A DNA stretch of 63,926 nt, the filler included, from Intoshia linei (lineage: Eukaryota > Animalia > Orthonectida): NCBI GenBank assembly GCA_001642005.1. It is 8 parts of 8 records of this genome, joined end to end, with 100 filler letters (N's around TTAATTAATTAA, not from the genome) between each part and the next. Parts side by side here need not be neighbours in the genome. Positions count along the whole stretch, not along the records: positions 35,229 to 45,175 come from LWCA01001323.1; 7 more parts are not named here. One strand, 5' to 3'. Both the position numbers and the translations under genes were made by a program. The notes beneath the pieces are model-generated. The model had not been told where the DNA came from, made no database searches, and saw only the letters and a list, made by a program, of their open reading frames with translations. Below are positions 1 through 63,926 of this stretch, one piece after another. The first letter of the stretch is position 1, and each line of letters begins with the position of its first letter.

Positions 1-1297
1 ATTTAAAACCGTGACTATATTATTAATTTCGTATTATATTGTGGACAAATTTAATTCTCGTTTATATTGGTAATTAAAATTACGTGTAACTTAGTGCAAA
101 ACGTTAATGCGTATTAATATTATTTATTAATCCGCATAAATTGTCGTATTTAAGCCTACTCCATAGTTAAAATATTATCATATTATTTAATTCAACGAGA
201 TAAATTATAAATTTGTATGTAAGTTTAGTTTTGACAATATATTATTTTATTTATCGTTGCACCATTATGTGGCATTATGATTATGGATTTGTACAATTTA
301 TTAAACGTCATTTTAATCAAGAAATAATAGAATATTATGAAAATTATCATAGGAAATGTTTTCAAAAATACATTTGGCACTTCTGATAAACCAAATATTA
401 TGGGAATAGATTTTATCACGATATTACGAAAATAAAGAATTAAATAATGAAGTATAACATTGTAACCGATTGAGCCGAAAGAGCTTTACAAAAATATTAA
501 CGATCATTAAATTTGTACACAAAAGAAGAAGAATATAAAAATACAATGATGATTTTTAATACATTTTTATATAAATGCTTGGATTAATTACATTCCCGTT
601 TATAATATATTTTGGGTTAAAATTTATAAAATCTTTTATTTTGTTGGTATATTGCGTTAAGGATATATAAAATTTAGGTTGGATTATGACAACTTTAAGT
701 CTCTTATAAAAGTAGACTAAAATTTTAATGGTATAATCAGTTACATTCTTACGTATATTAATAACTATAATTAAATGTTTTAATTCATTAACGAAAACTT
801 GTCATATGTGTACTTTGTTCTGGGATTGATGTGATAATTTTCTCATGTCATACTCAACTTTTATTTAATTAGAAATAAGATTAAAAGAGCAGAAAATTCC
901 AACTTGACTGGACTTGAATTCCAATAAAGAAAACAATAAATAAACGTTTATTAATTAAATCCATAGAAATAAAAGATTAGTAATCGTAGACTACGATTCG
1001 TAGTTATCAAATTGAATGATTTTGTATGTAAATGGTACTACATTACGTTTATTACGCTTTATATTGTCATTATCGCAAACTATAAATTGTTGAATCAAAA
1101 TTGTTTACGAAAAGAAACAATATAATCATCACAAATTAACAACTAGGCGCCAAAACTATCTGGTTGCACCGCAATTGAATTGTAAGTTTAATTAGATTCT
1201 ATGAGTATATAAACTACATTATCGAGTTTAGACGTAGTTTTTCTATTTCTATAACATTTGGAAAATAAATAGATTTAACAAGCATTAATTTGAAAGC

Positions 1298-4200
1298 ATG
1301 CCATTATTGAACGGAGTAGAATTTATTAAATACGCATTACCATCAAATACACCAGCCGATACCAAAATTTTTTATTACACAGTGACCAATGAGGCCTTCA
1401 TAGATTATGAGTAAATTTTTTATTTCCGAATGTAATTTCTTTTAGATTATTTTTCAATCGCGTCGTTTTGTGCAATAGTTTGGTTTGGACTTGTTCATTG
1501 ACCTTACGACCACATTTAACTTATGCAGATTCTTTGAGAAGTGAACACAAGGCTTTACGTTTGCTCGGACGTATTCCATTTGAATTAAGAAGATCTATCC
1601 TATTAATGGTACCTCTGACGAAATTTAAAGCATTTAACCAACTTTCTGCGATACTATTTGATTTTGTAAAACAATACTATTTTAAGGACGAATTAATCGA
1701 ATGTAATTTAAATATGCATTCTGAAATTCAAGATATTAAAACCACTGGACGGATCACAAATGTTAGGTGCATTGATTCATTAGACGATAGTAACGAGCCT
1801 GATAGAAATCCGCCAAATCTTATTTATACAGTTCAATTAGAGGACTCGAATCTAGATTCAGACCATGAAAATGAAAAAACTAAACTACAAGTAAACCAAG
1901 AAAATATATGTCGTATACGCGGTCAAATTTCTCATGAACGCTGCAGAATTCTTTTACTTCATTATTGTCACAGGGTAGAAGGAATTTATACACTGAAACC
2001 TAAAACAATTGATGAGTATTTTTTAAAAGATGCCAAATTTTGTGAAGTTTTCATGAATGATTACCTAAATGTGTTTACTACTGACATGGGAGGAACACTA
2101 AAGTCTAAACAAGAACGTCAGCGGGAACTGAATTTGGAAAAATTTGAAAAGAAACAAAAATTTGCACAAGATAAAATCCAAACGAAACAACAAATTGAGA
2201 TGAAAAAAGAGGAACGAAAAAAACTTATCATAGATGAAAAGAATAGAAGAAAATTGCAACTACAGCAAATGAAAATCCAACAAAAAGTGGAAATGCAATT
2301 ACAAAAGTTGAAACAAAAAATAAAAAATTATAATACTGATGACTTGGAAATTGAACAACACTGTGGGCTATCAAAACCTTTAATCTACAAACCAAAACAA
2401 CATGAAAATCAATTATTTGAAGCTTCTTTGGTTATTGCAGATTTTTGTCAAAAATTTTCCAAACTTTTTGAAAAATACGATTTAACGCTACCTCATATAA
2501 CAGAAACAGACTTATCCAATTTATGTTATAATTATTCTGAAAATTCTATTTATTATGAAATTATTATTTCTTTGGTTAATTTCATTTCTCAAGCTTTTGA
2601 CGTTCAAATTAATGAGGATTACATCAAGGAAAATAAAAAAGTTAATCCAAATTTTAATCAATTTTATTTTAAATACGTTCTAACAATGAATGTAAAGTTT
2701 GATTCTTTTTTGTTGGATTGTATGAATATCAATGAATATTTATTATTAGTTTTTAATTTTATCCAAGAATATTACATTTCACAACCAGTTTGCGATATTA
2801 TTAAAGTTTTGTCAGATTGTGAAGTCAATCTTCTTGGGGAATTAGAGAGACTGATACTGGTCAATAAGATATTTGATGTGTTTCTAGACATTCCAGAGGT
2901 TCATTCTTATGTTGAAGATGGTATCACCGAATATGCCAATACTAAAAATGAGTTTAAGAATTTTCAAAGTAATGAAAACAAAAGAATAAAATTAAGAATG
3001 TTACATAAAACCAATGATGTTTCTAAAGAAGTTGACAAAAAAGTCGAAGAAAATATTAGTAATACTCGAAAAACTGAAACTATTTGCCAAGGATATCTAG
3101 ATTCTGATCCCAATGCTATTGATTGGTTAAAAGTAACAGATTCGGAATGGATTGTTATGCGAGAAAAGTATACACAATTAGATACAGATTGGAGAAACAA
3201 ACTTAAAAATGCACGTGATATAACGAGAATTTTACCTTTAGGTCGCGATAAATTCCATAATTACTACTGGAATATTCCTTGTCTTAAAAATGTGATAATG
3301 TGCGAATTCACCGATTTCTACAAATCATTTACTGGCAATCAACAACCTTATTTACATCCAGATGACACTGATCATGATTTTTTCATTGTTCAATCTGCAA
3401 ATTCCGATGTACATGAATCTTTAAATAATTCAAATCATATTACTGAAAAAGGTATTACCGAGGAATTGATGAATGGTACAGGATCGGTCTTAACCGGCAG
3501 TAACATTACAAAGTGTGCATTTGGCTTATACATTGGAAAAAATCATGTCAATTCCTTATACAATTCTTTGAGTTCAAATGGAGAACGTGAAAAAGCATTA
3601 AAAAAGGTTATTGAAATGAAAATGGAACAATACTGTGTAACAGACGATGAAGATAATGCATCCGTTTTCGAATTATTTTCGGATCCTATAAAAGTGAAAG
3701 AATTAACAAATGTTCAACTATATGTAAGTTACATTGTCGCAGCTGTTGAAGAATTTGCATTCAAACTTGTCAAGGGAGGGTTGTGTGGTAAGGTAACAGA
3801 TAGTGGATATGATCAATATGTGAAAACATTATCGTCAAATTCAACGTTGCAAGAAATAAAACAATGCGTTTTTTGGCTGAGTGAAATCATTTGTTCCAGA
3901 TTTCTCTATAAACCACTTGGAGTTTCTAAACTTCATAATCGCAAAGGGGTGAAAAAGATGCGTGGAGAATACTATGATTCAAAGGATGTAAAACCATTTA
4001 TAGAATGGTGCAATCAATTAGAAGTAGCAAACAATTTTTCTAAAGTTAAATTTTTGTTGGATATTTTCGATTCTTCTGTAATATGGAAACTTTCTATTGG
4101 AAATTCCAAGTGTAGTGTCTGTAATCGTTCAGGGAGTGAGGATTGTCTTTTACTGTGTGATTGGTGCAATTATGGATTTCACACTTTTTGCCTCCTACCT

Positions 4201-4895
4201 AAAATTTCAGAGGTTCCAGAGAACGATTGGTTTTGTACTTGGTGTGAAACAAATTGTTTCGAGTTCATATTGGAAGAATTTCCTAATGCTTCTAAAAGAA
4301 AAAAGAGAAAGAAAGAAAAACGTGGAAGAAAAAGAAAAAACTCTTCTAGTGCTACCAATGGGTATACTAATGGGTCTTCTTTAGTTCACACCAAATATAG
4401 AAAAGTTTTACATGACGAAAGAGGTTATATTAGTATTAATTATTTTTATTATATTTTAGAAGAATTGATAAATTTCATGCTAATAAATGTGGATCGAAAT
4501 CAAATCAACACTTCTGGCAAAAAAATTATTAAAAAGTTAATTTATCACAATGATAGTTGGCCCTTCCAAATTCCAGTAGACACCAAAATTGTAAATTTCA
4601 AATTCATTTTATAAAAATAGGAATAATTATTTATTTTATAAACCCATATCTTACATTATTATTTTAGTATCCAGATTACACTAAAATTATAAACAGACCC
4701 ATGGATCTGAAACAAATGATAGATAAATTAGATACGTGGGCCTACAAAAATTGGTCTGATTTTGTGTCTGATATTTTTTTAATTTTCGACAATTGCTGTA
4801 TATACAACAAGGACAATTCTGATGTATCCAAAGCAGGAAAATCTCTAAAAAATTATTTCTTAACCCAAATGAGAAAATTACAAGTTACTGACTGA
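1298..4895 (+). CDS. BAZ1A: BAZ1A/ACF1 chromatin-remodelling subunit (WAC-DDT-WSD-PHD-bromodomain)
   Basis: Exon 1 1298-1410 (MPLLNGVEF...TVTNEAFIDY, WAC start), 35-nt GT-AG intron 1411-1445, in-frame continuation ELFFNRVVLCNSLVWTCSLT; PLGRDKFHNYYW motif; PHD finger CSVC...LLLCDWCNYGFHTFCLLP...WFCTWC; bromodomain split by intron 4591-4667 (SWPFQIPVDTKI|YPDYTKIINRPMDL...FDNCCIYN); probable extra intron 4424-4459; TGA at 4895. Confidence 0.93.
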
Positions 4896-5590
4896 GTGTC
4901 TGTTTAGATAATTTATGTATAAATGGTATTGTATAAACTTTTATGTATGTTGTAAATCTTGAGTATTATTTAAATAAAATAATTAAATATTAACGTAATT
5001 ATATTATAAGAATCATTTAATCTGTTTCTAAACCTTTTTTCATTGTTAACCATATTCTAAAAAATTTGGTGGGCCATCATAAACTAACGTTTCCCAATTG
5101 TCACTTAGCGGAAGAAATTTTATTAACGAATATACTTAAATTTCAATAGTTATTTATTTATAATTATATATTGAAACAAGAAATAAAAAAAGTAAATTGA
5201 CAGTACAGAAAACATTGATTTAATCCCTATCTTACTGTACCTCAGTTATTCAGTTGATTCCTTTCTTTGTGAAATGCTATTAATTACAGAAAATTTGACT
5301 TCAACCAATCCAACATACATCGAAATTATATCATTGAAGATTTGTCAATTAAAAAATGTGTAGATTCGACGCAGTAATGAACCCCGCTACGTGGAGCCTC
5401 GACGAAATTTTTATAATATGGAGACATCATTTTGCCAAAGTGCGCATTTCAAAATTTTATTCTTTTAAACAAGAAATACAAAAAATCCTTGACGATTAAA
5501 ATTTATAAAATAAATGAGATCGATAATTAAAAAAATAAATACATATGTCTGATAGGGGAAATGTATCCTAGTTGCCGTAATAATATATAG

Positions 5591-5798
5591 CAGTGGTTCT
5601 CAAACTTGGGTCCCGGGGGTCCGCAAGTTTTAACAAAATTTTGAATTATAAAAAATAAATTGATTTTTTAAATAATTTGTTACTATTAATTTAAACAATT
5701 AAAAATACAAATCGAATTAAATAATTTTTTTTGGACATGTTTTATTTGGGGGTCTGCGAGCAAAATTAAAAATGGACTAAAAAGTTTGAAAACCCCTG
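5591..5798. mobile_element. Non-autonomous hAT (Buster/Charlie-type) MITE
   Basis: TIRs CAGTGGTTCTCAAACTT / AAGTTTGAAAACCCCTG; perfect 8-bp TSD ATATATAG at 5583-5590 and 5799-5806. Confidence 0.88.
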
Positions 5799-6016
5799 AT
5801 ATATAGATATTGATTCATATAAAGGATAATTGCATTTTTTATATCTATATATTTCCATATTAGAACTATTTTAGGCATCCAATCTATTGTTAATAAATAA
5901 TTAAATATTGTGCATCTAACAAAACAAACAAATTCGATTATATTTATAATGAAAGGTACCATTTACCCTAACTAACAACCGAATATCAATTAATCAAAAT
6001 ATTTTATTATTATAAT

Positions 6017-6693
6017 TTATTCTTTCAAATCTTTGTTTTTCATAACTTCAAAAGATAACGCAACACTAATTTGGCTGATTGGAACAACTATTAGTGAAGA
6101 CACCATTCCAGTTTGATAGAAAAAGTTTACAATTTCTACTGTAAATTCCACAGCTAAAACGAATACCGCGCCTGTTAAAAACATTTCTAATGATAAATTA
6201 GTAATTTACAAAATGTATATTTACTTATATTGTGCCCAGTTGTAACGATATTTTCATGCATAGTAACTATCACGTAAATTGGGTATGCAAAGCTAATTAG
6301 ATTAAGAATAGATAAAATGATGTAACTTCGTCTATAAAAAAATTATATATTTATATTGCATACAAACCCTATAATGACTGCTATCAAACTGTGTACTTCA
6401 TAAATTGCTAATGGAGCCAATAATATATAAAAGAAAGCTTCTTTTTCTGTTTTACTCTCTGAATTTCTCATTCTATAGGCATTATCTACTGTTTTCTGAA
6501 AAATGCTTCCCCATTTCACTGTATTCATTTTATATGCTAGTAAAGCAACATTTTGAAAACTACCTATTGTTACATCTAAAATTTATATTTGAATTATTAA
6601 TATGTAGTAAGTACCCTTCACTTCATTTATACTAGGTAAGCCATGGATAGCTGCGACAAACACGAAGAAGAATACAAAAGTTAATTTGTTCAT
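6017..6693 (-). CDS. Small multi-exon membrane protein of unknown family
   Basis: Signal-peptide-like start MNKLTFVFFFVFVAAIHG; exons separated by short GT-AG introns read as FFYILLAPLAIYEVHSLIAVIIG, RSYIILSILNLISFAYPIYVIVT and MFLTGAVFVLAVEFTVEIVNFF...VALSFEVMKNKDLKE*. Confidence 0.6.
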
Positions 6694-7323
6694 ATAATTT
6701 TTTTTTATGACTTCAAAAATAATACAGGAATAGCAAATACAGCTTGACAAATATTTAATTAAAATGCTAAGCAATATGATGTATAAATATGCAATTAATA
6801 TTACAAAATAAAAACATTTTATGGTGTTTTCATCAGAAAATGGTTTTTAAGCTATTATAATTTGTTTACATTTACAATTTTTGAATATAATTGTAGCTGA
6901 TTTGTGGACGTTTAGATTTTATATTCATAAATCTTGGATTAAATGTAAGGTTGTGATGTTTTTTTGTAAAAATTTTTTTAATATAAAAACAACTTTTAAA
7001 CTCGATTTAAGAAAAATTACTCGAAAAATGATCTGTATAATTATTAATTATACAATAAAATTTGTTATATTTGAAAATTAAAATACTGTTTCTTACTCAA
7101 ACATTTCAGGAATATCAGCAATGTTGATTATACATATATCCACAAATATGTTATACTTACGTCATATTTAATAAATATAAAATTAATTTCAAATTATTAA
7201 AAATTCAAAACTTTTTCTAGTAAGACGTATGATCTTACCTAGACGCGAATCTATCAAACTTGACACCATCGAAAATAAAAATATGCCCTTAACAAAAAAT
7301 TTTGCAAGCGGTTCGTAGTTATA

Positions 7324-8443
7324 TATAGATTTTCAACCTTTAACGTAACTTTTTCACGAATTGCGTTGCTATTGCAACCGATGACATTTCTTTTTCAATC
7401 TTTATCGTTTTTACATGAAAATTTGAATGCATAAAATTATATCAAATTAATTTTGTTAAATTAAATTAAATGTTTTTAATTTGATATATAATTAATTAAT
7501 AATATAATTGTGTGGTTAGTAATTACATATTTTTAAATAAATTGCATAAAGTTTTATTTAGATGACTAATTTATATACAATACAGATTTGCCAGAAATTG
7601 CGAGAATTTCGCAATTTTAATGGTTACGAACGAATTTTACAAGTATACATTTGAATTAGACATTCCATAACTTTCATGATGCAAGTGAATAATNAATAAT
7701 TTAATCATGAAAACATTTATATTTTGATTAATTAAACTAAAAATTAAATTAAGTTTTTAGTTTTACGTTAACAATTTTTATTTATTTTGTGATTTTAACG
7801 CTTTATCGCCTTAATTTTTATAATGTTTCTCAATATTTTCATCAGAAAATGTTATAATTTATCTTAAAATATGATTTCTAATTAGTAAAAAAATTAGTTT
7901 ATATTAATGATAGTCATTAAAAATAAATTCTAGAGCTTTAGAGATAAAATTTTTTAAATTATTGGAATTTTTGGTTCATACAAATTTGTTAAGAAAAAAT
8001 AAATAATTCAAAATTTCGTTAAAATGGAATTTCCGCTAACATAATGTATATCCAAAAATTCAGGTTAAATTTAAATTTCTACAAATATATAAACAAAATT
8101 TTTAACTATTGAAACTAAATTTATGATTAATTCATTGCAGTATTTCAACAAAAAACATCTGTACACATCGAAAACAAAAATTTCAAAATGATCGATTTTA
8201 AATAAATAAAATCTGGCAACTTTGATACAGTACATAATTTTATTTGAATAAATTATTAAAATTAACAATAAATTAAATTATATATCAAATAAAAACATTT
8301 AATTTAATTTAACAATAAATTTGATATAATTTTATGCATTCAAATTTTCATATAAAAACGATAAAGGTTGAAAAAGAAATGATATCGATTGCAATAGCAA
8401 CGCTATATTGTGAAAAAGTTACGTTAAAGGTTGAAAATCTCTA
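7324..8443. mobile_element. Non-autonomous element with long terminal inverted repeats (foldback-like)
   Basis: About 7324-7500 is the imperfect reverse complement of about 8270-8443 (GATTTTCAACCTTTAACGTAACTTTTTCAC / GTGAAAAAGTTACGTTAAAGGTTGAAAATC); no ORF inside. Confidence 0.75.
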
Positions 8444-8823
8444 TAATGATTTTTGGCGTATTTAAAATCTCAGATAAGGTATTTTGGTGTATAAGGGTTA
8501 ATAGGAGTTTACGAATTATATAAAATAGTTGAAGGGGCCATAGCCAGAAAAAAGTTAACACTTATGCTTAAAATTAAACTTTTTTCATCGAATGAAAACA
8601 GAAAAAAAGTTTATTGATAACATTGTCATAGAATATTTGTTTTAAATTCTGAATGGTTTCGGTAGAAGAAAAATTACATCTTATCAAAAGAAACTTACAA
8701 GTACTTTTAGTTAGTTATATACAGTTGTAGGGATTGTAATAAAGACTATGAGTTGTACTAAACAAGACTAAGTAATTTAATATTAAGTTTAACAAGTGAT
8801 AATATATTCTGAAATTGATTATG

Positions 8824-8923
8824 NNNNNNNNNNNNNNNNNNNNNNNNNNNNNNNNNNNNNNNNNNNNTTAATTAATTAANNNNNNNNNNNNNNNNNNNNN
8901 NNNNNNNNNNNNNNNNNNNNNNN
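8824..8923. other. Assembly spacer N44-TTAATTAATTAA-N44 (also 17554-17653, 31364-31463, 35129-35228, 45176-45275, 51541-51640, 60837-60936)
   Basis: Seven identical 100-nt N runs with a central six-frame-stop linker. Confidence 0.98.
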
Positions 8924-9679
8924 ATACATAATCGTGATCAGCGCATAAAAATACATCTATAGGCAAATATACTTTTTAATCTTTAAAAAAGTGGACACCC
9001 TAATAGTACATGTAATTTAATTTAAAATATAAGTCAGCTTATTTATTTGAATGTCTGTATGTTCCAGTTTACTTAAGAAAATTAGAAAAGTCAAGTTTTA
9101 AAAATTCCATATTTCGAGAAAGTTTTTCGAGAGTGATGTTTTATCGCAAATTTGATTTTCAGAAATTGAGTCCTTCAAGGTTAAAAACCACAAATTATCG
9201 TTTTTTAAAATTCAAACCAGTCCTAGAATAATAGAAAATACACAATCTGATAAAGATTTTAACACCATCAACATTATAAATTTCAATTTGAAAATATTAT
9301 ATCTTCATGACCAGAACACCAAATTACCCTTTTTTATAAAAATGCAAAATTTCCTAGATTTTTATACAACATAAATAGTGGGATAGGTTTTAAAATAATA
9401 AACATTGCTATAAATTGCAATCCCAAAAAAGTTAATTTTCACGATCAAAACCACAGATTACCCTTTACTTAAAAATGAAAATAGTCCTAGAATTTTAAAA
9501 AACATTATTTTTCTTTCAGTTATATCCAGTTTACAAACACAAATTTCAATCTGACTTAGTGACAACTTCACGGTCAAAAAAGTACTTTATTATTCATTTT
9601 TTATCTCAAAACTGTTTTATAAAACAAAAAAATTTAAAAAAGATTATTCTGATAGAAATTGTAGGATCAATATTTACAT

Positions 9680-10354
9680 TTTCAATTTTTATTTTAATCG
9701 AAATATTTTGAAAAATGATAGTTGAAAATATATTAAAAATTATTTTTCACTGAGAATGCTAGGATTTGTGGGATTGAAATTTTATATTTATATCAAATGG
9801 AATAAGCGCTATCAAAATAATTTTTTTTTTTAAATTTTCGGACAGTTAATTATTTTACATTTTTTGTTTTAATAAAATATTTCGGAAAAAAAATGTATGA
9901 ATACTAAAATACTTTTTTGACCGTGAAGTCGTTACTTATTCGGATTGAAATTTGTTATGTGTGTTAACAGGATACAACTGTACCACCTGTAAATTTGAAA
10001 TTCTAGGGCTGTTTTTAAAAAAAGGAAGGGAAATTTGTGGTTTTGGCCTTGAAGATATAATTTTTTTAAATTTAAATTTATGATAATATTTATGATTTTA
10101 AAATCCGTATCAGCGTATATATTTTTTTAAATTCTCCAGCTCGTTTGATTTTCAAAAAGAGGGACAACTGGGGTTTTTGACCCGTAAGATGTGGAATTGG
10201 GAGGTTGAAATTTATTTATTATATGTCTCGGAAAAAACTGTAATTGAAATGTAGTCTTTAAAAAATTCTAAGACTGGTAGTTATTTAAATAAAGCGTAAC
10301 ACACAGACAGACACACACAAACAAAAATCGCGTAGCATATTATATAAGTTAGGA
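9680..10354 (-). mobile_element. Non-autonomous Helitron-like repeat, 5' part
   Basis: Minus strand starts A|TCCTAACTTATATAATATGCTACGC followed by a GT-rich microsatellite; body matches 50891-51540, 47610-48040 and 34801-35128. Confidence 0.7.
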
Positions 10355-11065
10355 TTTCATGTGTATTTAAAGAAAGTAAGGAATAAAAATTAACTTTTTT
10401 ACTTCATTAGGGTCTCAAAACTGCAAATAAACTAATTTTGATCAACTTTAAATAATAATTTGTTCCTTATCATCGAATAGTTAATAGTCGCCAAAAATGA
10501 GTTCATATTGTTCCATATCTACAGTTCACACTGTATTACAATTGTATTTGTATTTGTCAATTTATCAATTTGTATGTATTGGAATTTAAGCTATTTTAAC
10601 AATTTTTAAAATTTTATACAAAAATGCTAACCAAATAAAATTAAGAGGGAATGTTTATGAGTGACTTGTTTAAATAATTGTTAATAATGAGTAGCATTTT
10701 TAATGTATTCAATAATGATTTTATTATTGAATTTATTTTTTTGGTAGAATTAGATAAGTCCGCCCTCAACAGAGCTAGATGCTCTTTGTACGTAGTACAA
10801 AACAGCCAAGCTAGTTATAATATAAAATACAAAATTAACATAATGTAATACAAAAATATAATCATAATAAAAATTTTACTACATTCATTCATTTAATAAT
10901 AATTCATTAATTAATACATTTTAATTGTAATAATATTCATTGAACTTAAATTTTAATTGATAAATTTTACAATTATGATAAATTTCGTTTATAGGTAATA
11001 TAAACGTAATTTCTATGTATAAAATATGGTTACACTACATAAATACATCATTCAATAAACGTTAC

Positions 11066-12319
11066 CTGCGATATCGCACGATTGGATATTCTCCTAAAGT
11101 AGCGCATAATGTAGCCAATTGTTCAGCGGCCCTTTCCAATTTTATACGATTCATATTACATGATGTATTGTAGTAATTACAAAATAAATCTTCATCGTCC
11201 AATAGAAATACCTTGAATATTAGTATAATAATAACGGAATTAATATTAATATAAACTTTAATGATTATAATCATTATACACATTTTGTATTATAATTATA
11301 TTAAACTATTGCGATTATTAATCCAAACTATATATACATTTGAAATTTTTAGTACTACGTACTCAATATATAAATATATTTTAGTACAGATCAAAATTGA
11401 TTTAAATTTCTTGGACCTAATTCGACCTCGATGCGGCACAGCTTATAACGACGTCATTTAGAGAAAAAAAAATTTTTAACTGGACTAGACAATTCCAATT
11501 TAAAACCACATCGACTTTCCTGTACTTTTTGGACTTTATTATTTTGATACTTGATTATTTTGATATTCCACAAAAATTATACATGTAAAGCTTACAAAAA
11601 ATGAACGCATTACCATAAGAGCCACTTGGGCTTAACGATCAGGTTTAAATTCATTGATACAATGCTGGCATATTGCAAAATAAATTGTAAAATAATGCAA
11701 GTGTATTGAATTCCATGATAATATAAATTATATTAACTAGAAATTTACCTGACTTTCATAGGGTAAAAACGACATGTTAATTTCTTTAAGAGTTTCCATA
11801 TATTTACCAGCTGAAGAATTGCAAATAGCGTTAAACAATTCGTCAGGACATGCTATATTGTTTATAAAAAGAAAAAATTGCAAAAACCTTCTGTAAATAA
11901 AATGTGCAATTTTTTGTATAATCGTTTATCACCATTAAAATCAGAAAATATACGTTCAACGCCCTAAAAATTTCGAAAATGAAATGCATAGAGTTAATTT
12001 AAAAATAAATTACATCAGCAGTAGGTTTCATAAGATAGATAGCTTCCAAATTTGGAACACATTGTCGTTTTTTTGTAATATCCTCAACAACTAGATTGAA
12101 ATAAAATTAAAAACATAATGCATAATCAATTACGAGTAATGTAGTGATTGGTTAAATCTGTCATTGAAAGACAATTTGATGTCATTTTTGTTCCCAATTG
12201 GTCCAAAACCAAAATTTTCCATTCGTTGTTTATGTTTTTAAATTCGTTTAAAAGTTCTGAGAAATAAGTTATATTAAATTGAAAATATTACTATTCCTGA
12301 CACAACTTTTCAGAGACAT
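11066..12319 (-). CDS. STXBP1: Sec1/Munc18 family protein (unc-18/Rop/STXBP1-like), first six exons only
   Basis: Spliced: MSLKSCVRN | [35 protein letters not shown] | [24 protein letters not shown] | ...KKLHILFTE | [13 protein letters not shown]...[14 protein letters not shown] | VFLLD...[24 protein letters not shown]; 3' exons not visible before the 8824 gap. Confidence 0.92.
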
Positions 12320-13320
12320 TATATTGACTATATACTGATGAATCTAATTATTCTTAAAATTATTTCAGTAGTTGCCACATTAACTATACATTGCAAATAA
12401 AATATTTGCATTTAACATTAATATTGATTTTTTTATAATTTTATTACAAGCCAATACATGTACAAATTTGCAGCATATATAGATCGTTAGATCGATAAAG
12501 TGGGACGTATAAATCACAACTATTATGAAACATCTTTAATTTAAAGATCGTGTTTTATATGCATTCATTTGTTTATTTACTGATTAATAGCATGTAAAAT
12601 ATTACTTTATTGACACATCAATGAGCAATTAAATTATTAAATTCAAATTAGGTTTGATGGAAAATTTTTATCTAGATCAGCCATCTCAAACTTGCGACCC
12701 GTTTCAAATTTAAGTGCTACCCGCCGTGACTTTGTATCTTAGGATGTCATATGTATTCAAGAGTACTGTACGTTTGGTGTATTCATAAAAAAAAAACTTA
12801 ATTTTAGTTTATAGACATCAAAAGTCACTATTCCAGTGCGCACATAATTTTAATTATCTGCTGCTAGTGGTATTATTATTGTATTTTACATACCTACAAA
12901 AATTAGATTGGTTACATACATTGACCGTGAATTAGATAATGACACCATTAATCGACTTAACATTAATAATAATAATAAATTTCAGTTCAAAATATTAGGT
13001 GTATTTTGAAATTGTAGAGCAGGTCGATATTTTTGTAACAATATTAAACACAAACACTACACATGTTATTTTTATTGCATTTCTCATACCGTAGGGTCTG
13101 TATTTTTTTAATTTCTAAAATTCGATCAAAAAGTTAACCCTTTAACTAACTCCTTTAAAGGATTGATAATAGTGAATAGGGGGATTTTCAACGTGCATTT
13201 ATTTTTTTGGTAGAATAAAATGTGCCCTCGGCAGAGCTAGTTGTTGTTGGTACGTAGTACATAACATCAACCTAGTACTAATATATAACTTAGACTTTCT
13301 AAGTTAGACATACATATTAA

Positions 13321-13534
13321 CCCTTTCACTGTCTGATGCAATTTTATGTACGATCATCACACGTCTGGAATTTGTTTTAATTTAAATTTGTATTATTTTT
13401 AAATTACCTATGTGAAAATGTATGAAAATAAAAGAATAAAGTTTTTCAAAATTATGCTGTGTGTATCATAGAATACACCAACGTGTGAAGTGAAATTGAT
13501 GTGTATAGTATAGAATACACAGACAGTGAAAGGG
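13321..13534. mobile_element. piggyBac-type MITE
   Basis: TTAA|CCCTTTCACTGTCTG ... CAGACAGTGAAAGGG|TTAA; right half repeated at about 61315-61414. Confidence 0.88.
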
Positions 13535-14582
13535 TTAAACTATTTTACTTTAGTTATCTAGATATGATAAACTTGTTTCAGGTAAACAAAAATAAAAGTC
13601 TCATTATTCTTACAATATTCTTTTGATTACATCGTTTTGTTGCTTTTATGTATTTGAGAAAAATATTGATTTAAAAGAAAAACATAATATAAATTTTATC
13701 AAACACAGCTTCTATGTTCATTTTTACTATTAATGTTATTATTGATTATGTTCAATATCAATAGGGTGATTTTTAAAAATATTATTACATAATATGTAAA
13801 ATACAATTTTTACGTTAACTTCTAAAGTATCATTTTTTTTATGTTTTTTTTATGTGCTGGAAATAATTGATCTATCAAATGGGTGTTAAATTTAAAAAAG
13901 AAGACTAATAAATATTACTATCACTGATAACCTATCACGAACAAATTGGCTCTACAATTGCAAATGCAAATTTACACGAATTTATCGCTTTGACTTAAAC
14001 AAATTCAAAGTTATTTATGTATTACATATATACTACTGTATATAAAATTAAAAAATAATATAATTATTACTGTTTCACTGTTTATATCAGTCGATAAAAT
14101 TAAATTACACAGTATGGAAAAAATGTCTTTTTATGTTTTTATTATTTTTTAAACCTCCCCGACCCAGCTGAAAATCGCCCACTTTGATAATCCCAGGTCT
14201 TTACCACTGCCAGTTTTCTTTACACAAATTATAGATATATGAGTTCGTAAGGTGCATTAGTTTGTAATTAAACATTTAGATATACATGTATTAACATGTA
14301 AATAAAGTTATACACAGTACATTATATGGATAAATTAGTCATTCATTTGTATTATTATGTTAAAATTTATAATCATTTTCTATATTATTGTAATTGTAGT
14401 TTTTGCCAAATATAAAGTTGTCAAATCCATTGTGGTAATTATTTATAATTATAATATTTGTTTATTAGCGTGTTTCACCGAATGAAACTAATCGGAGATT
14501 AGTTGAGAAACAATTTAAGTTCATATAAGAAATTATTTAAAAAATATTTTGGAACAGGAACAGTATTTGTAATATTCTCATG

Positions 14583-14687
14583 CGGTGGCGGCTCGTCATA
14601 GAGGGCTGCATCCCCTCCAGAATTTTTTAAATAATATCTAGTTTTTTTTGCATTCCCACCAATTATTTTATCTACGAGCCGTCACTG
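14583..14687. mobile_element. 105-bp hAT-type MITE
   Basis: TIRs CGGTGGCGGCTCGT / ACGAGCCGTCACTG; perfect 8-bp TSD TTCTCATG. Confidence 0.88.
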
Positions 14688-15376
14688 TTCTCATGTAAAT
14701 ATTTTATAAAAATTGATTTTTTTTAAAACATAACTTTTCAGTTGCATCTCTGGTAAAAAATTTTTTCTTGTGTATAATTTAACCAGTGTATCTCAAGTTG
14801 AGTAAAAGTAAAATTTATTTGAGTAAAGTTCAATTTTAATTTATATAAGAATATTAACAATGCAGTGGCCACTTCAAACTAAATTAAAATAAAAAATTTT
14901 TCCCAAATAAACAAACTTCAATTTTTTATATGAACATAAACATGAACAAAATATAATGTAACTTAAAGTTGATACCTAAAATTTTTCAAAGTGTGAAACA
15001 CCTTAATATTTATTAAACTGCATTGTAGTTGCTCGTTTCCGGAATGAAAGTACCGGACAAATATTATGAAAGCGTTAAAAGGCTCGACGATAATCATGAA
15101 CAGAGAGACTTATTGAAAGTAATATACAGTATAATTATCATACATATGCTAAAGAACGCATTTTTAATAAATATACAATACACTTAGATTGGAAAATTGA
15201 AAATGTTAAATTTTGGAAAATATTTACGACATAGATATATCGTCAATCACAAGATATTATCTGGTATATACAAGCCTGGCGAAGTAATTGAAATATACCA
15301 AAATATTTAATTTAACATAGCATTAGAATTTCAATATTACCAAAAATGTTAAAATGCATTTTTAAAAGCACTTTAA

Positions 15377-15498
15377 CCCTTTGAGACATTTCGACGCATT
15401 TTTGCGTCAATTGATGTAATCATATAAATTATTTGTTGTGTATTTTAACGCATTTTGAAAATGTCGGTTAAATAATTAATTAGTTAATGTCTCAAAAG
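15377..15498. mobile_element. piggyBac-type MITE, second family
   Basis: TTAA|CCCTTTGAGACATT ... AATGTCTCAAAAG|TTAA; related copy at about 62254-62482. Confidence 0.65.
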
Positions 15499-15714
15499 TT
15501 AAAGCATAGGTTCGCAAATTTTTTCTATGTACTTAGTAAAATAAGTAATGAACTATTTCATCGACTATCTCAATACTTGAACCGTGTCGTATTTAATAAA
15601 GATATGGTTAAACTCTTTTAATTTGCACAAAATATTTGCTTCCACGTGTAATAACCTATGGTTATTAACCATATTTAAGAATATTCTAATTTATATGAAT
15701 AGTGGGAGATGTAG

Positions 15715-15905
15715 CTATAGAACCTCTGTAAAACATATATTTGTGTAACCGTGATAATAACGTCGTAATTTTTTATTTCATAAATTAATTATAAATTTAT
15801 TTTCTATAATAATTGTAATGTAACTAAATTCTATAGTTTAACAAGTTATACACTGTAACTTGTTATAACACACATTTTTACGTACGTTATATAGAGGTTC
15901 TACTG
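15715..15905. mobile_element. Tc1/pogo-like MITE
   Basis: Imperfect TIRs TAGAACCTCTGT / ATAGAGGTTCTACTG; related end near 50110. Confidence 0.55.
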
Positions 15906-15997
15906 CAGCCACGTCAAACTGCGGCCCGTTTTAAATTTAATAATTAAATTTGTACGACCCGCCGTGATTTTGTATATGTATAATATACTATATATAC

Positions 15998-16280
15998 CAA
16001 GGGTCGGCAACCAGTGGCCCACATAATAATGTTTGTGGCCCTTTGAGTAAATGTGTAAAATATTTATTTTTCAATTTTTAAACACTTTTCTACCATAACT
16101 GGCTGATTTTCATTCTGAAATTTCAGATCCTCCTGGATATTATTTTGTTAAATATACTAGAACCGTTTCTCTTCAGTTAAAATTGAAATTTATCATGTGT
16201 AAATTTTCAAAAACGGAACCCGTATAATTTTTTGATAAAAAAAAGTAGCCAACGAGACGCAAAAGGTTGCCGATCCCTTA
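15998..16280. mobile_element. hAT-type MITE
   Basis: TIRs CAAGGGTCGGCAACC / GGTTGCCGATCCCTTA in a TA-rich target. Confidence 0.7.
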
Positions 16281-19116
16281 TATATAAGTATATAATATAT
16301 AAATTTAAATTATAATATTTAAATTATTAAATATTCAAAAATAAATTTTTTATCGTTTCTATCGGTCCTAAACTTCGCCAAAATCACATTAACTGATATT
16401 AATGACACTATTATACTAACCCCTACGAGACTATACTGATTTTCAAAATTGAAAGCGAAAAATTTCACTTTTAAAATGTTAAAAAACACTAAAATTTAAA
16501 GCTTAAAATTCACAAATTTGAATTGTCATTGATTTATAAATTGAACAACTTAAATTTGGATTTAAAGATTTATAATTTAAATAAAGATAATTTTAAGGAT
16601 ATTACATGTTATTGTATGAGCAGTAATTTGTTCATAATTTATATTGGTACCGCCTTATTTTGGTTTGTATACATGCAATTGTCGTGTAAGGGCTAAGTCA
16701 CAAAATTAAAATTCTAGTTTTATAATTCGAATATTACTTTAAAAATTAATTTTGCGAAATGGTACAAAACCAAATAAAAAATTAATCTCTTATAGTTTTC
16801 TGGATAAAATTAATACAAAATAACGACGAAGAAAAAACTCGACAATTTTACTACGTACTCTCCCATGATACGATTATCTTTTGTTTTATTAGTATAATTA
16901 TTGTTTATTATTTATTTTCTTTTACTTTTTTTATGGCTTATCTTTTTAATATAATTTATTATGAATCTGAATGCTTTAAGTGCTAAAAACCCAGAAAATT
17001 AGCAAATTTCCCAATAAATGTGACAGCCTAATTTACATTATACATAAATAAATGTAATAATAAATTCATTTACAATGTAATATTAATCTGTAATGGTTAA
17101 TTTATTCAACAATAAATCAGATACTGGTCATAATTTACGTATCGAACAAAAAAAATTACTGGAAATTATCATGTACGAAACAACCGTAGTATGGGAAGTT
17201 AATCAAATCTTTTTATTCACTCTATTACAATTGACATGTAACATTAAGCAACTGAAAATGTATTCCAATATATATTTTGCATACTTATATCTATTAATAA
17301 TGCAAAATAGGTTTACGTCGGCTCTGAAAATGTCCAATGCTCTATTAAATCTGCACATTTTGTAACTCATTCGCTATTTCCGAACACTGGGAATAAAACA
17401 TACGGAAAATACGACATTGTTCCAATTCATGTCTATCCAAAAATTAACGATTTTGTACATTTTAAACCCATTTATATTATTTACATATTACATATACATT
17501 GCGTTCCAAGTTATTATGCAAACATTAAAAACATTAATAATTTAAAAAGTAGTNNNNNNNNNNNNNNNNNNNNNNNNNNNNNNNNNNNNNNNNNNNNTTA
17601 ATTAATTAANNNNNNNNNNNNNNNNNNNNNNNNNNNNNNNNNNNNNNNNNNNNTGTGTCCTACGTAGTTCAATCGTTTTATTTAATTTATTCATTAATTC
17701 GCAATTTGTGTACTTGATTTTTAATCATTCTTCGTTAACCCTCGTGCTAATATTTTTTTATATTCTAGACCCGGGGTGCACAACGTACGGTCGCATGCGG
17801 CCCAAGAGCGTTTATTTGCGGCCGTGGGTAATTTTCTCATTTAATATTTCATAATGAATAATTGGCCATTTTCTCAAAATAGATTTAAAATTTCTCAGTG
17901 TCAAAGTAAATTTAAGAATTATTTATACAAATTTTAACAAAATAATCTTAAGTGCTAATAATTAACTTAAATTTAATTTTTAACATTTAAATTTAACTCC
18001 ACAAAAACACTTACTTACTATTTATTTATTTAATAGGTTATTTGTGATATTATTTATCTTAAACGATTACGGTGATTTTATTCTAATATAAATAAATTTA
18101 ATTCAAGTTCACTTCAATTTAATTCCATTCATATCGACATAATGCAAGTCATCTTACTAATATCGACATAATTGTTACATCGCATTTCATCCAATGTATA
18201 AATATTACTTTCAAATTAAATATGATTTGTTTTTTTCTTTTGTTAATTTTAGTAGGTACAGAATTTTTTGGTTTTGCAACATTCGAATCTAAAAATAAAA
18301 TAAATCAATAAATAATTTTTTTTTAATTTGAATAAAATATGAAATAAATTAACCAATATTTGTGATAGAGTCTAGCACCAACAAACGCAAACTATTTAAT
18401 GAATCACTGGAAGGATCAGTATCCTAGAATAAACATTTTTAATTAATAAAATATATCTCAATATTTTAAGTGTCAACAAATTAACATACAATCATCATAA
18501 ATAATTTAATTAGTGAAAAAATACACCAACGCGTTGATTTAAAAATTTCAAATATACAAATAAAATACACGGTAATTTAATTCAAAACTACATGTATATT
18601 AGTATTCTCTCAACAATTGCCTGCTATTGTATTAACAAAGAGGAGAAAGGTATGCAACAATGTAGAATTATTATACTGTTTCTCTAATACACTAAATTAT
18701 GTCAAATCAAGCCATTTCCAACATATCGGATTGTATGGAGCCCATTTTCATATTAAAATATATGGTAATTTTTCTGAAATACAATTCAATGATTATTCCT
18801 TCAAAATTGTAGAAAGATAAATAATAGACATTGATATAACTTAATTTAATTCTGATACGTAAATAACTAGAAATATTGGGTCTCATAGAAGTATGCTATG
18901 ACTAGCACTACATTGGTAAACAATACCTATTACAGCACATAAATTTACATATATACTTAAAATAAATTTACATCATTTAATACCAGTTTTCTTTGTTGAT
19001 TAGCTAAAAAGTAATCAAACGAATCAATTTTTAACAAAATAACCTCTCATCTTTAAAATGTGGCCTAGTTAATCAATTTGAATAAACTTTTATTTATAAT
19101 GAGATTATTCAGACAA

Positions 19117-22045
19117 ATGGGACAAAATGAAAGCAAAACAAGACTTCAAATTGAAAATGGAATACGTACTGGTCGAGTCAACTGTGCAAATAAAAGACTA
19201 CGCCAAGTAGACCAAATTATATTTTCATTTTTAATCTCTTATAGTCTAACATAAATTTAATTCTGTTTAGATACCTCCAATTGTAATTGAAAGTGCAAAT
19301 CGTATTGTATCTATAGATTTATGCAATAATAACATTAAAAGAGTTGACGAACTTGTTCATTTTGTTAAAGTTAATATTGTAGATATATGCGAGAATGATA
19401 TTGGTACTTTTTAATCGCAAATCAAAAATCAATGGGTTAATTCTTTATAACTTCGAAAACAGGCGTTATCAACTTTTTATATCCAATGGTCCCTGCATTA
19501 AAAGGATTTTGTATGACCGTACAAAAATTAATATAAAATTTTTTAAGTAATCAATTTTAATGAGACCTTGTTGAAGGGCTCTAAGAGAAACGGAAATAAA
19601 GACCTATAAACCTATGAGCTTGTGTGACTGTTGGATTTGTTTAAAAGTAGATTCTGGGATATTTTTTAAAGTCATAAGCATTATCATAAATGGCAACCTC
19701 AAGAAAGATGATAATTTTCACGATCAAAACCCAGATTACCTTTTTTTTAAAATGAAAACAGCCCTAAAATTTCAAAAAAATACTGATGATACAGTTATAT
19801 CCTGTTAACACATAAAAAATTCAATCTAATGAAGTGACGCCTTCACGGTCAAAAAAGCACTTTAGTATTTATTTTATTAACATTTGTAAAACAAAAAATT
19901 TGAAATAATTAACGCTCCTACAATTAAAAAAAGAAGATTATTCTGATAGAGCTTATTCCAGTTGATATAAATACAAAATTTCAACCTCAGAAATCTACGC
20001 ATTCCCGGTGAAAAATAATTTTTAATATATTATCAACCAATATTTTTCAAATATTTCGATTAAAATAAAAATTGAGCTAGATGCATTTTGTACGTAGTAG
20101 ATAACAGTCAACCTCGTTATATAATAAATAATTATTTTGATAAATTTTTGTTTTTTTTAAATTTGAATCAACCCTTTATATTAAAAATGTAGTTTTTAAT
20201 TAAAGTTAATGTATTTATGTATTTCAGATGAATTACCGGAAAAGATTGATAAAATGAATTTAATTAAAAAATTTTTATGTGATAACAATAAATTGTCCAA
20301 ACTTCCCACCTCATTTTGTAATCTTGATAATCTTACACATCTTACGTTGAACAACAATATTTTTGATAAAATTCCTATTGCTTTAAACAACCTTGAAATA
20401 TTAGGCTATTTATCATTAAATAACAATAATATACGATCAATGGGAAACTACATTTCATTACCTCAATTATATGAATTATCTCTTCAAAATAACAAGGTTC
20501 GTTGCATTTAATCAGGAGTACCGATTCAGGACCATGTAGAGCCAAAAGTGAGCCGGTTAGATGAAAATTATGGGCCCTATATGTGATTGTTTTATTACAA
20601 TTTTATTAAATGTTGGTTCTTCTAACCATTATTCAACGCAGCGGTAGCCAAAATTTTTTTCAGAACTACCCTTTCTAGAGTAAAAAAATGAGTAAAAATA
20701 AAAATGTAAAATAAAATGAAAAGAAATCAAAGATGTAAGAGTAAAAATATCCCATTGTAAGAAAATATTTATATCGTGACCTATTAATTTATAATAGTTG
20801 GATCAGCCATATGGCCTCTACCCCTCTCAACAACCATATTTAATATACGTCAAAGATTTTCAACCGTTTTGTGATATGGTTAATATAATAATTTTTTGAA
20901 TTAGTAAAAATTTTAACACTTAGCCTTTAAAATCATTATATTGTGGCCAGTCAATACACATTAGTACCACACTGTATTGAGTTGATAACTATTATTTCGT
21001 ATTACTAAACATTCGAGGCTACTTCAAATTTGTTTTGAACACTATGAATTGGAAAAACATTATTATAATCTTAGATCCGCAAAATTCCAGATTGGCTATG
21101 CGACCTCAAACGTCTCAAAAATTTACGTTTGGATCATAACCGAATTACTGAAACTAGCATTTCACCCAAAGTTTTTAAAGATTCAAATATATCACTTTTA
21201 TCTTTGGAAGGAAATTTAAAGTTGAACGAAAAAGAGCTTCACCATATTGATGGATACGATGAGGTTTTTAAAATTTTTCAAGATTAGTAGATTTACTATT
21301 ATAATCAGGGATTGAAATTAATTGATTGCAACCAATTTAATTACAATAAATTGGTTTTTTAAATATAAAAAAATTTTAATTAATTGAAGATTGATAACAA
21401 TATCATAATCATTTTTAAAAAACTGTCATGTAGTTATAATAAATATATTAGGATGCTGTTTTTTCGAAGTATATAACAGTCAAGTTAGTAGGTTAAATAA
21501 ATCATTTTTCTGGTGACAAACGCATTTCTATTTTTCTAAAATTGTATAGAATAATGAAAAGTTGTTAATATTTTATTATACTATCAAACTATTTTATTTG
21601 CAAAATATTTTCATATTACATTGTATTTATTTGATTTCTTCCTTTGAATTTGGAAATAAAATTGTTTCTGGAATTAAATAAAGCATGGTGGGACTGCGAT
21701 ACGCTATAACGAGTGTTGACAGTGTCAACTTGACATCTTAATATTGTATTATTATAAATTATAGTATATAATTATTAAATTTAATTTTTAAAGTACATAA
21801 AAAAAATTTAATTATATCTTTTATCCAACCATTCGTCAATAAAAGGATTCAATTTATATTTTTTCAGTTATATTAAAAAACTAATTAATTGAAAATTATA
21901 TTTTCATTTTTCAATTAATTGCAATTATTTCCGATCCCTAATTACAATTACATTATTATAAATCTTTTAATAAAAAATATAAAATTGTACATCATATTTA
22001 TAGTATCTTAAACGATATGCTGCACAAAAGCGTAAATTGGATTAA
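19117..22045 (+). CDS. LRRC57: Leucine-rich repeat protein 57
   Basis: Five exons: MGQNESKTRLQIENGIRTG (N-myristoylation-like MG start), LRR exons 19271-about 19403, about 20229-20496 and 21075-21263 (...FKDSNISLLSLEGN...IDGYDE), last exon 22004-22045 [13 protein letters not shown], matching the LRRC57 C-terminal pattern GYDxYxxRxxAxKxK. Confidence 0.88.
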
Positions 22046-25000
22046 TATAAAGGAAACATTTTATCGCCAAATTTACTCCATGATTCCAAACCACCGACAA
22101 TGTTGATAGCTTTAAAACTCAAATTTAATGAATTTAAAAATCTTGCAGCAATTCTTGATGCATTTCCACGTCGGCAAATTATGTACACTACATTTTATTT
22201 TTAATTTATAAAATTTTATTACTTTTATCTTTATCCTTTATTTGTTCAATTTTTTCTTGTTTCATTTTCAATAAATCTCCGAGAAAGATGTCTAAATGTA
22301 TAACATGACGCAAGATTTAAAAATTTTAATTTTTTAATTAAATACTTTTAGATTTTTCAATGCGGCAAATTAGGTATTCGTTTGGTGGACGAACGTCGAT
22401 AATGATATCGTCGTTATTATTTTTTATATATTGCTAAATTTATTTACAATTGAATATTTAGTATAAACTTGAACAGATATGTTGAAATCATCATCAATTG
22501 TGGGGATAGGTTCCTAAATGTACATTGTACAATGATTTAAGTTTGATTAAATTGAGTTTATATACGATTAAAATTTACACATTGACAGAGAGAAGTGTAG
22601 TCGATTTTGAGGGGTTCTGGTGATGAACAAGAATTGCAGAGATTGCTACGCTTTCGCAAATTAATTTTACGAAAACTCATTAGCATTGAATCAAATAAAA
22701 GCATTTGTTCATGCAAAACTTCTACATAAAAATGTATATAAATAAATTTGATTAACAATTTACCTCCCATTCCTGTACACATCTTTATAACTTCTAGGGC
22801 TTGTAACATGCCGATTATACAAGGTACTAAATTTTTAATTAAATTTGTAAGGTAACTTTCTACTAACTTTATAACTAACTACGCCTATTACTGTCTTAAA
22901 TAAACAGACATACATTTTTAACTAAATTACTTTATATAAGAACTAGCTTGACTGATGTACTACGTACAAACAGCACCTAGCTCTGCTGAGGGTATACCCA
23001 AATAATAAATTTATGTTGAAAATTTAATTTAAAAATCCTATTATTCACTATTATCAATCATTTAAAGGAGTGGTTCCCAAACTTGTTTCAGGTGGAACCA
23101 TCATATCACATTACTTTTTGTTTTACATTACATTCTTTAAAGTGAATTATTCCATCTTAATTTTTTGTTTGTTAACATTTGCGTAAAGGAATTTTAAAAA
23201 CAATTTTTTATCCCATTTTTTTAATTTATTAGACGTAAATGTGTATAATAATAAAAATAAAGTAAAAACAGTTCAATCCTAAAAATTGTCATAAATAGCA
23301 TAAATTCCAGAAAAAATATAATTATAAAAATCCTAAAAATTGTCATAAATAGCATAAATTCCAGAAAAAATAAAATTATAAACTATTTTGTTATTTTGAG
23401 TGTGATGATATATATTCAGAGTCAATTTAATAAATTTGACGATATATATTCAGTGTCAATTTAATAAATTTGTTGATATAAATACAAAATGAGATATTAA
23501 AACTCGTTTTTGACAAGAAATATGATGATTTCTGAGGTTAAAATATTTTCTATAGGTAAATTGGAATAAACTATATCAGACTAATCTCTTTTCATTATAG
23601 GATCGTTAATTAATTAATAATTTGCGAATAAAAAATGGACGTTCATTTCGGAAATTGGTATTTTTTTTATTATGTTGACTAGAAATGGACGTTGGAATTT
23701 ATTTTTCATTTTTGAATATAATTAGTAATTTGGGTTTTGACCAAGATATCGCAACTTTGGAAGAGTGACATTTATCTTAATTTATGTACCGGAAAAACTG
23801 GATTAGATTGTTTTTAAATTTAATAAACTCAGTTTCCTAAATATAGTGTTACACATGCACGTTTTTATTAATTTTTACTTTACAAATCAATATTTTTTAT
23901 CCAAACAAGTAATAATGAATATTTTAAAATTTGCATAATATAATAATATTTTATAAATTAATAGATTTGAATTTTACCAACACCGAGAACTCCAGCACTA
24001 GCACAGGTCTCATTTCTATCTATTTTTCTAACCGGATGTATACATCGAAAACAAGGTGAATTTTGATAATTATACACCGTCAACTAAAATGATTGATCAA
24101 CATCTATATAAATAAAAAACATTCAAACCCTTTTACCTGTCCGTATAAACTTAACGCAGCACCAGATACAATTGGCTTTGCCAACGAAACACAAATATCA
24201 TTCAATACATATCTCGCTATTAAATTGTCTGTCGCATCAATAATTACATCATAACTATTAAGAAATTACTAATAATTAAAATATGAATACTTTTTGAATA
24301 TATTAATAGATTCGGCATCACAATGAGTTAGTTTCATGTTGTGTTTAATGATATTAATAGAAGAATTTAGTCTAAAAGGTTTAAATATAATGTCGTAGTC
24401 ATCATTCTTTAGACAGGGTTGCAAATCTCAGGCAAGTAGATCTTTCTTTGGATGTGATAATTAAAAAATTTACCTTTCCAAATTCGAACATAGAGAGTCT
24501 GTCTTTAATTCACCGATATTTACTTCAGAATGGAAAATTTGACGATGTAAATTAGATAATTCTACGATATCATAATCGAATACTCCAATTGTACCTAATT
24601 TATGTATACAATTTTTTGGATTAAAATGTCAAATCAAAAATATTATATCATTCGACAGCAAATTAAATGGGTCTCATTTTATATATGCTTAGTTTGAAAT
24701 TTTAAAAATGGAATAGTTCAAATGTACATGTAACGGATTGTTAATCAAAATAGTCAACAAAACATGGTAAGCCCATCAACGGAATTACAAACATAGAAAT
24801 CCATATAAATTTGATAGTTTTTAATAAATATAAATTTAATATTTTATTATATACATAAGATTGACCCCTTAATTTACTTTTTTCGTTAGATTAGTACAGT
24901 GGTTCCCAAAATTTTTCCACCATGGACCACTTGTCACAGAAAAAAATCTCCTTAATCCTGAACACGTCACTAAGATAACATTTTAATTTTTTTATTATAT

Positions 25001-26939
25001 ATTGCTCCTTAAATCGAATTAAAGTATTTATTGTTAGTAAACTCATTTTTTAATACAAATATAATTTTTAGATAATGTTTAATTAAAAAAATCATTAGTT
25101 CAGTTGTAAAAATAAATTTTACTTATTATTAGTAGTATTGTATTAAATTTTACAATTTACATTTTATTGCAATTTAACCTTTAATTTAAAGGTTTTATCT
25201 GCTGTTTATGCAGTTTTAAATTCTCAATCTAGCCAATTTTTTCCAAATCCCAAGAATATCGAGTTATAGAGAGAATACGGTAGTTGTAAATGCAAAATTT
25301 GTAATTTGCGTAGTAGTAAAAAAATTATTACATTATGTTTGGAAATTTAATTTAATTTGTAAAAAAATTAACTCCCTTATTCAAAAAATATCAGAATATT
25401 GATTCAACGTGTCTGAAATACTGCTAAAAGTATGTCTAATTTAATAAAAATTAAATTGAAAGCATATTTTGGCTGTACATTTGTATAATACAATTCATAA
25501 TTATAAGACATGTAAGAAACATCCAAATTCGATCTGTTTGAGGGCTTGCTCAATTGAGAATTTAATTGAAATATTTTGTATTTTCAAATTACATTTTATT
25601 TTATCGTTTTTTTAAATAAATCGGGGTCCTAATTTGGTGACCAGTGCAGTGGCATGATATATAACGTTGATTATATATTAATAATTATTTAATTGGTTAT
25701 ATTAATTAAATGTGTCATTGTAGATGTTGAAAAAAATTCATATGTATATTATGAAAAAAAAACAAAATTTATCACCAATCCCAGCACCAGCTAAAATGCT
25801 AGCAGCACTAGTTCCTAATCCGCCACATCCCACTATACATACACTGGATTTTTTTAACTTTTGTTGAGCTAAATGCAATAAATATAAATATAATAAAATA
25901 ACAATATTAGTTACATTGTGGACCAAAATCCTTTAAAATAATTTGACGTCCGTATCGATGTGTCTCGTAATTAGATAACATGGCAAATGGGTGAATTTTA
26001 TTTGATAAATGATTCATTTCATCTATAGAGTTTAGCTTCTAATATATATAATAATATACAATTGTTCTCAAGTGTTGAAAAGTCTCGTGCAGTGGCAGTG
26101 ATTTGACAAGATATTTTTATTCTTATATTATTGTATATTTTTTGGAAAGAAAGGAATGATAATTTTTGTCTTATTTAAATCGTTGAATTCACGGTTAAAA
26201 GTTATTTAACTAATTTTTTGTTTAGATTATATCTGGAGTCCAAATATACAATGTATATTATACATAGGTTTTAAATTATTGAAATTAATTTTTGATATAC
26301 ACATGTAATATGTAAATAATACTCCCTCTGTTCCGATTAATACTGTTTTTGGTGAACTTTAAGTTTTATTAATTTTAATACCACCTAATAGCCCCGACAT
26401 GAACGTATTGGATCTCGGGTTCTTCAACGCCACCCAATCCGTTCAACATCAGTATTGTCCGAAGACTATTGACGAATTGATTAGCTGCGCGAGTAATGCT
26501 TTTAATGAGCTACACCCAGATAAGTTGGACAATGTTTTTTTTACGCTTCAGAAATGTATGGAGTAGATGATGCTTGTGAAAAAAGGAAATGAGTAAAAGC
26601 TACCGCATATCGGCAAAGCAAGGCTTCGCAACAATGGTACTCTACCAGTATCCCTACCTTGCAAACCAGAAGCGATCCTTACGGCTCAGAAAAATATTAA
26701 TGAGCATACCCTGTAAAATTAAAGACTTCTTATCTTAAATAAAATGTAGTTTTGTTTAATAAATGTTAAAATTAGTTTCAATAGTATTTATAAATGTTTT
26801 TCAATGATGATATAAAAGTTTAGAAATGTAAACATTATTTCGGAACAGAGGGAGTATATATTATCATTTTTACCTCTTCTAGTTGATTAAGTCTCCTTTT
26901 GAGTTGTTCAATCTCATTCAAAATACTCTTACGATTCAT
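22042..26939 (-). CDS. MOCS3: Adenylyltransferase/sulfurtransferase MOCS3 (UBA4)
   Basis: Coiled-coil start; RYGRQIIL; IVGCGGLG; D[10 protein letters not shown]; [16 protein letters not shown]; PCFRCIHP; GVLGV; rhodanese end [10 protein letters not shown]...[19 protein letters not shown]; about 13 GT-AG exons. Confidence 0.93.
22942..23830 (-). mobile_element. Helitron-like copy in a MOCS3 intron with internal tandem duplications
   Basis: 3' end on minus strand: hairpin GCTGTTTGTAC-GTA-GTACATCAGTC then CTAG|T; about 54-bp and 35-bp tandem duplications at about 23275-23480. Confidence 0.7.
26322..26854 (+). mobile_element. Internally deleted DD39D (plant-mariner/Stowaway-type) transposon in MOCS3 intron 1
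   Basis: TA|CTCCCTCTGTTCCGA ... TCGGAACAGAGGGAG|TA perfect 15-bp TIRs; remnant [22 protein letters not shown]...KTIDELI...[13 protein letters not shown]...[10 protein letters not shown]. Confidence 0.9.
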
Positions 26940-27118
26940 ATTTATAGTAATAATTAAAAACTATATGTATAACAAAATATATAAATGAAAAATGCAATTA
27001 ATGATAATATATATTTTAATTTAAATATAACTTCATTATCTGTGCATTATTACGAGTTCGCAATACATTATACATTAGGGTGGTTCAAAAAAATAATTTT
27101 AAAAGTACTTTTGAGTAT

Positions 27119-30100
27119 TGTAATGTTTAGATGATATAAATATCTTAGATATAGGTTTATTCACAATAAAATATCTTTTAGACGATAATAGGATATAGTG
27201 TTGATATAGTAACATTAAGTTTAACATAACATCATTACACCTTCGCCCCAAGATATTACAAGGTGTAATCTTGTAATCTTAAAGGTTTCTTGAGTACGTT
27301 TTGGTCGCTGTTTGAAAAGAGGGAGGTGTTTTTCATTTATTGGGAGATTCGGAATATAATTTGAATTGTGGTGAGTGAGATTTTTGATCCTAAGGTTATG
27401 GTTTGCTTTATGCTTTGTAATGTTTGTCTATCAAAATTTGAATTAATATGCATTTCATATCCTAAAACAATAGAAGCAGGAGTTTGACCAGTTTTAGATG
27501 AAATAGTAGATCTCATAGTCATTAAAACATTGAAGTAGATTGTCCCAGTCATTATCTGAATCAAGACATCTAAAACACTCACGAATTGTACGAATTCGTC
27601 TTTCAACTACGCCATTTTGCCAATGTTGATATGGATGATAGTGGTGTTTTTTTATCCCAAACATTTCGCATGATTCAATTACTATTTTACTTTCCAACTG
27701 TTTTCCACAATCAAAGTGCATTTCAGATGGTGGGCCGTAGCGGCTAATAATATTTTTTAAAATGGCTTTTACAACAGAATATATACCGTAATTTCACTAA
27801 CAGCCTCGCATTCAACCCACCCTGAGTAATGATCATACATTACAATTACGTATTTATTTAATTGACTTGTTTCTTTCAATGGTCCCATTATATCATTATT
27901 GTTATCATTATGTTGCCATAATTGATTGAAATAAATAGATGTGACAATTTTGAAAGGATTAAATTTGCTATGATTCCTATTTTTTGATATATTGCATTGA
28001 TGGCATTTAGCAACATATTCTTTTACATCTCGGTACATGTATCTCCAAAAGTAATTTTTTTTTATATTGGCGTAAGTAGCATTAATACCAGGATGGACAA
28101 AAGCTTTCGAATCATGATAATATTTTATAACTATTTTTATAGCAGAATCAGAAACTAAAATCAACTTTTCATTATTTTTAACATAATATAGTGTTTCATT
28201 AACATTGGAAGTGAGGAATACATTTGTCTAATTTTCCCCCGTTGAATGTCATTTAGGCCGACAAACTTTATCGCTCAAGTAGAGTTATAATAACGAGATA
28301 AAACATCCGCGGTAAAGTTGAATTTTCCAGGTTTATAACATATTTCGTAATCTAATTTATCCAAATACAATACCCATCGAACTAACTCACTGAGAATATT
28401 TTTGGATGTTCTCATATAAACTAATGGATTGTGATCAGTATATATCTTAGTATGAAGACCACTGATATATCTCTTAAATTTATGACATGCTTTAACAATA
28501 GCCAAAAATTCTTTTTTTGTAGTACTGTCGTTTTTCTCAGTGTCAGTTAATTTATTGCTATAATACTCGATAACTCTACCATTTTGTAGCAAGACAGCTC
28601 CAATTCCAACATTAGCGGCATCTGTTTCGATAATAAAAGCTAAATTTTTCTCTGGAATAGTGAGTAAAAGTGCAGATTTTAATGATTTCTTTAGTGCAGT
28701 AAACGATTTTTCCTGTTCTTCATTCCAATGGAATTTAACATTGTTTTTCAATAACTTGGTCATCGGTTCTAAAATTTCTGTGAAGTGATTTATGAACCTC
28801 CAATCAAACACAAAAGAACACATACCTAAAAAACTGCGTAACTTTTTTTGGTTGTAGGTTTGATAATTAAATTAATAGTATCAGTTTTTGAGGGATCAAT
28901 TTTGATTCCGTTAGAGTTAACCATATGACCTAATATTTTTATTTCAGTTTTACCTATCATACATTTACTTGGTTTGACAGTTAAATTTGCTTTTCGTAAT
29001 GCGAACAATACATTGTTTAAATCTATCTTATGTTCTTTAACAGAATTTAAAGCTATAATGATGTCATCTAAGTAAACAATTACATTATTTATGCCTTTTA
29101 AAACTTTGTCCATAACACGTTGACATGTCACCGGTGCATTAGACAATCCTTAAGGCATAACGTTATATTGGTAAAATTTGTCTTCAAATGATGTAGAAAA
29201 TGCAGTTTTCCAACGATCTGATTTTTTTAAAGGAATTTGCCAAAATCAAGAATATCTGTTTATTTCCAAGAAAATCAATGCATTCCTTTAAATCAGGTGC
29301 AGGATATCTATCCTTAATAATTGTCCTGTTCAATTCTCTAAAATCTATAACCATTCTATAAGAACCATTTTTTGTTTTTACTAAAAAATATCATGAATTA
29401 AAACTACTAACACTGGGTTCGATTACATTCATTTTTAACGCATTATCTATAATTTCACAATGATTATCACGTTGGTTGATTGATATTGGAAATGGCTTTG
29501 CACTTTATAATATAGTACTAGGGTCTAATGATATGGAATTTTCATGTTTTAGCAAGACCCATATTATCACAAATAACATCTGGGTACATAGAAATAACAG
29601 AATTAACATAATTATTAGAATCAAAATTTTTATTTTTAATAGATCGATTAATGTTTATCAGTTTCAATCCAATGGCATCTGGGCATCCTATGATATTTTG
29701 AGTATTTGTAACATAACATTTCATTGAATCTAAGCCGTTTATAAGATATACTACCGTCTCATAAAATTTTAATTTTGTTCCATCTGCAGAAAGAAGGATG
29801 TTATTACTAGGTATTATAGGTACATTTTTAAATTTTTTTAACGAATTCTTATTTATAAAATTTACATGAGATTCAGAATCAATGATAAATAATAAAATTA
29901 CATTGAACTCATCATTTATAAATTCAAGAGGTTGTTCAATTTCACCAGATGTTTGTTTGTAAACTGCCCTTATCTGTTTGTTAGGCATCAATTTTCGATT
30001 CTCTAATCTGCAATATTTGGCTAAATGTCCTGTTTTATTGCAATTATGACATTGTAAATTTGTGTTATCATTGTAATTATTGAATATAAAATTAATTTTG

Positions 30101-30704
30101 GATGCAATTATTTAATATTTCTTTAGATCAAGTGAATCATTTGTACTTAATTCAGTTTCAATAGCCGCATTATTAATTCCAAATAGCAATTGGTCTTGAA
30201 TGCGTTCATCAATATCAATAAACTTACATTTGTTCGCATGTATATATAATCTGGACATAAATGTAGACGCTGATTCATAATTATGCCTAATGCATTGTTG
30301 AAATTTCTTTCTATTTGAGGAAATATTTTTTGACTTCCATGAAGTAGATTCTTTTTTATAACTACTAAAGGTTTTTACTTCTGAATTCTTTAGGCGATTC
30401 CGCGCCACTTTGCCAATACTTAATTTGAGAAGAGCTATTTTTTCACTTCTTCAATTTGGTCTTGGGTCAGCAAGTAAAGGTAAACTGTTCAATCCTATCG
30501 CATGAGTCAATATTGAAATTTCCCGAATCATTAATGCATGTGGGTAAATTCATTGAAAACTTTTCCATGGTTTAAAAATATTTTGTAATGTTTAGACAAT
30601 ATAAATATCTTAGATATAGGTTTATTCACAATAAAATATCTTTAAGACGATAATAGGATATATTGTTGCTATAGTAACATTAAGTTTAACATAACATCAT
30701 TACA
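27119..30704 (-). mobile_element. Full-length decayed Ty3/gypsy LTR retrotransposon (Mag-like)
   Basis: 121-bp LTRs 27119-27239 and 30584-30704 (TG...CA, 5 mismatches), 5-bp TSD AGTAT, polypurine tract GGGGCGAAGG next to the 3' LTR; frameshifted gag (IQDQLLFGIN, CCHC-like knuckle), protease (IIDSES), RT (YLDD), RNase H (TDAANVGIGAVLLQ) and integrase (HPG...CHQC, NGVVER). Confidence 0.95.
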
Positions 30705-32305
30705 AGTATATTAGGGAAATTGGGTAGAAATGACTTGTACAAATTTTTACAGGATAAAAATTAATTATTGCTTCGCCACTCATCACAATCAAATTTACGT
30801 TTCTTATATATAGTATAAAAATGTGGTGTTGGTTACACGTTATAATTCATTGTTAAAGTTTAACTTAAACAAATAAAATGGAACTTATATTATCAAGTTA
30901 TTATAATTTTTTAAACAATTTATTCTGTGTTAACTGATGTATTATGAAATTTAAAAATTATATACATTAAAATTATGAAACATTTGTTGTTTTTTATTTT
31001 ATTATTTATAAATTATTTTATTTTAATTTTGGTCCAAATTTTAAAATTCCATAAAAAATTACAAATTATGTTAAAAAACCTCCGTCTTTCGATTTGATAC
31101 GATTATTATTTTTAACTTAATTTTGTATAAAATGAATCTTTGCTTTTGTCACCCATTGGATTATCGTTTTAATTAATAATCGTCACTCGATTTTTATGGC
31201 TACCATTGAAATATTAATATTATACAAATTCTATAATATTAATTATCCTCTTGTTTGGTTGGCTATGGAAATTTAATGGAATCGAATTATTTTTTTTGCC
31301 TAATAGATAATTTCATTAATGGATGAACGTTTTAATTAATATTCGTCAATTAATTTTCATGGTNNNNNNNNNNNNNNNNNNNNNNNNNNNNNNNNNNNNN
31401 NNNNNNNTTAATTAATTAANNNNNNNNNNNNNNNNNNNNNNNNNNNNNNNNNNNNNNNNNNNNTTCTAATTGTTAAAAAATTAATATATAAATATTACTT
31501 ACTAATTTATTTGAAATTGACGGATAAATTTAATCTGATGGAATCAATTTAACTTAGCGGGACACGTTTCATAGTATAATGTTATTGAATATAACTTTAA
31601 CTTGGCGAAAATTGGANTTTAACTTGGCGAAAATTGGACTTTTGAATTGCTATGAAAATTGTTATACATTTCTAAAAGCGTGATTGGTTGTAATAAGTGT
31701 GATTTTGACTTAGCGCGATAGCACTGTAATTTAATATTATTGTTTAAAAAAAGGTTATCTTCATTTTATTAGAAATTTTTCTTTTGGACCACCTAGAATT
31801 TCCTGTAGACCACTTTGGGAACCACTGGCCTAGACAATTGCTAAATTATAATTTCAAAAATTCCACTTTTATCCCACCATTTATAGAATGTAATAATATT
31901 TAATAAAAAATACCATTTCAAGTCATTTATGTAAAAATCCCTTCTTCCGATTTTACAAAAAACATTGTGAATCGTAATCCTACCCCAAAATAAAAAACTA
32001 AAATTTTAGCAACCATGAAGGAAAAATTATTTTTTCCGAATACTTAGCATTGAAGCATTAAAAATTTTTGAGACTCACAAGCGTCATTGTATTCGATTTA
32101 CATTGTATAAATTAGTCATTTATATAGTTAAAAAAGTTTACTGGTACGAGTAGATGGACCCTTATACATAAACCAAATCAATCATCTTTAAAAAAATGTA
32201 GTTTTGACAATTTTTATAAAAATATATTTCTAAAGTGCCTTAAGGAGCCTCTTCAATTTGATACATTGGAATTTCAACGAATTTTGATTGATATGTCAAA
32301 GTTTG

Positions 32306-33769
32306 TTAAAACAAAAACCCAATTACACATATTTTTGCAACATTGCATAATAATAAAATACCAAGTAAATAATCGCCAGCTTTCATTCCACAACAATCAG
32401 CTATGGAATTAACATCAACTTTACCAATAGTCTCAGTCCATTGTTGTTCACTAAATACCAACTCAAATCCATAGGATGCATCCTGTCGAAAAAGCCGTAT
32501 ATTTTTAATGTAGGCAGTATTATCCGTCATTTGACTATCGACAGATTCAGTGACATTATTTGGATGGAGTACATTTTTAGACTCATCCGTAGATTGTGCA
32601 GATACAACATTATCATTAGATTCCTTGTCTTTATCATCAACATCATTTGTTTCGTGAATTTTAATGGTTGTTACAGATTTTCTAGCATACGGAATGGCTC
32701 CTTGACCAACGACATAAACTTTGACATCATCTTGAACTAGATTTACACTAGATGCTTGATTTGATGAGTTTTCATTAATTTTAACATTGTTTAAGCCATT
32801 AGTATCCTCAACAGGTACTTTAGTTTTATTACCCTTAACAATGGAAATAAGTTTATTAAATTTATTCTTATCAATCGATAAATTTTCTGGGAAACGTGAT
32901 TTGGAAGGATATTCACTGCAATATCCGTACAACCTCTCTATAGTGAAATTAAAAAAATGAAGGTACTGTAAAGTAGATAAATCACAAACAGAAAAATCTA
33001 CAGAATTTTCAACTGTATTCATTTCGTTAATTAAGACAGTATGTTTCATTTTGTCTGTATATTTATCTCGAACCTTTAAAAGAGAATAAAAATGTTTTAA
33101 GCCACTAATTTGAGCAGGTGAATTTTCTTCAATATGTGTAACAATCATTTTTTTAGTGTGAACTCGAAATCCGTATCCTTCATAAGAATCAATTTTGTCC
33201 AAAGTCAACTTTTCAATGTTGTAGGTAAAATCGCAATTTCCATATATCCCATATGGAAAATAATCTTGATTTACTGATTCCAAGTTTTGAACAAGTTGAT
33301 TAGAATACTTGTTTGCTAAAATAACAATCACAAATAAAAATATTATAATATATGTTACCTAAAATGTTTTCAATATTGGTACTATATTTCTTTAGAAACA
33401 GCAAAAATTCTGGTACAATACCAGTATCCAGCGCTAAAATAATTAGACTTTTAGTCTTTTTTATTTTTTCCACTACGTCTTGATATTTATCAAAAACTAC
33501 GTTGACACCATTGACGTGCAATACAAACTGTCCAGTAAATAAATGGGATCTAGCAGCCGGTGAGTCAGGGATAATTGATTCAACAATTTGAGTAAATCGA
33601 AGTGATGTAAATTTTAAATTAAAACCATAATTTTCATTACTATCACTTCTCTCCAAGTAATGTAGAGAACTTTTGGTAATGAAATATCTAAATTGTTATA
33701 CATTTCACATAAAAAACATCACCACCTGTATTTACTAAGAATGGATTCATCTTGTTTTTGTTTTTTCAT
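32306..33769 (-). CDS. Multi-PDZ scaffold protein (NHERF/PDZK1-like); 3' end uncertain
   Basis: Three PDZ carboxylate loops (NYGFNL, GYGFRV, SYGFEL) with SPAARSHL / SPAQISGL / SIADCCGMKAGD; short introns near 33690-33725 and 33316-33359. Confidence 0.78.
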
Positions 33770-35228
33770 TTTGATTAAGATTTTCCTAAAATAAATGCAA
33801 TGTTAATGAGCTCATTTAAGTTAATTAAGAAATTCTACACTAGGACTATTTATATGGCCCCATTTTGGATTATTTAATAAGAAAAAAAACAAATTTAAAA
33901 TCAATAAATACGTGACTGTTCTCAATCCTTCATAACATTATTTTACTCCATTTACCTGAAGTTTAATTTTTAAAGCAAAAATATTCGATATTATAGTTAT
34001 GGTATCTTTGTTTATGTTAGCCAAGGATAAAATGTTTATAAATTTAGTTAATCATTTTACGTAGTCGTATCAAAATATTTTTACAAAAGTTGATTTTTAT
34101 TTATTTTATAAAAATAAACTAAAAATATCAAAGTTGCCTTGATATAGAATCTATATCTTTTTATCATTTGATTCTATTTATAGTTTTTCTTTATTTAAAA
34201 TCATTCATCCTGTTAATTTCGATTATTCTGAACAATTGATATATTATGTATTTTTTCAATATTCTATCTATAGGTTCTGTTTTACATTTTTTATTTTTTT
34301 CTTTTTATCTTGATAATTCAGTCTATTTACAGATACATAACAATACATTCATTTTACAGTAATGTTAATGTATATTTACAATATTATTTATATATTTTTA
34401 TTTTTATCATGTTTTTTAGTAGTCTATAGAAAAATAATTGGTGCGAAAATCCAAAATTGGCAAATTCACTGTCAAAACCCAAATTAAGCAACAATTTGAA
34501 AAATTAAAAAACTACAATTGTAAATTGAGTGTTTAGACGTAAGATGCAAATTTCTGAGATTTAAAAGTAGACTAAAACAACTTGCAGTAAAATACAATTT
34601 ATGTTTTTTTAAATTCAAAGACTCTTTTTACTTTAAAAAAATAAAAGAATGATAATTCTTGATTATGATTTTTGAGCTTGAAGGACTCAATTTTTGAAAA
34701 TGAAATTTGCGATAAAACATCGCTCTCAAAAAACTGTATTGAACAATGCGTTTTGTTAATTTTAGTTTTAATTTTTTAATGAAACGGTAACAGACATTTA
34801 TCTTTTACTTATATAATATGCTACGCAATATTAGTTTGTGTGGGTGTGTGTGTTACCGTTTATTTCAATAACTACCAGTCTTAGAATTCTATTAAGTCCA
34901 CATTTCAATTACAGTTTTTTCCGGGGTGTTAGCAAAATAAATTTCAACCTCCCAAACTCATATTACGGGTTAAAATCCCAATTGTCCTTTTTTTTGAAAA
35001 TCAAACGAGTTCGAGAATTTAATTTAAAATAAAATATTAGAATTTAAAAAAATATATCTTCAGGGTCAAAACCTCAAATTACCCTTTTTTTTAATGAAAA
35101 CAGCCCTAGAATTTAAAAAAATTTACAGNNNNNNNNNNNNNNNNNNNNNNNNNNNNNNNNNNNNNNNNNNNNTTAATTAATTAANNNNNNNNNNNNNNNN
35201 NNNNNNNNNNNNNNNNNNNNNNNNNNNN

Positions 35229-35849
35229 CTCGATTAATTAAAAAAATTAATTACTCTAGAAAAAAAATAAAAAAACGGGCTTTAGTCGTCAATACTGAGA
35301 GGATCCATGATGCAAGAAGGTCATATTGTGACAAATTGGTACAATATGGAGCCAGAAAAATCCTATTTTTGGAAGAAGGTGGTTTTAATTTACATACCTC
35401 CATAAACTATGGATATTTACTTGTGAATACTGATCCAATTCTGTACCAACCTGCCTCGAAGGGTAAAAACATATCGATATCCAATAGCGGACTAGAGCAC
35501 TACCAGTTATGCGAGGGATCCTTTAATAGAGAAAAATTTCTTAAATTTTTGAATAATTGTAAAACCAATAATGTATTTGATAACAGACCAATCGTTGTTG
35601 AAGAGAGAAAACGTTGAACAAATATTTTTACCTCCATATAGCCCTGATTTGAATCCCATTGAGAACTTGTTCAGTGTGATAAAAGCACGACTGAACAATG
35701 TTCGTCTTAGGGCTCATAACAGAATACTACTGGTAGAGAACATACTACGTGTTCTCGAAGAAATTAAATGTGAAAGAAATATTTTTGTCAACATCTTTTT
35801 ATCTATTTGGCAGAAGGTTAATTTGGTGTTTCGAAGACAGGAGAATTAA
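35229..35849 (+). mobile_element. IS630/Tc1-type DDE transposase fragment
   Basis: ILFLEEGGFNL (degenerate DE-x-GFN), frameshift, then FLPPYSPDLNPIENLFSVIK. Confidence 0.85.
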
Positions 35850-37514
35850 AATTTATTACATTGTAGAAATAAATGTGTGTAATACAATCTTTTTATGTTT
35901 TGGAACTATCGTCATTCACTTTAATTTCTTAATATTTTCATTAAAATTTATATTTATGAAAAATAAATTTATATTCATGACAAACTCTGTATTTAAATTA
36001 AATATTATAAATATATGCTTTATTGCGTGAAAACATCAAATTAAATTAAAATTATACATCAAAATGAATAATCTTCATCTATAAAATCAACATGATATAA
36101 ACGACGAAATATATCTAGAAGATATAGGAAATATGGATTTATAGCATCTTGAGCATGACGATGATTTGATAGATCAAGTTAAAGAGTTAAAAGGTCTCAC
36201 CCCAAAATTCCGACGTAGAAAAAATGTTCAGAACCATCTTCAAAAATTCTCCTGAAAAGAAAATAAATACCAATATTATAATGGTACAGAATAATAATCA
36301 ACGTGAATTAGAGTAGAACAAATATGACTATGCCAAATTATTATTAAGGCGTATATTGATAAATGTGAAGATCAGATTAAAGAAGTTGAACATCTTCTCA
36401 CAACTGGATAATTATGATATTACCTATGAATTACTAACAGCACAGCCTAGATTTCCTTGGGTAACTCTTGATCCTAAGGTCTCTAACCAAGTACGCCTCA
36501 ATAGTGTCTTGGGAGGATAATATCTCCTTTACCAACATATGGTTCAGAAAATAAACCATTATCTTCGACATTCTAAAGCAACAGATAAGAATATAGCAGA
36601 TGACAAATTGATGACCTGGCTGATTACCAACGATTATCTCAAAATTATGGATGCATTGGATTCAGTACTATTATGAAGTAGAAGACTAGTATGAAGAAAC
36701 ATACACAAGCATATGCAATTATTATGTCCCTCAACTGGTATTTAGGAAATTCAACTAGTGTGTTGTTCGACCACCACGATTATCATCGCAACACAACCAA
36801 GCGGCATTAGCTCAATTAGACAAAGCACGTTGTGCTGACGTTGCAAAATATTACGTCACGGTAAAGAATGTACGCACATATACATTAAATGGTCCAACTG
36901 CCACACCATTACAGTATCGCCACCATATTCAACGGAAGTAGTTGACAAAGAATACCAAGCCTTACAATTTCTTAATGGAACGAAATATTTAAAATCAATA
37001 TGAAATCTAGTTTTATCTGATCTTTGTTTTGACCAGAAATAATTTTTTTTTATATTATTCGTTTCTAGTAAGAACTTGACCTAAAGATTTTGATTAAGTC
37101 TCTGAAATTTATCAAACAATGTATGTTAGGGTCAATGGGAAGATGAAGATTCACTGTATTCATTGGGTAACAACTATATCTTCATTATATCCCACAGCCT
37201 TTATAACATAACTATCATTAGTTACAGTTATAAAAATTATATCTACGACAAAATTTTTTATTTATAGGGGGAGTATATCGGAGTTAGTCGTAACTACACT
37301 CCTTCCTGTTATAAATCAAATTTCATCAAAAGATATTTTTCGATATTATTACATTCAATTTGTTCTACTTCATTTCATAATATATAGTTCTAGTTACCCT
37401 AATTACTTTGTTTCTTATTAAACTTATGAAAGTTACTTATGTTATGTTAAGTTACTTATGTTATGTTAAGTTACTTATTACTTATGAAATCTTATTTTTC
37501 TAATTATTTGTTAA

Positions 37515-38160
37515 TGTGGGGGAAGACCGACAGTATCAAAAAAGATACTAGCTCAAGGAGATAACCAAATTATATGCTTAACTTACAAAAGTCCAAGTAG
37601 ATTAGATAATGATTCATATGAACAAAAGACTAAATCAATAAAATTGAATGTCAAGACCATTATGCAATCGATAAAGAATGGAGCTTGTAAGTTAGATTTG
37701 CTAATAAAAGCAGATGAAACATAATGTTCCACTAACTTTCTAATATATGGAAAATATCATTTGTTCAGGGGTAGAATATTATGTCCTGAGTCAAAAACGA
37801 GTTTCAAGAGTCGGCTGTTTTTAAAATGACATGAAAATTAATATTTCAAATACAATTTATTCAATTGGTGCCGCCGCCTTACTATTGCTCAACATTCTTT
37901 ATTTTACCAAAGATCAATAGATCTTTTTTTATTATACGTAAATTCTTCACTTAGGCAAATATTGTTTTATAATCCTTCATTGATGGGGCCTAGCCTTATA
38001 TATTTAAAACATTGGAGTACATATCCAAGCACAGCCAAGAATAACAAATTTTAAATGAAGATTCTATTTGTAAATCCAGGAATAGGAGGGATGGCCTTAA
38101 CTAGATTCTTAATTCGGCAATTTCCGGATGGAATAACTGAATCACTCATTTTACGGTTCA
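37515..38160 (+). pseudogene. Endogenous viral element: rhabdovirus-like (Mononegavirales) L polymerase fragment
   Basis: KILAQGDNQIICLTY (GDNQ at 37557-37568), IMQSIKNGACKLDLLIKADET*CSTNFLIYGKYHLFRGRILCPESK, then after frameshifts VSRVGC, ISNTIYSIGAAALTIAQH and ILFVNPGIGGMALTRFLIRQFPDGITESL, in the same order as rhabdovirus L block III. Confidence 0.9.
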
Positions 38161-39214
38161 GAATGAAAGTTTCAAATTACGGAATTGGTGCCGTTCTCAG
38201 ACAAGGTTTACACACCATTCAATTTATCAGCAAATCTCTGAACGAAACTCGAATTAAATACTGCACCACTAACAACGAGTGGTTTGTGCAATCTTAAAAC
38301 TCAGAACATACTTACAAGGAAAAAAATTTACGGTAATCACAGACCACAAACCGTTAACAACAATTATGTCCTCGAATTCACTAACACATCAACAATTTAG
38401 ATACACTCAACTTCTCCAAGATTTTGACTTTGAAATAACATACAGACCTGGCAAACTTAATGTCACTGCCGACTATTTATCACGTAAACCTATCATCAAT
38501 GCAATTTCATTAACAAATAATAATCCATTTAAAATTAAGAAAAATCAATTTATGAATAAAACATTCTCTGAGTTAATTCGAAATATAAACTTTCAGGAAA
38601 ATTTAAACATTATGAACCCATTTCAATCTTTAAAAAACCAACTATGTATTTTAAAAGACAACCTTATCGGTAAAAAAATCAATAATAAAAACATAATACT
38701 TGTACACAAACTGTCAATATCCGAAATCATAAAATATTTTCATAATAATATCCAAAGCAACCATCCAGGCATTCAGAAAACCACCGAAAATATCAGGCAA
38801 CAGTACTATTGGTCTGGCATGTACAAAGATATAGCAACATGGATAATGAAATGTGAACGATGTAATTGTGGAAAATCTGGAAGAAAACTACATAACTTTC
38901 CGTTGAAGCAAATTAAAACGGAGAAATTCAATCAACTGTGGTAACGAGACTTCCTAGGCCCATTACAACAAAAGGATATGGGCAACAGATACATTTTGGT
39001 CATGATCGATCATTATAGTAACTGGGTGGAAGCAGTTCGAATGGCAAACATTACAGCTCAAAATTCAGTCGAAGCTGTTGTAAATAATATAATCTGTAGA
39101 TTTGGAATACCGAATCAAATACACACAGACAAAGCAACACAGTTCGAATTTCAATTATTTCAAGAAATTTGTCTCAAATGCGGAATATTAAAAACAAATA
39201 ACAATTATAATTAA
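38161..39214 (+). mobile_element. Ty3/gypsy pol fragment (RNase H + integrase), truncated at both ends
   Basis: SNYGIGAVLRQ, TDHKPL, YRPGKLNVTADYLSR, HPGIQKT...CERC, DFLGPL, IDHYSNWVEA, RFGIPNQIHTDKATQFE. Confidence 0.92.
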
Positions 39215-39261
39215 AAATAAAAAGGTTTATAATTTTTTAAAAGAGTATAAATTAAGTTATA

Positions 39262-39594
39262 ATGAAAACCGAAAATAAAGAAAAAAACAAGGAACATAAA
39301 GGAATCAGTTCATTATTGGCAGGAATAGGGGTATCTCGAGACTTTCAAAAAGGAGCAGATGCACGATTAAAAATATGGTATGATCAAGGAATTACCCCAG
39401 GGTTCAAGGAGGAAAATGGAAAAAGAGTTTACGACGAAGCGGGAAGCATTAAGTTAATAATTCCTCCTTTAGACTCATTAGCGTTGCCATATCATGAAAA
39501 GCTTTATCAAAGTAAAATCGAAATGGACTTAAAATACACTAAAAACTCCTCAGAGACAATCCCTCAATATCTCAAAATCTCAGAGACAAAATAG
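39262..39594 (+). CDS. Intronless orphan ORF (110 aa), origin unknown
   Basis: Open frame with ATG, more GC-rich than flanks, directly after the broken integrase. Confidence 0.35.
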   Translation: MKTENKEKNKEHKGISSLLAGIGVSRDFQKGADARLKIWYDQGITPGFKEENGKRVYDEAGSIKLIIPPLDSLALPYHEKLYQSKIEMDLKYTKNSSETIPQYLKISETK

Positions 39595-39639
39595 ATCCCT
39601 TAATTGTGGCTAGCTATATCTATTTACTCTCAAAAACGA

Positions 39640-39801
39640 AATTTGGCGACCTCGTTTGCTTCATAAAATGAATGATGACGATTATGATAGACGCATAGAA
39701 TTTTGTGAATAGTACAGCAACAACTCTATGAGAACATTAAAATTAGGAATAAAATAATTTGGACCAACGAAGTAAAGTTTAAGTTGAATGGCCACGTTAA
39801 C
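39640..39801 (+). mobile_element. mariner (rosa/DD41D-like) transposase fragment
   Basis: MNDDDYDRRIEFCE*...IIWTNEVKFKLNGHVN resembles the WSDEAxFxLNGxVN motif. Confidence 0.7.
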
Positions 39802-39909
39802 TTTGAAAACTTTGAAGATAAAATGGAATTCTTTTCATGCTTTTGTTTTGGATCATTAATGTACAATATTAAATAAAAGCTGTATTATTTTAAATTTTGT
39901 GTTCGTTAT

Positions 39910-40020
39910 TGTAATGATGTTGTTAAACTTACTGTTACTATAACAACAATATCCTATTATCGTCTTAAAGATATTTTATTGTGAATAAACCTATATCTAA
40001 GATATTTATATCATCTAAAC
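39910..40020 (+). mobile_element. Solo LTR of the 27119-30704 gypsy family, 3' tip replaced by a hAT end
   Basis: Near-identical to the reverse complement of the 121-bp LTR, ends at ...ATCTAAAC then CAGGGGTCGC. Confidence 0.9.
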
Positions 40021-40445
40021 CAGGGGTCGCAAGAAAACTTATTAACACTGTTATTTTTTTAAACTTGAAGTAAAAAATTTAAATGTATCTACAAATAAAT
40101 TTACATTTACATTAAAATTTTTATAAATTATCACTCATTTGAATATCTCGTTTATCATTTATAAAATTTAAATAATTACTTTATTACTAAAACGGATCTA
40201 TAAAAACGTTAATATATCAATGAAAACATTGGCTAACAAAACAAAAAACCGAAAAAGAAGATACAGTAAATCATTTTTACAATATGGATTTACAACATCA
40301 ATTTAAAATAATGAAGATCAACCTCTTTGTGTAGTATGCAATGAAATTTTAGTAAACGAAAGTATGAAGCCCTCAAAACTAAAAAGACATTTGAATTCAA
40401 AGCATGCTATGTACGCTGATAAACCTATTGAATTTTTTGAAATAA
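40021..40445 (+). mobile_element. hAT (Buster/ZBED5-like) transposon 5' end with BED finger
   Basis: CAGGGGTCGC terminus; KRRYSKSFLQYGFT...PLCVVCNEILVNESMKPSKLKRHLNSKH...KPIEFF. Confidence 0.88.
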
Positions 40446-40872
40446 AATTTTTTTATAAAATGAACAATTCAGTGAATACAACTGTAATATTAATAAACTA
40501 CAGTTCGATTTAGATCTAGTTTATAGCTACGAGAAAGTATATTCAAAATATAATTTTCTGTATACTTAATTAATATACAATTTCATATTAAGCGTTATCT
40601 TACTACAACAACTTTGTTAATATCAGTTTTATATTTATTAAAATCCTTTGCAATATTGGTAAAATTCGCCTGAAATATGTTTATAAAGTGAAGATTCGGT
40701 TCATTATTGATACATAATTGGTATTTTTAAGTATTTATTAAATTGGTACTGAATACATATCATCACATTGAAAATGATAAAATAGGTTTTTGTAATTTTA
40801 TTTTTTCTGGAATTTTTGCTATTTATGACAATTTTTCTCTAAGTACCCATGTCATTTATTTCTTTTTAATTC

Positions 40873-41050
40873 AAGGGATAGCCAACCTCACTATTTAATT
40901 AAAAATGGGCTAAACGTGAGGATATTCCTGGAGAGTTAAATTGCATTTTACAACCGTTAGTACCGAAAGAAATGATACTGTCACCACCTCTGCATCTAAA
41001 ATTGGGGTTCGCCAAACAGTTTCTAACCATGCTGTATAAGCAGAGTGATA
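40873..41050 (+). mobile_element. Chapaev/CMC-type transposase fragment
   Basis: WAKREDIPGELNCILQPLVPKEMILSPPLHLKLGFAKQFL matches the PPLHIKLGLxKQF signature. Confidence 0.75.
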
Positions 41051-41310
41051 ATAACATAAAATATAGAAATGTTAACCCGTTAGTGCTCGCGCTTTTTTAT
41101 AACGTAAACGCTCGCAGACTAATGCTCCATTTTTAATCGACTAATTCCATAAAAATTTTTCTATACTATTTTCACAAGGATATTTAAAATGATGAGCGCA
41201 ACTCGAATCGACATCTTTGTAACACCCCATTCTAGATTATTTTATATATCATGATAATACACCATTTCCGCACTAACGGCCCTTAATTATTTGATGGGTG
41301 TGACACCCTA

Positions 41311-42076
41311 ATGTACATAACTACTTCAAGTATAGCAGATCTGATATGATATTGTATTTTCACTTTTCAGCTTCTGCGATGATGGCTGCTCGGTTCACCA
41401 TTCACGCAAGTTTGGATAATTCTGACACAGGTGTCACATACAAAATATCCAGAACAATCAATATTCAGGGTAACATGCTTGAAATATTTGACTTGCCGTA
41501 CATGCAGGAAACCCCATATTCTCAGACTGAACCAATTTAGTCAGTTAGGACTGATCTTTTTTCCAATATAATGTCTCCTGAGGCAACAGAAACTAGACCT
41601 ATAGTTTTAGCAGTGTGGATAGCATTCCACGGGTTGGAAGTTGCTGTTCGTGCGGTGTTTGATGGAATCCTATTACCAAACAATATATGAACCCGTTGTA
41701 TTTAGACAAATGGATAGAATAGACTCTTCATCTGTCATGATGGGAAAAAACTGAACCAGGCGCGAATTTAAACGGAATATCATGTTCTTCTCAATCCATT
41801 TACCATATCATGAAAAGGGTGTCAGGTGTTTATGTAATACTTTTAGACACAACATACTAGATTGGAAAGACACGTCCCTGTTAAGTCCAGTGTGGCACGT
41901 TGTTTGCCATGTTGAAGTATAATCATGGAGGTTTCAAAGTTTTGGTAAATCCTGATTTTGCTTATTTTGGAGCTATAACTACTGCTGACGATACTCCTAT
42001 AACTGCTATAACAGTTCCAAAAACTTATTTAACTGGGATAGGTAGCGTTCTCATTACAAATCCTTCACCGTTGTAG
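41311..42076 (+). pseudogene. Endogenous viral element: picorna-like capsid (jelly-roll) fragment
   Basis: NYFKYSRSDMILYFHFSASAMMAARFTI ... SRTINIQGNMLEIFDLPYMQETPY ... IVLAVWIA, and a second domain start LFAMLKYNHGGFKVLV; these fit the FxYWRGS..F.F.....ARL and F.VPY....PW motifs of Picornavirales capsids; stops and frameshifts present. Confidence 0.72.
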
Positions 42077-42625
42077 TGAGAAATGAAAATCAAAACGAGA
42101 GTGAATTGATGGGAGCAATAAATACAGGGTTTATATTGTTATGTATAAAGTTTTTAAATCTAATAGATTTAGTTCAATCACATCGGAGGACTGTAGTGCA
42201 TTTTACAGGTAAATGCTTAGTTACGTAGATCGAAGCTTGAACAGCGAGTGATTGCATAATAATAAAATATTTTGACATGTCAATAGAGATTGAATAAGAT
42301 TAAATTTTAAAACGGTGTGTTTAAAATTGAAAGCGGTATTAATAAATAATTTACATATTTACTCAAAGGGCCACTGGTTGCCAGCCCTGCTATAGTGTGT
42401 GACTAATATGAACATTAAAAAATGTTATCACAGAATTGTCAATGTAAAAGTTTAAAATTTTTAAAATAAAATATAAAGTATATATTTAAATCTCGATTAG
42501 TAAGATAGTGATATATTACAGTGCTGGCAATGTATCGAAATATTTTTATCGATTTCCAGCACTAATCACAAACCAATTATTAACTAATCGGTTGAAAATT
42601 ACGCAAAAAATTAAAAATTATTAAC

Positions 42626-44586
42626 CTTTTATTGGTAATTTCTTTAATGCAGACAACAACGTCCTTAATAGATTTAATTGAAACGGTAATTTTTCTGCAA
42701 CCAGGTGATTTTAAAATTTTTTGGATTAATGACATTGTTTCCGCCAATATATTCTGCGGACACATATCTATTTTTGTAACAACAATAATTAAAGGTAAAT
42801 CGAGGGCTAATATTAAACTTAAATGTTCTTTAGTCATTCCTATTATACCAGCGTTAGCACCAATCTACATAAACAACTATAAAAAATAAAAGTACAAAAA
42901 ATAATTAATAATAAATAATTATAACTATTCAGATAAAATTTAAAAGTATACCACCAAGACACTATGGTGCGGTTTATTTGACGTCATACCAAAAACTGTC
43001 GTTTTAAAATACTTTTCATGTCCGGCCAAATCAATAAAAGTTATTATCTAAAATAATAATTAAATAAAAAGTCAATAGTTTCACAGATGCAACCAGAAAA
43101 TGAAAAATAGACCAAAAAAATTACTAACCGATGCAGTGTCATATAGCCCTACCCAGATCTATAATGCTCTTGAATTGATGTAATATATTTTAAATTTAAC
43201 ACACAAAATAGTTGATATTGAAGATATAATTTTTTAATGCTTAATTTCAAAAAATAAGGTCTCAATTTTAGAAAAATTTCTTCAAACCCCTCGATACCCT
43301 CATTTTTATACAGAATATTTGTATTAAGGAAAATTATCATGTTAATATATTGTTTAATTTTCTTTTTATAATTTTAAGGACTCGATTAAATAAAACGATG
43401 CAATAAAATAATATACCTTTGACGAATTAATTCGAACATTTTTCCAATCCACCTTTCCTTTAATTGGTTTTACATAGTCACAATCCTCGTTGAACCCCAA
43501 AATGTAATTAGAAACACTACTAGTTCTCCCACTTGTTTTTTCGTGTAAATGCTGATGCAAACGTCCTCGGGTTAAACCCCTTCCGTCGTCTAATTGGTCC
43601 AACGTCAACACACCTAGAAATGATGTTTTTCCAGCGTCCACGTTTCCAAGAATGGCTATTCTAATATTAAAAAATAATACAAACAATAAATATCGCACTA
43701 ATGATAAAACTTTTTTGAAAATAATTTTTTAATAATTACAATTGTTTATCATCTTTTGAACGATTACTCCTATGTAACATCCGATTCGATTTTGTAACAT
43801 ATTGATTAATACATTGTTTTTAAACATTTTTGGTAAATTTACCGACTTTTACAAAATTTTTCACAAAATTTTTGTCAAAAAGTGAAAATATTCAGATCAT
43901 TCAATTTTTTATTTATGTATATATATATATTTTTTATCGTAATTATGTAATTGCTTTCTTATTAGTTTCATAAATTAGATTTATAATTTTATAAAGATTC
44001 GTTTTCAGTGTTCCATACCCTTCAAAGCTTTGCAGTGAACAGTATATATTTTAATATTGTAAAGCAAAACACAAAAAACAAATTTTAACCATTCTAATCA
44101 ACGGTTACATATATACAAAAGCAAAAAATAACTTACCTAACCTCGATATATATGCTATTGATCATATTTTTTCGTATTAAAAAATGTTGAATTTCATTTC
44201 CATCTTCCAATTTTTCAGCAAGTATTAATGTGGATTTACACTTTAAAATTGTACAAATTTTTTCCAAAGTTTCTAATGATAATTCCATTTGTGATGCTGT
44301 TATACCACGTTCTTTTGATTTTCCTAAAAATTTAAAATTAACAAAATAAAAGAATGTAATCAAGAATATAAAATTAAAAAACCTTCCAATCCAATAGTCA
44401 AAATACATTCTCCACTTCTAATGTATATTTTTTCTTCAATATCATTACACAACAAATCCATTACAGGCTGAGAAGGTTCTACATATACTTCCTAATAAAA
44501 TACATTTAAATAAAATGTAGATTTACCTTTCTGTCAATATTGTAGTCAATTTTTTCTTCATTTTTTATCAATTCTTTTTCGTTCAT
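42626..44586 (-). CDS. GTPBP1: GTP-binding protein 1 (translational GTPase), 5' exons only
   Basis: [77 protein letters not shown]; ends at a GT donor; domain II/III exons not seen. Confidence 0.92.
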
Positions 44587-45275
44587 TTCCTCGATTATGA
44601 TGAATATCAGCTGTCAGTATAAACTGTATATTTTATGAGTCAATGCAAATATTTTTTCAAAATGTAATATGTTCGCATGGTTTTATAATTTATTTAGACT
44701 GATAATTTTTTTAAATTTGAAATTATAAATTATTCACTTTGTTAATATATGTTTCTGGGTTTATTTTTACGTCAATTGGAATATATCGTTTAATCTCAAT
44801 ATACTTTCTATATATATATTTCTTAGTTTGATTAATTGTTCCATTTCTCATTTTAAGTTTATTTAGATTAGGTTGGTTAATTCTCGTGTCAACTAGGTTA
44901 TTCATTTTTAGGTAAAAAATTTTAATGAAAAACAGATACAGTAGTTTCTCGTTTATAAGTACACTAGGGCAGTGGTTTTCAACCTTTTTGTGTTCGCGAC
45001 CCCTTATAAACATCATATCAGTTCACATTTCAAATTTTCGAAAAAATGTGACTCCCTAATGTACATCCATCTTACTATAAGACTTATAATTAGAGTCGAC
45101 ATTTTATAGCACTAAAAATTAGATGATAATGCTAATTTTATTGACTTTATACAATTGTGAGCCTGTAATTTTGCANNNNNNNNNNNNNNNNNNNNNNNNN
45201 NNNNNNNNNNNNNNNNNNNTTAATTAATTAANNNNNNNNNNNNNNNNNNNNNNNNNNNNNNNNNNNNNNNNNNNN

Positions 45276-45787
45276 TAAACTAAAGTCAATTTTTGGTGCA
45301 ATACTATCGTCAAATTCTAAAAGTTTCATAATAATCAATTCGTCATTATTTTTTTTACTACATAATCTGCTTGATATTTTTTGATCAAATCAGTATAAAA
45401 AACTTGCCAATCAAGAGAAAAAGTACCCATGGCTTGAAATTCAGAAAGCTCATCATTTGAGTTGCGATCTTCAATTAAATATTCCTACTACTAAACTATC
45501 TATCAATTTTTGAATCAGTCTGTCTTAGACAGCTTGAAGGAACATCAAATATTGAAGGAGAATTAACTGGCCTAAATCTACCATATACTTTTTTAGTAGG
45601 ATAATTCTCCGGTCAGTGTTTCTCACACACACATATTTTTTGTAACAACATCAGAAAAAACATTAGGCATGGCACTTATCTATTTTACTTTTTCCTCTTC
45701 AATAGATTAAAATCCATAGGTTTTTACCTTCTCACATCCTTCATCATAATTCGTACGGCAATTTGGTGAGGAAAACTTTCGTGGCAT
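45276..45787 (-). mobile_element. THAP-domain (P-element/THAP9-like) transposase 5' remnant
   Basis: MPRKFSSPNCRTNY...YGF*...VCEKH*P...PSIF, a decayed C2CH THAP finger running into the gap. Confidence 0.7.
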
Positions 45788-46379
45788 AATAAGTAGAAAA
45801 CAGCTGAAAAAAGATTAAATGTTATTTAAATGTTGAACGCGGTATTGTTATTTATTAGTTTGTTTCATAAGTAATGTCGTTTTTATTGTAACTTTATTAT
45901 AAATCACTATATCTTTACAAATATTTACTGTAAGCGCGTTATTTTTTTTTTACGAAATATGAACAAGTGTGTATTCGATGAAAGAGTAATTTCCGATGAC
46001 AAACATATTATTATATATCTTAGAGCAAAAAAAAATTCCGCCTAGTGTTTTTTTTACTAGAATGTCTCGTATTCCGTCCTGGTTTAAGCTGTCCTTGGTT
46101 CATACCAGATAATAACGAACGCCAATCACCACCTGAACTGTGAACATCCGTGATTTGCTGTCTTTTTCTATTTTTGTCATATCTTTTAGCATTAACTTTA
46201 CGGTATATGTGCAATATTCATTTTAACGACAATTAGGTAATTTAAATTTATTTTGCTTATTTTAAAAATTTAATATTCTCGTTTTGAAGTTTACTATTCT
46301 CATTTTGAAGTTTATTATTCATATTTTGAAATTAAAAAAGTATAATAATGTAGAATTAAATTAATCATCTTTTTTGCAG

Positions 46380-46925
46380 AATCAATTATGTACAATTTTT
46401 AAATCTATTTACAAATAAATGCATTGATAATGCCAAAAATGCCAATTTGTTATGCCATAAAATCGATTTTGATGAATGTAATTTCAAAAAAAAGGTAAAT
46501 TTATTTTCAGATAACCTATTTCAATGAAATACATTAATGTAAACTTTTTAATATCAAAATTTAATATTAAATAACGTTAAAATTGATACAATGCTTAAAA
46601 ATATATATTATTACTGATCAGCCATTGTCTCATATTGTACTTTTGTTAAAGGACTAAAATTATCGTCCCTTTTCTTAACTATTGCATTTATTTTATACAC
46701 TCTAATTAGATGTGTCAGAATCAAAAACTGTTGATTCGAACCTGTAAAAAATTGGACAATAAAGGAGAAATGGTGTTGCCAATAAAGGAATTCAAATCAA
46801 TACTAGAGTTGATAAATATAATTATATCAGATGAACAATTGTACAAAATAACGAGCAAATATGATAAAAATCTATCTGGAAAATTACCCTACTTGAAACT
46901 TATAAAGGAATATACCAAAGTATAA
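46380..46925 (+). CDS. EF-hand protein, last two exons (EFCAB6-like)
   Basis: Exon 46380-46494 INYVQFLNLF; exon 46710-46925 CKKLDNKGEMVLPIKEFKSIL...KYDKNLSGKLPYLKLIKEY*. Confidence 0.65.
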
Positions 46926-47609
46926 ACTGAATTGTTGTTATTCAATATTTATTAAATTTATAAATATGAAGCATAATTTCATAATTTTATTGAACTTAAA
47001 TTAAATTTTCTATTCGTCCTTTATTATCATTTTGGCTATTGTTTCCATGTCTGATACCTTAATTTATATTAAAATTTAATGTTTAAATGTTAATTGATTT
47101 TTTTAATTTAATTTAATAACATTTTTAAAAATTTACTTCAGTTGAGTCATTGTTTTTATTGTTAAAAGTTTTCTTTATCGTTTTTTGTCTATATTTAAAT
47201 AAAGATCATGAGCATAGCAAACATGCTCAAAATTATAATACATTATAATTATTTATATTAATGATAACAGTACAACGAAAAAAAACTTTTTTTCACCTGG
47301 TTAAATTAATTACACTTATATGAGATTTTTATTTCATTAATATGATCAAGAATGTAATCAGTTTTTCTATATCACGGATAGATTTTTTAAATACTGTGCA
47401 CTGAAAAATTTGACAGGGTACACTTGATACTATAAAATAAAATGACCAGAAAAAATACGTACTATCAATTTTAGTTTATTTGGTGATAAATGTAAAGCAA
47501 AAACTACTTATCTATGATGACGAATAAAAATTTTTGGCTTAAAATTTATTCCAAATAAACTAAGTGATAGCACGTATTTTTCTGGCCACTTTTAAAGTGT
47601 CGTTTAAAC

Positions 47610-48533
47610 TGTTTAAGGGTCAAAAACCCCTGTTGTCCCTCTTTTTGAAAATTAAACAAGTTGGAGAATTTAAAAAAATATATACGCTGATGCGGATTTT
47701 AAAATCCTAAACAAAAAAATTTACAGGTGGTAGAGTTGTATCATGTTACCACACATAAAAAATTTCAATCCGAATAAGTGACGACTTCACGGTCAAAAAA
47801 GCATTTTAGTATTCATATATTTTTTTTCCGAAATATTTTATTAAAACAAAAAATATGAAATAATTAACGGTCCGAAAATTTAAAAAAAGGATTATTCTGA
47901 TAGAGCTTATTCCAGTTGATATAAATACAAAATTTCAACCCCAGAAATCTACGTATTCTCGGTAAAAAATAATTTTTAATATATTATCAACCAATATTTT
48001 TCAAATATTTCGATTAAAATAAAAAATTGAAAATGACAAAATAGGTTTTTATAATTTTATTTTACTGGACTTTATGCTATTTATGACAATTTTTAGGATT
48101 GGACTGTTTTTACTTTATTTTTAATATTATACACACATTTTGTCTAATAAAATTGGACTGTTTTTACTTTATTTTTAATATTATACACACATTCTGTCTA
48201 ATAAAATTAAAAAGTTTTAACTTTATTTTTAATATTATACACACATTCTGTCTAATAAATTAAAAAAATGGGATAATTGTTTTTAAAATTCTTTACGCTA
48301 GTGTTAACTAAAAAAATTAAAATGGAATAATTCACTTTAAAGTAAAAAGTAATGTGATATGACGGTTCCACCTGAAACAAAATTTGGGACTACTCTTTTA
48401 AAAAATTGATAATAGTTAATAATAGGATTTTTAAATTAGATTTTCAACGTGAATTTATTTTTTTGGTATAATAAAAGAGTGCCCTCTGCAGAGCTAGGTG
48501 CTGTTTGTACATAGTACAGAACAGCCAAGCTAG
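47610..48533 (+). mobile_element. Non-autonomous Helitron-like element, 3' part
   Basis: Ends with hairpin GCTGTTTGTAC-ATA-GTACAGAACAGC then CTAG|T; similar 3' ends at about 10814, 13275, 20116, 59369 and 22942 (minus); about 53-bp tandem triplication at 48095-48262. Confidence 0.8.
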
Positions 48534-48758
48534 TTGTTTATATTATTGCATAATGCATAACTAACAACAATAAAGTTATCATTTTTTTTGAAATAAGGTT
48601 ATTATTTATTATTATTTTCAGGCCGAGGAAATAACAGTATTTTGTACATTTTGTTCGATAATTATGTTCTAAATAACATTTGGGACACTCAGTAAAATAT
48701 AATTTTTTTAATTGACAAAAAGAGTCAAAAGTGCACACCCTAATATGCATAAATGAAA

Positions 48759-50046
48759 TCATATAACTGCGTACCTTTCTACTCTTAGATTTACGCTAAG
48801 TTTCCGAGAGCGATAATTTTCATATAGTGTATTGTCTGTAATGTCTTTTAGATCATGAATATACTTTGTGAGTAAAGTTTTCAACATCGTAAAATCACAA
48901 TATTGCGGATTTTCAATATTAACGAAACCCCACGAATATTCTCTGCCCAATATTTTTCGATCTGATAATAATTTTGATGAATTTGCGCCTATAACAGCAA
49001 ATGGCATGCATTTGTTTATATTTGATAACTCATTCAAATAATCATTATCTTCTTCATCGTAATCTATCATTTTATACACGTTTATGTTATTTTCTTTTAT
49101 TTGCTCCAAGATCTAGAATGCTGAGTTTAATTCAATTTTATTGTAATATATTTTAAATTACTTTTGTTTTTAGATTATGCACTTCTCCTTTAGTCAATAT
49201 GTCTGATTTTGCAATCACTAAAATTATATTTACTATATCGTCGATTTTTTTTAAATCTTCAATATCGGTTTCTTTTAGTCTAAATAAAAGTTTTTTTATA
49301 CCATGCAAAATTTATTCAAAGTGGGTCTACGGTTTCTAATTTCATACTTCATATTCAAAATTCAAATAAGAATGATATAATTAAATACGTTAAGAAATCA
49401 ATTTCTGCGAATGAGACCTAATTTTTAAATTCTCGGTAAAAATTAGATCATCGATGTTATACTTACAAAAATAAAGAATTTTTTTTTTAATTTACAAAAT
49501 ATTGGTTTATAAAAATTTATAAAATGTTGAAATACATTTTTGACCGGTAGGATGCAAATTTCAAGATTGAAACTTGACTTTATTTGATATAAAAAAACTA
49601 TTGCAATAATACATTTTTAAAATACAAACTTTTTACTTACAACTTACAATTCAAACTTAGATGAATAATAATTTATTAAATATTGCCTAATAAAATAAAA
49701 TTTGTTATTTTGACCTTGAAGCTGACTCAGACTTAGATTGAAATTGATGGTAATCCATCTGGCGTTAAAAAATGTATAAAAATTTTTGCATGATTATTTT
49801 TTTTTATAATTATTTACTAATTTATTTATTTTTTATCAACTAACCGATTATAATCGGATTAAAACACATATAACCGACAGACATATTTAATTTTATGTAA
49901 GTAAGGATTACTTGTTTCCAATAGGATTTAAAAAAAAGATACAGGCATGAATTCGGTTATCCACAATTTTTTGTCTATTAATTCCAGATTCCCAATTGTA
50001 ATGTTCATCAAATTTCTCCGAAATAAAATTTATGATTGGTTGGATT
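48759..50046 (-). CDS. Septin, last three exons
   Basis: ESGINRQKIVDNRIHACIFFLNP; VNIILVIAKSDILT (G4); PFAVIGAN; GREYSWGFVNIENPQYCDF; LYENYRSRKL. Confidence 0.92.
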
Positions 50047-50890
50047 CTAGAATTAACATGAATCAGTTTATTACAACGAAACAATTAAATAAATTATTTA
50101 AATTATGAAGAACCTCTACATAACGTATATAAAATTATGTACGTTATAATTTTTATGGGCGTCTACTTAAATCTAACCATTTTTACTAAAAATCAATATT
50201 TAATAATTCCTTAATGAAAAATCCTAGTTTTACCAACCCTAAAAAGAAAATCCAGTTTTACTAACACTAATGAAAAATGTCCATTTTACCAACTATGACA
50301 GTTGTTCTCAACCCGTAATCCGCAAAACCCAGAGGTTCCGTGAAATATAAATGCGATATTTTTTAATTTAAAGTTTTTCTAAATTACTATTGTATGCAAT
50401 GAAACAACATCATTTCTCAAATTTAAATCAAATAAGTTTTAATAAAAGTATTATACGATGTGAGTATGGATTATGGATGTTTCTTCGTTGTGTGAGGGAG
50501 GCAACTGGTTTTACCGGCTAAATTCCAAGTGTTATTAATTTTTTAATTAAAAATCAAATTTTTATATATATGCGAAAAAAAATTTTGATCATGCTTTTAG
50601 GTGAAGCGATTTTTTGAAATTTCATAAGGGTTCCGCGCAGTACAAAAGTTTGAGATACACTGAACTATGACATGCGATTCTAAAACACGCTTTATTTTCC
50701 ATTTAGGCAATAAATTAGATTGCTTTATGCAAACATAGCATTCCATTTATTATTCTATTAATCAATAGTTTACCAAATTATAATTTTTAAGACCAGTTAT
50801 TTGCATTAGATAACATGTTATTACTTTGACCCTTATTTAATTGAATAAGTGTATATTTTAACGTATTATATAGCTAAATGTGAATTTATA

Positions 50891-51540
50891 TCCTCACCTA
50901 CATATTGTATATGATTTGCAATATTTGTTTGTGTGTGTGTTACCGTTTATTTCAATAACTATCTGTCTTAAAATTTTATAAGGACCACATTTCAATTACA
51001 GTTTTTTCAAGGACGTATATTATGATAAATTTCAACCTCCCAATTTAACATCTTACGGGTCAAAAACCCCAGTTGTCCCTCTTTTTGAAAATCAAACAAG
51101 TTAATAAATTTAAAAAAATATATACACTGATACGAATTTTAAAATCATAAACATTACCATAAATTTAAATTTAAAAAAATTATACCTTCATGGCCAAAAC
51201 CCCAAATTACTCTTCTTTTTTTAATGAAAACAGCCCTAGAATTTAAAACAATTTACAGGTGGTACAGTTGTATTCTGTTAACACACATAAAAAATTTCAA
51301 TCCGAATAAGTGACGACTTCACGGTAAAAAAAGCATCTTAGTATTCATATATTTTTTTCCGAAATATTTTATTTAAAACAAAAAATATGAAATAATTTAC
51401 GGTCCGAAAATTTAAAAAAATAATTATTCTGATAGAGTTTATTTCAGTTGATATAAATACAAAAGTTCAACCCCAGAAATTTACGTATTCCCGGTGAAAA
51501 ATAATTTTTAATTTATTATCAACCAATATTTTTCAAATAT
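50891..51540 (+). mobile_element. Helitron-like element, 5' part, running into gap
   Basis: A|TC start, (GT)n tract, body matches 47610-48010. Confidence 0.72.
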
Positions 51541-52938
51541 NNNNNNNNNNNNNNNNNNNNNNNNNNNNNNNNNNNNNNNNNNNNTTAATTAATTAANNNN
51601 NNNNNNNNNNNNNNNNNNNNNNNNNNNNNNNNNNNNNNNNATGAGTAGTCTGATGTTTTTGCAATAATATAAAAAACTAAAATCATAGTGGTTAGTTTAA
51701 ACTCATTTCTCATGCCGTACGACCCTAGATTTTTTTAATTTCTATCATGCAATCAAAATGTTAACACTTTAGTATATATACTATATATTACATATTATAT
51801 ATGTATATATGTTATTTATTAATATTAACAAACATAGCCAACATATAAATGGCTGATAAATATAATACTTTATATCATATATCTTGGGACTGCAGATTTT
51901 AAATTTAAATACTCAAATTTTTGTACATCTTCAGCTTCATGCGGTTATTTTTGTCAATAGTGACATGGTATAATCAGTAATTTTATGTTTATAATACTTA
52001 ATAATTTTTATTAATTCTCAATATACATAATTAATAATTCATATTCAATAATTTATAATTACTAATAATAATATAGTAATTCATAATTAATAAATTACTT
52101 ATTATTAAATTAATAATGATTTCACAACTTGTGAATCACGTTTCATATTATTCAATTAATCTAAATTCAACATACTAACATAGTTACAAACCTAAGTTGT
52201 ATTCATTCTGATATTTAAATTATATAATAATATATACATGATAATAATAATAAGTTGTTAGTAATAAATTGTTTTTAAATTGTATCCATTAACTCTATTA
52301 TCTTACTAACATTTATCCAAATTGCAACACACTTTTAATTAGCTCATTATTATTATGTCTTGAAAATGAGATTTAACTAATATATAATATTTTACACGTA
52401 TCATGTTTAATTATTATATTATGGATAGTATATGTGATGTACAATGGATAGATTGAAAATTTTATAAACATTATAGCATAAATAACCGAAATTTGAACGT
52501 CGATAAAAACCATAAAAATCGAGCTAGAATCAAATTTAAAAAATTAAAATGTATAGTTAAGAGTGGGTGTTAACACCATAAAATATAAACCATGACAACT
52601 TACCACAATGTTGTTTTTGCAAAAAAATAAAGTTAAATTTAAATTTTTTTTTTATTATTTTTAAACGGATATTTAAAATGATGAGCGCAACTCGGATAAG
52701 TATCATTAGATATTTTTAATTGCGACATAATGCTTCTATTTTAAAAATACACATATTGATTACTAACCGCCCATTAAATTCTAAAAATTTAAAAAAAATA
52801 TGACACCTATGTATGATGCATGATGCACCTCAGTATGAAGTAGTAACGTGTTTAATTCATTCTCACAAGGTATACTATAATCTCATAATTATTATAATGT
52901 AACAGGTAACACATAATATAAACTTGATATTATACAGT

Positions 52939-54340
52939 AGGGTGTCCACTTTTGACACTTTACTGACTCACTTTACTGAACATTGGAAATGTAATTTAAA
53001 ACATCAATCCAAGATAAAATTCCAAAGTCTGTAATTTATTCCACCTGAAAATTTTTAAATTTTTTTAAAAAAACTAACTTTACTTAAATTTATTAATTAA
53101 AATTGAATTTAATTGAATTTAGACAACAGTTTTAACTCTAATGTTTCATCTGTTCTAACTGTTGATCTTATAATTTCCATTTGGGCAAGAGCTCGTTCCG
53201 ATATTTTGTTGGTATAAATTATCTTCATTGGTTTTAACTTTACATTCCAATGTCGTTTTAGACATTGACTAGCGGTAACATATTTTCCATTTAAATAATT
53301 CGATAAAATTAAATAATCGGCCACTTCGGAATATCTAGTATTAGTTTTATAATAATTTTCGATATATAAAATAATATTAACAATTACCTATAATTGAATA
53401 AGCATTTTACCCAATATGAACAAATAATATCACATGCCTAGACCATCTTAGCGTCTCTCATTCCTAAGAGATATGCTTTAATAGCGTAAATTGCATTTGT
53501 GTTCCATCTTGCATTGGATATATGTCCTGGATATTTGAATGATATTTTTGGATTTTTTTCAGATCGTTAAGTTAAGCATTAATGAGATCATGTTACTCCA
53601 AATAATATTTCTCCATATACCTTAAATATTAATGATATTTTTAATTTTTGTTGTTCCAAGTTTTAACATAGTTATCTTTAAGGTTTTCAAAATTTGTTCG
53701 AACAAATGCAACAAATAGGAAGTTTATATTTTGACCTACTACGTCATTTTTAAATATACATTTAAGAGTATGTTTGATAATTAGATCCAGAACGTAAAAG
53801 TGACAGCCTTTATATATAATTTATTCATTTAATGATTTAATTGTAAGCATTGCTGCCCATTTTTCTTTACAGTATTGGCATAGGTTGTATCACATATAAT
53901 CATTTTGATTCTATATACTCTTCAAGTATTTCAATTATGGCCTCATGCATAGTTTTACCTATTCCATTTACTAATGTTTTAAGAGAATACAAATAAATAA
54001 TCCTTTATTTATATTACTTAAATTATGAATTGAATTATATATATTATACAACAAAACGCTTCACATATTTATTCAAGTTTTGATAACTTGGGGTTCTTTT
54101 TCCATCAAAATATAGACATAAATCACCTCAAATAATGTTAACATATTTTTAATTTTAGGCTTTATCATATTTAATTATTTAATTTGTGCCTTGAAAATGC
54201 CACTTTTAGATAGTACATTTCAGTTCCAATTGAAATTATTTTTTTGACTTTACAAACGGAAACATTTGTAGATAATGAGGCTTTAGCTAACTTCTCAGAT
54301 TTTATTGATTTATTTGTGGAAACTTTATAGAAGACATTTT
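52939..54340 (-). mobile_element. Decayed hATm-like transposase
   Basis: TAGGGTGTCCAC terminus; remnants LYFDGK, ICDTTYANT, YPGHISNARWNTNAIYAIKAYLL and SERAL; related TAGGGTG/CACCCTA ends at about 9002, 27076, 41310 and 57262. Confidence 0.65.
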
Positions 54341-54744
54341 AAGAATTGAAATATTTCAATCACACCATTTTGTTTGCAATAAAAAGTTTCATGTTTACCA
54401 TAGGGCTACTTTTATTAGTTTAAATAAGGACACAGGTTAATGTACATATATATAGTCTATGTATGTTAGTATATTTCTATTAATATGATAATATATATAC
54501 TATTATTTATTGCGCATTTGGTAATAGTTACAATGTAAATTAACCAATGAACTTAGTACCATATCAATATATCGTAATTGAAAACATAGTAAATACAGCG
54601 TTATATATCATACTTAACATTCCATTAACTTCCTCCAATAAAACTTATTATAAGTACGTTCTCGGTAAATTTAATAAAAACTTCAATTTGTAAACCATCA
54701 TAAATTAATTCACAGTGTGAAATTGAAAGTAAAAAAATGTTTAC

Positions 54745-55322
54745 TTCAATATGAGACGGGAGCATTTGAGATAAATGATTCAGGTGTTTTTCAAAATCTG
54801 TATAATTTTGATCCTCCGTTTTAATAACTTGTGTATGCTACATTTAAATTTAAATTTAAAATAAAAGTAAATGATAAATTTAAACAAATATAAAAAATTG
54901 ATAATAAACCAATCTTTGGTATTTTTTAAGATTAGTATTAGTAGCAGAATCAAAATCTCCAGTAATTAAATCTGGAATAGGCAAATTTAATAATTTGACA
55001 TTGAGTTGATTAAATTGATTTATGGCTCCATCAACACATGAGCGAAATGTAGCTATTTTAAAAGTTAATAAATAAACTATAATTTCCTATTCAAATTCCA
55101 AAAAAATATTAATATGTTACCTCTTCTCCATAAATTAATAAAAATGGGTAAAAATTGTTGTTTCAATGGTGTATTCAATAGTACAACCGCAAAAGGTATA
55201 TCTGTACAAATAAAATTAATTGAAATGCATTTTTTATTATATTTACCATAATCACTAGTCAACACAGCCAATGGATGTATCGTACACTTTGATTTTATTG
55301 GAATGTTTTTGTCAAAAGACAT
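54745..55322 (-). CDS. TPK1: Thiamine pyrophosphokinase, 5' exons
   Basis: AVVLLNTPL...LWRR | ATFRSCVDGAIN...PDLITGDFDS | VIKTEDQNYTDFEK. Confidence 0.88.
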
Positions 55323-57964
55323 TTAAATTCTAGTAAACATTAAATAGGTATAATAAATGCATTTATCAATTTATGGTTACTTGGGATTTAGATATTGATT
55401 TTAATTTATACCTAACCTATTCAAATAATTAAATATTGAAATCAGCTTGTTTGATTCTGAGTATATATTATATTTTATGGTTCTTATTATTGTATTTCAC
55501 CTTTCACAAAAAATGGATATCTTTAATAATATATAATTATATAATGTATTCAACTTCAGATGATATCGATTTTTTTACATTGTTTAAAATAGGCAAATTG
55601 AATAATATCAACGTTGACGACGGTACATTAACTTGAAATGGGAGTAAGATGTGCAAATGCAACACATTTTATCAGAGTAAATAGAAAGACTTTAGTGCAT
55701 TTATATTTATAACGTTTACCTTATTGTGTAAACATCAACCCGAGATTAAAGAAGTAGATATTGAAAATATGCCAGTAGCAAAGAAAATAGTAGATATACT
55801 AAAATATAAATTCAAATAAAATTAAAATTTTATGATCTTAGGATTAACAAATTTAATAAACTTTACTAATACTAAAATTAATATACTATTACATGTAATG
55901 ATGAGAATATTTATGTAAAAATTAATTAGTTAATACTATTAATTTGACTTAGAGAACAAGTTGTAGAAAAGTCAATACGAGTGCATGAAATACTAATAAA
56001 TGTTTTAGTATAGATCTTATAATGGATAGAATTTATGCAATTTATTTGTTACAAAACTAATAAAATCGTATATAAACAATACACTAACATTATTGCATAT
56101 TAAGATCTCATTAATTCAGGATATTGGTGCAAATTTATCAATAGTAATGAGGATAATGAAAAACATTCTAATTACTATATACAGTCATGTATCGTTAGTG
56201 CATTTTTCGTTTGTGTATAATTTTAGTAAATGTTCCGTTATATAAAGTAGCCAGAAAAATATGTATATCATTTTTAGTTTATTTGGAATAAATTTTAAGC
56301 CGAAAATTTTTATTCATTATCATAGATAAGTAGTTTTGGCTTTATATTTAACACTAAATAAACTAAAATTAATAGTGCGTATATTTTATTATATTATTAT
56401 TACATTACGTATGAATATCTTTACATACATCAAAGTTGGAAAGAACTCACCCTTCGGGTTCGTGCAATCCAACAAACTCGTATGGAAAGTGAAAATTCTG
56501 CACTAGGTATGTAAATATAACTATTATATACTAGCCATGGATATATAATCGAATATCAACAATATTTAGTGAATAATTATTCAATTTTAATTTTGAATGG
56601 ATTCCATTTTATTGTTTATAAAAAGAAAATTTTTAATTATTTGGTTTTCCAATAATTATTTATATTATAATATATTTGTTACATTCAAAGACTTAAAGTG
56701 TAGCTGTTTATCAATGTTAAAAATATGATTTGTATACCACAATCTATAATGTATTTATCAAATGTATCAGCTTTCAAATTGTTTAAAGAAAATTATCCTT
56801 ACATTATTGCTAAATTGTAGATTTTTTGGGTGCTTACTGAAAATCTTTACCATAATAAAATTTTTTTGGATTTTATTAACGATTTAATTTCTCGAATTCT
56901 AAATAGCTAAATAGCCAATTAACATTGTTTAAATTTTATTCAATGCATAATATGATTTCCATAAAATCCAAAAAAATTGAGCTAGAAACAAATTTAAAAA
57001 AATAAACTGTATAACTAAACATGAAGACCAATATTATAAAGTCGGTACCACGTTTAAAATCTCAAACGCCAATTTCCGTTAAAATAAAGTTCGATTTTAA
57101 TTTCTCCATAATATGCTTAGTGATTTAAAATGACAAACGCAACTCGACTAGATAGCGTTAAATGTTTTTGATTGCGAATTAGTTTTCCTATTTTAAAAAT
57201 ACACACTTTTAGTGCTCATTGCCCATCAAATTCTAAAATTTTCGAAAAAATGTGACACCCTAATATATATGTATTAATTATTAATTATTAATTAATATGT
57301 TTATTCCAGTATATTTAAATAAGTAAGAAGCGTGGAATGTTTAAAATACCACTTTTATTTATTCAATTCTTATTTTGCGTCGATTAGATTTTATCGAAAA
57401 TTTCATTTTTAGAAATTGATTCCTTCAAGGTCAACAGCCACTATTATCCTTTTTTTTAAAAAATCAAACGAGTGATAGAATTATAAAAATATACAATATG
57501 ATAAAGACTTTAAAATCATCAACATTATGATAAATTTAAATTTTTAAAATCTTACACCTTCATGGCCAAAACACCAAATTACCTTTTTTTTAAAAAAATA
57601 TAAAATTAATATTCATCCTACAATTTCATTTTTCTAGTTTTTCTTTTAATTTAATGTTTTATTTAATATATCAATTTAAAATTTTGTAATTTATACTACA
57701 ATATAATCAAATTTTAAAATTTTCCGTATATGGATGCATAATAGTTTGAATCTAGTTGCACAATAGCTCGTATCTCAGTGCACAACTCTGTATAACCTAC
57801 ACCATACTGTAAATCTATCATACATGACCTTTTATACAAAGTACAATATATCAAAGATAATGTAAAGTTAGTGAGAATATCTGATGAAGCTTTTCAATGT
57901 ATTTAAAAAAAAACATTAAAAATTTAATTTTTTACAAATTTTATAATATGAATTATCAAAATCT

Positions 57965-60162
57965 TTAAAATGAGAATAAACTATTTTGAATATAAATACA
58001 AACATAAATACAACCGAGAATGTAAACAGTAAAATATATATAATGAGAATGATATATATATTTCGTTTTGAAAAAATATATTTTAGACTTGGTAAATTCT
58101 TTAGTAGTAGAAAGATTACAGTATTTTTGATAATGTACATTTGGATCAATTTTTTCATAAGCCGAATAATTTTGAGAAACATTAACATTTCGTATTACAC
58201 ATTTATTACTAGATAAATCTCTTTCAAATCTATGAGAGCAGATGTAATCTGTATAACAATCACGCATGTTCTTCTTTTGCATACGTAATGTATTAAAATT
58301 AACAAAGCAAGGCTCGTCACGTGTATCGTGATATCCAGTAAAAATATTTAAATAAGATGAAGTATATATAAAATCATTCTTATTACAAAACGACATTTTA
58401 AAATTTGAATTCATAGTAATAATTGTATTATTTTTATAATTAAAAAACACCAAATGTAAAATTAAATCGTCATCAATGCGATAGTAGAAATATTCCGATA
58501 ATTTCATGTCTTGGGTACCTAACATAGAGTACCAGCTTCGTGCACCATCTACCGAAAAATAAATGTGAAAATCTGAATAGGTTATCAGTGCCCCTTTATT
58601 TGATTGAAATTTTTCATTTGACGTCAAATCTCGAAATATATACATGACATTATACGTTTCCTCGTTAAATGGAGTGTACCAATTTTTAGTTCCATAGTTT
58701 ATATACAATTTCCATTTTTTTACAGTTTTTTCATTTGAATATGTTATTAATGTAATTTCTAGTTCAAACATTTCTAAAACTGTATTGATACAAATTTTCT
58801 TGTTTTTATTGTTAAATGGTAAAAAATTATCGCCGTTGTTATAAGATATAAAATTTTGGCATTTACCAGTGACTATTATCACTATGGTGTAATATCGGTA
58901 GGTATTTACATATATATCTACACTGTTAGTAAGTATTATTGGTAAGTTGATTGGTTTGAAATTTTTACAGTTTTTGTCACTGATATACAATCTATTGTTA
59001 GTTACATATTTTGCTCCAAATAGTAAATGTGCCAGTTTATGTCTTTTTAATGTCTGCTGTTGCTAAATTATATTTATAATTTTATATTTAACAATTATGA
59101 TACATTTGTGTATTTAATTATTTTTATTTAACGTGAATGTTAACAAAACAAAATTAATATGGAATAATTCCCTTTAAAGTAAAAAGTAATGTGATATGAT
59201 GGTTTCACCTGAAAATAATTTGGGAACCACTCATTTAAAGGATTGATAATAGTGAATATAGGATTTTTAAATTAGATTTTCAACTTGAATTTATTTTTTT
59301 GATATAAAAAAAATGTGCCGTCGGCAGAACTAGGTTCTGTTTGTACGTAGTACATAACAGTCAACCTAGTTATAAATATAAATCACCTCAACAAATATTA
59401 TTGTACGATGTCGTAATTTGCGAGAATAAATCAAAATAAATTGTTTGAAATTGACATATCTTTCATCCTGATCATCAATATTAATATTGTATATTTTATC
59501 ATGAAAAACTGCCACTTAATTAAAATTTTTAGTTACAGCAAACATTACGTCATCCAAAAATTGAGAATGAATTAAACTATTTTTGTTTTCCAGTAAAACT
59601 TTAAATTGATAGGTAAAAGCATTCAACGAGTATATCTTGTCATTGGTTTCAATAAAAATATATCTGGAGCTAATTGAATTCCAATAGGCTCGGTAGTCTT
59701 CTGACAAATTGTTTATTTCTATAATATTATCCTTCTTGACAATATGCAACACATACGATTGAACACAAAGAACACCTTCCTTGTTGAAAATGAAATATTT
59801 TGTAAACATCATATTTCTATACTTACTAATTTCCTTTAAATATAATTTATTTAAATATAACAACATGTATGTTGAATCGACAATATGTTTACGAAATGAG
59901 AAAAGTACAATATTACCTCTATGAACTACAAATAGTTCCGAAACAAAAGAAAACTCTTTCCATTTAGATAAGTTAATTTTTTTATTAAATAAATAATCAT
60001 TTGCTTTTTCGTCCAAATAACCGTAACATTACTTATTGTAATGAATTTAGTCCCATTGTCATGTAATCCATGCATCATTTCAGTGGACGTTTTAACCAAA
60101 TTGCATTTTACATTGTAAAAGTTGATTAAAATAAATATATGAAAGATTTGTAGTAATATCAT
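57965..60162 (-). CDS. Divergent VPS10/sortilin-like beta-propeller protein (possibly pseudogene)
   Basis: Signal-peptide-like start; Asp-box motifs SYNNGDNF and SVDGARSW; Cys-rich module FCNKNDF...PCF...DCY; apparent frameshift near 60010; Helitron end in intron. Confidence 0.55.
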
Positions 60163-60584
60163 TATATATTTTAGCTTCGTAAGAAATAATTTCAAATGTA
60201 TAAATTAATGAAAATGTTAATCAAACAATTTCGCAAACATACAATTGCATGTCAATTTTACGAATCTCTCGTATCGTTATATTGATATATACTTGTAAGG
60301 ATTACACTAAACAACATTAATAGACCGAGTAAATATACGTTACTTATAAATATTTTCATTTATAACAAGTTAAATAAATAATTTAAGTTGTCTATACTTT
60401 GTGGCAGTTACGTTTACAAACCTATGACACGTATCAGATATAATAATTAAAATCGTTAATAATTAAAATAATTATAATAATTACGTTATTATTAATTGAA
60501 ATTTAATATTATTTTTAATTTTTGTACAATATAGTAGTAGTATAAGATAAGTAAGTATAAGTAGTATAATAAACAATATAGTAA

Positions 60585-60836
60585 CAATTTGCATCAATAG
60601 AATTTAAACAATTTTTACAATCTATGGATATTCAATATTGTTTTACTGCTAATTATCATCCACAAAGTAACGGGCAAGTGGAAAATTTTAATAAAACTTT
60701 AAAGCAAAGATTGAAAATTGCTGTTCAAGATGGTATGAGCATTAGTGAAGCAGTTACAACAATTCTAGGCAATTATCGAATGTCACCACATACTATTACT
60801 GGGTACCCATCTATAGAACTACTACATGGAACAGCT
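60585..60836 (+). mobile_element. Gypsy integrase fragment
   Basis: QFASIEFKQFL...YHPQSNGQVENFNKTLK...YRMSPHTITG. Confidence 0.88.
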
Positions 60837-60936
60837 NNNNNNNNNNNNNNNNNNNNNNNNNNNNNNNNNNNNNNNNNNNNTTAATTAATTAANNNNNNNN
60901 NNNNNNNNNNNNNNNNNNNNNNNNNNNNNNNNNNNN

Positions 60937-61305
60937 TTGTCTTGCTACTGCTTTTGCTTCAAATTGTTTCCCAAACTGCTCACTGCAAAAATTTTTTGAT
61001 GCACCAGTGTCCACTAAGATGTGGACCAAATTGCTGGTGCAAAATGCTTTAATTAACATTGTGTGGAAAAATTTTTGCTAAAAAAATTTTTTCAAAAATT
61101 AAATAACACACTTGACTTTTATATGTAGTGGTTCAATGATAGATAGAGGAATTAAAGCTGAAGTTCAATCGAAGCTTGTAAGTTTAAGTCTCGAATCTAA
61201 CAAATAATGTGTAATAAGTAAGAATTAAAACTGCGATAACAGGTTTAATATAAAAGTGAAGTTACAGTTCAGGTTGAAATGAACTCCAACTTCACTGTTA
61301 CAACA
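60937..61305 (-). mobile_element. 5' end of a second LTR retrotransposon (182-bp putative LTR + aspartic protease)
   Basis: Minus strand TGTTGTAAC...CACTACA (61305-61124), then MLIKAFCTSNLVHILVDTGASKNFCS running into the gap. Confidence 0.65.
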
Positions 61306-63523
61306 AAACTTATATTATTTTGAAATTACCCATGTGAAAATGTATGAAAATAAAAGAATAAAGTTTTTCAAAATTATGCTGTGTATATCATAAAATACAC
61401 AGACAGTGAAAGGGTTAAATAATTAAAATGCCGTATCATGAAGCTTTTCTTTCAAAAATTAAGTTATCGATAAATGAGTAACAGATCAACTTTACTTTTA
61501 ATAATTGGAAAAATACTGTGCCCATCATCTACCAATTTAAATCAAAATTTTGATAAATCACTCAATATTTTTTATTTTGAAAAAATTAACACTGACCAAT
61601 GATAAAATAATAGTGATCAGATATGAACTTTTGTGTAAATTTTTGACCATAATGAGTTAAATTTTTAATTTTCTAATTTTAATCAAATGTATCCATCAAA
61701 AATACTTATTCGATCGGGGAATGCCATTTTAAATATGTCATGCAATTGTTTACAAATTTTTAATAAAAATTACATTAAATCTAAGCTGGGTGTACGTATT
61801 ATTAACACTCATTGGTTCTATATTGTACTGTATAATTTAATTTTTATATAAACTTAATAAATTTTAATCCTTTTTTGTTTAAAAAATGGATATATACGTA
61901 TATACTAATTATTATTTTAGTCCTTAATGCAATAATAAATATACAGGAAAACGAAATTTATAATGGTATATATAATTTTCACATTTTTTTTAAAATGTAC
62001 ATTGTTTACAATGTATATTATTTATTTATGATTTGTGTTTTTAAGCCGAAGATACTTTGGTCGAGTCCCTGTAATACTGGGTTATAGGTGAATTAGCGAA
62101 ATCTAGAATTATTTTTTTTCTACAAATTTTAATTTATCTAACGCATTTAAATATTTTTAATTTCAACGACTTAAACTACATACACACTTGTACTTGTACA
62201 ATGCACAATGTGCATTGCACATTTTACATGTATTCTGTTTTTTTGGATATTAACCCATTGTGACATTGACATAAAAATGATAATGTTTTAATGTTCGTAT
62301 TTATAAATGTTATAGTTATGTATATTTTATATTTCACTGACGAATTGTATTATTTATTATTAATTAATTACTTAATTAATTGTAATTTGAATTTTAATCA
62401 ATCAAAATTGCAAAAATGCGTCATTTAGTCTCAATGCATAAAATAGAAATGACGCATTAATGCGTCAAAATGTCTCAATGGGAAAATAATAATAATGGGA
62501 AATAAATATTAAATTAATAATAGCATGACAAATAATGAACGTTTCAGCATTTTACTGTGAAGGTTTTTGACTCTAATTTTGGCATTCAATGTCGACTCGT
62601 TATCAGTACATTCTAAAAAAAGTCTCAATCTGTATCAAGTATCAAAGTATCAAATCTGACAGGAAATACAGTTTCGTCGGATATTTTACTCCACTTAACC
62701 TAATTTTATTTTAATTAATATTAGCGTCACTCACCTCTACTCCCATTGTATATTAATAGTACTGAATGCATACAATTTTTCCAAATATTAATGTTATTCA
62801 GCTATAATTTTGCATTTAAATTATTAATAAATCAAAAAAAATGACATTAAAAGCATTACAATCATTTACTCATCAATAATCAATTTTTATCAATCATCAA
62901 GTATTATTTATCATTAGAGCTATAATTATATTTTTTTATATTAAACTTTCTTTAAGCAATGATAAATTTGACCTTTCAAACCAGTAAATTTGTCATATTT
63001 TTCTGAAATAATTTTAAATTATTATTATTATTTTATTTAACTAATTTAAGCTTGTTTCTTTTGTAAGTACAAGGTGTTGCAGTATTAGTATCTTATTACC
63101 ATTAAAAATTTTATCAATTTTAAATTATTTATTGATATAAAATAAAATTAAAAATGACATTTCTGCAATGATAGTAATTATTTTTAATTAACGCCATCTA
63201 ATTTAATATCTATTAAAAATTTCATAAAAAAAGTAAGAAATTGACTTCAAATTAGTAAAAAAATTAGTAAAGTAAAGTAAGAGATAAAATTATTATTAAC
63301 GGAATTTTTGATTCATACAAATTCGTTAATAAAAAATAAATTTTTTTGTCTCCTTGGCATACAATATTGGCCATATAATTAAATAACCAATAGAGGAAAT
63401 TGAACAAAACTTTAGATAATCATGTAACGTATATTTAAGTACACATATACAAATTTAATATTTGGTTGAACCGCTATTAGCACTAATGAGAGCATTTATT
63501 CTTCTAGTCATACCAATAATCAA

Positions 63524-63926
63524 CTATTTCGATAATTCTTTTATTCTTGGAGAATGGTTCCAAACCTTGTGTAATCGATCAATCAATTGTGTTTTTGTAT
63601 TAATTACTACTTTATGAACTTCATACTTCAGAATTGACCAAATATTTTCAATTTGGTTCATATCAAGAGAATTTCCTAGCCATTTCAACAGAGTAATACC
63701 CTTATTTTCAAAGAACGTCATTATAGACTTTGCTTTGTGACATTGTGCAGAATTTTGTTGAAATGTGTAATCAGTATTGTCAAAAAAATGGGGAATTTTA
63801 TTTAGGAATAATTCCATCACATTCTTGTACACTTTTTGGTCTATTGTTCCTTCAATTATCTGCAATTTGCTAATACCTTTTACGGATATAGCACCCCAGA
63901 CCATCACTTTCGCTGGAAATTTTACA
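63524..63926 (-). mobile_element. Tc1-type DD34E transposase, 3' part, degenerate
   Basis: VMVWGAIS, FQQNSAQCHKAK, WLGNSLDMNQIENIWSILK. Confidence 0.9.

Follow-up and report, generated by a model that had tools for sequence, protein, structure and literature searches.

A candidate intron-hosted trap in the orthonectid Intoshia linei, with relics of transposons and RNA viruses lying antisense to GTPBP1

Is the patchwork of transposon and virus fragments beside a GTPBP1 gene of Intoshia linei a small-RNA record of past invaders, or simply a long intron filled with repeats? The first-pass annotation of the window (the whole 63,926-nt stretch of DNA analysed here, made of parts of eight records joined by N-spacers) proposed the former, pointing to unrelated invaders packed into about 7 kb. 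The dense patchwork is real. Foreign or repeated DNA makes up 82% of 35229-42625 (7397 nt), and both the patchwork and the GTPBP1 exons lie inside one complete 9,947-bp record, LWCA01001323.1, at positions 35229-45175. We tentatively favour, as somewhat short of probable, a candidate intron-hosted trap of the single-strand type, in which RNA reading through the relics would be processed into Piwi-type small RNAs directed at the invaders.

The claimed position of the host gene, on the minus strand with a splice donor at 42625, agrees with spliced contigs from runs X2, X3 and X4. The 5′ exons of GTPBP1 (N-terminus and G domain; 42626-44586, 100% to A3Q56_06914) end on this record with the exon at 42626-42864, closed by the GT donor at 42625, and the match of the spliced contigs to the record stops at that donor. 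Three GTPBP1 mRNA contigs extend beyond it (644, 672 and 713 nt), and the part of 35229-42625 that all three could share is 518 nt at most. Because these extensions cannot all fit in the stretch, the DNA behind the donor is most likely a single GTPBP1 intron of at least 7.4 kb, in a species with a median intron of 57 bp (PMC6543705). The used donor is present, the acceptor and 3′ exons do not occur in the window, and the relics are almost certainly placed downstream of a used splice donor. Reading past the donor, a stop codon is met 14 codons after the exon. No GTPBP1 domain II/III was found in the 63,926-nt window by tblastn with 10 of 120 homologues and by profile; the best match (40741-40797, E 0.99) is a chance one, as it falls within a high-copy repeat that has a different reading in its other copy. 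The deposited last exon of A3Q56_06914 (41671-41540) was rejected on the zero depth of its bin in X2-X4, and both that exon and the public gene model A3Q56_06911 are probably wrong.

Two of the transposon pieces are placed on the plus strand by their Pfam domains, as the first-pass annotation had it. The 3′ half and right inverted repeat of a Tc1/IS630-type transposon occupy 35229-35943 (DDE_3, E 1.6e-10). A 957-nt X1 contig extends beyond 35229 and has a 49-nt join to 35943 on the opposite strand, and this is probably a whole element truncated by the record end; its depth of ~43-52 indicates that it is multi-copy. A gypsy RNase H and integrase fragment (38151-39200, +; RT_RNaseH 5e-10, Integrase_H2C2 2.6e-17, rve 3.5e-12) belongs to a different family from the gypsy at 27-31 kb (38-47% at the amino-acid level). 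It is the LTR at 39910-40020 (+, last few bases missing) that was assigned to the 27-31 kb family, and the kinship holds: in blastn it matches both LTRs of that gypsy (27118-30704, minus strand) at 93-94% and is inverted relative to them. A shared locus does not hold: that gypsy lies beyond N-spacers and outside the 9,947-bp record, so that sequence kinship is the sole link between the two.

Within this LTR, directly after an 8-mer with a central TA, sits the 5′ end of a hAT element (40021-40480, +), multi-copy by depth. The hAT part of its earlier label stands on a terminal repeat and a weak BED-type zinc finger (E 0.001, below cut-off); that it is Buster-like is our assumption. Comparison of this piece with viral stretches gave 0 of 6. 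A mariner-like relic of a repeated family (39620-39900, +), presumably rosa-like, was recognised by its motifs by eye and has no Pfam match; an X2 contig aligns to it over 250 nt with 18 differences. Six viral matches to it span only 16-17 residues, and the three ORFs inspected are unrelated proteins. Another mariner-like piece, recognised by eye only, occurs outside the stretch at 26363.

High-copy non-coding repeats at 40646-40836 (summed X1 depth >7000) have copies at 23281-23435 and 48026-48094. A Helitron piece, also listed by the first-pass annotation, is unsupported, with no Pfam match to Rep/helicase in six frames; rolling circles make up 0.005% of the I. linei genome. At 40903-41070 (+) lies a transposase-like fragment, presumably Chapaev, with 49% identity to its one relative, a metagenomic locus (L124; E 5e-9). 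It is followed by a complete TTAA-flanked MITE with inverted ends (41072-41286; partial copy at 52641-52697), presumably piggyBac-like and previously overlooked. A multi-copy non-coding element with a hAT-like end lies at 42230-42392. The description of the pieces as mostly end-less does not survive, given the right inverted repeat of the Tc1 element, the left end of the hAT and the complete MITE.

Both proposed RNA-virus relics are borne out. The fragment at 37515-38150 (+) is a rhabdovirus-like L (RNA polymerase) piece with a GDN motif, in a single frame with 4 stops in 212 codons. It matches the Pfam Mononegavirales L profile at E 3.6e-23, and rhabdoviruses are nearest (rabies L at 6.5e-28 and VSV L at 2e-20, against just 0.003-0.006 for paramyxovirus-sized L chains). 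One X1 DNA contig links it to its gypsy and mariner-like neighbours, and it is a Rhabdoviridae-like non-retroviral endogenous viral element (EVE) embedded in host DNA. Less than 4 kb away lies the relic of an unrelated RNA virus, a picorna-like capsid (41310-42076, +), for which tools cover 41310-41627 (Rhv-type jelly roll) and the remainder was read by eye. Its profile match has E 1e-5 in a set of 852 tiles, where the next unrelated tile reaches E 1.1; the score is 22.2 bits, 1000 shuffles give 7.4 at best, and E stays at 6.6e-5 when the seed virus is left out. This relic too is an EVE embedded in host DNA, within an X1 contig at 41290-42138. PDB, Pfam and a word-based viral-contig search gave no match to the piece, and a protein search gave 0 of 135 candidates. 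A fold search gave 0 matches at E 0.001 and is meaningless, since the single-sequence model is poor (pLDDT 52).

Between these pieces are reading frames that have no family name. The unknown decayed ORF of the first-pass annotation (36064-37003, +) is a copy of an I. linei protein family: its paralogue A3Q56_01045, which lies on a 60.5-kb contig, is 71% identical (E 6.6e-9), relative to this paralogue it has an internal deletion, and in a second block 20 of 25 residues are identical to the paralogue. No Pfam, PDB or Atlas family matches it, and two of the four matches of its search are unrelated repeats. An AT-rich spacer follows (37004-37514), with 19-nt tandem repeats at 37414-37514, and is 47 nt shorter in X1. 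An orphan open frame of 112 codons (39256-39594, +) has no Pfam relative, a best Atlas match of 0.78 and 0 of 206 candidates, which comprise longer proteins only; its one weak PDB match was judged to be chance. Rfam gave 0 matches.

Does the polarity of the pieces exceed what an ordinary intron would show? All readable pieces were claimed to lie on the plus strand, antisense to GTPBP1, and they do. The region was selected post hoc and received a more thorough search than other parts of the window; within it, 7 of 7 independent insertions backed by tools are on plus (p 0.008 at 50:50), as are 9 of 9 when two pieces read by eye are added (p 0.002 at 50:50). Near-exon L1 and LTR elements of mammals are 72-77% antisense according to the accessible part of PMC3088655, and at a bias of that size, which may differ from I. 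linei's own, the tests give p 0.10-0.16 for seven insertions and 0.05-0.095 for nine (0.05-0.16 overall). Ordinary intronic elements near exons have a strong antisense bias of their own, and the polarity seen here cannot be told apart from it. It is thus quite possible that the stretch is a neutral intronic graveyard with no small-RNA role, in which a long intron tolerates insertions and sense ones are purged as their poly(A) or splice signals break the GTPBP1 transcript. Under the mammalian bias, 7 of 7 is unremarkable; the pieces carry stops, deletions and indels that are polymorphic between X1 and the window; and repeat-filled stretches are expected in a 42-Mb genome with ~42% repeats. However, such neutral accumulation leaves unexplained the two unrelated RNA-virus relics in 7 kb and the excess of coding relics, as 4 of the window's 7 Pfam-level mobile coding relics fall in 11.7% of its length (p 0.005, post hoc). 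Outside the stretch, where 150 of 221 ORFs of at least 48 aa were scanned as background, Pfam-level relics occur on both strands. Four DNA-transposon pieces are antisense as well, whereas the cited bias concerns LINEs and LTRs, with DNA transposons left out of that analysis as far as the accessible part of PMC3088655 goes. Nor does the pre-mRNA strand lack AATAAA, with 12 sites for 11.6 expected; ATTAAA has 6 sites on the minus strand against 13 expected, a dip that the controls share.

Shared transcripts could also generate shared polarity, with no need for selection. The decayed ORF, L fragment, gypsy pol and orphan ORF might be one or two template-switched cDNAs of co-packaged RNAs, with the rest of the polarity due to chance, which we consider improbable. 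In its favour, the L piece runs straight into the gypsy RNase H, sharing its strand and reading frame, and the orphan ORF follows within ~60 nt of the integrase. However, the Tc1, hAT, LTR and TTAA elements have DNA ends or target sites of their own and are therefore separate insertions, so that at least five events remain, all readable ones on plus. Elements with DNA ends (Tc1, hAT, LTR) insert in either direction, and co-packaging alone is consequently no explanation for the polarity. Very improbable is an artefact of assembly or context, with the patchwork unlinked to the GTPBP1 exon or a collapsed multi-copy block. Among the matches listed, the interval 42138-42612, which holds short repeats, is not bridged by any X1 contig; the window yielded no 3′ exons, and X1 depth is higher on the patchwork (14.5-26.5) than on the GTPBP1 bins (5.3-12.8). 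Against this, depth rises with GC (bins 0.22-0.37), and the stretch and exons share one deposited record. X1 contigs that differ from the window by 0.2-0.6% run across 35925-37377, 37347-39884 and 41290-42138 and thereby cover the central joints, which are thus real in a second haplotype.

How might the favoured single-strand trap have formed and worked? Cut-and-paste transposons and an LTR would have inserted successively, as the hAT within the LTR suggests, and viral RNA may have been copied by a retroelement, given that the L piece adjoins gypsy pol and shares its strand. Insertions in the antisense direction would have been retained and trimmed through deletions. The GTPBP1 promoter would then produce a minus-strand RNA (37% U), probably via a minor unspliced or late-terminated isoform, which may feed piRNA biogenesis. 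RNA contigs on the stretch are patchy and unstranded; in X2 they reach ~1-2% of the depth of the mRNA, X3 has fewer of them, and X4 has none on the unique parts. Unique portions of the L fragment (188 nt, depth 4) and the capsid end (234 nt, depth 3.1) appear with no differences in a spliced-mRNA run (depth 186). These low-depth contigs could be ordinary pre-mRNA or DNA carry-over. In the specific form of the idea, the giant intron of GTPBP1 is a candidate immune memory in an animal that is among the most reduced known, with transcription diverted to a single-strand piRNA precursor that keeps a record of DNA transposons and LTR elements as well as of a rhabdovirus and a picorna-like virus; we regard this as conceivable and rather unlikely. 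Of the immune-memory locus first proposed, the anatomy of dense, single-polarity relics antisense to GTPBP1 persists, and the strength of the polarity is open to ordinary bias.

The presence of Piwi/Argonaute genes, which the first-pass annotation suggested checking, is partly answered by the accessible supplement of PMC7943196, which gives three PAZ-PIWI proteins and one Dicer for I. linei (Capitella also has three PAZ-PIWI proteins) and does not give their clade; we found no I. linei label in the accessible part of its alignment file. Intoshia is not named in the PMC11114477 supplement. Parasitic flatworms indicate that Piwi loss is possible in parasites. In Drosophila, piRNA production is tied to exported cytoplasmic transcripts with exonic antisense pieces, not to introns (PMC13226689, accessible part), which makes an intron an awkward piRNA precursor. 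Literature on Intoshia with piwi or rhabdoviruses yielded no description of the locus.

If the favoured trap is real, virus-rich single-strand piRNA clusters, so far mainly arthropod, would reach a parasitic spiralian whose genome is 42 Mb, and virus-trapping clusters would be present in annelid-related parasites and could be intron-borne. An intron would be added to intergenic read-through and 3′ UTRs as a type of trap, with a bearing on whether precursors need to be exported exonic RNA. Whatever its function, the locus is a fossil record of a rhabdovirus and a picorna-like virus meeting the orthonectid germ line.

So, how does the locus compare with known systems? Drosophila flamenco is LTR-dominated and extends over hundreds of kb; in contrast, DNA transposons and LTR pieces occur together with two RNA viruses in the I. 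linei locus. Flamenco and mosquito clusters, as the first-pass annotation held, already show this layout. Flamenco and the genic 3′ UTR traps of Drosophila likewise hold single-strand antisense fragments in one Pol II transcript that a host gene can drive, but the genic traps are exonic 3′ UTRs whereas the I. linei locus appears intronic (PMC13226689, accessible part). Core piRNA clusters of Aedes and other mosquitoes also combine non-retroviral viral relics and transposons, antisense to a transcript begun at an adjoining protein-coding gene (Qu et al., bioRxiv 10.1101/2022.08.22.504762, accessible part). According to the same source, they are mostly intergenic read-through past a gene end, and small RNAs prove them, whereas here the donor is internal, 7.4 kb is visible, and the locus is known from its sequence layout. 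Ordinary intronic transposon remnants are short and antisense-biased as well, but their polarity is lower, and the accessible part of PMC3088655 implies neither viral relics nor packing of this kind. A further parallel is the probable rhabdo-like EVE of the dog whelk, a rhabdovirus relic in a lophotrochozoan, as here, which yields negative-strand, 5′-U, ~28-nt RNAs (Waldron et al., PMC6085071, accessible part). The dog whelk relic is a lone nucleoprotein contig without genomic context (PMC6085071, accessible part), whereas that of I. linei is a piece of L that sits in a mapped stretch of many elements.

The relics behind the GTPBP1 splice donor at 42625 and the GTPBP1 exons lie on a single deposited record, since the 9,947-bp record of A3Q56_06914 is 35229-45175, with an N-spacer on each side; this Intoshia linei gene matches the exon at 43417-43662 with 100% identity. 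In three sequencing runs matched as contigs (X2, X3 and X4), GTPBP1 exons are joined across GT-AG introns, and the spliced contigs cease matching at 42626, with a further 644, 672 and 713 nt beyond. The depth table leaves no more than 518 nt of 35229-42532 that all three contigs could cover (332 of these in a high-copy repeat bin), the deposited last exon (41671-41540) has zero depth in X2-X4, and no GTPBP1 domain II/III homology occurs within the window. Because the mRNA leaves at 42626, little sequence is coverable and these domains are missing, the stretch is most likely a GTPBP1 intron, 7.4 kb long or more. The other introns of the gene on this record span roughly 35-476 bp, and PMC6543705 gives a median I. 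linei intron of 57 bp. The intron-hosted location proposed in the first-pass annotation is thus upheld at the donor, which the spliced contigs use; the acceptor side and the 3' GTPBP1 exons were not found in the window. The public models A3Q56_06914 (last exon, 41540-41671) and A3Q56_06911 (36539-37724) rest on relic DNA without RNA support here. The 476-bp GTPBP1 intron at 43661-44136 is mostly retained in X3 and X4 contigs at about a tenth of the mRNA depth, and these contigs carry a short alternative splice (43660-43740).

Could the patchwork be an assembly artefact? DNA contigs of X1, a run perhaps related to the assembly's own source, span 35925-37377, 37347-39884 and 41290-42138 with 8, 15 and 2 differing letters, and these fixed differences point to a second haplotype with the same order of pieces. 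An artefact is therefore very unlikely, even with 42138-42612 unbridged among the X1 pieces listed, where the link from patchwork to exon rests on the deposited record. The misassembly that the first-pass annotation had wished to exclude is thus countered for the central joints. Seven identical 100-bp N-spacers, at 8824, 17554, 31364, 35129, 45176, 51541 and 60837, carry an all-frame stop linker of 12 bases. No fewer than two are ends of a deposited record, so sequence order across spacers is not to be trusted, and physical linkage is not shown beyond them, including to the gypsy element at 27118-30704.

Two relics are viral. The rhabdovirus-like polymerase (L) piece (37515-38150; 4 stops in 212 codons) matches rabies L in one frame (E 6.5e-28) and VSV L (E 2e-20), both far better than two longer L chains do, and three 11-kb viral contigs share 35-38% with it over about 170 residues. 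It is carried by A3Q56_06911 on the same record, and in PMC6396948 the I. linei proteome is already credited with RdRP genes of viral families. The picorna-like capsid piece (41310-42076) found no match in direct searches (PDB, viral contigs by words, protein search, Pfam). A viral-contig profile, whose seed stretch is assigned to Rhv and CRPV_capsid by Pfam, matches 41310-41627 at E 1e-5 among 852 window tiles (next unrelated tile, E 1.1), with 22.2 bits versus a maximum of 7.4 over 1000 shuffles, and at E 6.6e-5 without the seed virus. A little circularity is left in this result, because the seed was picked from a weak first match (E 0.006).

The LTR piece (39910-40020) shares 93-94% identity, inverted, with each LTR of the minus-strand gypsy, which makes it sense on the plus strand and bears out its assignment to that family. 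That gypsy is compact (3.6 kb, 122-bp LTRs 96% alike) and encodes a gag zinc knuckle, RT, RNase H and integrase, disrupted by frameshifts and stops. A hAT end starts at 40021, close to the LTR end and immediately 3' of an 8-mer with central TA, as expected for cut-and-paste insertion, here into the LTR. The Tc1 piece keeps its right inverted repeat, and an X1 contig holds the remaining Tc1 family sequence with a matching end; Tc1 at 35229 is probably a whole element severed where the record ends. A complete miniature element, TTAA-flanked, occupies 41072-41286. The L piece and gypsy RNase H adjoin without spacer in the same strand and frame, which suggests template switching during reverse transcription. 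Together these features are consistent with growth through nested insertion of DNA elements, one or more virus captures that a retroelement would have mediated, and deletions; that a retroelement chimera explains the patchwork, as the L/gypsy joint might invite, is improbable beside the DNA insertions. The unknown ORF (36064-37003) is a decayed copy, with an internal deletion, of the family of A3Q56_01045, a 260-aa I. linei protein. The family is possibly another virus or mobile element, and the contig of the paralogue, 60.5 kb long, may be the site of another archive. The transposase-like piece at 40903-41070 has one metagenomic relative. By their motifs, it is putatively Chapaev, the mariner-like relic rosa, the hAT piece Buster and the TTAA-flanked element piggyBac; no support was found for the Helitron label. 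The patchwork had been mostly read correctly and is real, and the locus is unusual for so compact a genome.

In six-frame Pfam scans of 35229-43830, with stops written as X, every mobile-element or viral family falls on the plus strand, as previously annotated (DDE_3, Mononeg_RNA_pol at E 3.6e-23, RT_RNaseH, Integrase_H2C2, rve and a weak zinc finger); the minus strand gives GTP_EFTU and two chance-level matches only. With L and gypsy taken as one event, all 7 insertions that have tool backing lie antisense to GTPBP1 (p 0.008 at 50:50), as are 9 of 9 with two by-eye pieces added (p 0.002). Of the window's seven Pfam-level mobile coding relics, four fall inside the stretch, 11.7% of the window's length (p 0.005; 150 of 221 ORFs scanned outside); like the polarity test, this is post hoc. 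Outside lie the gypsy (minus, Pfam), an integrase piece (plus) with a protease-like piece at a spacer (60585-61077), a Tc1 DDE_3 relic (63527-63925, minus, Pfam) and, by eye, a mariner-like relic (26363-26735, plus). Ordinary host genes by Pfam occupy 1411-4892, 11065-12287, 20200-21284, 22045-25932, 32309-33695, 46710-46922, 48762-50084 and 54628-55086 (as listed: WAC-PHD-bromodomain remodeller, Sec1, LRR, ThiF-rhodanese, PDZ, EF-hand, septin and thiamin pyrophosphokinase); ORFs 57968-59062 and 59519-60028 matched no Pfam family.

A neutral intronic graveyard is a possible, if somewhat doubtful, explanation of the stretch. In mammals, 72-77% of L1 and LTR elements that lie near exons are antisense (PMC3088655), and against this mammalian reference the orientation bias in the first-pass annotation, complete among readable insertions, softens to p 0.10-0.16 for seven insertions and 0.05-0.095 for nine. 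As to poly(A) signals on the minus strand, AATAAA stands at 12 against 11.6 expected, and ATTAAA at 6 against 13 expected, with a similar dip in the controls. Cover by RNA-run contigs is sparse: X2 short contigs cover the unique parts 37940-38127 (depth 4) and 41892-42125 (depth 3.1) with zero differences, versus 186 for mRNA, X3 gives some cover and X4 none of the unique parts, and these low-depth contigs carry no strand and would look the same as ordinary pre-mRNA or DNA carry-over. At 37221-37438, X2 and X4 contigs match until 37438 and then continue into the same unrelated sequence, a pattern not seen in X3.

The predicted minus-strand RNA is 37% U, and unspliced RNA would meet a stop 14 codons past the exon. 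I. linei has 3 PAZ-PIWI proteins, which bear on the earlier query about Piwi/Argonaute genes as candidates, 1 Dicer and no cellular RdRP, counts equal to those of Capitella, in a genome of about 42% repeats (8% DNA transposons, 1.3% LTR, 0.005% rolling circles; PMC7943196 supplement). Literature searches, whose scope left out the genome paper, returned no description of this locus. Elsewhere, mosquito core clusters, which are supplied by gene read-through, abound in antisense non-retroviral virus relics (10.1101/2022.08.22.504762); among 48 arthropods, virus relics are over-represented within piRNA clusters of 28 species and yield primary piRNAs in 81% of cases inside clusters versus 36% outside (10.1101/396382); and a probable rhabdo-like relic of a mollusc gives negative-strand 5'-U RNAs (PMC6085071). 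For Drosophila, PMC13226689 reports that it is enough for antisense pieces to lie in host transcripts that are exported, which would favour, as the precursor in I. linei, a GTPBP1 isoform that is unspliced or alternatively terminated rather than the excised intron. By analogy, the stretch is a candidate small-RNA trap, a reading we put a little short of even. In layout it works like traps of the mosquito and Drosophila type, of which it is a putative member.

Follow-up and report, generated by a model that had tools for sequence, protein, structure and literature searches.

Insects are well known to carry rhabdovirus EVEs next to gypsy elements. For Aedes, the available text of 10.1101/127498 gives such EVEs a median length of 620 bp, finds them enriched beside Ty3/gypsy elements on the same strand, and proposes template switching as the process behind them. 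The locus described here lies in a stretch of 63,926 nucleotides from the orthonectid Intoshia linei, a tiny marine parasite (the window, meaning the whole stretch that was analysed, a chain of contigs with N blocks between them), and is reminiscent of the EVEs of Aedes aegypti as portrayed in that text: a partial gene of ~600 bp on the same strand as an adjoining Ty3/gypsy element. It differs in that the mosquito is an arthropod whose rhabdovirus EVEs derive mostly from N and G, and rarely from L, whereas the host here is an orthonectid and the gene is L. The members of Betaplatrhavirus (Himastelon rhabdovirus, triaenorhabdovirus 2 and Beihai dimarhabdovirus 1) are likewise rhabdoviruses of parasitic worms, according to the accessible part of PMC12451637, and a flatworm origin of lyssavirus ancestors has been proposed (10.1101/803247, in the portion available).

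What is new here is the host phylum, Orthonectida, and the viral branch; a non-retroviral EVE as such is well known. Subscription papers and the supplements of PMC11097642 aside, we found no report in the literature of a virus, rhabdovirus or EVE of an orthonectid or of Intoshia. Two surveys that include Orthonectida name no Intoshia virus in their available text (10.1101/2023.11.03.565523 and PMC13524379), and neither 'intoshia' nor 'orthonectida' occurs in the one supplement of PMC10101049 examined.

We hold with great confidence that the L fragment of Table 1 is a genuine integrated piece of a rhabdovirus. Translated with stops read as X, positions 37521-38297 match PF00946 (Mononeg_RNA_pol) with an E-value of 7.4e-25 and 87.3 bits against a cut-off of 27, over model positions 705-912 of 1068; this is the significant Mononegavirales match that a sequence-only reading of this DNA had set as a check on itself. 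The best solved structure is that of rabies L (PDB 6ueb, E 4.7e-28, residues 722-923), with VSV L second (E 2.7e-20) and the remaining nine of the 11 PDB matches, also Mononegavirales L proteins (paramyxo-, filo- and similar), at E 0.004 or worse. Our own L profile, built from 26 full-length L proteins, scores 165.7 bits, where 500 codon-shuffled versions of the stretch reach at most 5.8 bits, the fragment covering positions 688-896 of its 2101; no second L piece was found in the window by this profile. The L motifs quoted in the sequence-only reading are indeed present on the + strand in the frame of 37515, among them the catalytic motif C, GDNQ, intact at 37557-37568. Conservation extends further, with 28 of the 32 columns that are conserved in at least 90% of 80 references kept by the fragment.

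The commonest tblastn start is 37542 (55 HSPs), and the commonest end 38147 (73 HSPs). The interval first proposed, 37515..38160, does contain the L core, but its ends give way to these firmer limits, its last bases already belonging to the gypsy RNase H match. Seven HSPs begin at 37488-37500 and the L-profile envelope begins at 37500; to judge from the sequence, L similarity may reach back to ~37500, or this AT-rich stretch may match by chance. Within the firm limits, in-frame stops lie at 37722, 37822 and 38052, and the frame changes near 37795 and again near 37870-37877, the stretch between matching L in another frame; the stop at 37722-37724 and the frameshifts reported earlier are thus real. 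No full-length L frame with capping and methyltransferase domains was found, there being five lesions and only about one tenth of L, and the fragment makes no working polymerase. Nor were further viral genes recognised near it, or longer homologous proteins found among 305 candidates, in a size range from which L proteins of >2000 aa were excluded.

Table 1. Features of the L locus, its surroundings in the window and its sibling copies; positions count along the window.
Feature	Position or contig	Strand	Evidence or remark
Decayed rhabdovirus L fragment (RdRp palm, motif C onward; ~200 codons)	37542..38147	+	Pfam, PDB, tblastn limits, L profile
Weak leftward extension of L similarity, uncertain border	37488..37541	+	tblastn, profile envelope
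Junction of L with the retrotransposon, no host spacer of any size between the matches	38148..38171	+	L end 38147; RT_RNaseH_2 start 38160, same frame
3' half of Ty3/gypsy pol: RNase H, integrase zinc finger, integrase core	38160..39211	+	RT_RNaseH; Integrase_H2C2 E 5e-18; rve E 7e-12
19-bp tandem repeat immediately left of element	37430..37478	.	
Decayed coding-like stretch	36064-36990	+	GC 0.34; 550 bp upstream of L piece, same strand
Open 110-aa frame behind integrase	39262-39594	+	
Near-complete Ty3/gypsy element, gag-pol broken over several frames	27118-30704	-	
Solo LTR, 3'-truncated	39910-40020	+	93-94% identical to LTR of 27118-30704 element
Tc1/mariner-like DDE transposase remnant at contig start	35177-35849	+	DDE_3 E 1.6e-10
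Very high-copy repeat	40600-40836		Summed depth up to ~12,000 in X1
54-bp tandem units	48098-48259		Related to repeat 40600-40836
Host GTPBP1-like gene exons	42580..44417	-	PDB GTP-binding protein 1 E 1e-19; GTP_EFTU matches
Host gene, BAZ1A/ACF1-like	1411-4614		
Host gene, multi-PDZ protein	32306-33695		
Host gene, septin	48759-49112		
Sibling A3Q56_08643	contig of 954 bp		
Sibling A3Q56_01665	contig of 49,425 bp		
Sibling A3Q56_04281	contig of 24,251 bp		
A3Q56_06911, 167 aa, gene model of the window copy			UniRef machine name 'RdRp catalytic domain-containing protein'

On its right, the fragment runs into a Ty3/gypsy pol whose match begins inside the RNase H domain, within ~15 bases of the end of L and on the same strand. 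The pol remnant has lesions of its own, a frame change near 38280 and a stop at 38942. Upstream, tblastn with the window's second gypsy element detected no reverse transcriptase, protease or gag, and a search around the L-pol block turned up no pair of flanking repeats, cognate LTR, polypurine tract or target-site duplication. The second element, to which the pol remnant is only 39% identical, has two LTRs of ~120 bp that are 96% identical, and a purine-rich stretch before its 3' LTR. We considered the solo LTR as the end of the pol that adjoins L and rejected it, since it is of the other element family and comes without a polypurine tract. The contig (35229-45175, 9,947 bp) also carries the GTPBP1-like gene, 4.4 kb from the element, and has seven repeats in common with other contigs of the window, 81-94% alike and including the LTR family; its GC of 0.29 is in line with the window. 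The viral sequence is therefore contiguous with host DNA, by virtue of both this gene and the repeats shared across contigs.

Several neighbouring stretches deserve a mention in their own right. The decayed coding-like stretch upstream of the L piece gave no match to Pfam, NCBIfam, PDB, the L profile or viral contigs, one 15-residue match being taken as chance; its Atlas scores for RNA-virus RdRp clusters reach at most 0.86, below the Atlas's own bar, and the L exon that shares its record may have influenced them. It could be another viral fossil, and sequencing run X2 contains 171 identical bases of it. The open frame behind the integrase has no Pfam, NCBIfam or usable Atlas match, and the BAZ1A/ACF1-like gene is very divergent, with one weak relative among 7,996 candidates. 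The first gene of the window shows 99% identity to A3Q56_07132 of Intoshia linei.

The sequence-only reading had also set presence in genomic DNA reads as a check. Four sequencing runs are listed, three of them from one sample. In X1, the kind of which was guessed ('DNA?'), a single 2490-base contig extends over 37485-39884, free of gaps and differing at 15 letters, spans the junction, and runs on leftward across a 47-base skip (37438-37484) in the tandem repeat, whilst a second contig covers 35925-37377. The X1 haplotype stands ~0.6% from the window, with both borders spanned and the frame changes identical; the assembly was possibly built from X1, which does not count as independent evidence. 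X2, which comes from another study, under another organism label and of unrecorded kind, contributes a contig of 188 bases within L, identical to the window throughout, at a depth of 4; X3 and X4 contain next to none of the stretch and were set aside. At 85% likeness, X1 covers L and pol at an even depth of 14.5, which argues that no close paralogue is included. Two haplotypes ~0.6% apart, presence in a second study and heavy decay fit germline inheritance.

The window copy is one of at least four in this assembly. A search of representative proteins gave 131 at E <=0.001, four of which are I. linei models on four contigs, and a profile search among proteins of 56-371 aa returned exactly the same four. 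In A3Q56_06911, the window copy's own model, stretches from upstream are spliced to the GDNQ exon, and the model finishes at the first stop. The three siblings, known as predicted proteins only, carry the same part of L, every search having been queried with this part, and the copies are 72-89% alike. Between the window copy and the siblings, identical shared columns number 92/113, 58/79 and 69/96; among the siblings, they number 53/69, 33/37 and 24/28. Lesions differ from sibling to sibling, and the four I. linei 'hypothetical proteins' are spliced-together viral fossils.

The borders of these copies are informative too. In A3Q56_04281, L is linked to an Integrase_H2C2 domain, which at E 1.8e-5 falls just short of the cut-off and finds no match in the window's integrase; the link belongs to a predicted gene model in which a false intron is possible. 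A3Q56_01665 extends in L 50-59 residues beyond the window copy's end (in 24 of 33 full-length matches); this tail scores 32 bits, where 100 shuffles reach no more than 25.4, and its best match is triaenorhabdovirus 2 (50% over 32 aa). The Pfam matches of the window copy and A3Q56_01665 both start at model position 705. In the window copy and A3Q56_08643 alike, a conserved motif has a gap of three residues, and one residue is common to all four copies; gap and residue are each found in 0 of the 80 references. Shared gap and shared odd residue fit one founder copied later as well as they fit a viral trait.

A tree that includes 80 full-length references unites the four copies in a single clade, with support of 1.0 and a stem of 0.79. 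The finer tree was unconstrained and used 45 of the 80 references, hand-chosen for spread. Genus assignments follow the available parts of PMC12451637 and PMC12282299; of 30 names looked up, 17 belong to named viruses, all of them rhabdoviruses, nine are unnamed and four are I. linei. The phylogeny that had been suggested beforehand bears out the clustering with rhabdovirus L proteins: the copies fall inside the group of Betaplatrhavirus, Lyssavirus and the dimarhabdovirus crown (SH-aLRT 100, in a tree without a named non-rhabdovirus outgroup), and outside the 26-taxon crown itself (support 100). Together with the Pfam and PDB matches, the 131 representative proteins and the border-spanning contigs, the trees back the earlier claim of an endogenous rhabdovirus-type L from an undescribed virus.

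The exact node is weakly supported (SH-aLRT 48-53), and the copies' stem is long, at 0.67-0.79 substitutions per site. An AU test over all 87 branches kept 12 placements, or nine with the extra tail of A3Q56_01665, all of them deep: below Lyssavirus plus crown (the best), on the whole-clade stem, at the unnamed reference P0011, at the base of Betaplatrhavirus, at Lyssavirus and at near-root nodes. The Betaplatrhavirus base or P0011 is retained with AU values of 0.19-0.47, but the best tree puts the fragment outside the genus, identity to it is 37-41%, and a sister placement to any named member is rejected. Lyssavirus offers the best structure match and 40% identity, and a sister placement to it (European bat lyssavirus, P0013) has AU values of 0.29-0.37; lyssaviruses, however, have mammalian hosts, and the best placement of the fragment is below Lyssavirus plus crown. 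All placements within the crown are rejected by AU, with a loss of at least 35 log units. The vesiculoviruses belong to this crown; no tip in it was labelled vesiculovirus by name. The vesiculovirus affinity proposed in the sequence-only reading is accordingly rejected: the order of motifs is alike, but VSV L scores below rabies L. A scan for Himastelon-like genomes among viral contigs found none. On these alignments, the source virus was likely an unsampled deep branch, close to where Betaplatrhavirus, Lyssavirus and the dimarhabdovirus crown diverge, whilst attraction of a long branch to deep nodes, with 200-230 columns, may have played a part.

How could a piece of rhabdovirus L come to lie against a gypsy pol? 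We posit that, in a germline cell, the reverse transcriptase of a Ty3/gypsy element would have started its copy at the 3' end of the element and would then have switched template to the messenger-sense RNA of the virus; the resulting chimera would likely have entered a chromosome and decayed. On the basis of established retroelement biology, we infer template switching from the order of L, RNase H and integrase in one sense, with the element's 5' half gone; germline infection of the orthonectid itself would be a further part of the account, which as a whole we consider somewhat more probable than its competitors taken together. Since cognate LTR, polypurine tract and target-site duplication are missing, integrase-driven insertion is no more than a possibility, and since the contig is crowded with broken elements, adjacency to gypsy may also arise by chance or later deletion. 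The sequence-only reading took it to be probably a virus of this host lineage; the source virus could have infected the orthonectid or, equally, the animal in which the orthonectid lives, and that the copies fall near viruses of parasitic flatworms is a hint and no more. Once integrated, the L fragment could possibly have served as a putative small-RNA template.

The most serious competitor to gypsy capture is that a single longer L cDNA entered the germline via LINE machinery or break repair and was then duplicated with its surroundings, the contact with gypsy being due to later deletion or nested insertion. All four copies overlap in one tenth of L, two of them start at Pfam 705, and the gap and the odd residue are shared, all as a single insertion would leave them; the lack of a cognate LTR and the repeat-rich setting also suit it, and 72-89% identity is compatible with 5-15% neutral base divergence. 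The overlap, however, is partly built in, the window stretch being the query in every search, and two copies adjoin two different gypsy families, with the fusion in the window on the same strand and within ~15 bases. The distribution of differences between copies also speaks against a single insertion, conserved columns being spared beyond the neutral prediction: 4 of 29 conserved columns vary against 52 of 166 variable ones, a ratio of 0.44, compared with 0.025 (maximum 0.13) in 35 pairs of real viruses and a mean of 0.99 in neutral simulation (P 0.03; with a looser threshold the ratio is 0.63, P 0.07). The departure from neutral expectation is thus a weak one. As the ratio lies between virus pairs and neutrality, much of the divergence arose after loss of function, and part of it may predate that loss; if wholly neutral, the 72-89% identity would correspond to ~5-15% base divergence, at least ten times the difference between haplotypes. 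The different right ends, the presence of two gypsy families and the partial sparing of conserved sites lead us to infer that a virus lineage persisting in the host was captured more than once to give the four copies, which then decayed neutrally, and we regard the single insertion as rather unlikely.

Far less probable is that the contig is DNA of the parasitised host animal, or the junction an assembly chimera. Host DNA is commonly present in parasite assemblies, and X2 bears another organism label with its kind unrecorded; against this stand a separately assembled contig that differs by 15 letters and spans both borders, the seven repeats, LTR family included, shared with other contigs of the window at 81-94% likeness, the matching GC of 0.29, and the presence of copies on four assembly contigs. 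We give the least credence, and very little of it, to a domesticated, expressed gene. A model, A3Q56_06911, does exist in NCBI and UniRef, and GDNQ and 28 of 32 conserved columns are retained, but ~200 of 2,100 residues cannot form a polymerase, the model stops at the first of three stops, the two frame changes come with no gap relative to the second haplotype, and every sibling is broken differently.

Gypsy capture or not, the fragment and its three siblings are likely traces of a past infection with a deep-branching rhabdovirus that has yet to be described. The branch marked by the fragment has no close sampled relative, the best full-length L proteins being 37-41% identical, and the fragment offers a sharp virus-retrotransposon junction outside arthropods. 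Its node is relevant to the question of whether rabies-like and insect-borne rhabdoviruses descend from viruses of parasitic invertebrates. Tentatively, and at somewhat less than even confidence, we suggest that orthonectids hosted their own genus-level rhabdovirus lineage at the lyssavirus/dimarhabdovirus node, with a germline infection persistent enough for different gypsy elements to capture it several times. If true, this would add a second endoparasitic spiralian phylum to the flatworm-origin scenario for lyssavirus ancestors, as set out in the available portion of 10.1101/803247. A living virus may persist in Intoshia, and the fragment is a probe with which to look for it.

Follow-up and report, generated by a model that had tools for sequence, protein, structure and literature searches.

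A decayed fragment of a rhabdovirus-like polymerase gene (L) is joined directly to a decayed fragment of a Ty3/gypsy pol gene in the orthonectid Intoshia linei, a tiny marine parasite. The join, at ~38147, lies in a stretch of 63,926 nucleotides, filler included, which was analysed as a whole and is referred to here as the window. It represents a known type of element, virus joined to retrotransposon, in a new host from a little-studied phylum. We favour, with confidence near the midpoint of the scale, an origin in which the gypsy reverse transcriptase switched from gypsy RNA to viral L mRNA. As read from its sequence, the locus is a dead, single-locus fossil.

The L and gypsy fragments and their surroundings

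The L (RdRp) fragment (37542–38147, + strand) reaches from motif C (QGDNQ) as far as the FPD..TESL motif and corresponds to positions 705–912 of PF00946 (E 9e-25). It matches residues 722–923 of rabies L (E 4.6e-28) and 706–909 of VSV L (E 2.6e-20), with the next L structures at E 0.0036 or weaker among the 11 sequences listed. These matches, together with a quick tree that took in no named non-rhabdoviral outgroup, put the fragment nearer to rhabdoviruses than to the remaining mononegaviruses. The nearest outside full-length L proteins are ~39% identical to it. The fragment is decayed host DNA, located on a contig with a host GTPase gene, and is interrupted by stops at 37722, 37822 (in a shifted frame) and 38052 and by frame shifts near 37797 and 37877. 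No other L pieces were found elsewhere in the window. The two in-frame stops (37722–37724 and 38052–38054) are TAA codons at positions where the sister copies have Trp, each requiring two G-to-A steps, whereas in the gypsy piece four Trp codons have stayed intact. This pattern hints that the L part may be older than the gypsy part. The gene model A3Q56_06911 (P0116) matches three stretches of the contig and is probably a false gene, in which part of 36200–37000 is spliced to the L piece. The 36200–37000 region (+ strand) is a decayed, coding-like stretch with a GC content of 0.325 that matches neither L nor gypsy homologs, and the ORFs at 36317–37000 have no Pfam match.

The gypsy fragment (38147–39190, + strand) comprises RNase H, an H2C2 zinc finger and the first part of the integrase core (rve). 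Its domains are arranged with RNase H preceding integrase, and its 113 homologs have the order RT-RH-IN. Its defects consist of a frame shift within 38162–38171, a second near 38274–38297 and a stop at 38942. The far end is cut internally at ~39190, since 39187 is the end point of 46 of the 113 alignments and none extends beyond 39190. Lacking LTRs, PBS, PPT, TSD, gag and RT of its own, the piece is a fragment rather than an element. Close paralogs are absent among 113 longer and five near-length homologs, the best reaching 49–50% over a fifth of the query. The window also contains a complete, decayed gypsy element of 3.6 kb (27119–30704, − strand), with 121-bp LTRs (TGTAAT...ATTACA, 96% alike), a 5-bp TSD (ATACT), a PPT-like tract and, with disrupted frames, the zinc knuckle of gag, RT, RNase H and integrase. 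It was rejected as the parent of the fragment, as the two share 35–40% protein identity and no DNA match. A further integrase-core scrap (60585–60836, + strand) belongs to a third gypsy family; its 5′ side is cut internally against AT-rich DNA, and it runs into an assembly gap. The L and gypsy parts are alike in GC content (0.31 and 0.32, respectively), in a window that is AT-rich overall (~25% GC).

Left of L, no 5′ LTR, PBS or gag was recognized, and right of the integrase there is no PPT or 3′ LTR. The loss of all of these parts indicates that later deletions certainly acted at the locus. The scores for a degenerate LTR left of L and for an LTR pair around the unit were reached by 37 and 16 of 300 shuffles, respectively, so neither is supported. 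Neither of the purine tracts at 37266 and 37518 has an LTR behind it. The former, AGGGGGAG at 37266–37273 (region ~37260–37320), could be a scrap of the end of another LTR element; a second contig from sequencing run X1 covers 37286. A 19-nt tandem repeat (37430–37478, no strand assigned) left of L is 47 nt shorter in X1, and no LTR or gag was recognized there. On the right, an LTR copy of the 27119–30704 family (39910–40020, + strand) was rejected as the 3′ LTR of the chimera, as it belongs to another family, has no PPT before it and is separated from the chimera by 720 nt of unrelated sequence. This third copy of that LTR is cut short of its final bases by a sequence that starts with CAGGGGT and leads to a Spin-doc-type zinc finger (40307–40510). 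We take this zinc-finger scrap to be hAT-like, and another neighbouring scrap is presumably Tc1-like.

All five recognizable mobile pieces between 35.5 and 40.5 kb are on the + strand, one of them a zinc-finger match that scores below its cut-off. The bias is weak, with p ~0.125 when the pieces are treated as four units. Host genes on the − strand, encoding a PDZ protein (32306–33695) and the GTPase (42580–43728), lie on either side of the mobile pieces, and read-through of the GTPase gene would run antisense to all five. An ORF of 112 codons after the integrase break (39256–39594, + strand), partly covered by run X3, has no Pfam match and no usable atlas match, and ORFs of 365 codons (57965–59062, − strand) and 170 codons (59516–60028, − strand) have no Pfam match. 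The segment at 40640–40836 is a very high-copy repeat, with a summed contig depth of ~11,500 in X1 and 1,550 in run X2, and is also found at 23335–23435 and 48026–48094.

Sequence and reading frames at the join

The join falls inside an 80-codon ORF that runs from stop to stop at 38055–38297 (+ strand), with the L motif first and gypsy RNase H after it. The first-pass annotation described this ORF as a chimera passing from viral L into gypsy, and the Pfam matches (Mononeg_RNA_pol at residues 9–32, RT_RNaseH at residues 36–76) bear this out. It further presented the fusion as in-frame, with a few residues between the two parts and the junction just at the TDAS motif; the frame analysis below contradicts all three, the open frame being accidental.

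On the viral side, tblastn gave 96 alignments of L homologs extending beyond 38050, of which 72 stop at 38147. The L motif is present in 86 of 136 L proteins, where the residues following it are S or T (69), F (79) and W (68). The in-frame reading of the window, I-L-R, scores −16.3 bits. For gypsy, a profile was built from the five residues that precede xDAS in 62 of 118 gypsy homologs; the anchor pattern required an aliphatic residue at one of the five columns, which introduces a mild circularity. On this profile, codons 38147–38161 score 8.7 bits when read in a shifted frame, comparable to the homolog median of 8.5, with a chance of 3.3e-4 per position (125,985 window peptides). The in-frame reading of the same bases scores −17.4 bits, and the five codons upstream of 38147 score −20.1 bits. 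An 8-mer that includes the decayed xDAS codons scores −1.6 bits, compared to 18–26 bits in gypsy homologs. Thus, the gypsy sequence starts at ~38147, about five codons upstream of TDAS, in a frame that differs from that of L.

The first strand of gypsy RNase H (H-F-T-V-Q) and the decayed xDAS codons together occupy 38147–38174 (+ strand), in a frame shifted relative to L. The supposed linker residues are, on the profile scores, gypsy sequence in another frame, namely the strand that precedes the TDAS motif. The chimeric ORF exists because a one-base shift occurred later within the decayed TDAS codons (38162–38171), so that its frame continuity, to judge from the codons involved, is a by-product of decay. 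Its bounds are likewise accidental, being a stop inside the L fossil and a frame shift inside RNase H. The ORF has no predicted function and is of no interest in itself, and an in-frame functional chimera is ruled out by the frame scores on the gypsy profile.

The zone of the break spans 38145–38154 (+ strand), as the L match extends to 38147, the gypsy-frame match starts at ~38147, and an alternative S-F-Y reading would allow an overlap of 0–8 nt. The S-F-Y reading (38146–38154) scores 6.3 bits (P 8e-4 per position) and could mean a virus/gypsy overlap of 6–8 nt. We did not accept it as microhomology, since it requires one more frame shift and is for the most part a consequence of the gypsy codons. 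The join itself is free of LTR, TSD and filler bases. The absence of an LTR or TSD, to which the first-pass annotation had pointed, thus holds, but it is not diagnostic of the mechanism because the gypsy piece is internally cut at 39190, the scrap at 60585 is cut as well, and there is no flanking LTR pair. Its claim of near-nucleotide resolution was too strong, given that the run contigs show no second copy of this gypsy family at 90% identity or higher and that the nearest outside L proteins are ~39% identical.

Sister L fragments and the origin of the join

A profile search with this part of L alone gave 128 matches, in which the sister copies were read as predicted proteins. Three more I. 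linei gene models contain L pieces, P0117, P0118 and P0181, which are 73% (96 columns), 81% (107 columns) and 75% (76 columns) identical to the window piece, respectively. The quick tree contained 87 rows, consisting of 83 proteins of at least 1800 residues and the four Intoshia pieces, with shorter matches left out. The four pieces form one clade (SH-aLRT 99) within a part of the tree occupied by named rhabdoviruses; its neighbours are two L proteins, unnamed and on long branches (89). The L piece of P0117 (A3Q56_08643, on a 954-nt contig) stops a few codons short of the window break and shares with the window L a three-residue gap preceding the GG-M motif; the DNA of this piece might contain the window's join or a different one.

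Minus-strand synthesis in LTR retrotransposons starts at the 3′ end and passes through integrase before it reaches RNase H. A jump from the minus strand onto plus-sense L RNA would therefore give, in the plus sense, L followed by RH-IN, matching the order at this locus. Both parts are on the + strand, L lies upstream of gypsy RH-IN, and the two are joined directly with no filler. We propose that the gypsy reverse transcriptase copied its own RNA from the 3′ end through integrase and, at the beginning of RNase H, changed template to plus-sense viral L mRNA, which would have generated a hybrid cDNA. This cDNA likely entered the germ line and may have been integrated via end joining, or via another switch that has left no traces. 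Deletions at a later stage would have removed the integrase end, the PPT and the LTRs. The first-pass annotation had also read the locus as the footprint of a template switch; the strand, the order and the filler-free join fit that reading, while its arguments from the open frame and from the missing LTR and TSD fail.

A close rival, to which we give substantial weight, is that the join is secondary. According to this explanation, a separate gypsy copy inserted in or near an older L insertion, itself one of several copies of a single fossil, and a later deletion removed the LTR-gag-protease-RT portion of gypsy together with the rest of L. The state of the contig is in keeping with this scenario, as every mobile piece in it is internally cut, including the far end of the chimera's own gypsy part. 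As the local patch is entirely on one strand, the polarity argument for template switching is weakened. However, with other gypsy coding sequence making up ~3.5 kb of a window of 63.3 kb, a deletion at random is expected to end in same-strand gypsy coding sequence in only ~3% of cases. The L part also appears to be more heavily disabled than the gypsy part (5 disablements in 606 nt versus 3 in 1044 nt), a point in favour of this rival, although the difference is not significant (p 0.13).

The sister pieces bear on this rival in both directions. The differences between the sisters and the window L amount to 11 of 75 conserved columns and 57 of 205 variable columns, a ratio of 0.53 that derives from three comparisons, all sharing the window piece. 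In 55 pairs of full-length L proteins, the corresponding ratio has a median of 0.10 and never exceeds 0.44. Against these values, the ratio of 0.53 suggests that much of the sister divergence is neutral decay after insertion, so that the copies would have diverged largely as fossils, which favours a secondary join. The pattern of divergence fits a single old insertion that was copied just as well as it fits multiple captures. In addition, the tail of P0118 matches positions 997–1034 of P0119, 56–93 residues past the break motif. This match is weak (HMM 10.5 bits) but exceeds all of 1000 shuffles (842 scored, best 9.8). Thus, the L piece of P0118 appears to run past the break, which argues that the join is not common to the sister copies and again favours a secondary origin. 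P0181, in contrast, provides a second pairing of L with integrase. In it, an L piece (PF00946 746–823) is combined with a zinc finger of integrase (PF17921, E 1.8e-5, 25.2 bits against a cut-off of 25.5) that belongs to another family than the one at this locus; being a predicted gene model, it shows a common strand of L and integrase rather than their spacing in the DNA. This pairing argues against a chance join and would support template switching.

Template switching, our preferred reading, could be extended to a broader scenario, in which rhabdoviral L was captured repeatedly by different gypsy lineages, at this locus and in P0181, and the products were arranged in one-strand arrays antisense to host-gene read-through. 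Such arrays would form a mosquito-style virus archive in a strongly reduced spiralian parasite and would be the first sign of a rhabdovirus lineage of orthonectids. We regard this extension as rather unlikely.

An improbable third explanation is co-insertion, in which end joining at a double-strand break linked a free viral cDNA to a free fragment of gypsy cDNA, with no template switch. It would be compatible with the lack of LTR ends on either side, with a possible overlap of 0–8 nt and with the ability of viral fragments to integrate without LTR sequence, as described in the available part of one study (PMC8048955). However, it leaves the common strand and order unexplained, and filler bases are absent.

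The join itself is supported by reads. It lies inside a gap-free contig (35229–45175), with no assembly gap near it. A 2490-nt contig of run X1 (Logan) bridges 37485–39884 with 15 differing letters, 0 gaps and a depth of 14.5, and none of the 14 differences listed falls between 37835 and 38251. As this contig is gap-free over the join, both the join and the frame shifts are present in reads; the check for spanning reads proposed in the first-pass annotation is thereby answered by one contig, from a run that may be the same sample as the assembly. A search for further copies of the chimera, also proposed there, came out negative in the X1 contigs: the depth of X1 is flat over 37592–39501, which implies no second copy of the L or gypsy part at 90% identity or higher among them. 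Run X2, from another study, covers 37940–38127 with 0 differences at a depth of 4, and 38600–38778 and 38986–39145 on the gypsy side at depths of 2.3 and 2.6, with no piece across the join. The L piece is thus carried by DNA-type contigs of two studies (library kind guessed or unrecorded), and no RNA dataset is listed as carrying the region. An assembly artefact, in which unrelated reads or contigs were joined, can be dismissed as highly improbable: although the assembly is fragmented, with gap linkers about every 5–14 kb, the bridging contig may come from the assembly's own sample, and X2 has pieces on either side but none spanning, the X1 contig, with its flat depth, 0 gaps and 15 differences, was built separately from reads, and the X2 pieces on both sides are of similarly low depth.

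Comparison with known virus–retrotransposon joins

Should the join be primary, the capture of RNA viruses by gypsy, which is best documented in mosquitoes, would extend to Orthonectida, and the locus would illustrate, at base level, the polarity that a jump onto mRNA is predicted to leave. In both cases, the L piece records a distinct rhabdovirus lineage, ~39% identical to the nearest full-length L, that once infected an orthonectid germ line. Recombinants of LCMV and IAP, a hybrid DNA of virus and LTR retrotransposon, were reportedly described by Geuking et al. in 2009.

We found no report of a rhabdovirus-like EVE in Intoshia, in a literature whose coverage is poor for subscription papers, possibly including the genome paper. 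Genes for RdRPs of viral families have been noted in the predicted proteome of I. linei by a search that included PF00946 and were called probable transfers from viruses, in the accessible part of that work (PMC6396948). The portion available of another study mentions Orthonectida for its tree alone (10.1101/2023.11.03.565523).

The closest parallel is provided by the rhabdoviral EVEs of Aedes aegypti located by Ty3/gypsy elements. According to the sections available, 543 of 614 LTR elements in Aag2 have the same polarity as the nearest EVE, rhabdoviral EVEs are enriched beside Ty3/gypsy, and L is under-represented among them (10.1101/127498). Gypsy enrichment, duplication and ectopic recombination are described for Aedes EVEs in the portion seen of a second study (10.1101/128637). 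The contiguity of EVEs and LTR elements in Aedes has also been argued, in the part available, to result from piRNA clusters being enriched in LTR elements (PMC8048955). The Intoshia locus resembles these EVEs, as far as they are described there, in sharing the polarity of the adjacent gypsy, in lying in a patch of mobile debris and in having several related copies per genome (10.1101/127498; 10.1101/128637; PMC8048955). It differs in that the host is an orthonectid (Spiralia) rather than an arthropod and that the piece derives from L. Compared to the CFAV EVE of Aag2, as presented in the part available, the Intoshia join has neither the flanking LTR nor the gag of that EVE (PMC6797480).

The hybrid episomes formed by copy choice between SINV and Ty3/gypsy, described in the accessible text as not homology-driven, are similar to the Intoshia join in that RNA-virus sequence is joined directly to the internal part of a retrotransposon, with no need for long homology (PMC6797480). 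Those hybrids, as reported in the same portion (PMC6797480), are fresh products of infected cells with both parents known, whereas the Intoshia join is an old fossil whose two parents are both missing.

Follow-up and report, generated by a model that had tools for sequence, protein, structure and literature searches.

The Intoshia linei (Orthonectida) assembly contains, at 41313-42070 (+), a collinear and decayed fragment of about 760 bases with about 250 codons of capsid, which is very probably a non-functional remnant of a viral capsid gene in animal genomic DNA, likely reverse-transcribed by a retrotransposon; the capture route is suggested by the neighbouring sequences. Within this explanation, the source would, with high confidence, be an unclassified picorna-like RNA virus. 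As in other endogenous viral elements, RNA-virus homology is combined with host sequence on the same contig and with stops and frameshifts, and these breaks rule out a working or live RNA virus.

Results

Features of the contig

The window, i.e. the whole analysed stretch of 63,926 nucleotides, contains N-flanked 12-base spacers (8824-8923 and six similar sites) that join unrelated contigs, so that distances across the spacers are meaningless. The contig of the fragment carries the following features:

35229-45175, unstranded: the contig as physical unit, 9,947 bases, with two gene models, one labelled Intoshia linei
35553-35846, +: DDE_3 (Tc1/mariner-type) transposase fragment (E 1.6e-10)
37533-38150, +: fragment of a rhabdovirus-like L polymerase, interrupted by stops (E 9.4e-21 and 1.1e-9 to Pfam Mononeg_RNA_pol)
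38160-39211, +: Ty3/gypsy-type pol fragment with RNase H, integrase zinc finger and integrase core (Pfam)
40307-40510, +: BED-type zinc-finger fragment, likely a DNA transposon (E 0.0008 and 0.011, neither reaching the curated cut-off)
41313-41684, +: predicted VP3-like jelly-roll capsid domain, C-terminal half only, with six strands in the prediction (stop at 41538; 54% identity to P0017 residues 2132-2250)
41659-41745, +: inter-domain junction in a shifted frame, matching the linker of relatives (frameshift-aware alignment)
41741-42070, +: putative N-terminal portion of the VP1-like domain, the last one of the capsid (z 8-17 against four of ten relatives; prob 92.5, E 4.8e-7)
42583-44491, -: exons of a host GTPBP1-like gene (E 7e-28)

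Reading frames and composition

The four peptides quoted in a preliminary description of this DNA are all present in the sequence. YFKYSRS... from 41322, the DLPY motif near 41490 and VLAVWIA near 41605 share one + frame (41304-41687), which is interrupted by a single TAG at 41538, with VLAVWIA lying downstream of the TAG in the same frame. The fourth peptide, FAMLKYNHGGFKV from 41903, is in a different frame from the first three; although it had been taken to begin the next capsid protein, it lies about 75 residues into that domain. Besides the one sure stop, the fragment is broken by two to four frameshifts, located near 41660-41690 and 41740 and probably also near 41835-41860 and 41900; if the latter two are not assumed, two extra stops fall into the main frame of the second piece. 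Both capsid domains are incomplete in the fragment.

The description of the region as a GC-richer island holds, since 41311-42076 contains 38.0% GC as compared with 26.1 +/- 3.3% for the window, and only three of 1125 windows of equal length reached this value, every one overlapping the feature. The rise starts about 400 bases to the left of the fragment, in non-viral sequence, where a short frame at 40903-41050 (+) with an LHLKLG motif, reminiscent of a DNA-transposon transposase, matches no Pfam family and explains the left part of the island.

Viral relatives

We then searched 1.84 billion proteins by phmmer with the first frame, in which the stop was replaced by X, at E<=0.001. As a result, 14 matches were obtained (best E 1.9e-24), comprising eight polyproteins, two capsid-only partial sequences, the two gene models of the contig and two other I. 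linei models, with no cellular homologue among them. All eight polyproteins, which are 2234-2856 residues long, carry RNA_helicase and RdRP_1, and seven of them also Peptidase_C3 (3C-like protease), and the match to our query lies within the C-terminal fifth; the layout of the relatives is helicase-protease-polymerase followed by the capsid domains in a single frame. The named matches are Cryptolin calicivirus 1, Sphaeripse virus, Beihai barnacle virus 4 and Beihai sesarmid crab virus 2. In Beihai barnacle virus 4 (P0009), two C2H2 zinc fingers are located between the capsid domains (residues 1757-1812; Pfam zf-met, E 1e-12).

A follow-up search added Dendrolac virus (P0018) and the closest relative P0017 (54% identity), which likewise has the helicase - 3C-like protease - RdRp block. 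Frameshift-aware alignment to P0017 was collinear, 41322-42070 corresponding to residues 2132-2393 of 2466, and scored 366, versus 30-40 for five shuffles. Together with the phmmer matches and the stop and frameshifts, this collinearity bears out the earlier reading of the region as a decayed picorna-like polyprotein with capsid sequence. At the junction, 9 of 26 residues are identical to P0003 (2232-2257), the similarity to P0017 and P0006 being weak, and the linker of the relatives matched here likely holds a Q/x protease site, as judged from their sequences. The helicase, protease and polymerase parts of the virus were not found in the window, and a profile search of its 642 six-frame pieces detected no further parts of the capsid virus elsewhere.

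The preliminary description had also proposed that the lack of a capsid profile match would count against a capsid. Indeed, Pfam reported no capsid family for any piece, in 129 open pieces of 35800-43600 or in the frames with stops read as X; as a criterion for refutation, this proved misleading. PDB sequence searches with both pieces and with P0001 afforded chance matches only, and that with P0012, a capsid-only relative, no match. When longer relatives of P0001 were sought through a word index, none of 76 candidates was retained, which is a failure of sensitivity given the phmmer matches. The identity of the fragment rests on unannotated relatives together with the fold search.

Predicted capsid fold

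The structural model of the first piece, built on a 16-row alignment of the same relatives and hence leaning on them, showed six strands with a mean pLDDT of 74. Among the matches listed by Foldseek, 50 of 50 were picornavirus, dicistrovirus or iflavirus capsid chains, and 45 of 50 were chain 3 or C, which by usual naming is presumably VP3; the best E value, 0.0097, falls short of the tool's own mark for a clear match. A second, independent aligner placed Picornavirales capsids in rows 1-27, its best Z of 7.2 likewise being short of the clear-match mark. The model can be superimposed on VP3 barrels of picornavirus, dicistrovirus and iflavirus, in their C-terminal half (5mqc_C, 3jb4_C, 4qpg_C, 1b35_C) over 104-111 residues (rmsd 3.5-4.0, Z 6.6-7.2). 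In contrast to these chains, with which it shares 7-20% identity and no sequence-level match, our piece comprises only half a domain. The first piece is thereby predicted to be one half of a VP3-like jelly roll, structure prediction for such a fold having been among the checks suggested earlier.

The second piece was assigned through relatives. In the model of P0012, two barrels are predicted with confidence and match picornaviral capsids in Foldseek (E 1.7e-11), while the last (third) domain was modelled at low confidence (pLDDT about 30); on this protein, the second of the two barrels is the counterpart of the first piece, and the last domain that of the second piece. This last domain is alignable across 11 relatives. 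In Dendrolac virus, Pfam recognises it as CRPV_capsid (E 3.6e-13), a family that is also matched in P0014, though under the cut-off (E 0.0099). Through these relatives, the second piece would be a VP1-like jelly-roll domain. The data therefore support a fragment that runs from a VP3-like into a VP1-like domain, the second assignment being indirect. Of the two jelly-roll domains originally proposed, the first is supported by the model, whereas the second is suggested by homology to the relatives and was not confirmed by a model.

Other I. linei loci and phylogeny

Two further gene models labelled I. linei, P0004 and P0010, belong to the same virus clade, which is thus carried by three contigs. 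P0004, a model of 620 aa on a contig of 2,537 bases, includes the polymerase end as well as two capsid domains; it is 46% identical to P0017 and 49% identical (55/113) to the window fragment. P0010 (1,836-base contig) covers part of the region covered by P0004 and continues with non-viral sequence after residue 163. The gaps of both models relative to free viruses may be false introns laid over breaks.

In a capsid tree of 14 rows, in which the window fragment fills only 19% of the columns, the fragment formed a clade with P0003, P0006, P0017, Cryptolin calicivirus 1, P0004 and P0010 (99/99). P0004 and P0010 grouped with the free viruses P0003 and P0017 (96/94), the window fragment lying outside that group. 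This arrangement favours, short of proof, repeated capture of the clade in I. linei; a single origin of the three loci was not rejected (AU p 0.135), and a tree from the 115-residue piece alone had no resolution. The RdRp tree comprised the ten relatives only, and no tree contained family references.

Genomic setting

The L polymerase fragment, located 3.2 kb from the capsid fragment, is of unrelated viral origin and matched the PDB with a best E of 9e-28 (4e-20 for VSV L and no better than 0.003 for other L proteins). It corresponds to the unrelated viral fossil that had been noticed about 3 kb away in the same orientation. Its end at 38150 and the start of the gypsy RNase H at 38160 are in the same frame, and 37533-39211 is clearly a virus-retrotransposon chimera. 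Such an in-frame junction is the form expected from template switching in LTR reverse transcription.

Several other stretches were observed. On the + strand, 36200-37000 is a second GC-raised stretch (about 35%) of long broken frames without Pfam or PDB match, which may be another foreign fragment, and the gypsy fragment is followed by an open frame of 112 codons (39256-39591) with no Pfam match and no usable match. On another contig, a decayed gypsy-like element (27494-30450, -) shows gag-protease-RT-RNase H-integrase pieces by eye.

The last visible exon of the GTPBP1-like gene extends up to residue ~394 of 703, and the GT donor at its end, near 42625, is separated from the viral fragment by about 550 bases. 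The remaining C-terminal exons (about 300 codons) were not found in the contig or the window. Given this donor and the missing exons, the foreign patch is probably intronic in GTPBP1; otherwise, the gene is a truncated copy.

Origin of the fragment

On the preferred explanation, a virus of the clade would have infected germ-line cells of the Intoshia lineage, and the reverse transcriptase of a retroelement, most likely an LTR element, would have copied part of the viral RNA into cDNA by template switching. The cDNA would then have been inserted into a patch rich in transposons, which is probably a long GTPBP1 intron, and have decayed neutrally, and the same virus clade would have entered the genome more than once. 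LTR template switching is proposed because of the in-frame L/gypsy fusion 3 kb away. The ends of the capsid fragment itself show no retroelement junction, and there is no poly(A) at the right end. A candidate target-site duplication, an 8-base flanking repeat, was rejected, as it was equalled in 1332 of 2000 random flank pairs and 560 of 2000 shuffles. The capture route of the fragment, whose own ends bear none of these marks at a significant level, is therefore borrowed from the neighbour. Retroelement-aided capture is a proposed route for such elements in the available text of PMC10235124, and the mechanism itself is ordinary.

We also considered that the fragment is retained as an antiviral small-RNA template, the antisense patch being transcribed with the GTPBP1 pre-mRNA and cut to piRNA-like guides. 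All four tool-supported foreign units (DDE_3, L-gypsy, BED finger and capsid) are on the + strand, opposite to GTPBP1, the minus strand of 35399-42600 has no family at cut-off, and two unrelated viral fossils stand within 3.2 kb of each other. However, four of four units on one strand is expected by chance in 1 in 8 cases, and selection against sense insertions in introns yields an equal strand bias. We consider this role unlikely, although it is compatible with capture and decay and could possibly coexist with them. A broader scenario, in which orthonectids are the true hosts, the virus entered their genome repeatedly and the GTPBP1-linked patch is an antisense small-RNA memory of both plus- and minus-strand viruses, appears improbable to us; if true, such a memory locus would be housed in an animal genome that ranks among the most reduced.

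Orthonectids are internal parasites, for which host DNA is a known risk, and the GTPBP1 gene stops short on the contig; the element could accordingly be real but derived from the parasite's host animal, or the contig could be chimeric. This origin is very unlikely, since the contig has the AT-rich, short-intron make-up of the window, small repeats on both sides of the fragment (41152-41208 and 42317-42374) are common to other contigs of the window, and three separate contigs carry this virus clade.

Automatic annotation treats the region as a spliced host gene, with models of 52 and 44 aa that are both present in public collections, one of them, labelled Intoshia linei by its source, being identical to part of the capsid fragment; the 44-aa model has a 49-base GT-AG intron, close to the I. 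linei median of 57 bp given in the available part of PMC6543705. This reading is hardly credible, as the models cover scraps only, each being a cluster of one, while the viral homology is collinear, extends to both sides of them and runs through the stop, and the 49-base intron leaves out sequence alignable to the viral linker. The homologues of the two models are viral capsids only, and the preliminary description, which had named a better match to a spliced host gene as grounds for rejection, thus stands on this point.

Discussion

Through the fragment, a particular animal lineage is linked to an unclassified clade that is known mostly from assemblies and mixed marine samples. The fossil virus record of Orthonectida would consist of three loci of the clade and the rhabdovirus-like L fragment and, if our reading is true, documents past infection in an animal group with barely studied viruses. 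Furthermore, the fragment exemplifies a class of fossils that Pfam-based screens miss.

The nearest named virus is Cryptolin calicivirus 1. Caliciviridae have a single major capsid protein, in which the shell is formed by one jelly roll. The relatives, in contrast, have at least two tandem barrels, and this multi-barrel capsid argues against Caliciviridae. Dicistroviridae are bicistronic as a rule, with monocistronic exceptions (PMC10269833, available text), their two ORFs being split by an intergenic IRES, whereas in the relatives one protein comprises both polymerase and capsid, and this single frame argues against typical Dicistroviridae. The relatives do share the non-structural-first layout that the same source, as far as available, gives for Caliciviridae, Dicistroviridae, Marnaviridae and Solinviviridae. 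Two of the named relatives are placed with Wenzhou picorna-like virus 38 and Rudphi virus 1 in the accessible part of a preprint (10.1101/2025.06.19.660416). Picorna-like viruses of flatworms have been described (PMC9241645), the main text containing neither Sphaeripse nor Dendrolac virus, while its supplements may bear on their placement. Our fragment resembles these picorna-like relatives in domain order and in 38-54% identity over the VP3-like piece, but it differs from them as a broken stretch of about 250 capsid codons in DNA with no non-structural part.

Viral sequence in the I. linei assembly was seen before, an RdRP gene of a viral family having been noted in the proteome (PMC6396948, available text); this differs from our loci in being a polymerase, for which that text gives no family, and capsid fragments or the locus go unmentioned there. 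Orthonectida are among the phyla sampled in PMC11097642, the available part of which does not name Intoshia. In the literature on Intoshia and viruses, subscription papers and supplements aside, we found no description of these loci. Picorna-type fossils are already known from arthropods; for orthonectids we found none described. Among the arthropod systems, dicistrovirus-derived endogenous elements occur in horseshoe crabs (PMC12282059), and Picorna-Calici elements are listed for arthropods with none in basal hexapods (PMC6955108), both as far as these sources are available. The same portions of the two papers report that picorna-type elements are rarer in arthropods than those of rhabdo- and chuvirus origin, in agreement with the earlier remark that picorna-like fossils are rarer than mononegavirus ones. 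Like the horseshoe crab and arthropod elements, our fragment is a piece of a picorna-type genome in animal DNA; unlike them, it belongs to another clade, encodes capsid instead of non-structural sequence, and resides in a spiralian parasite and not in an arthropod.
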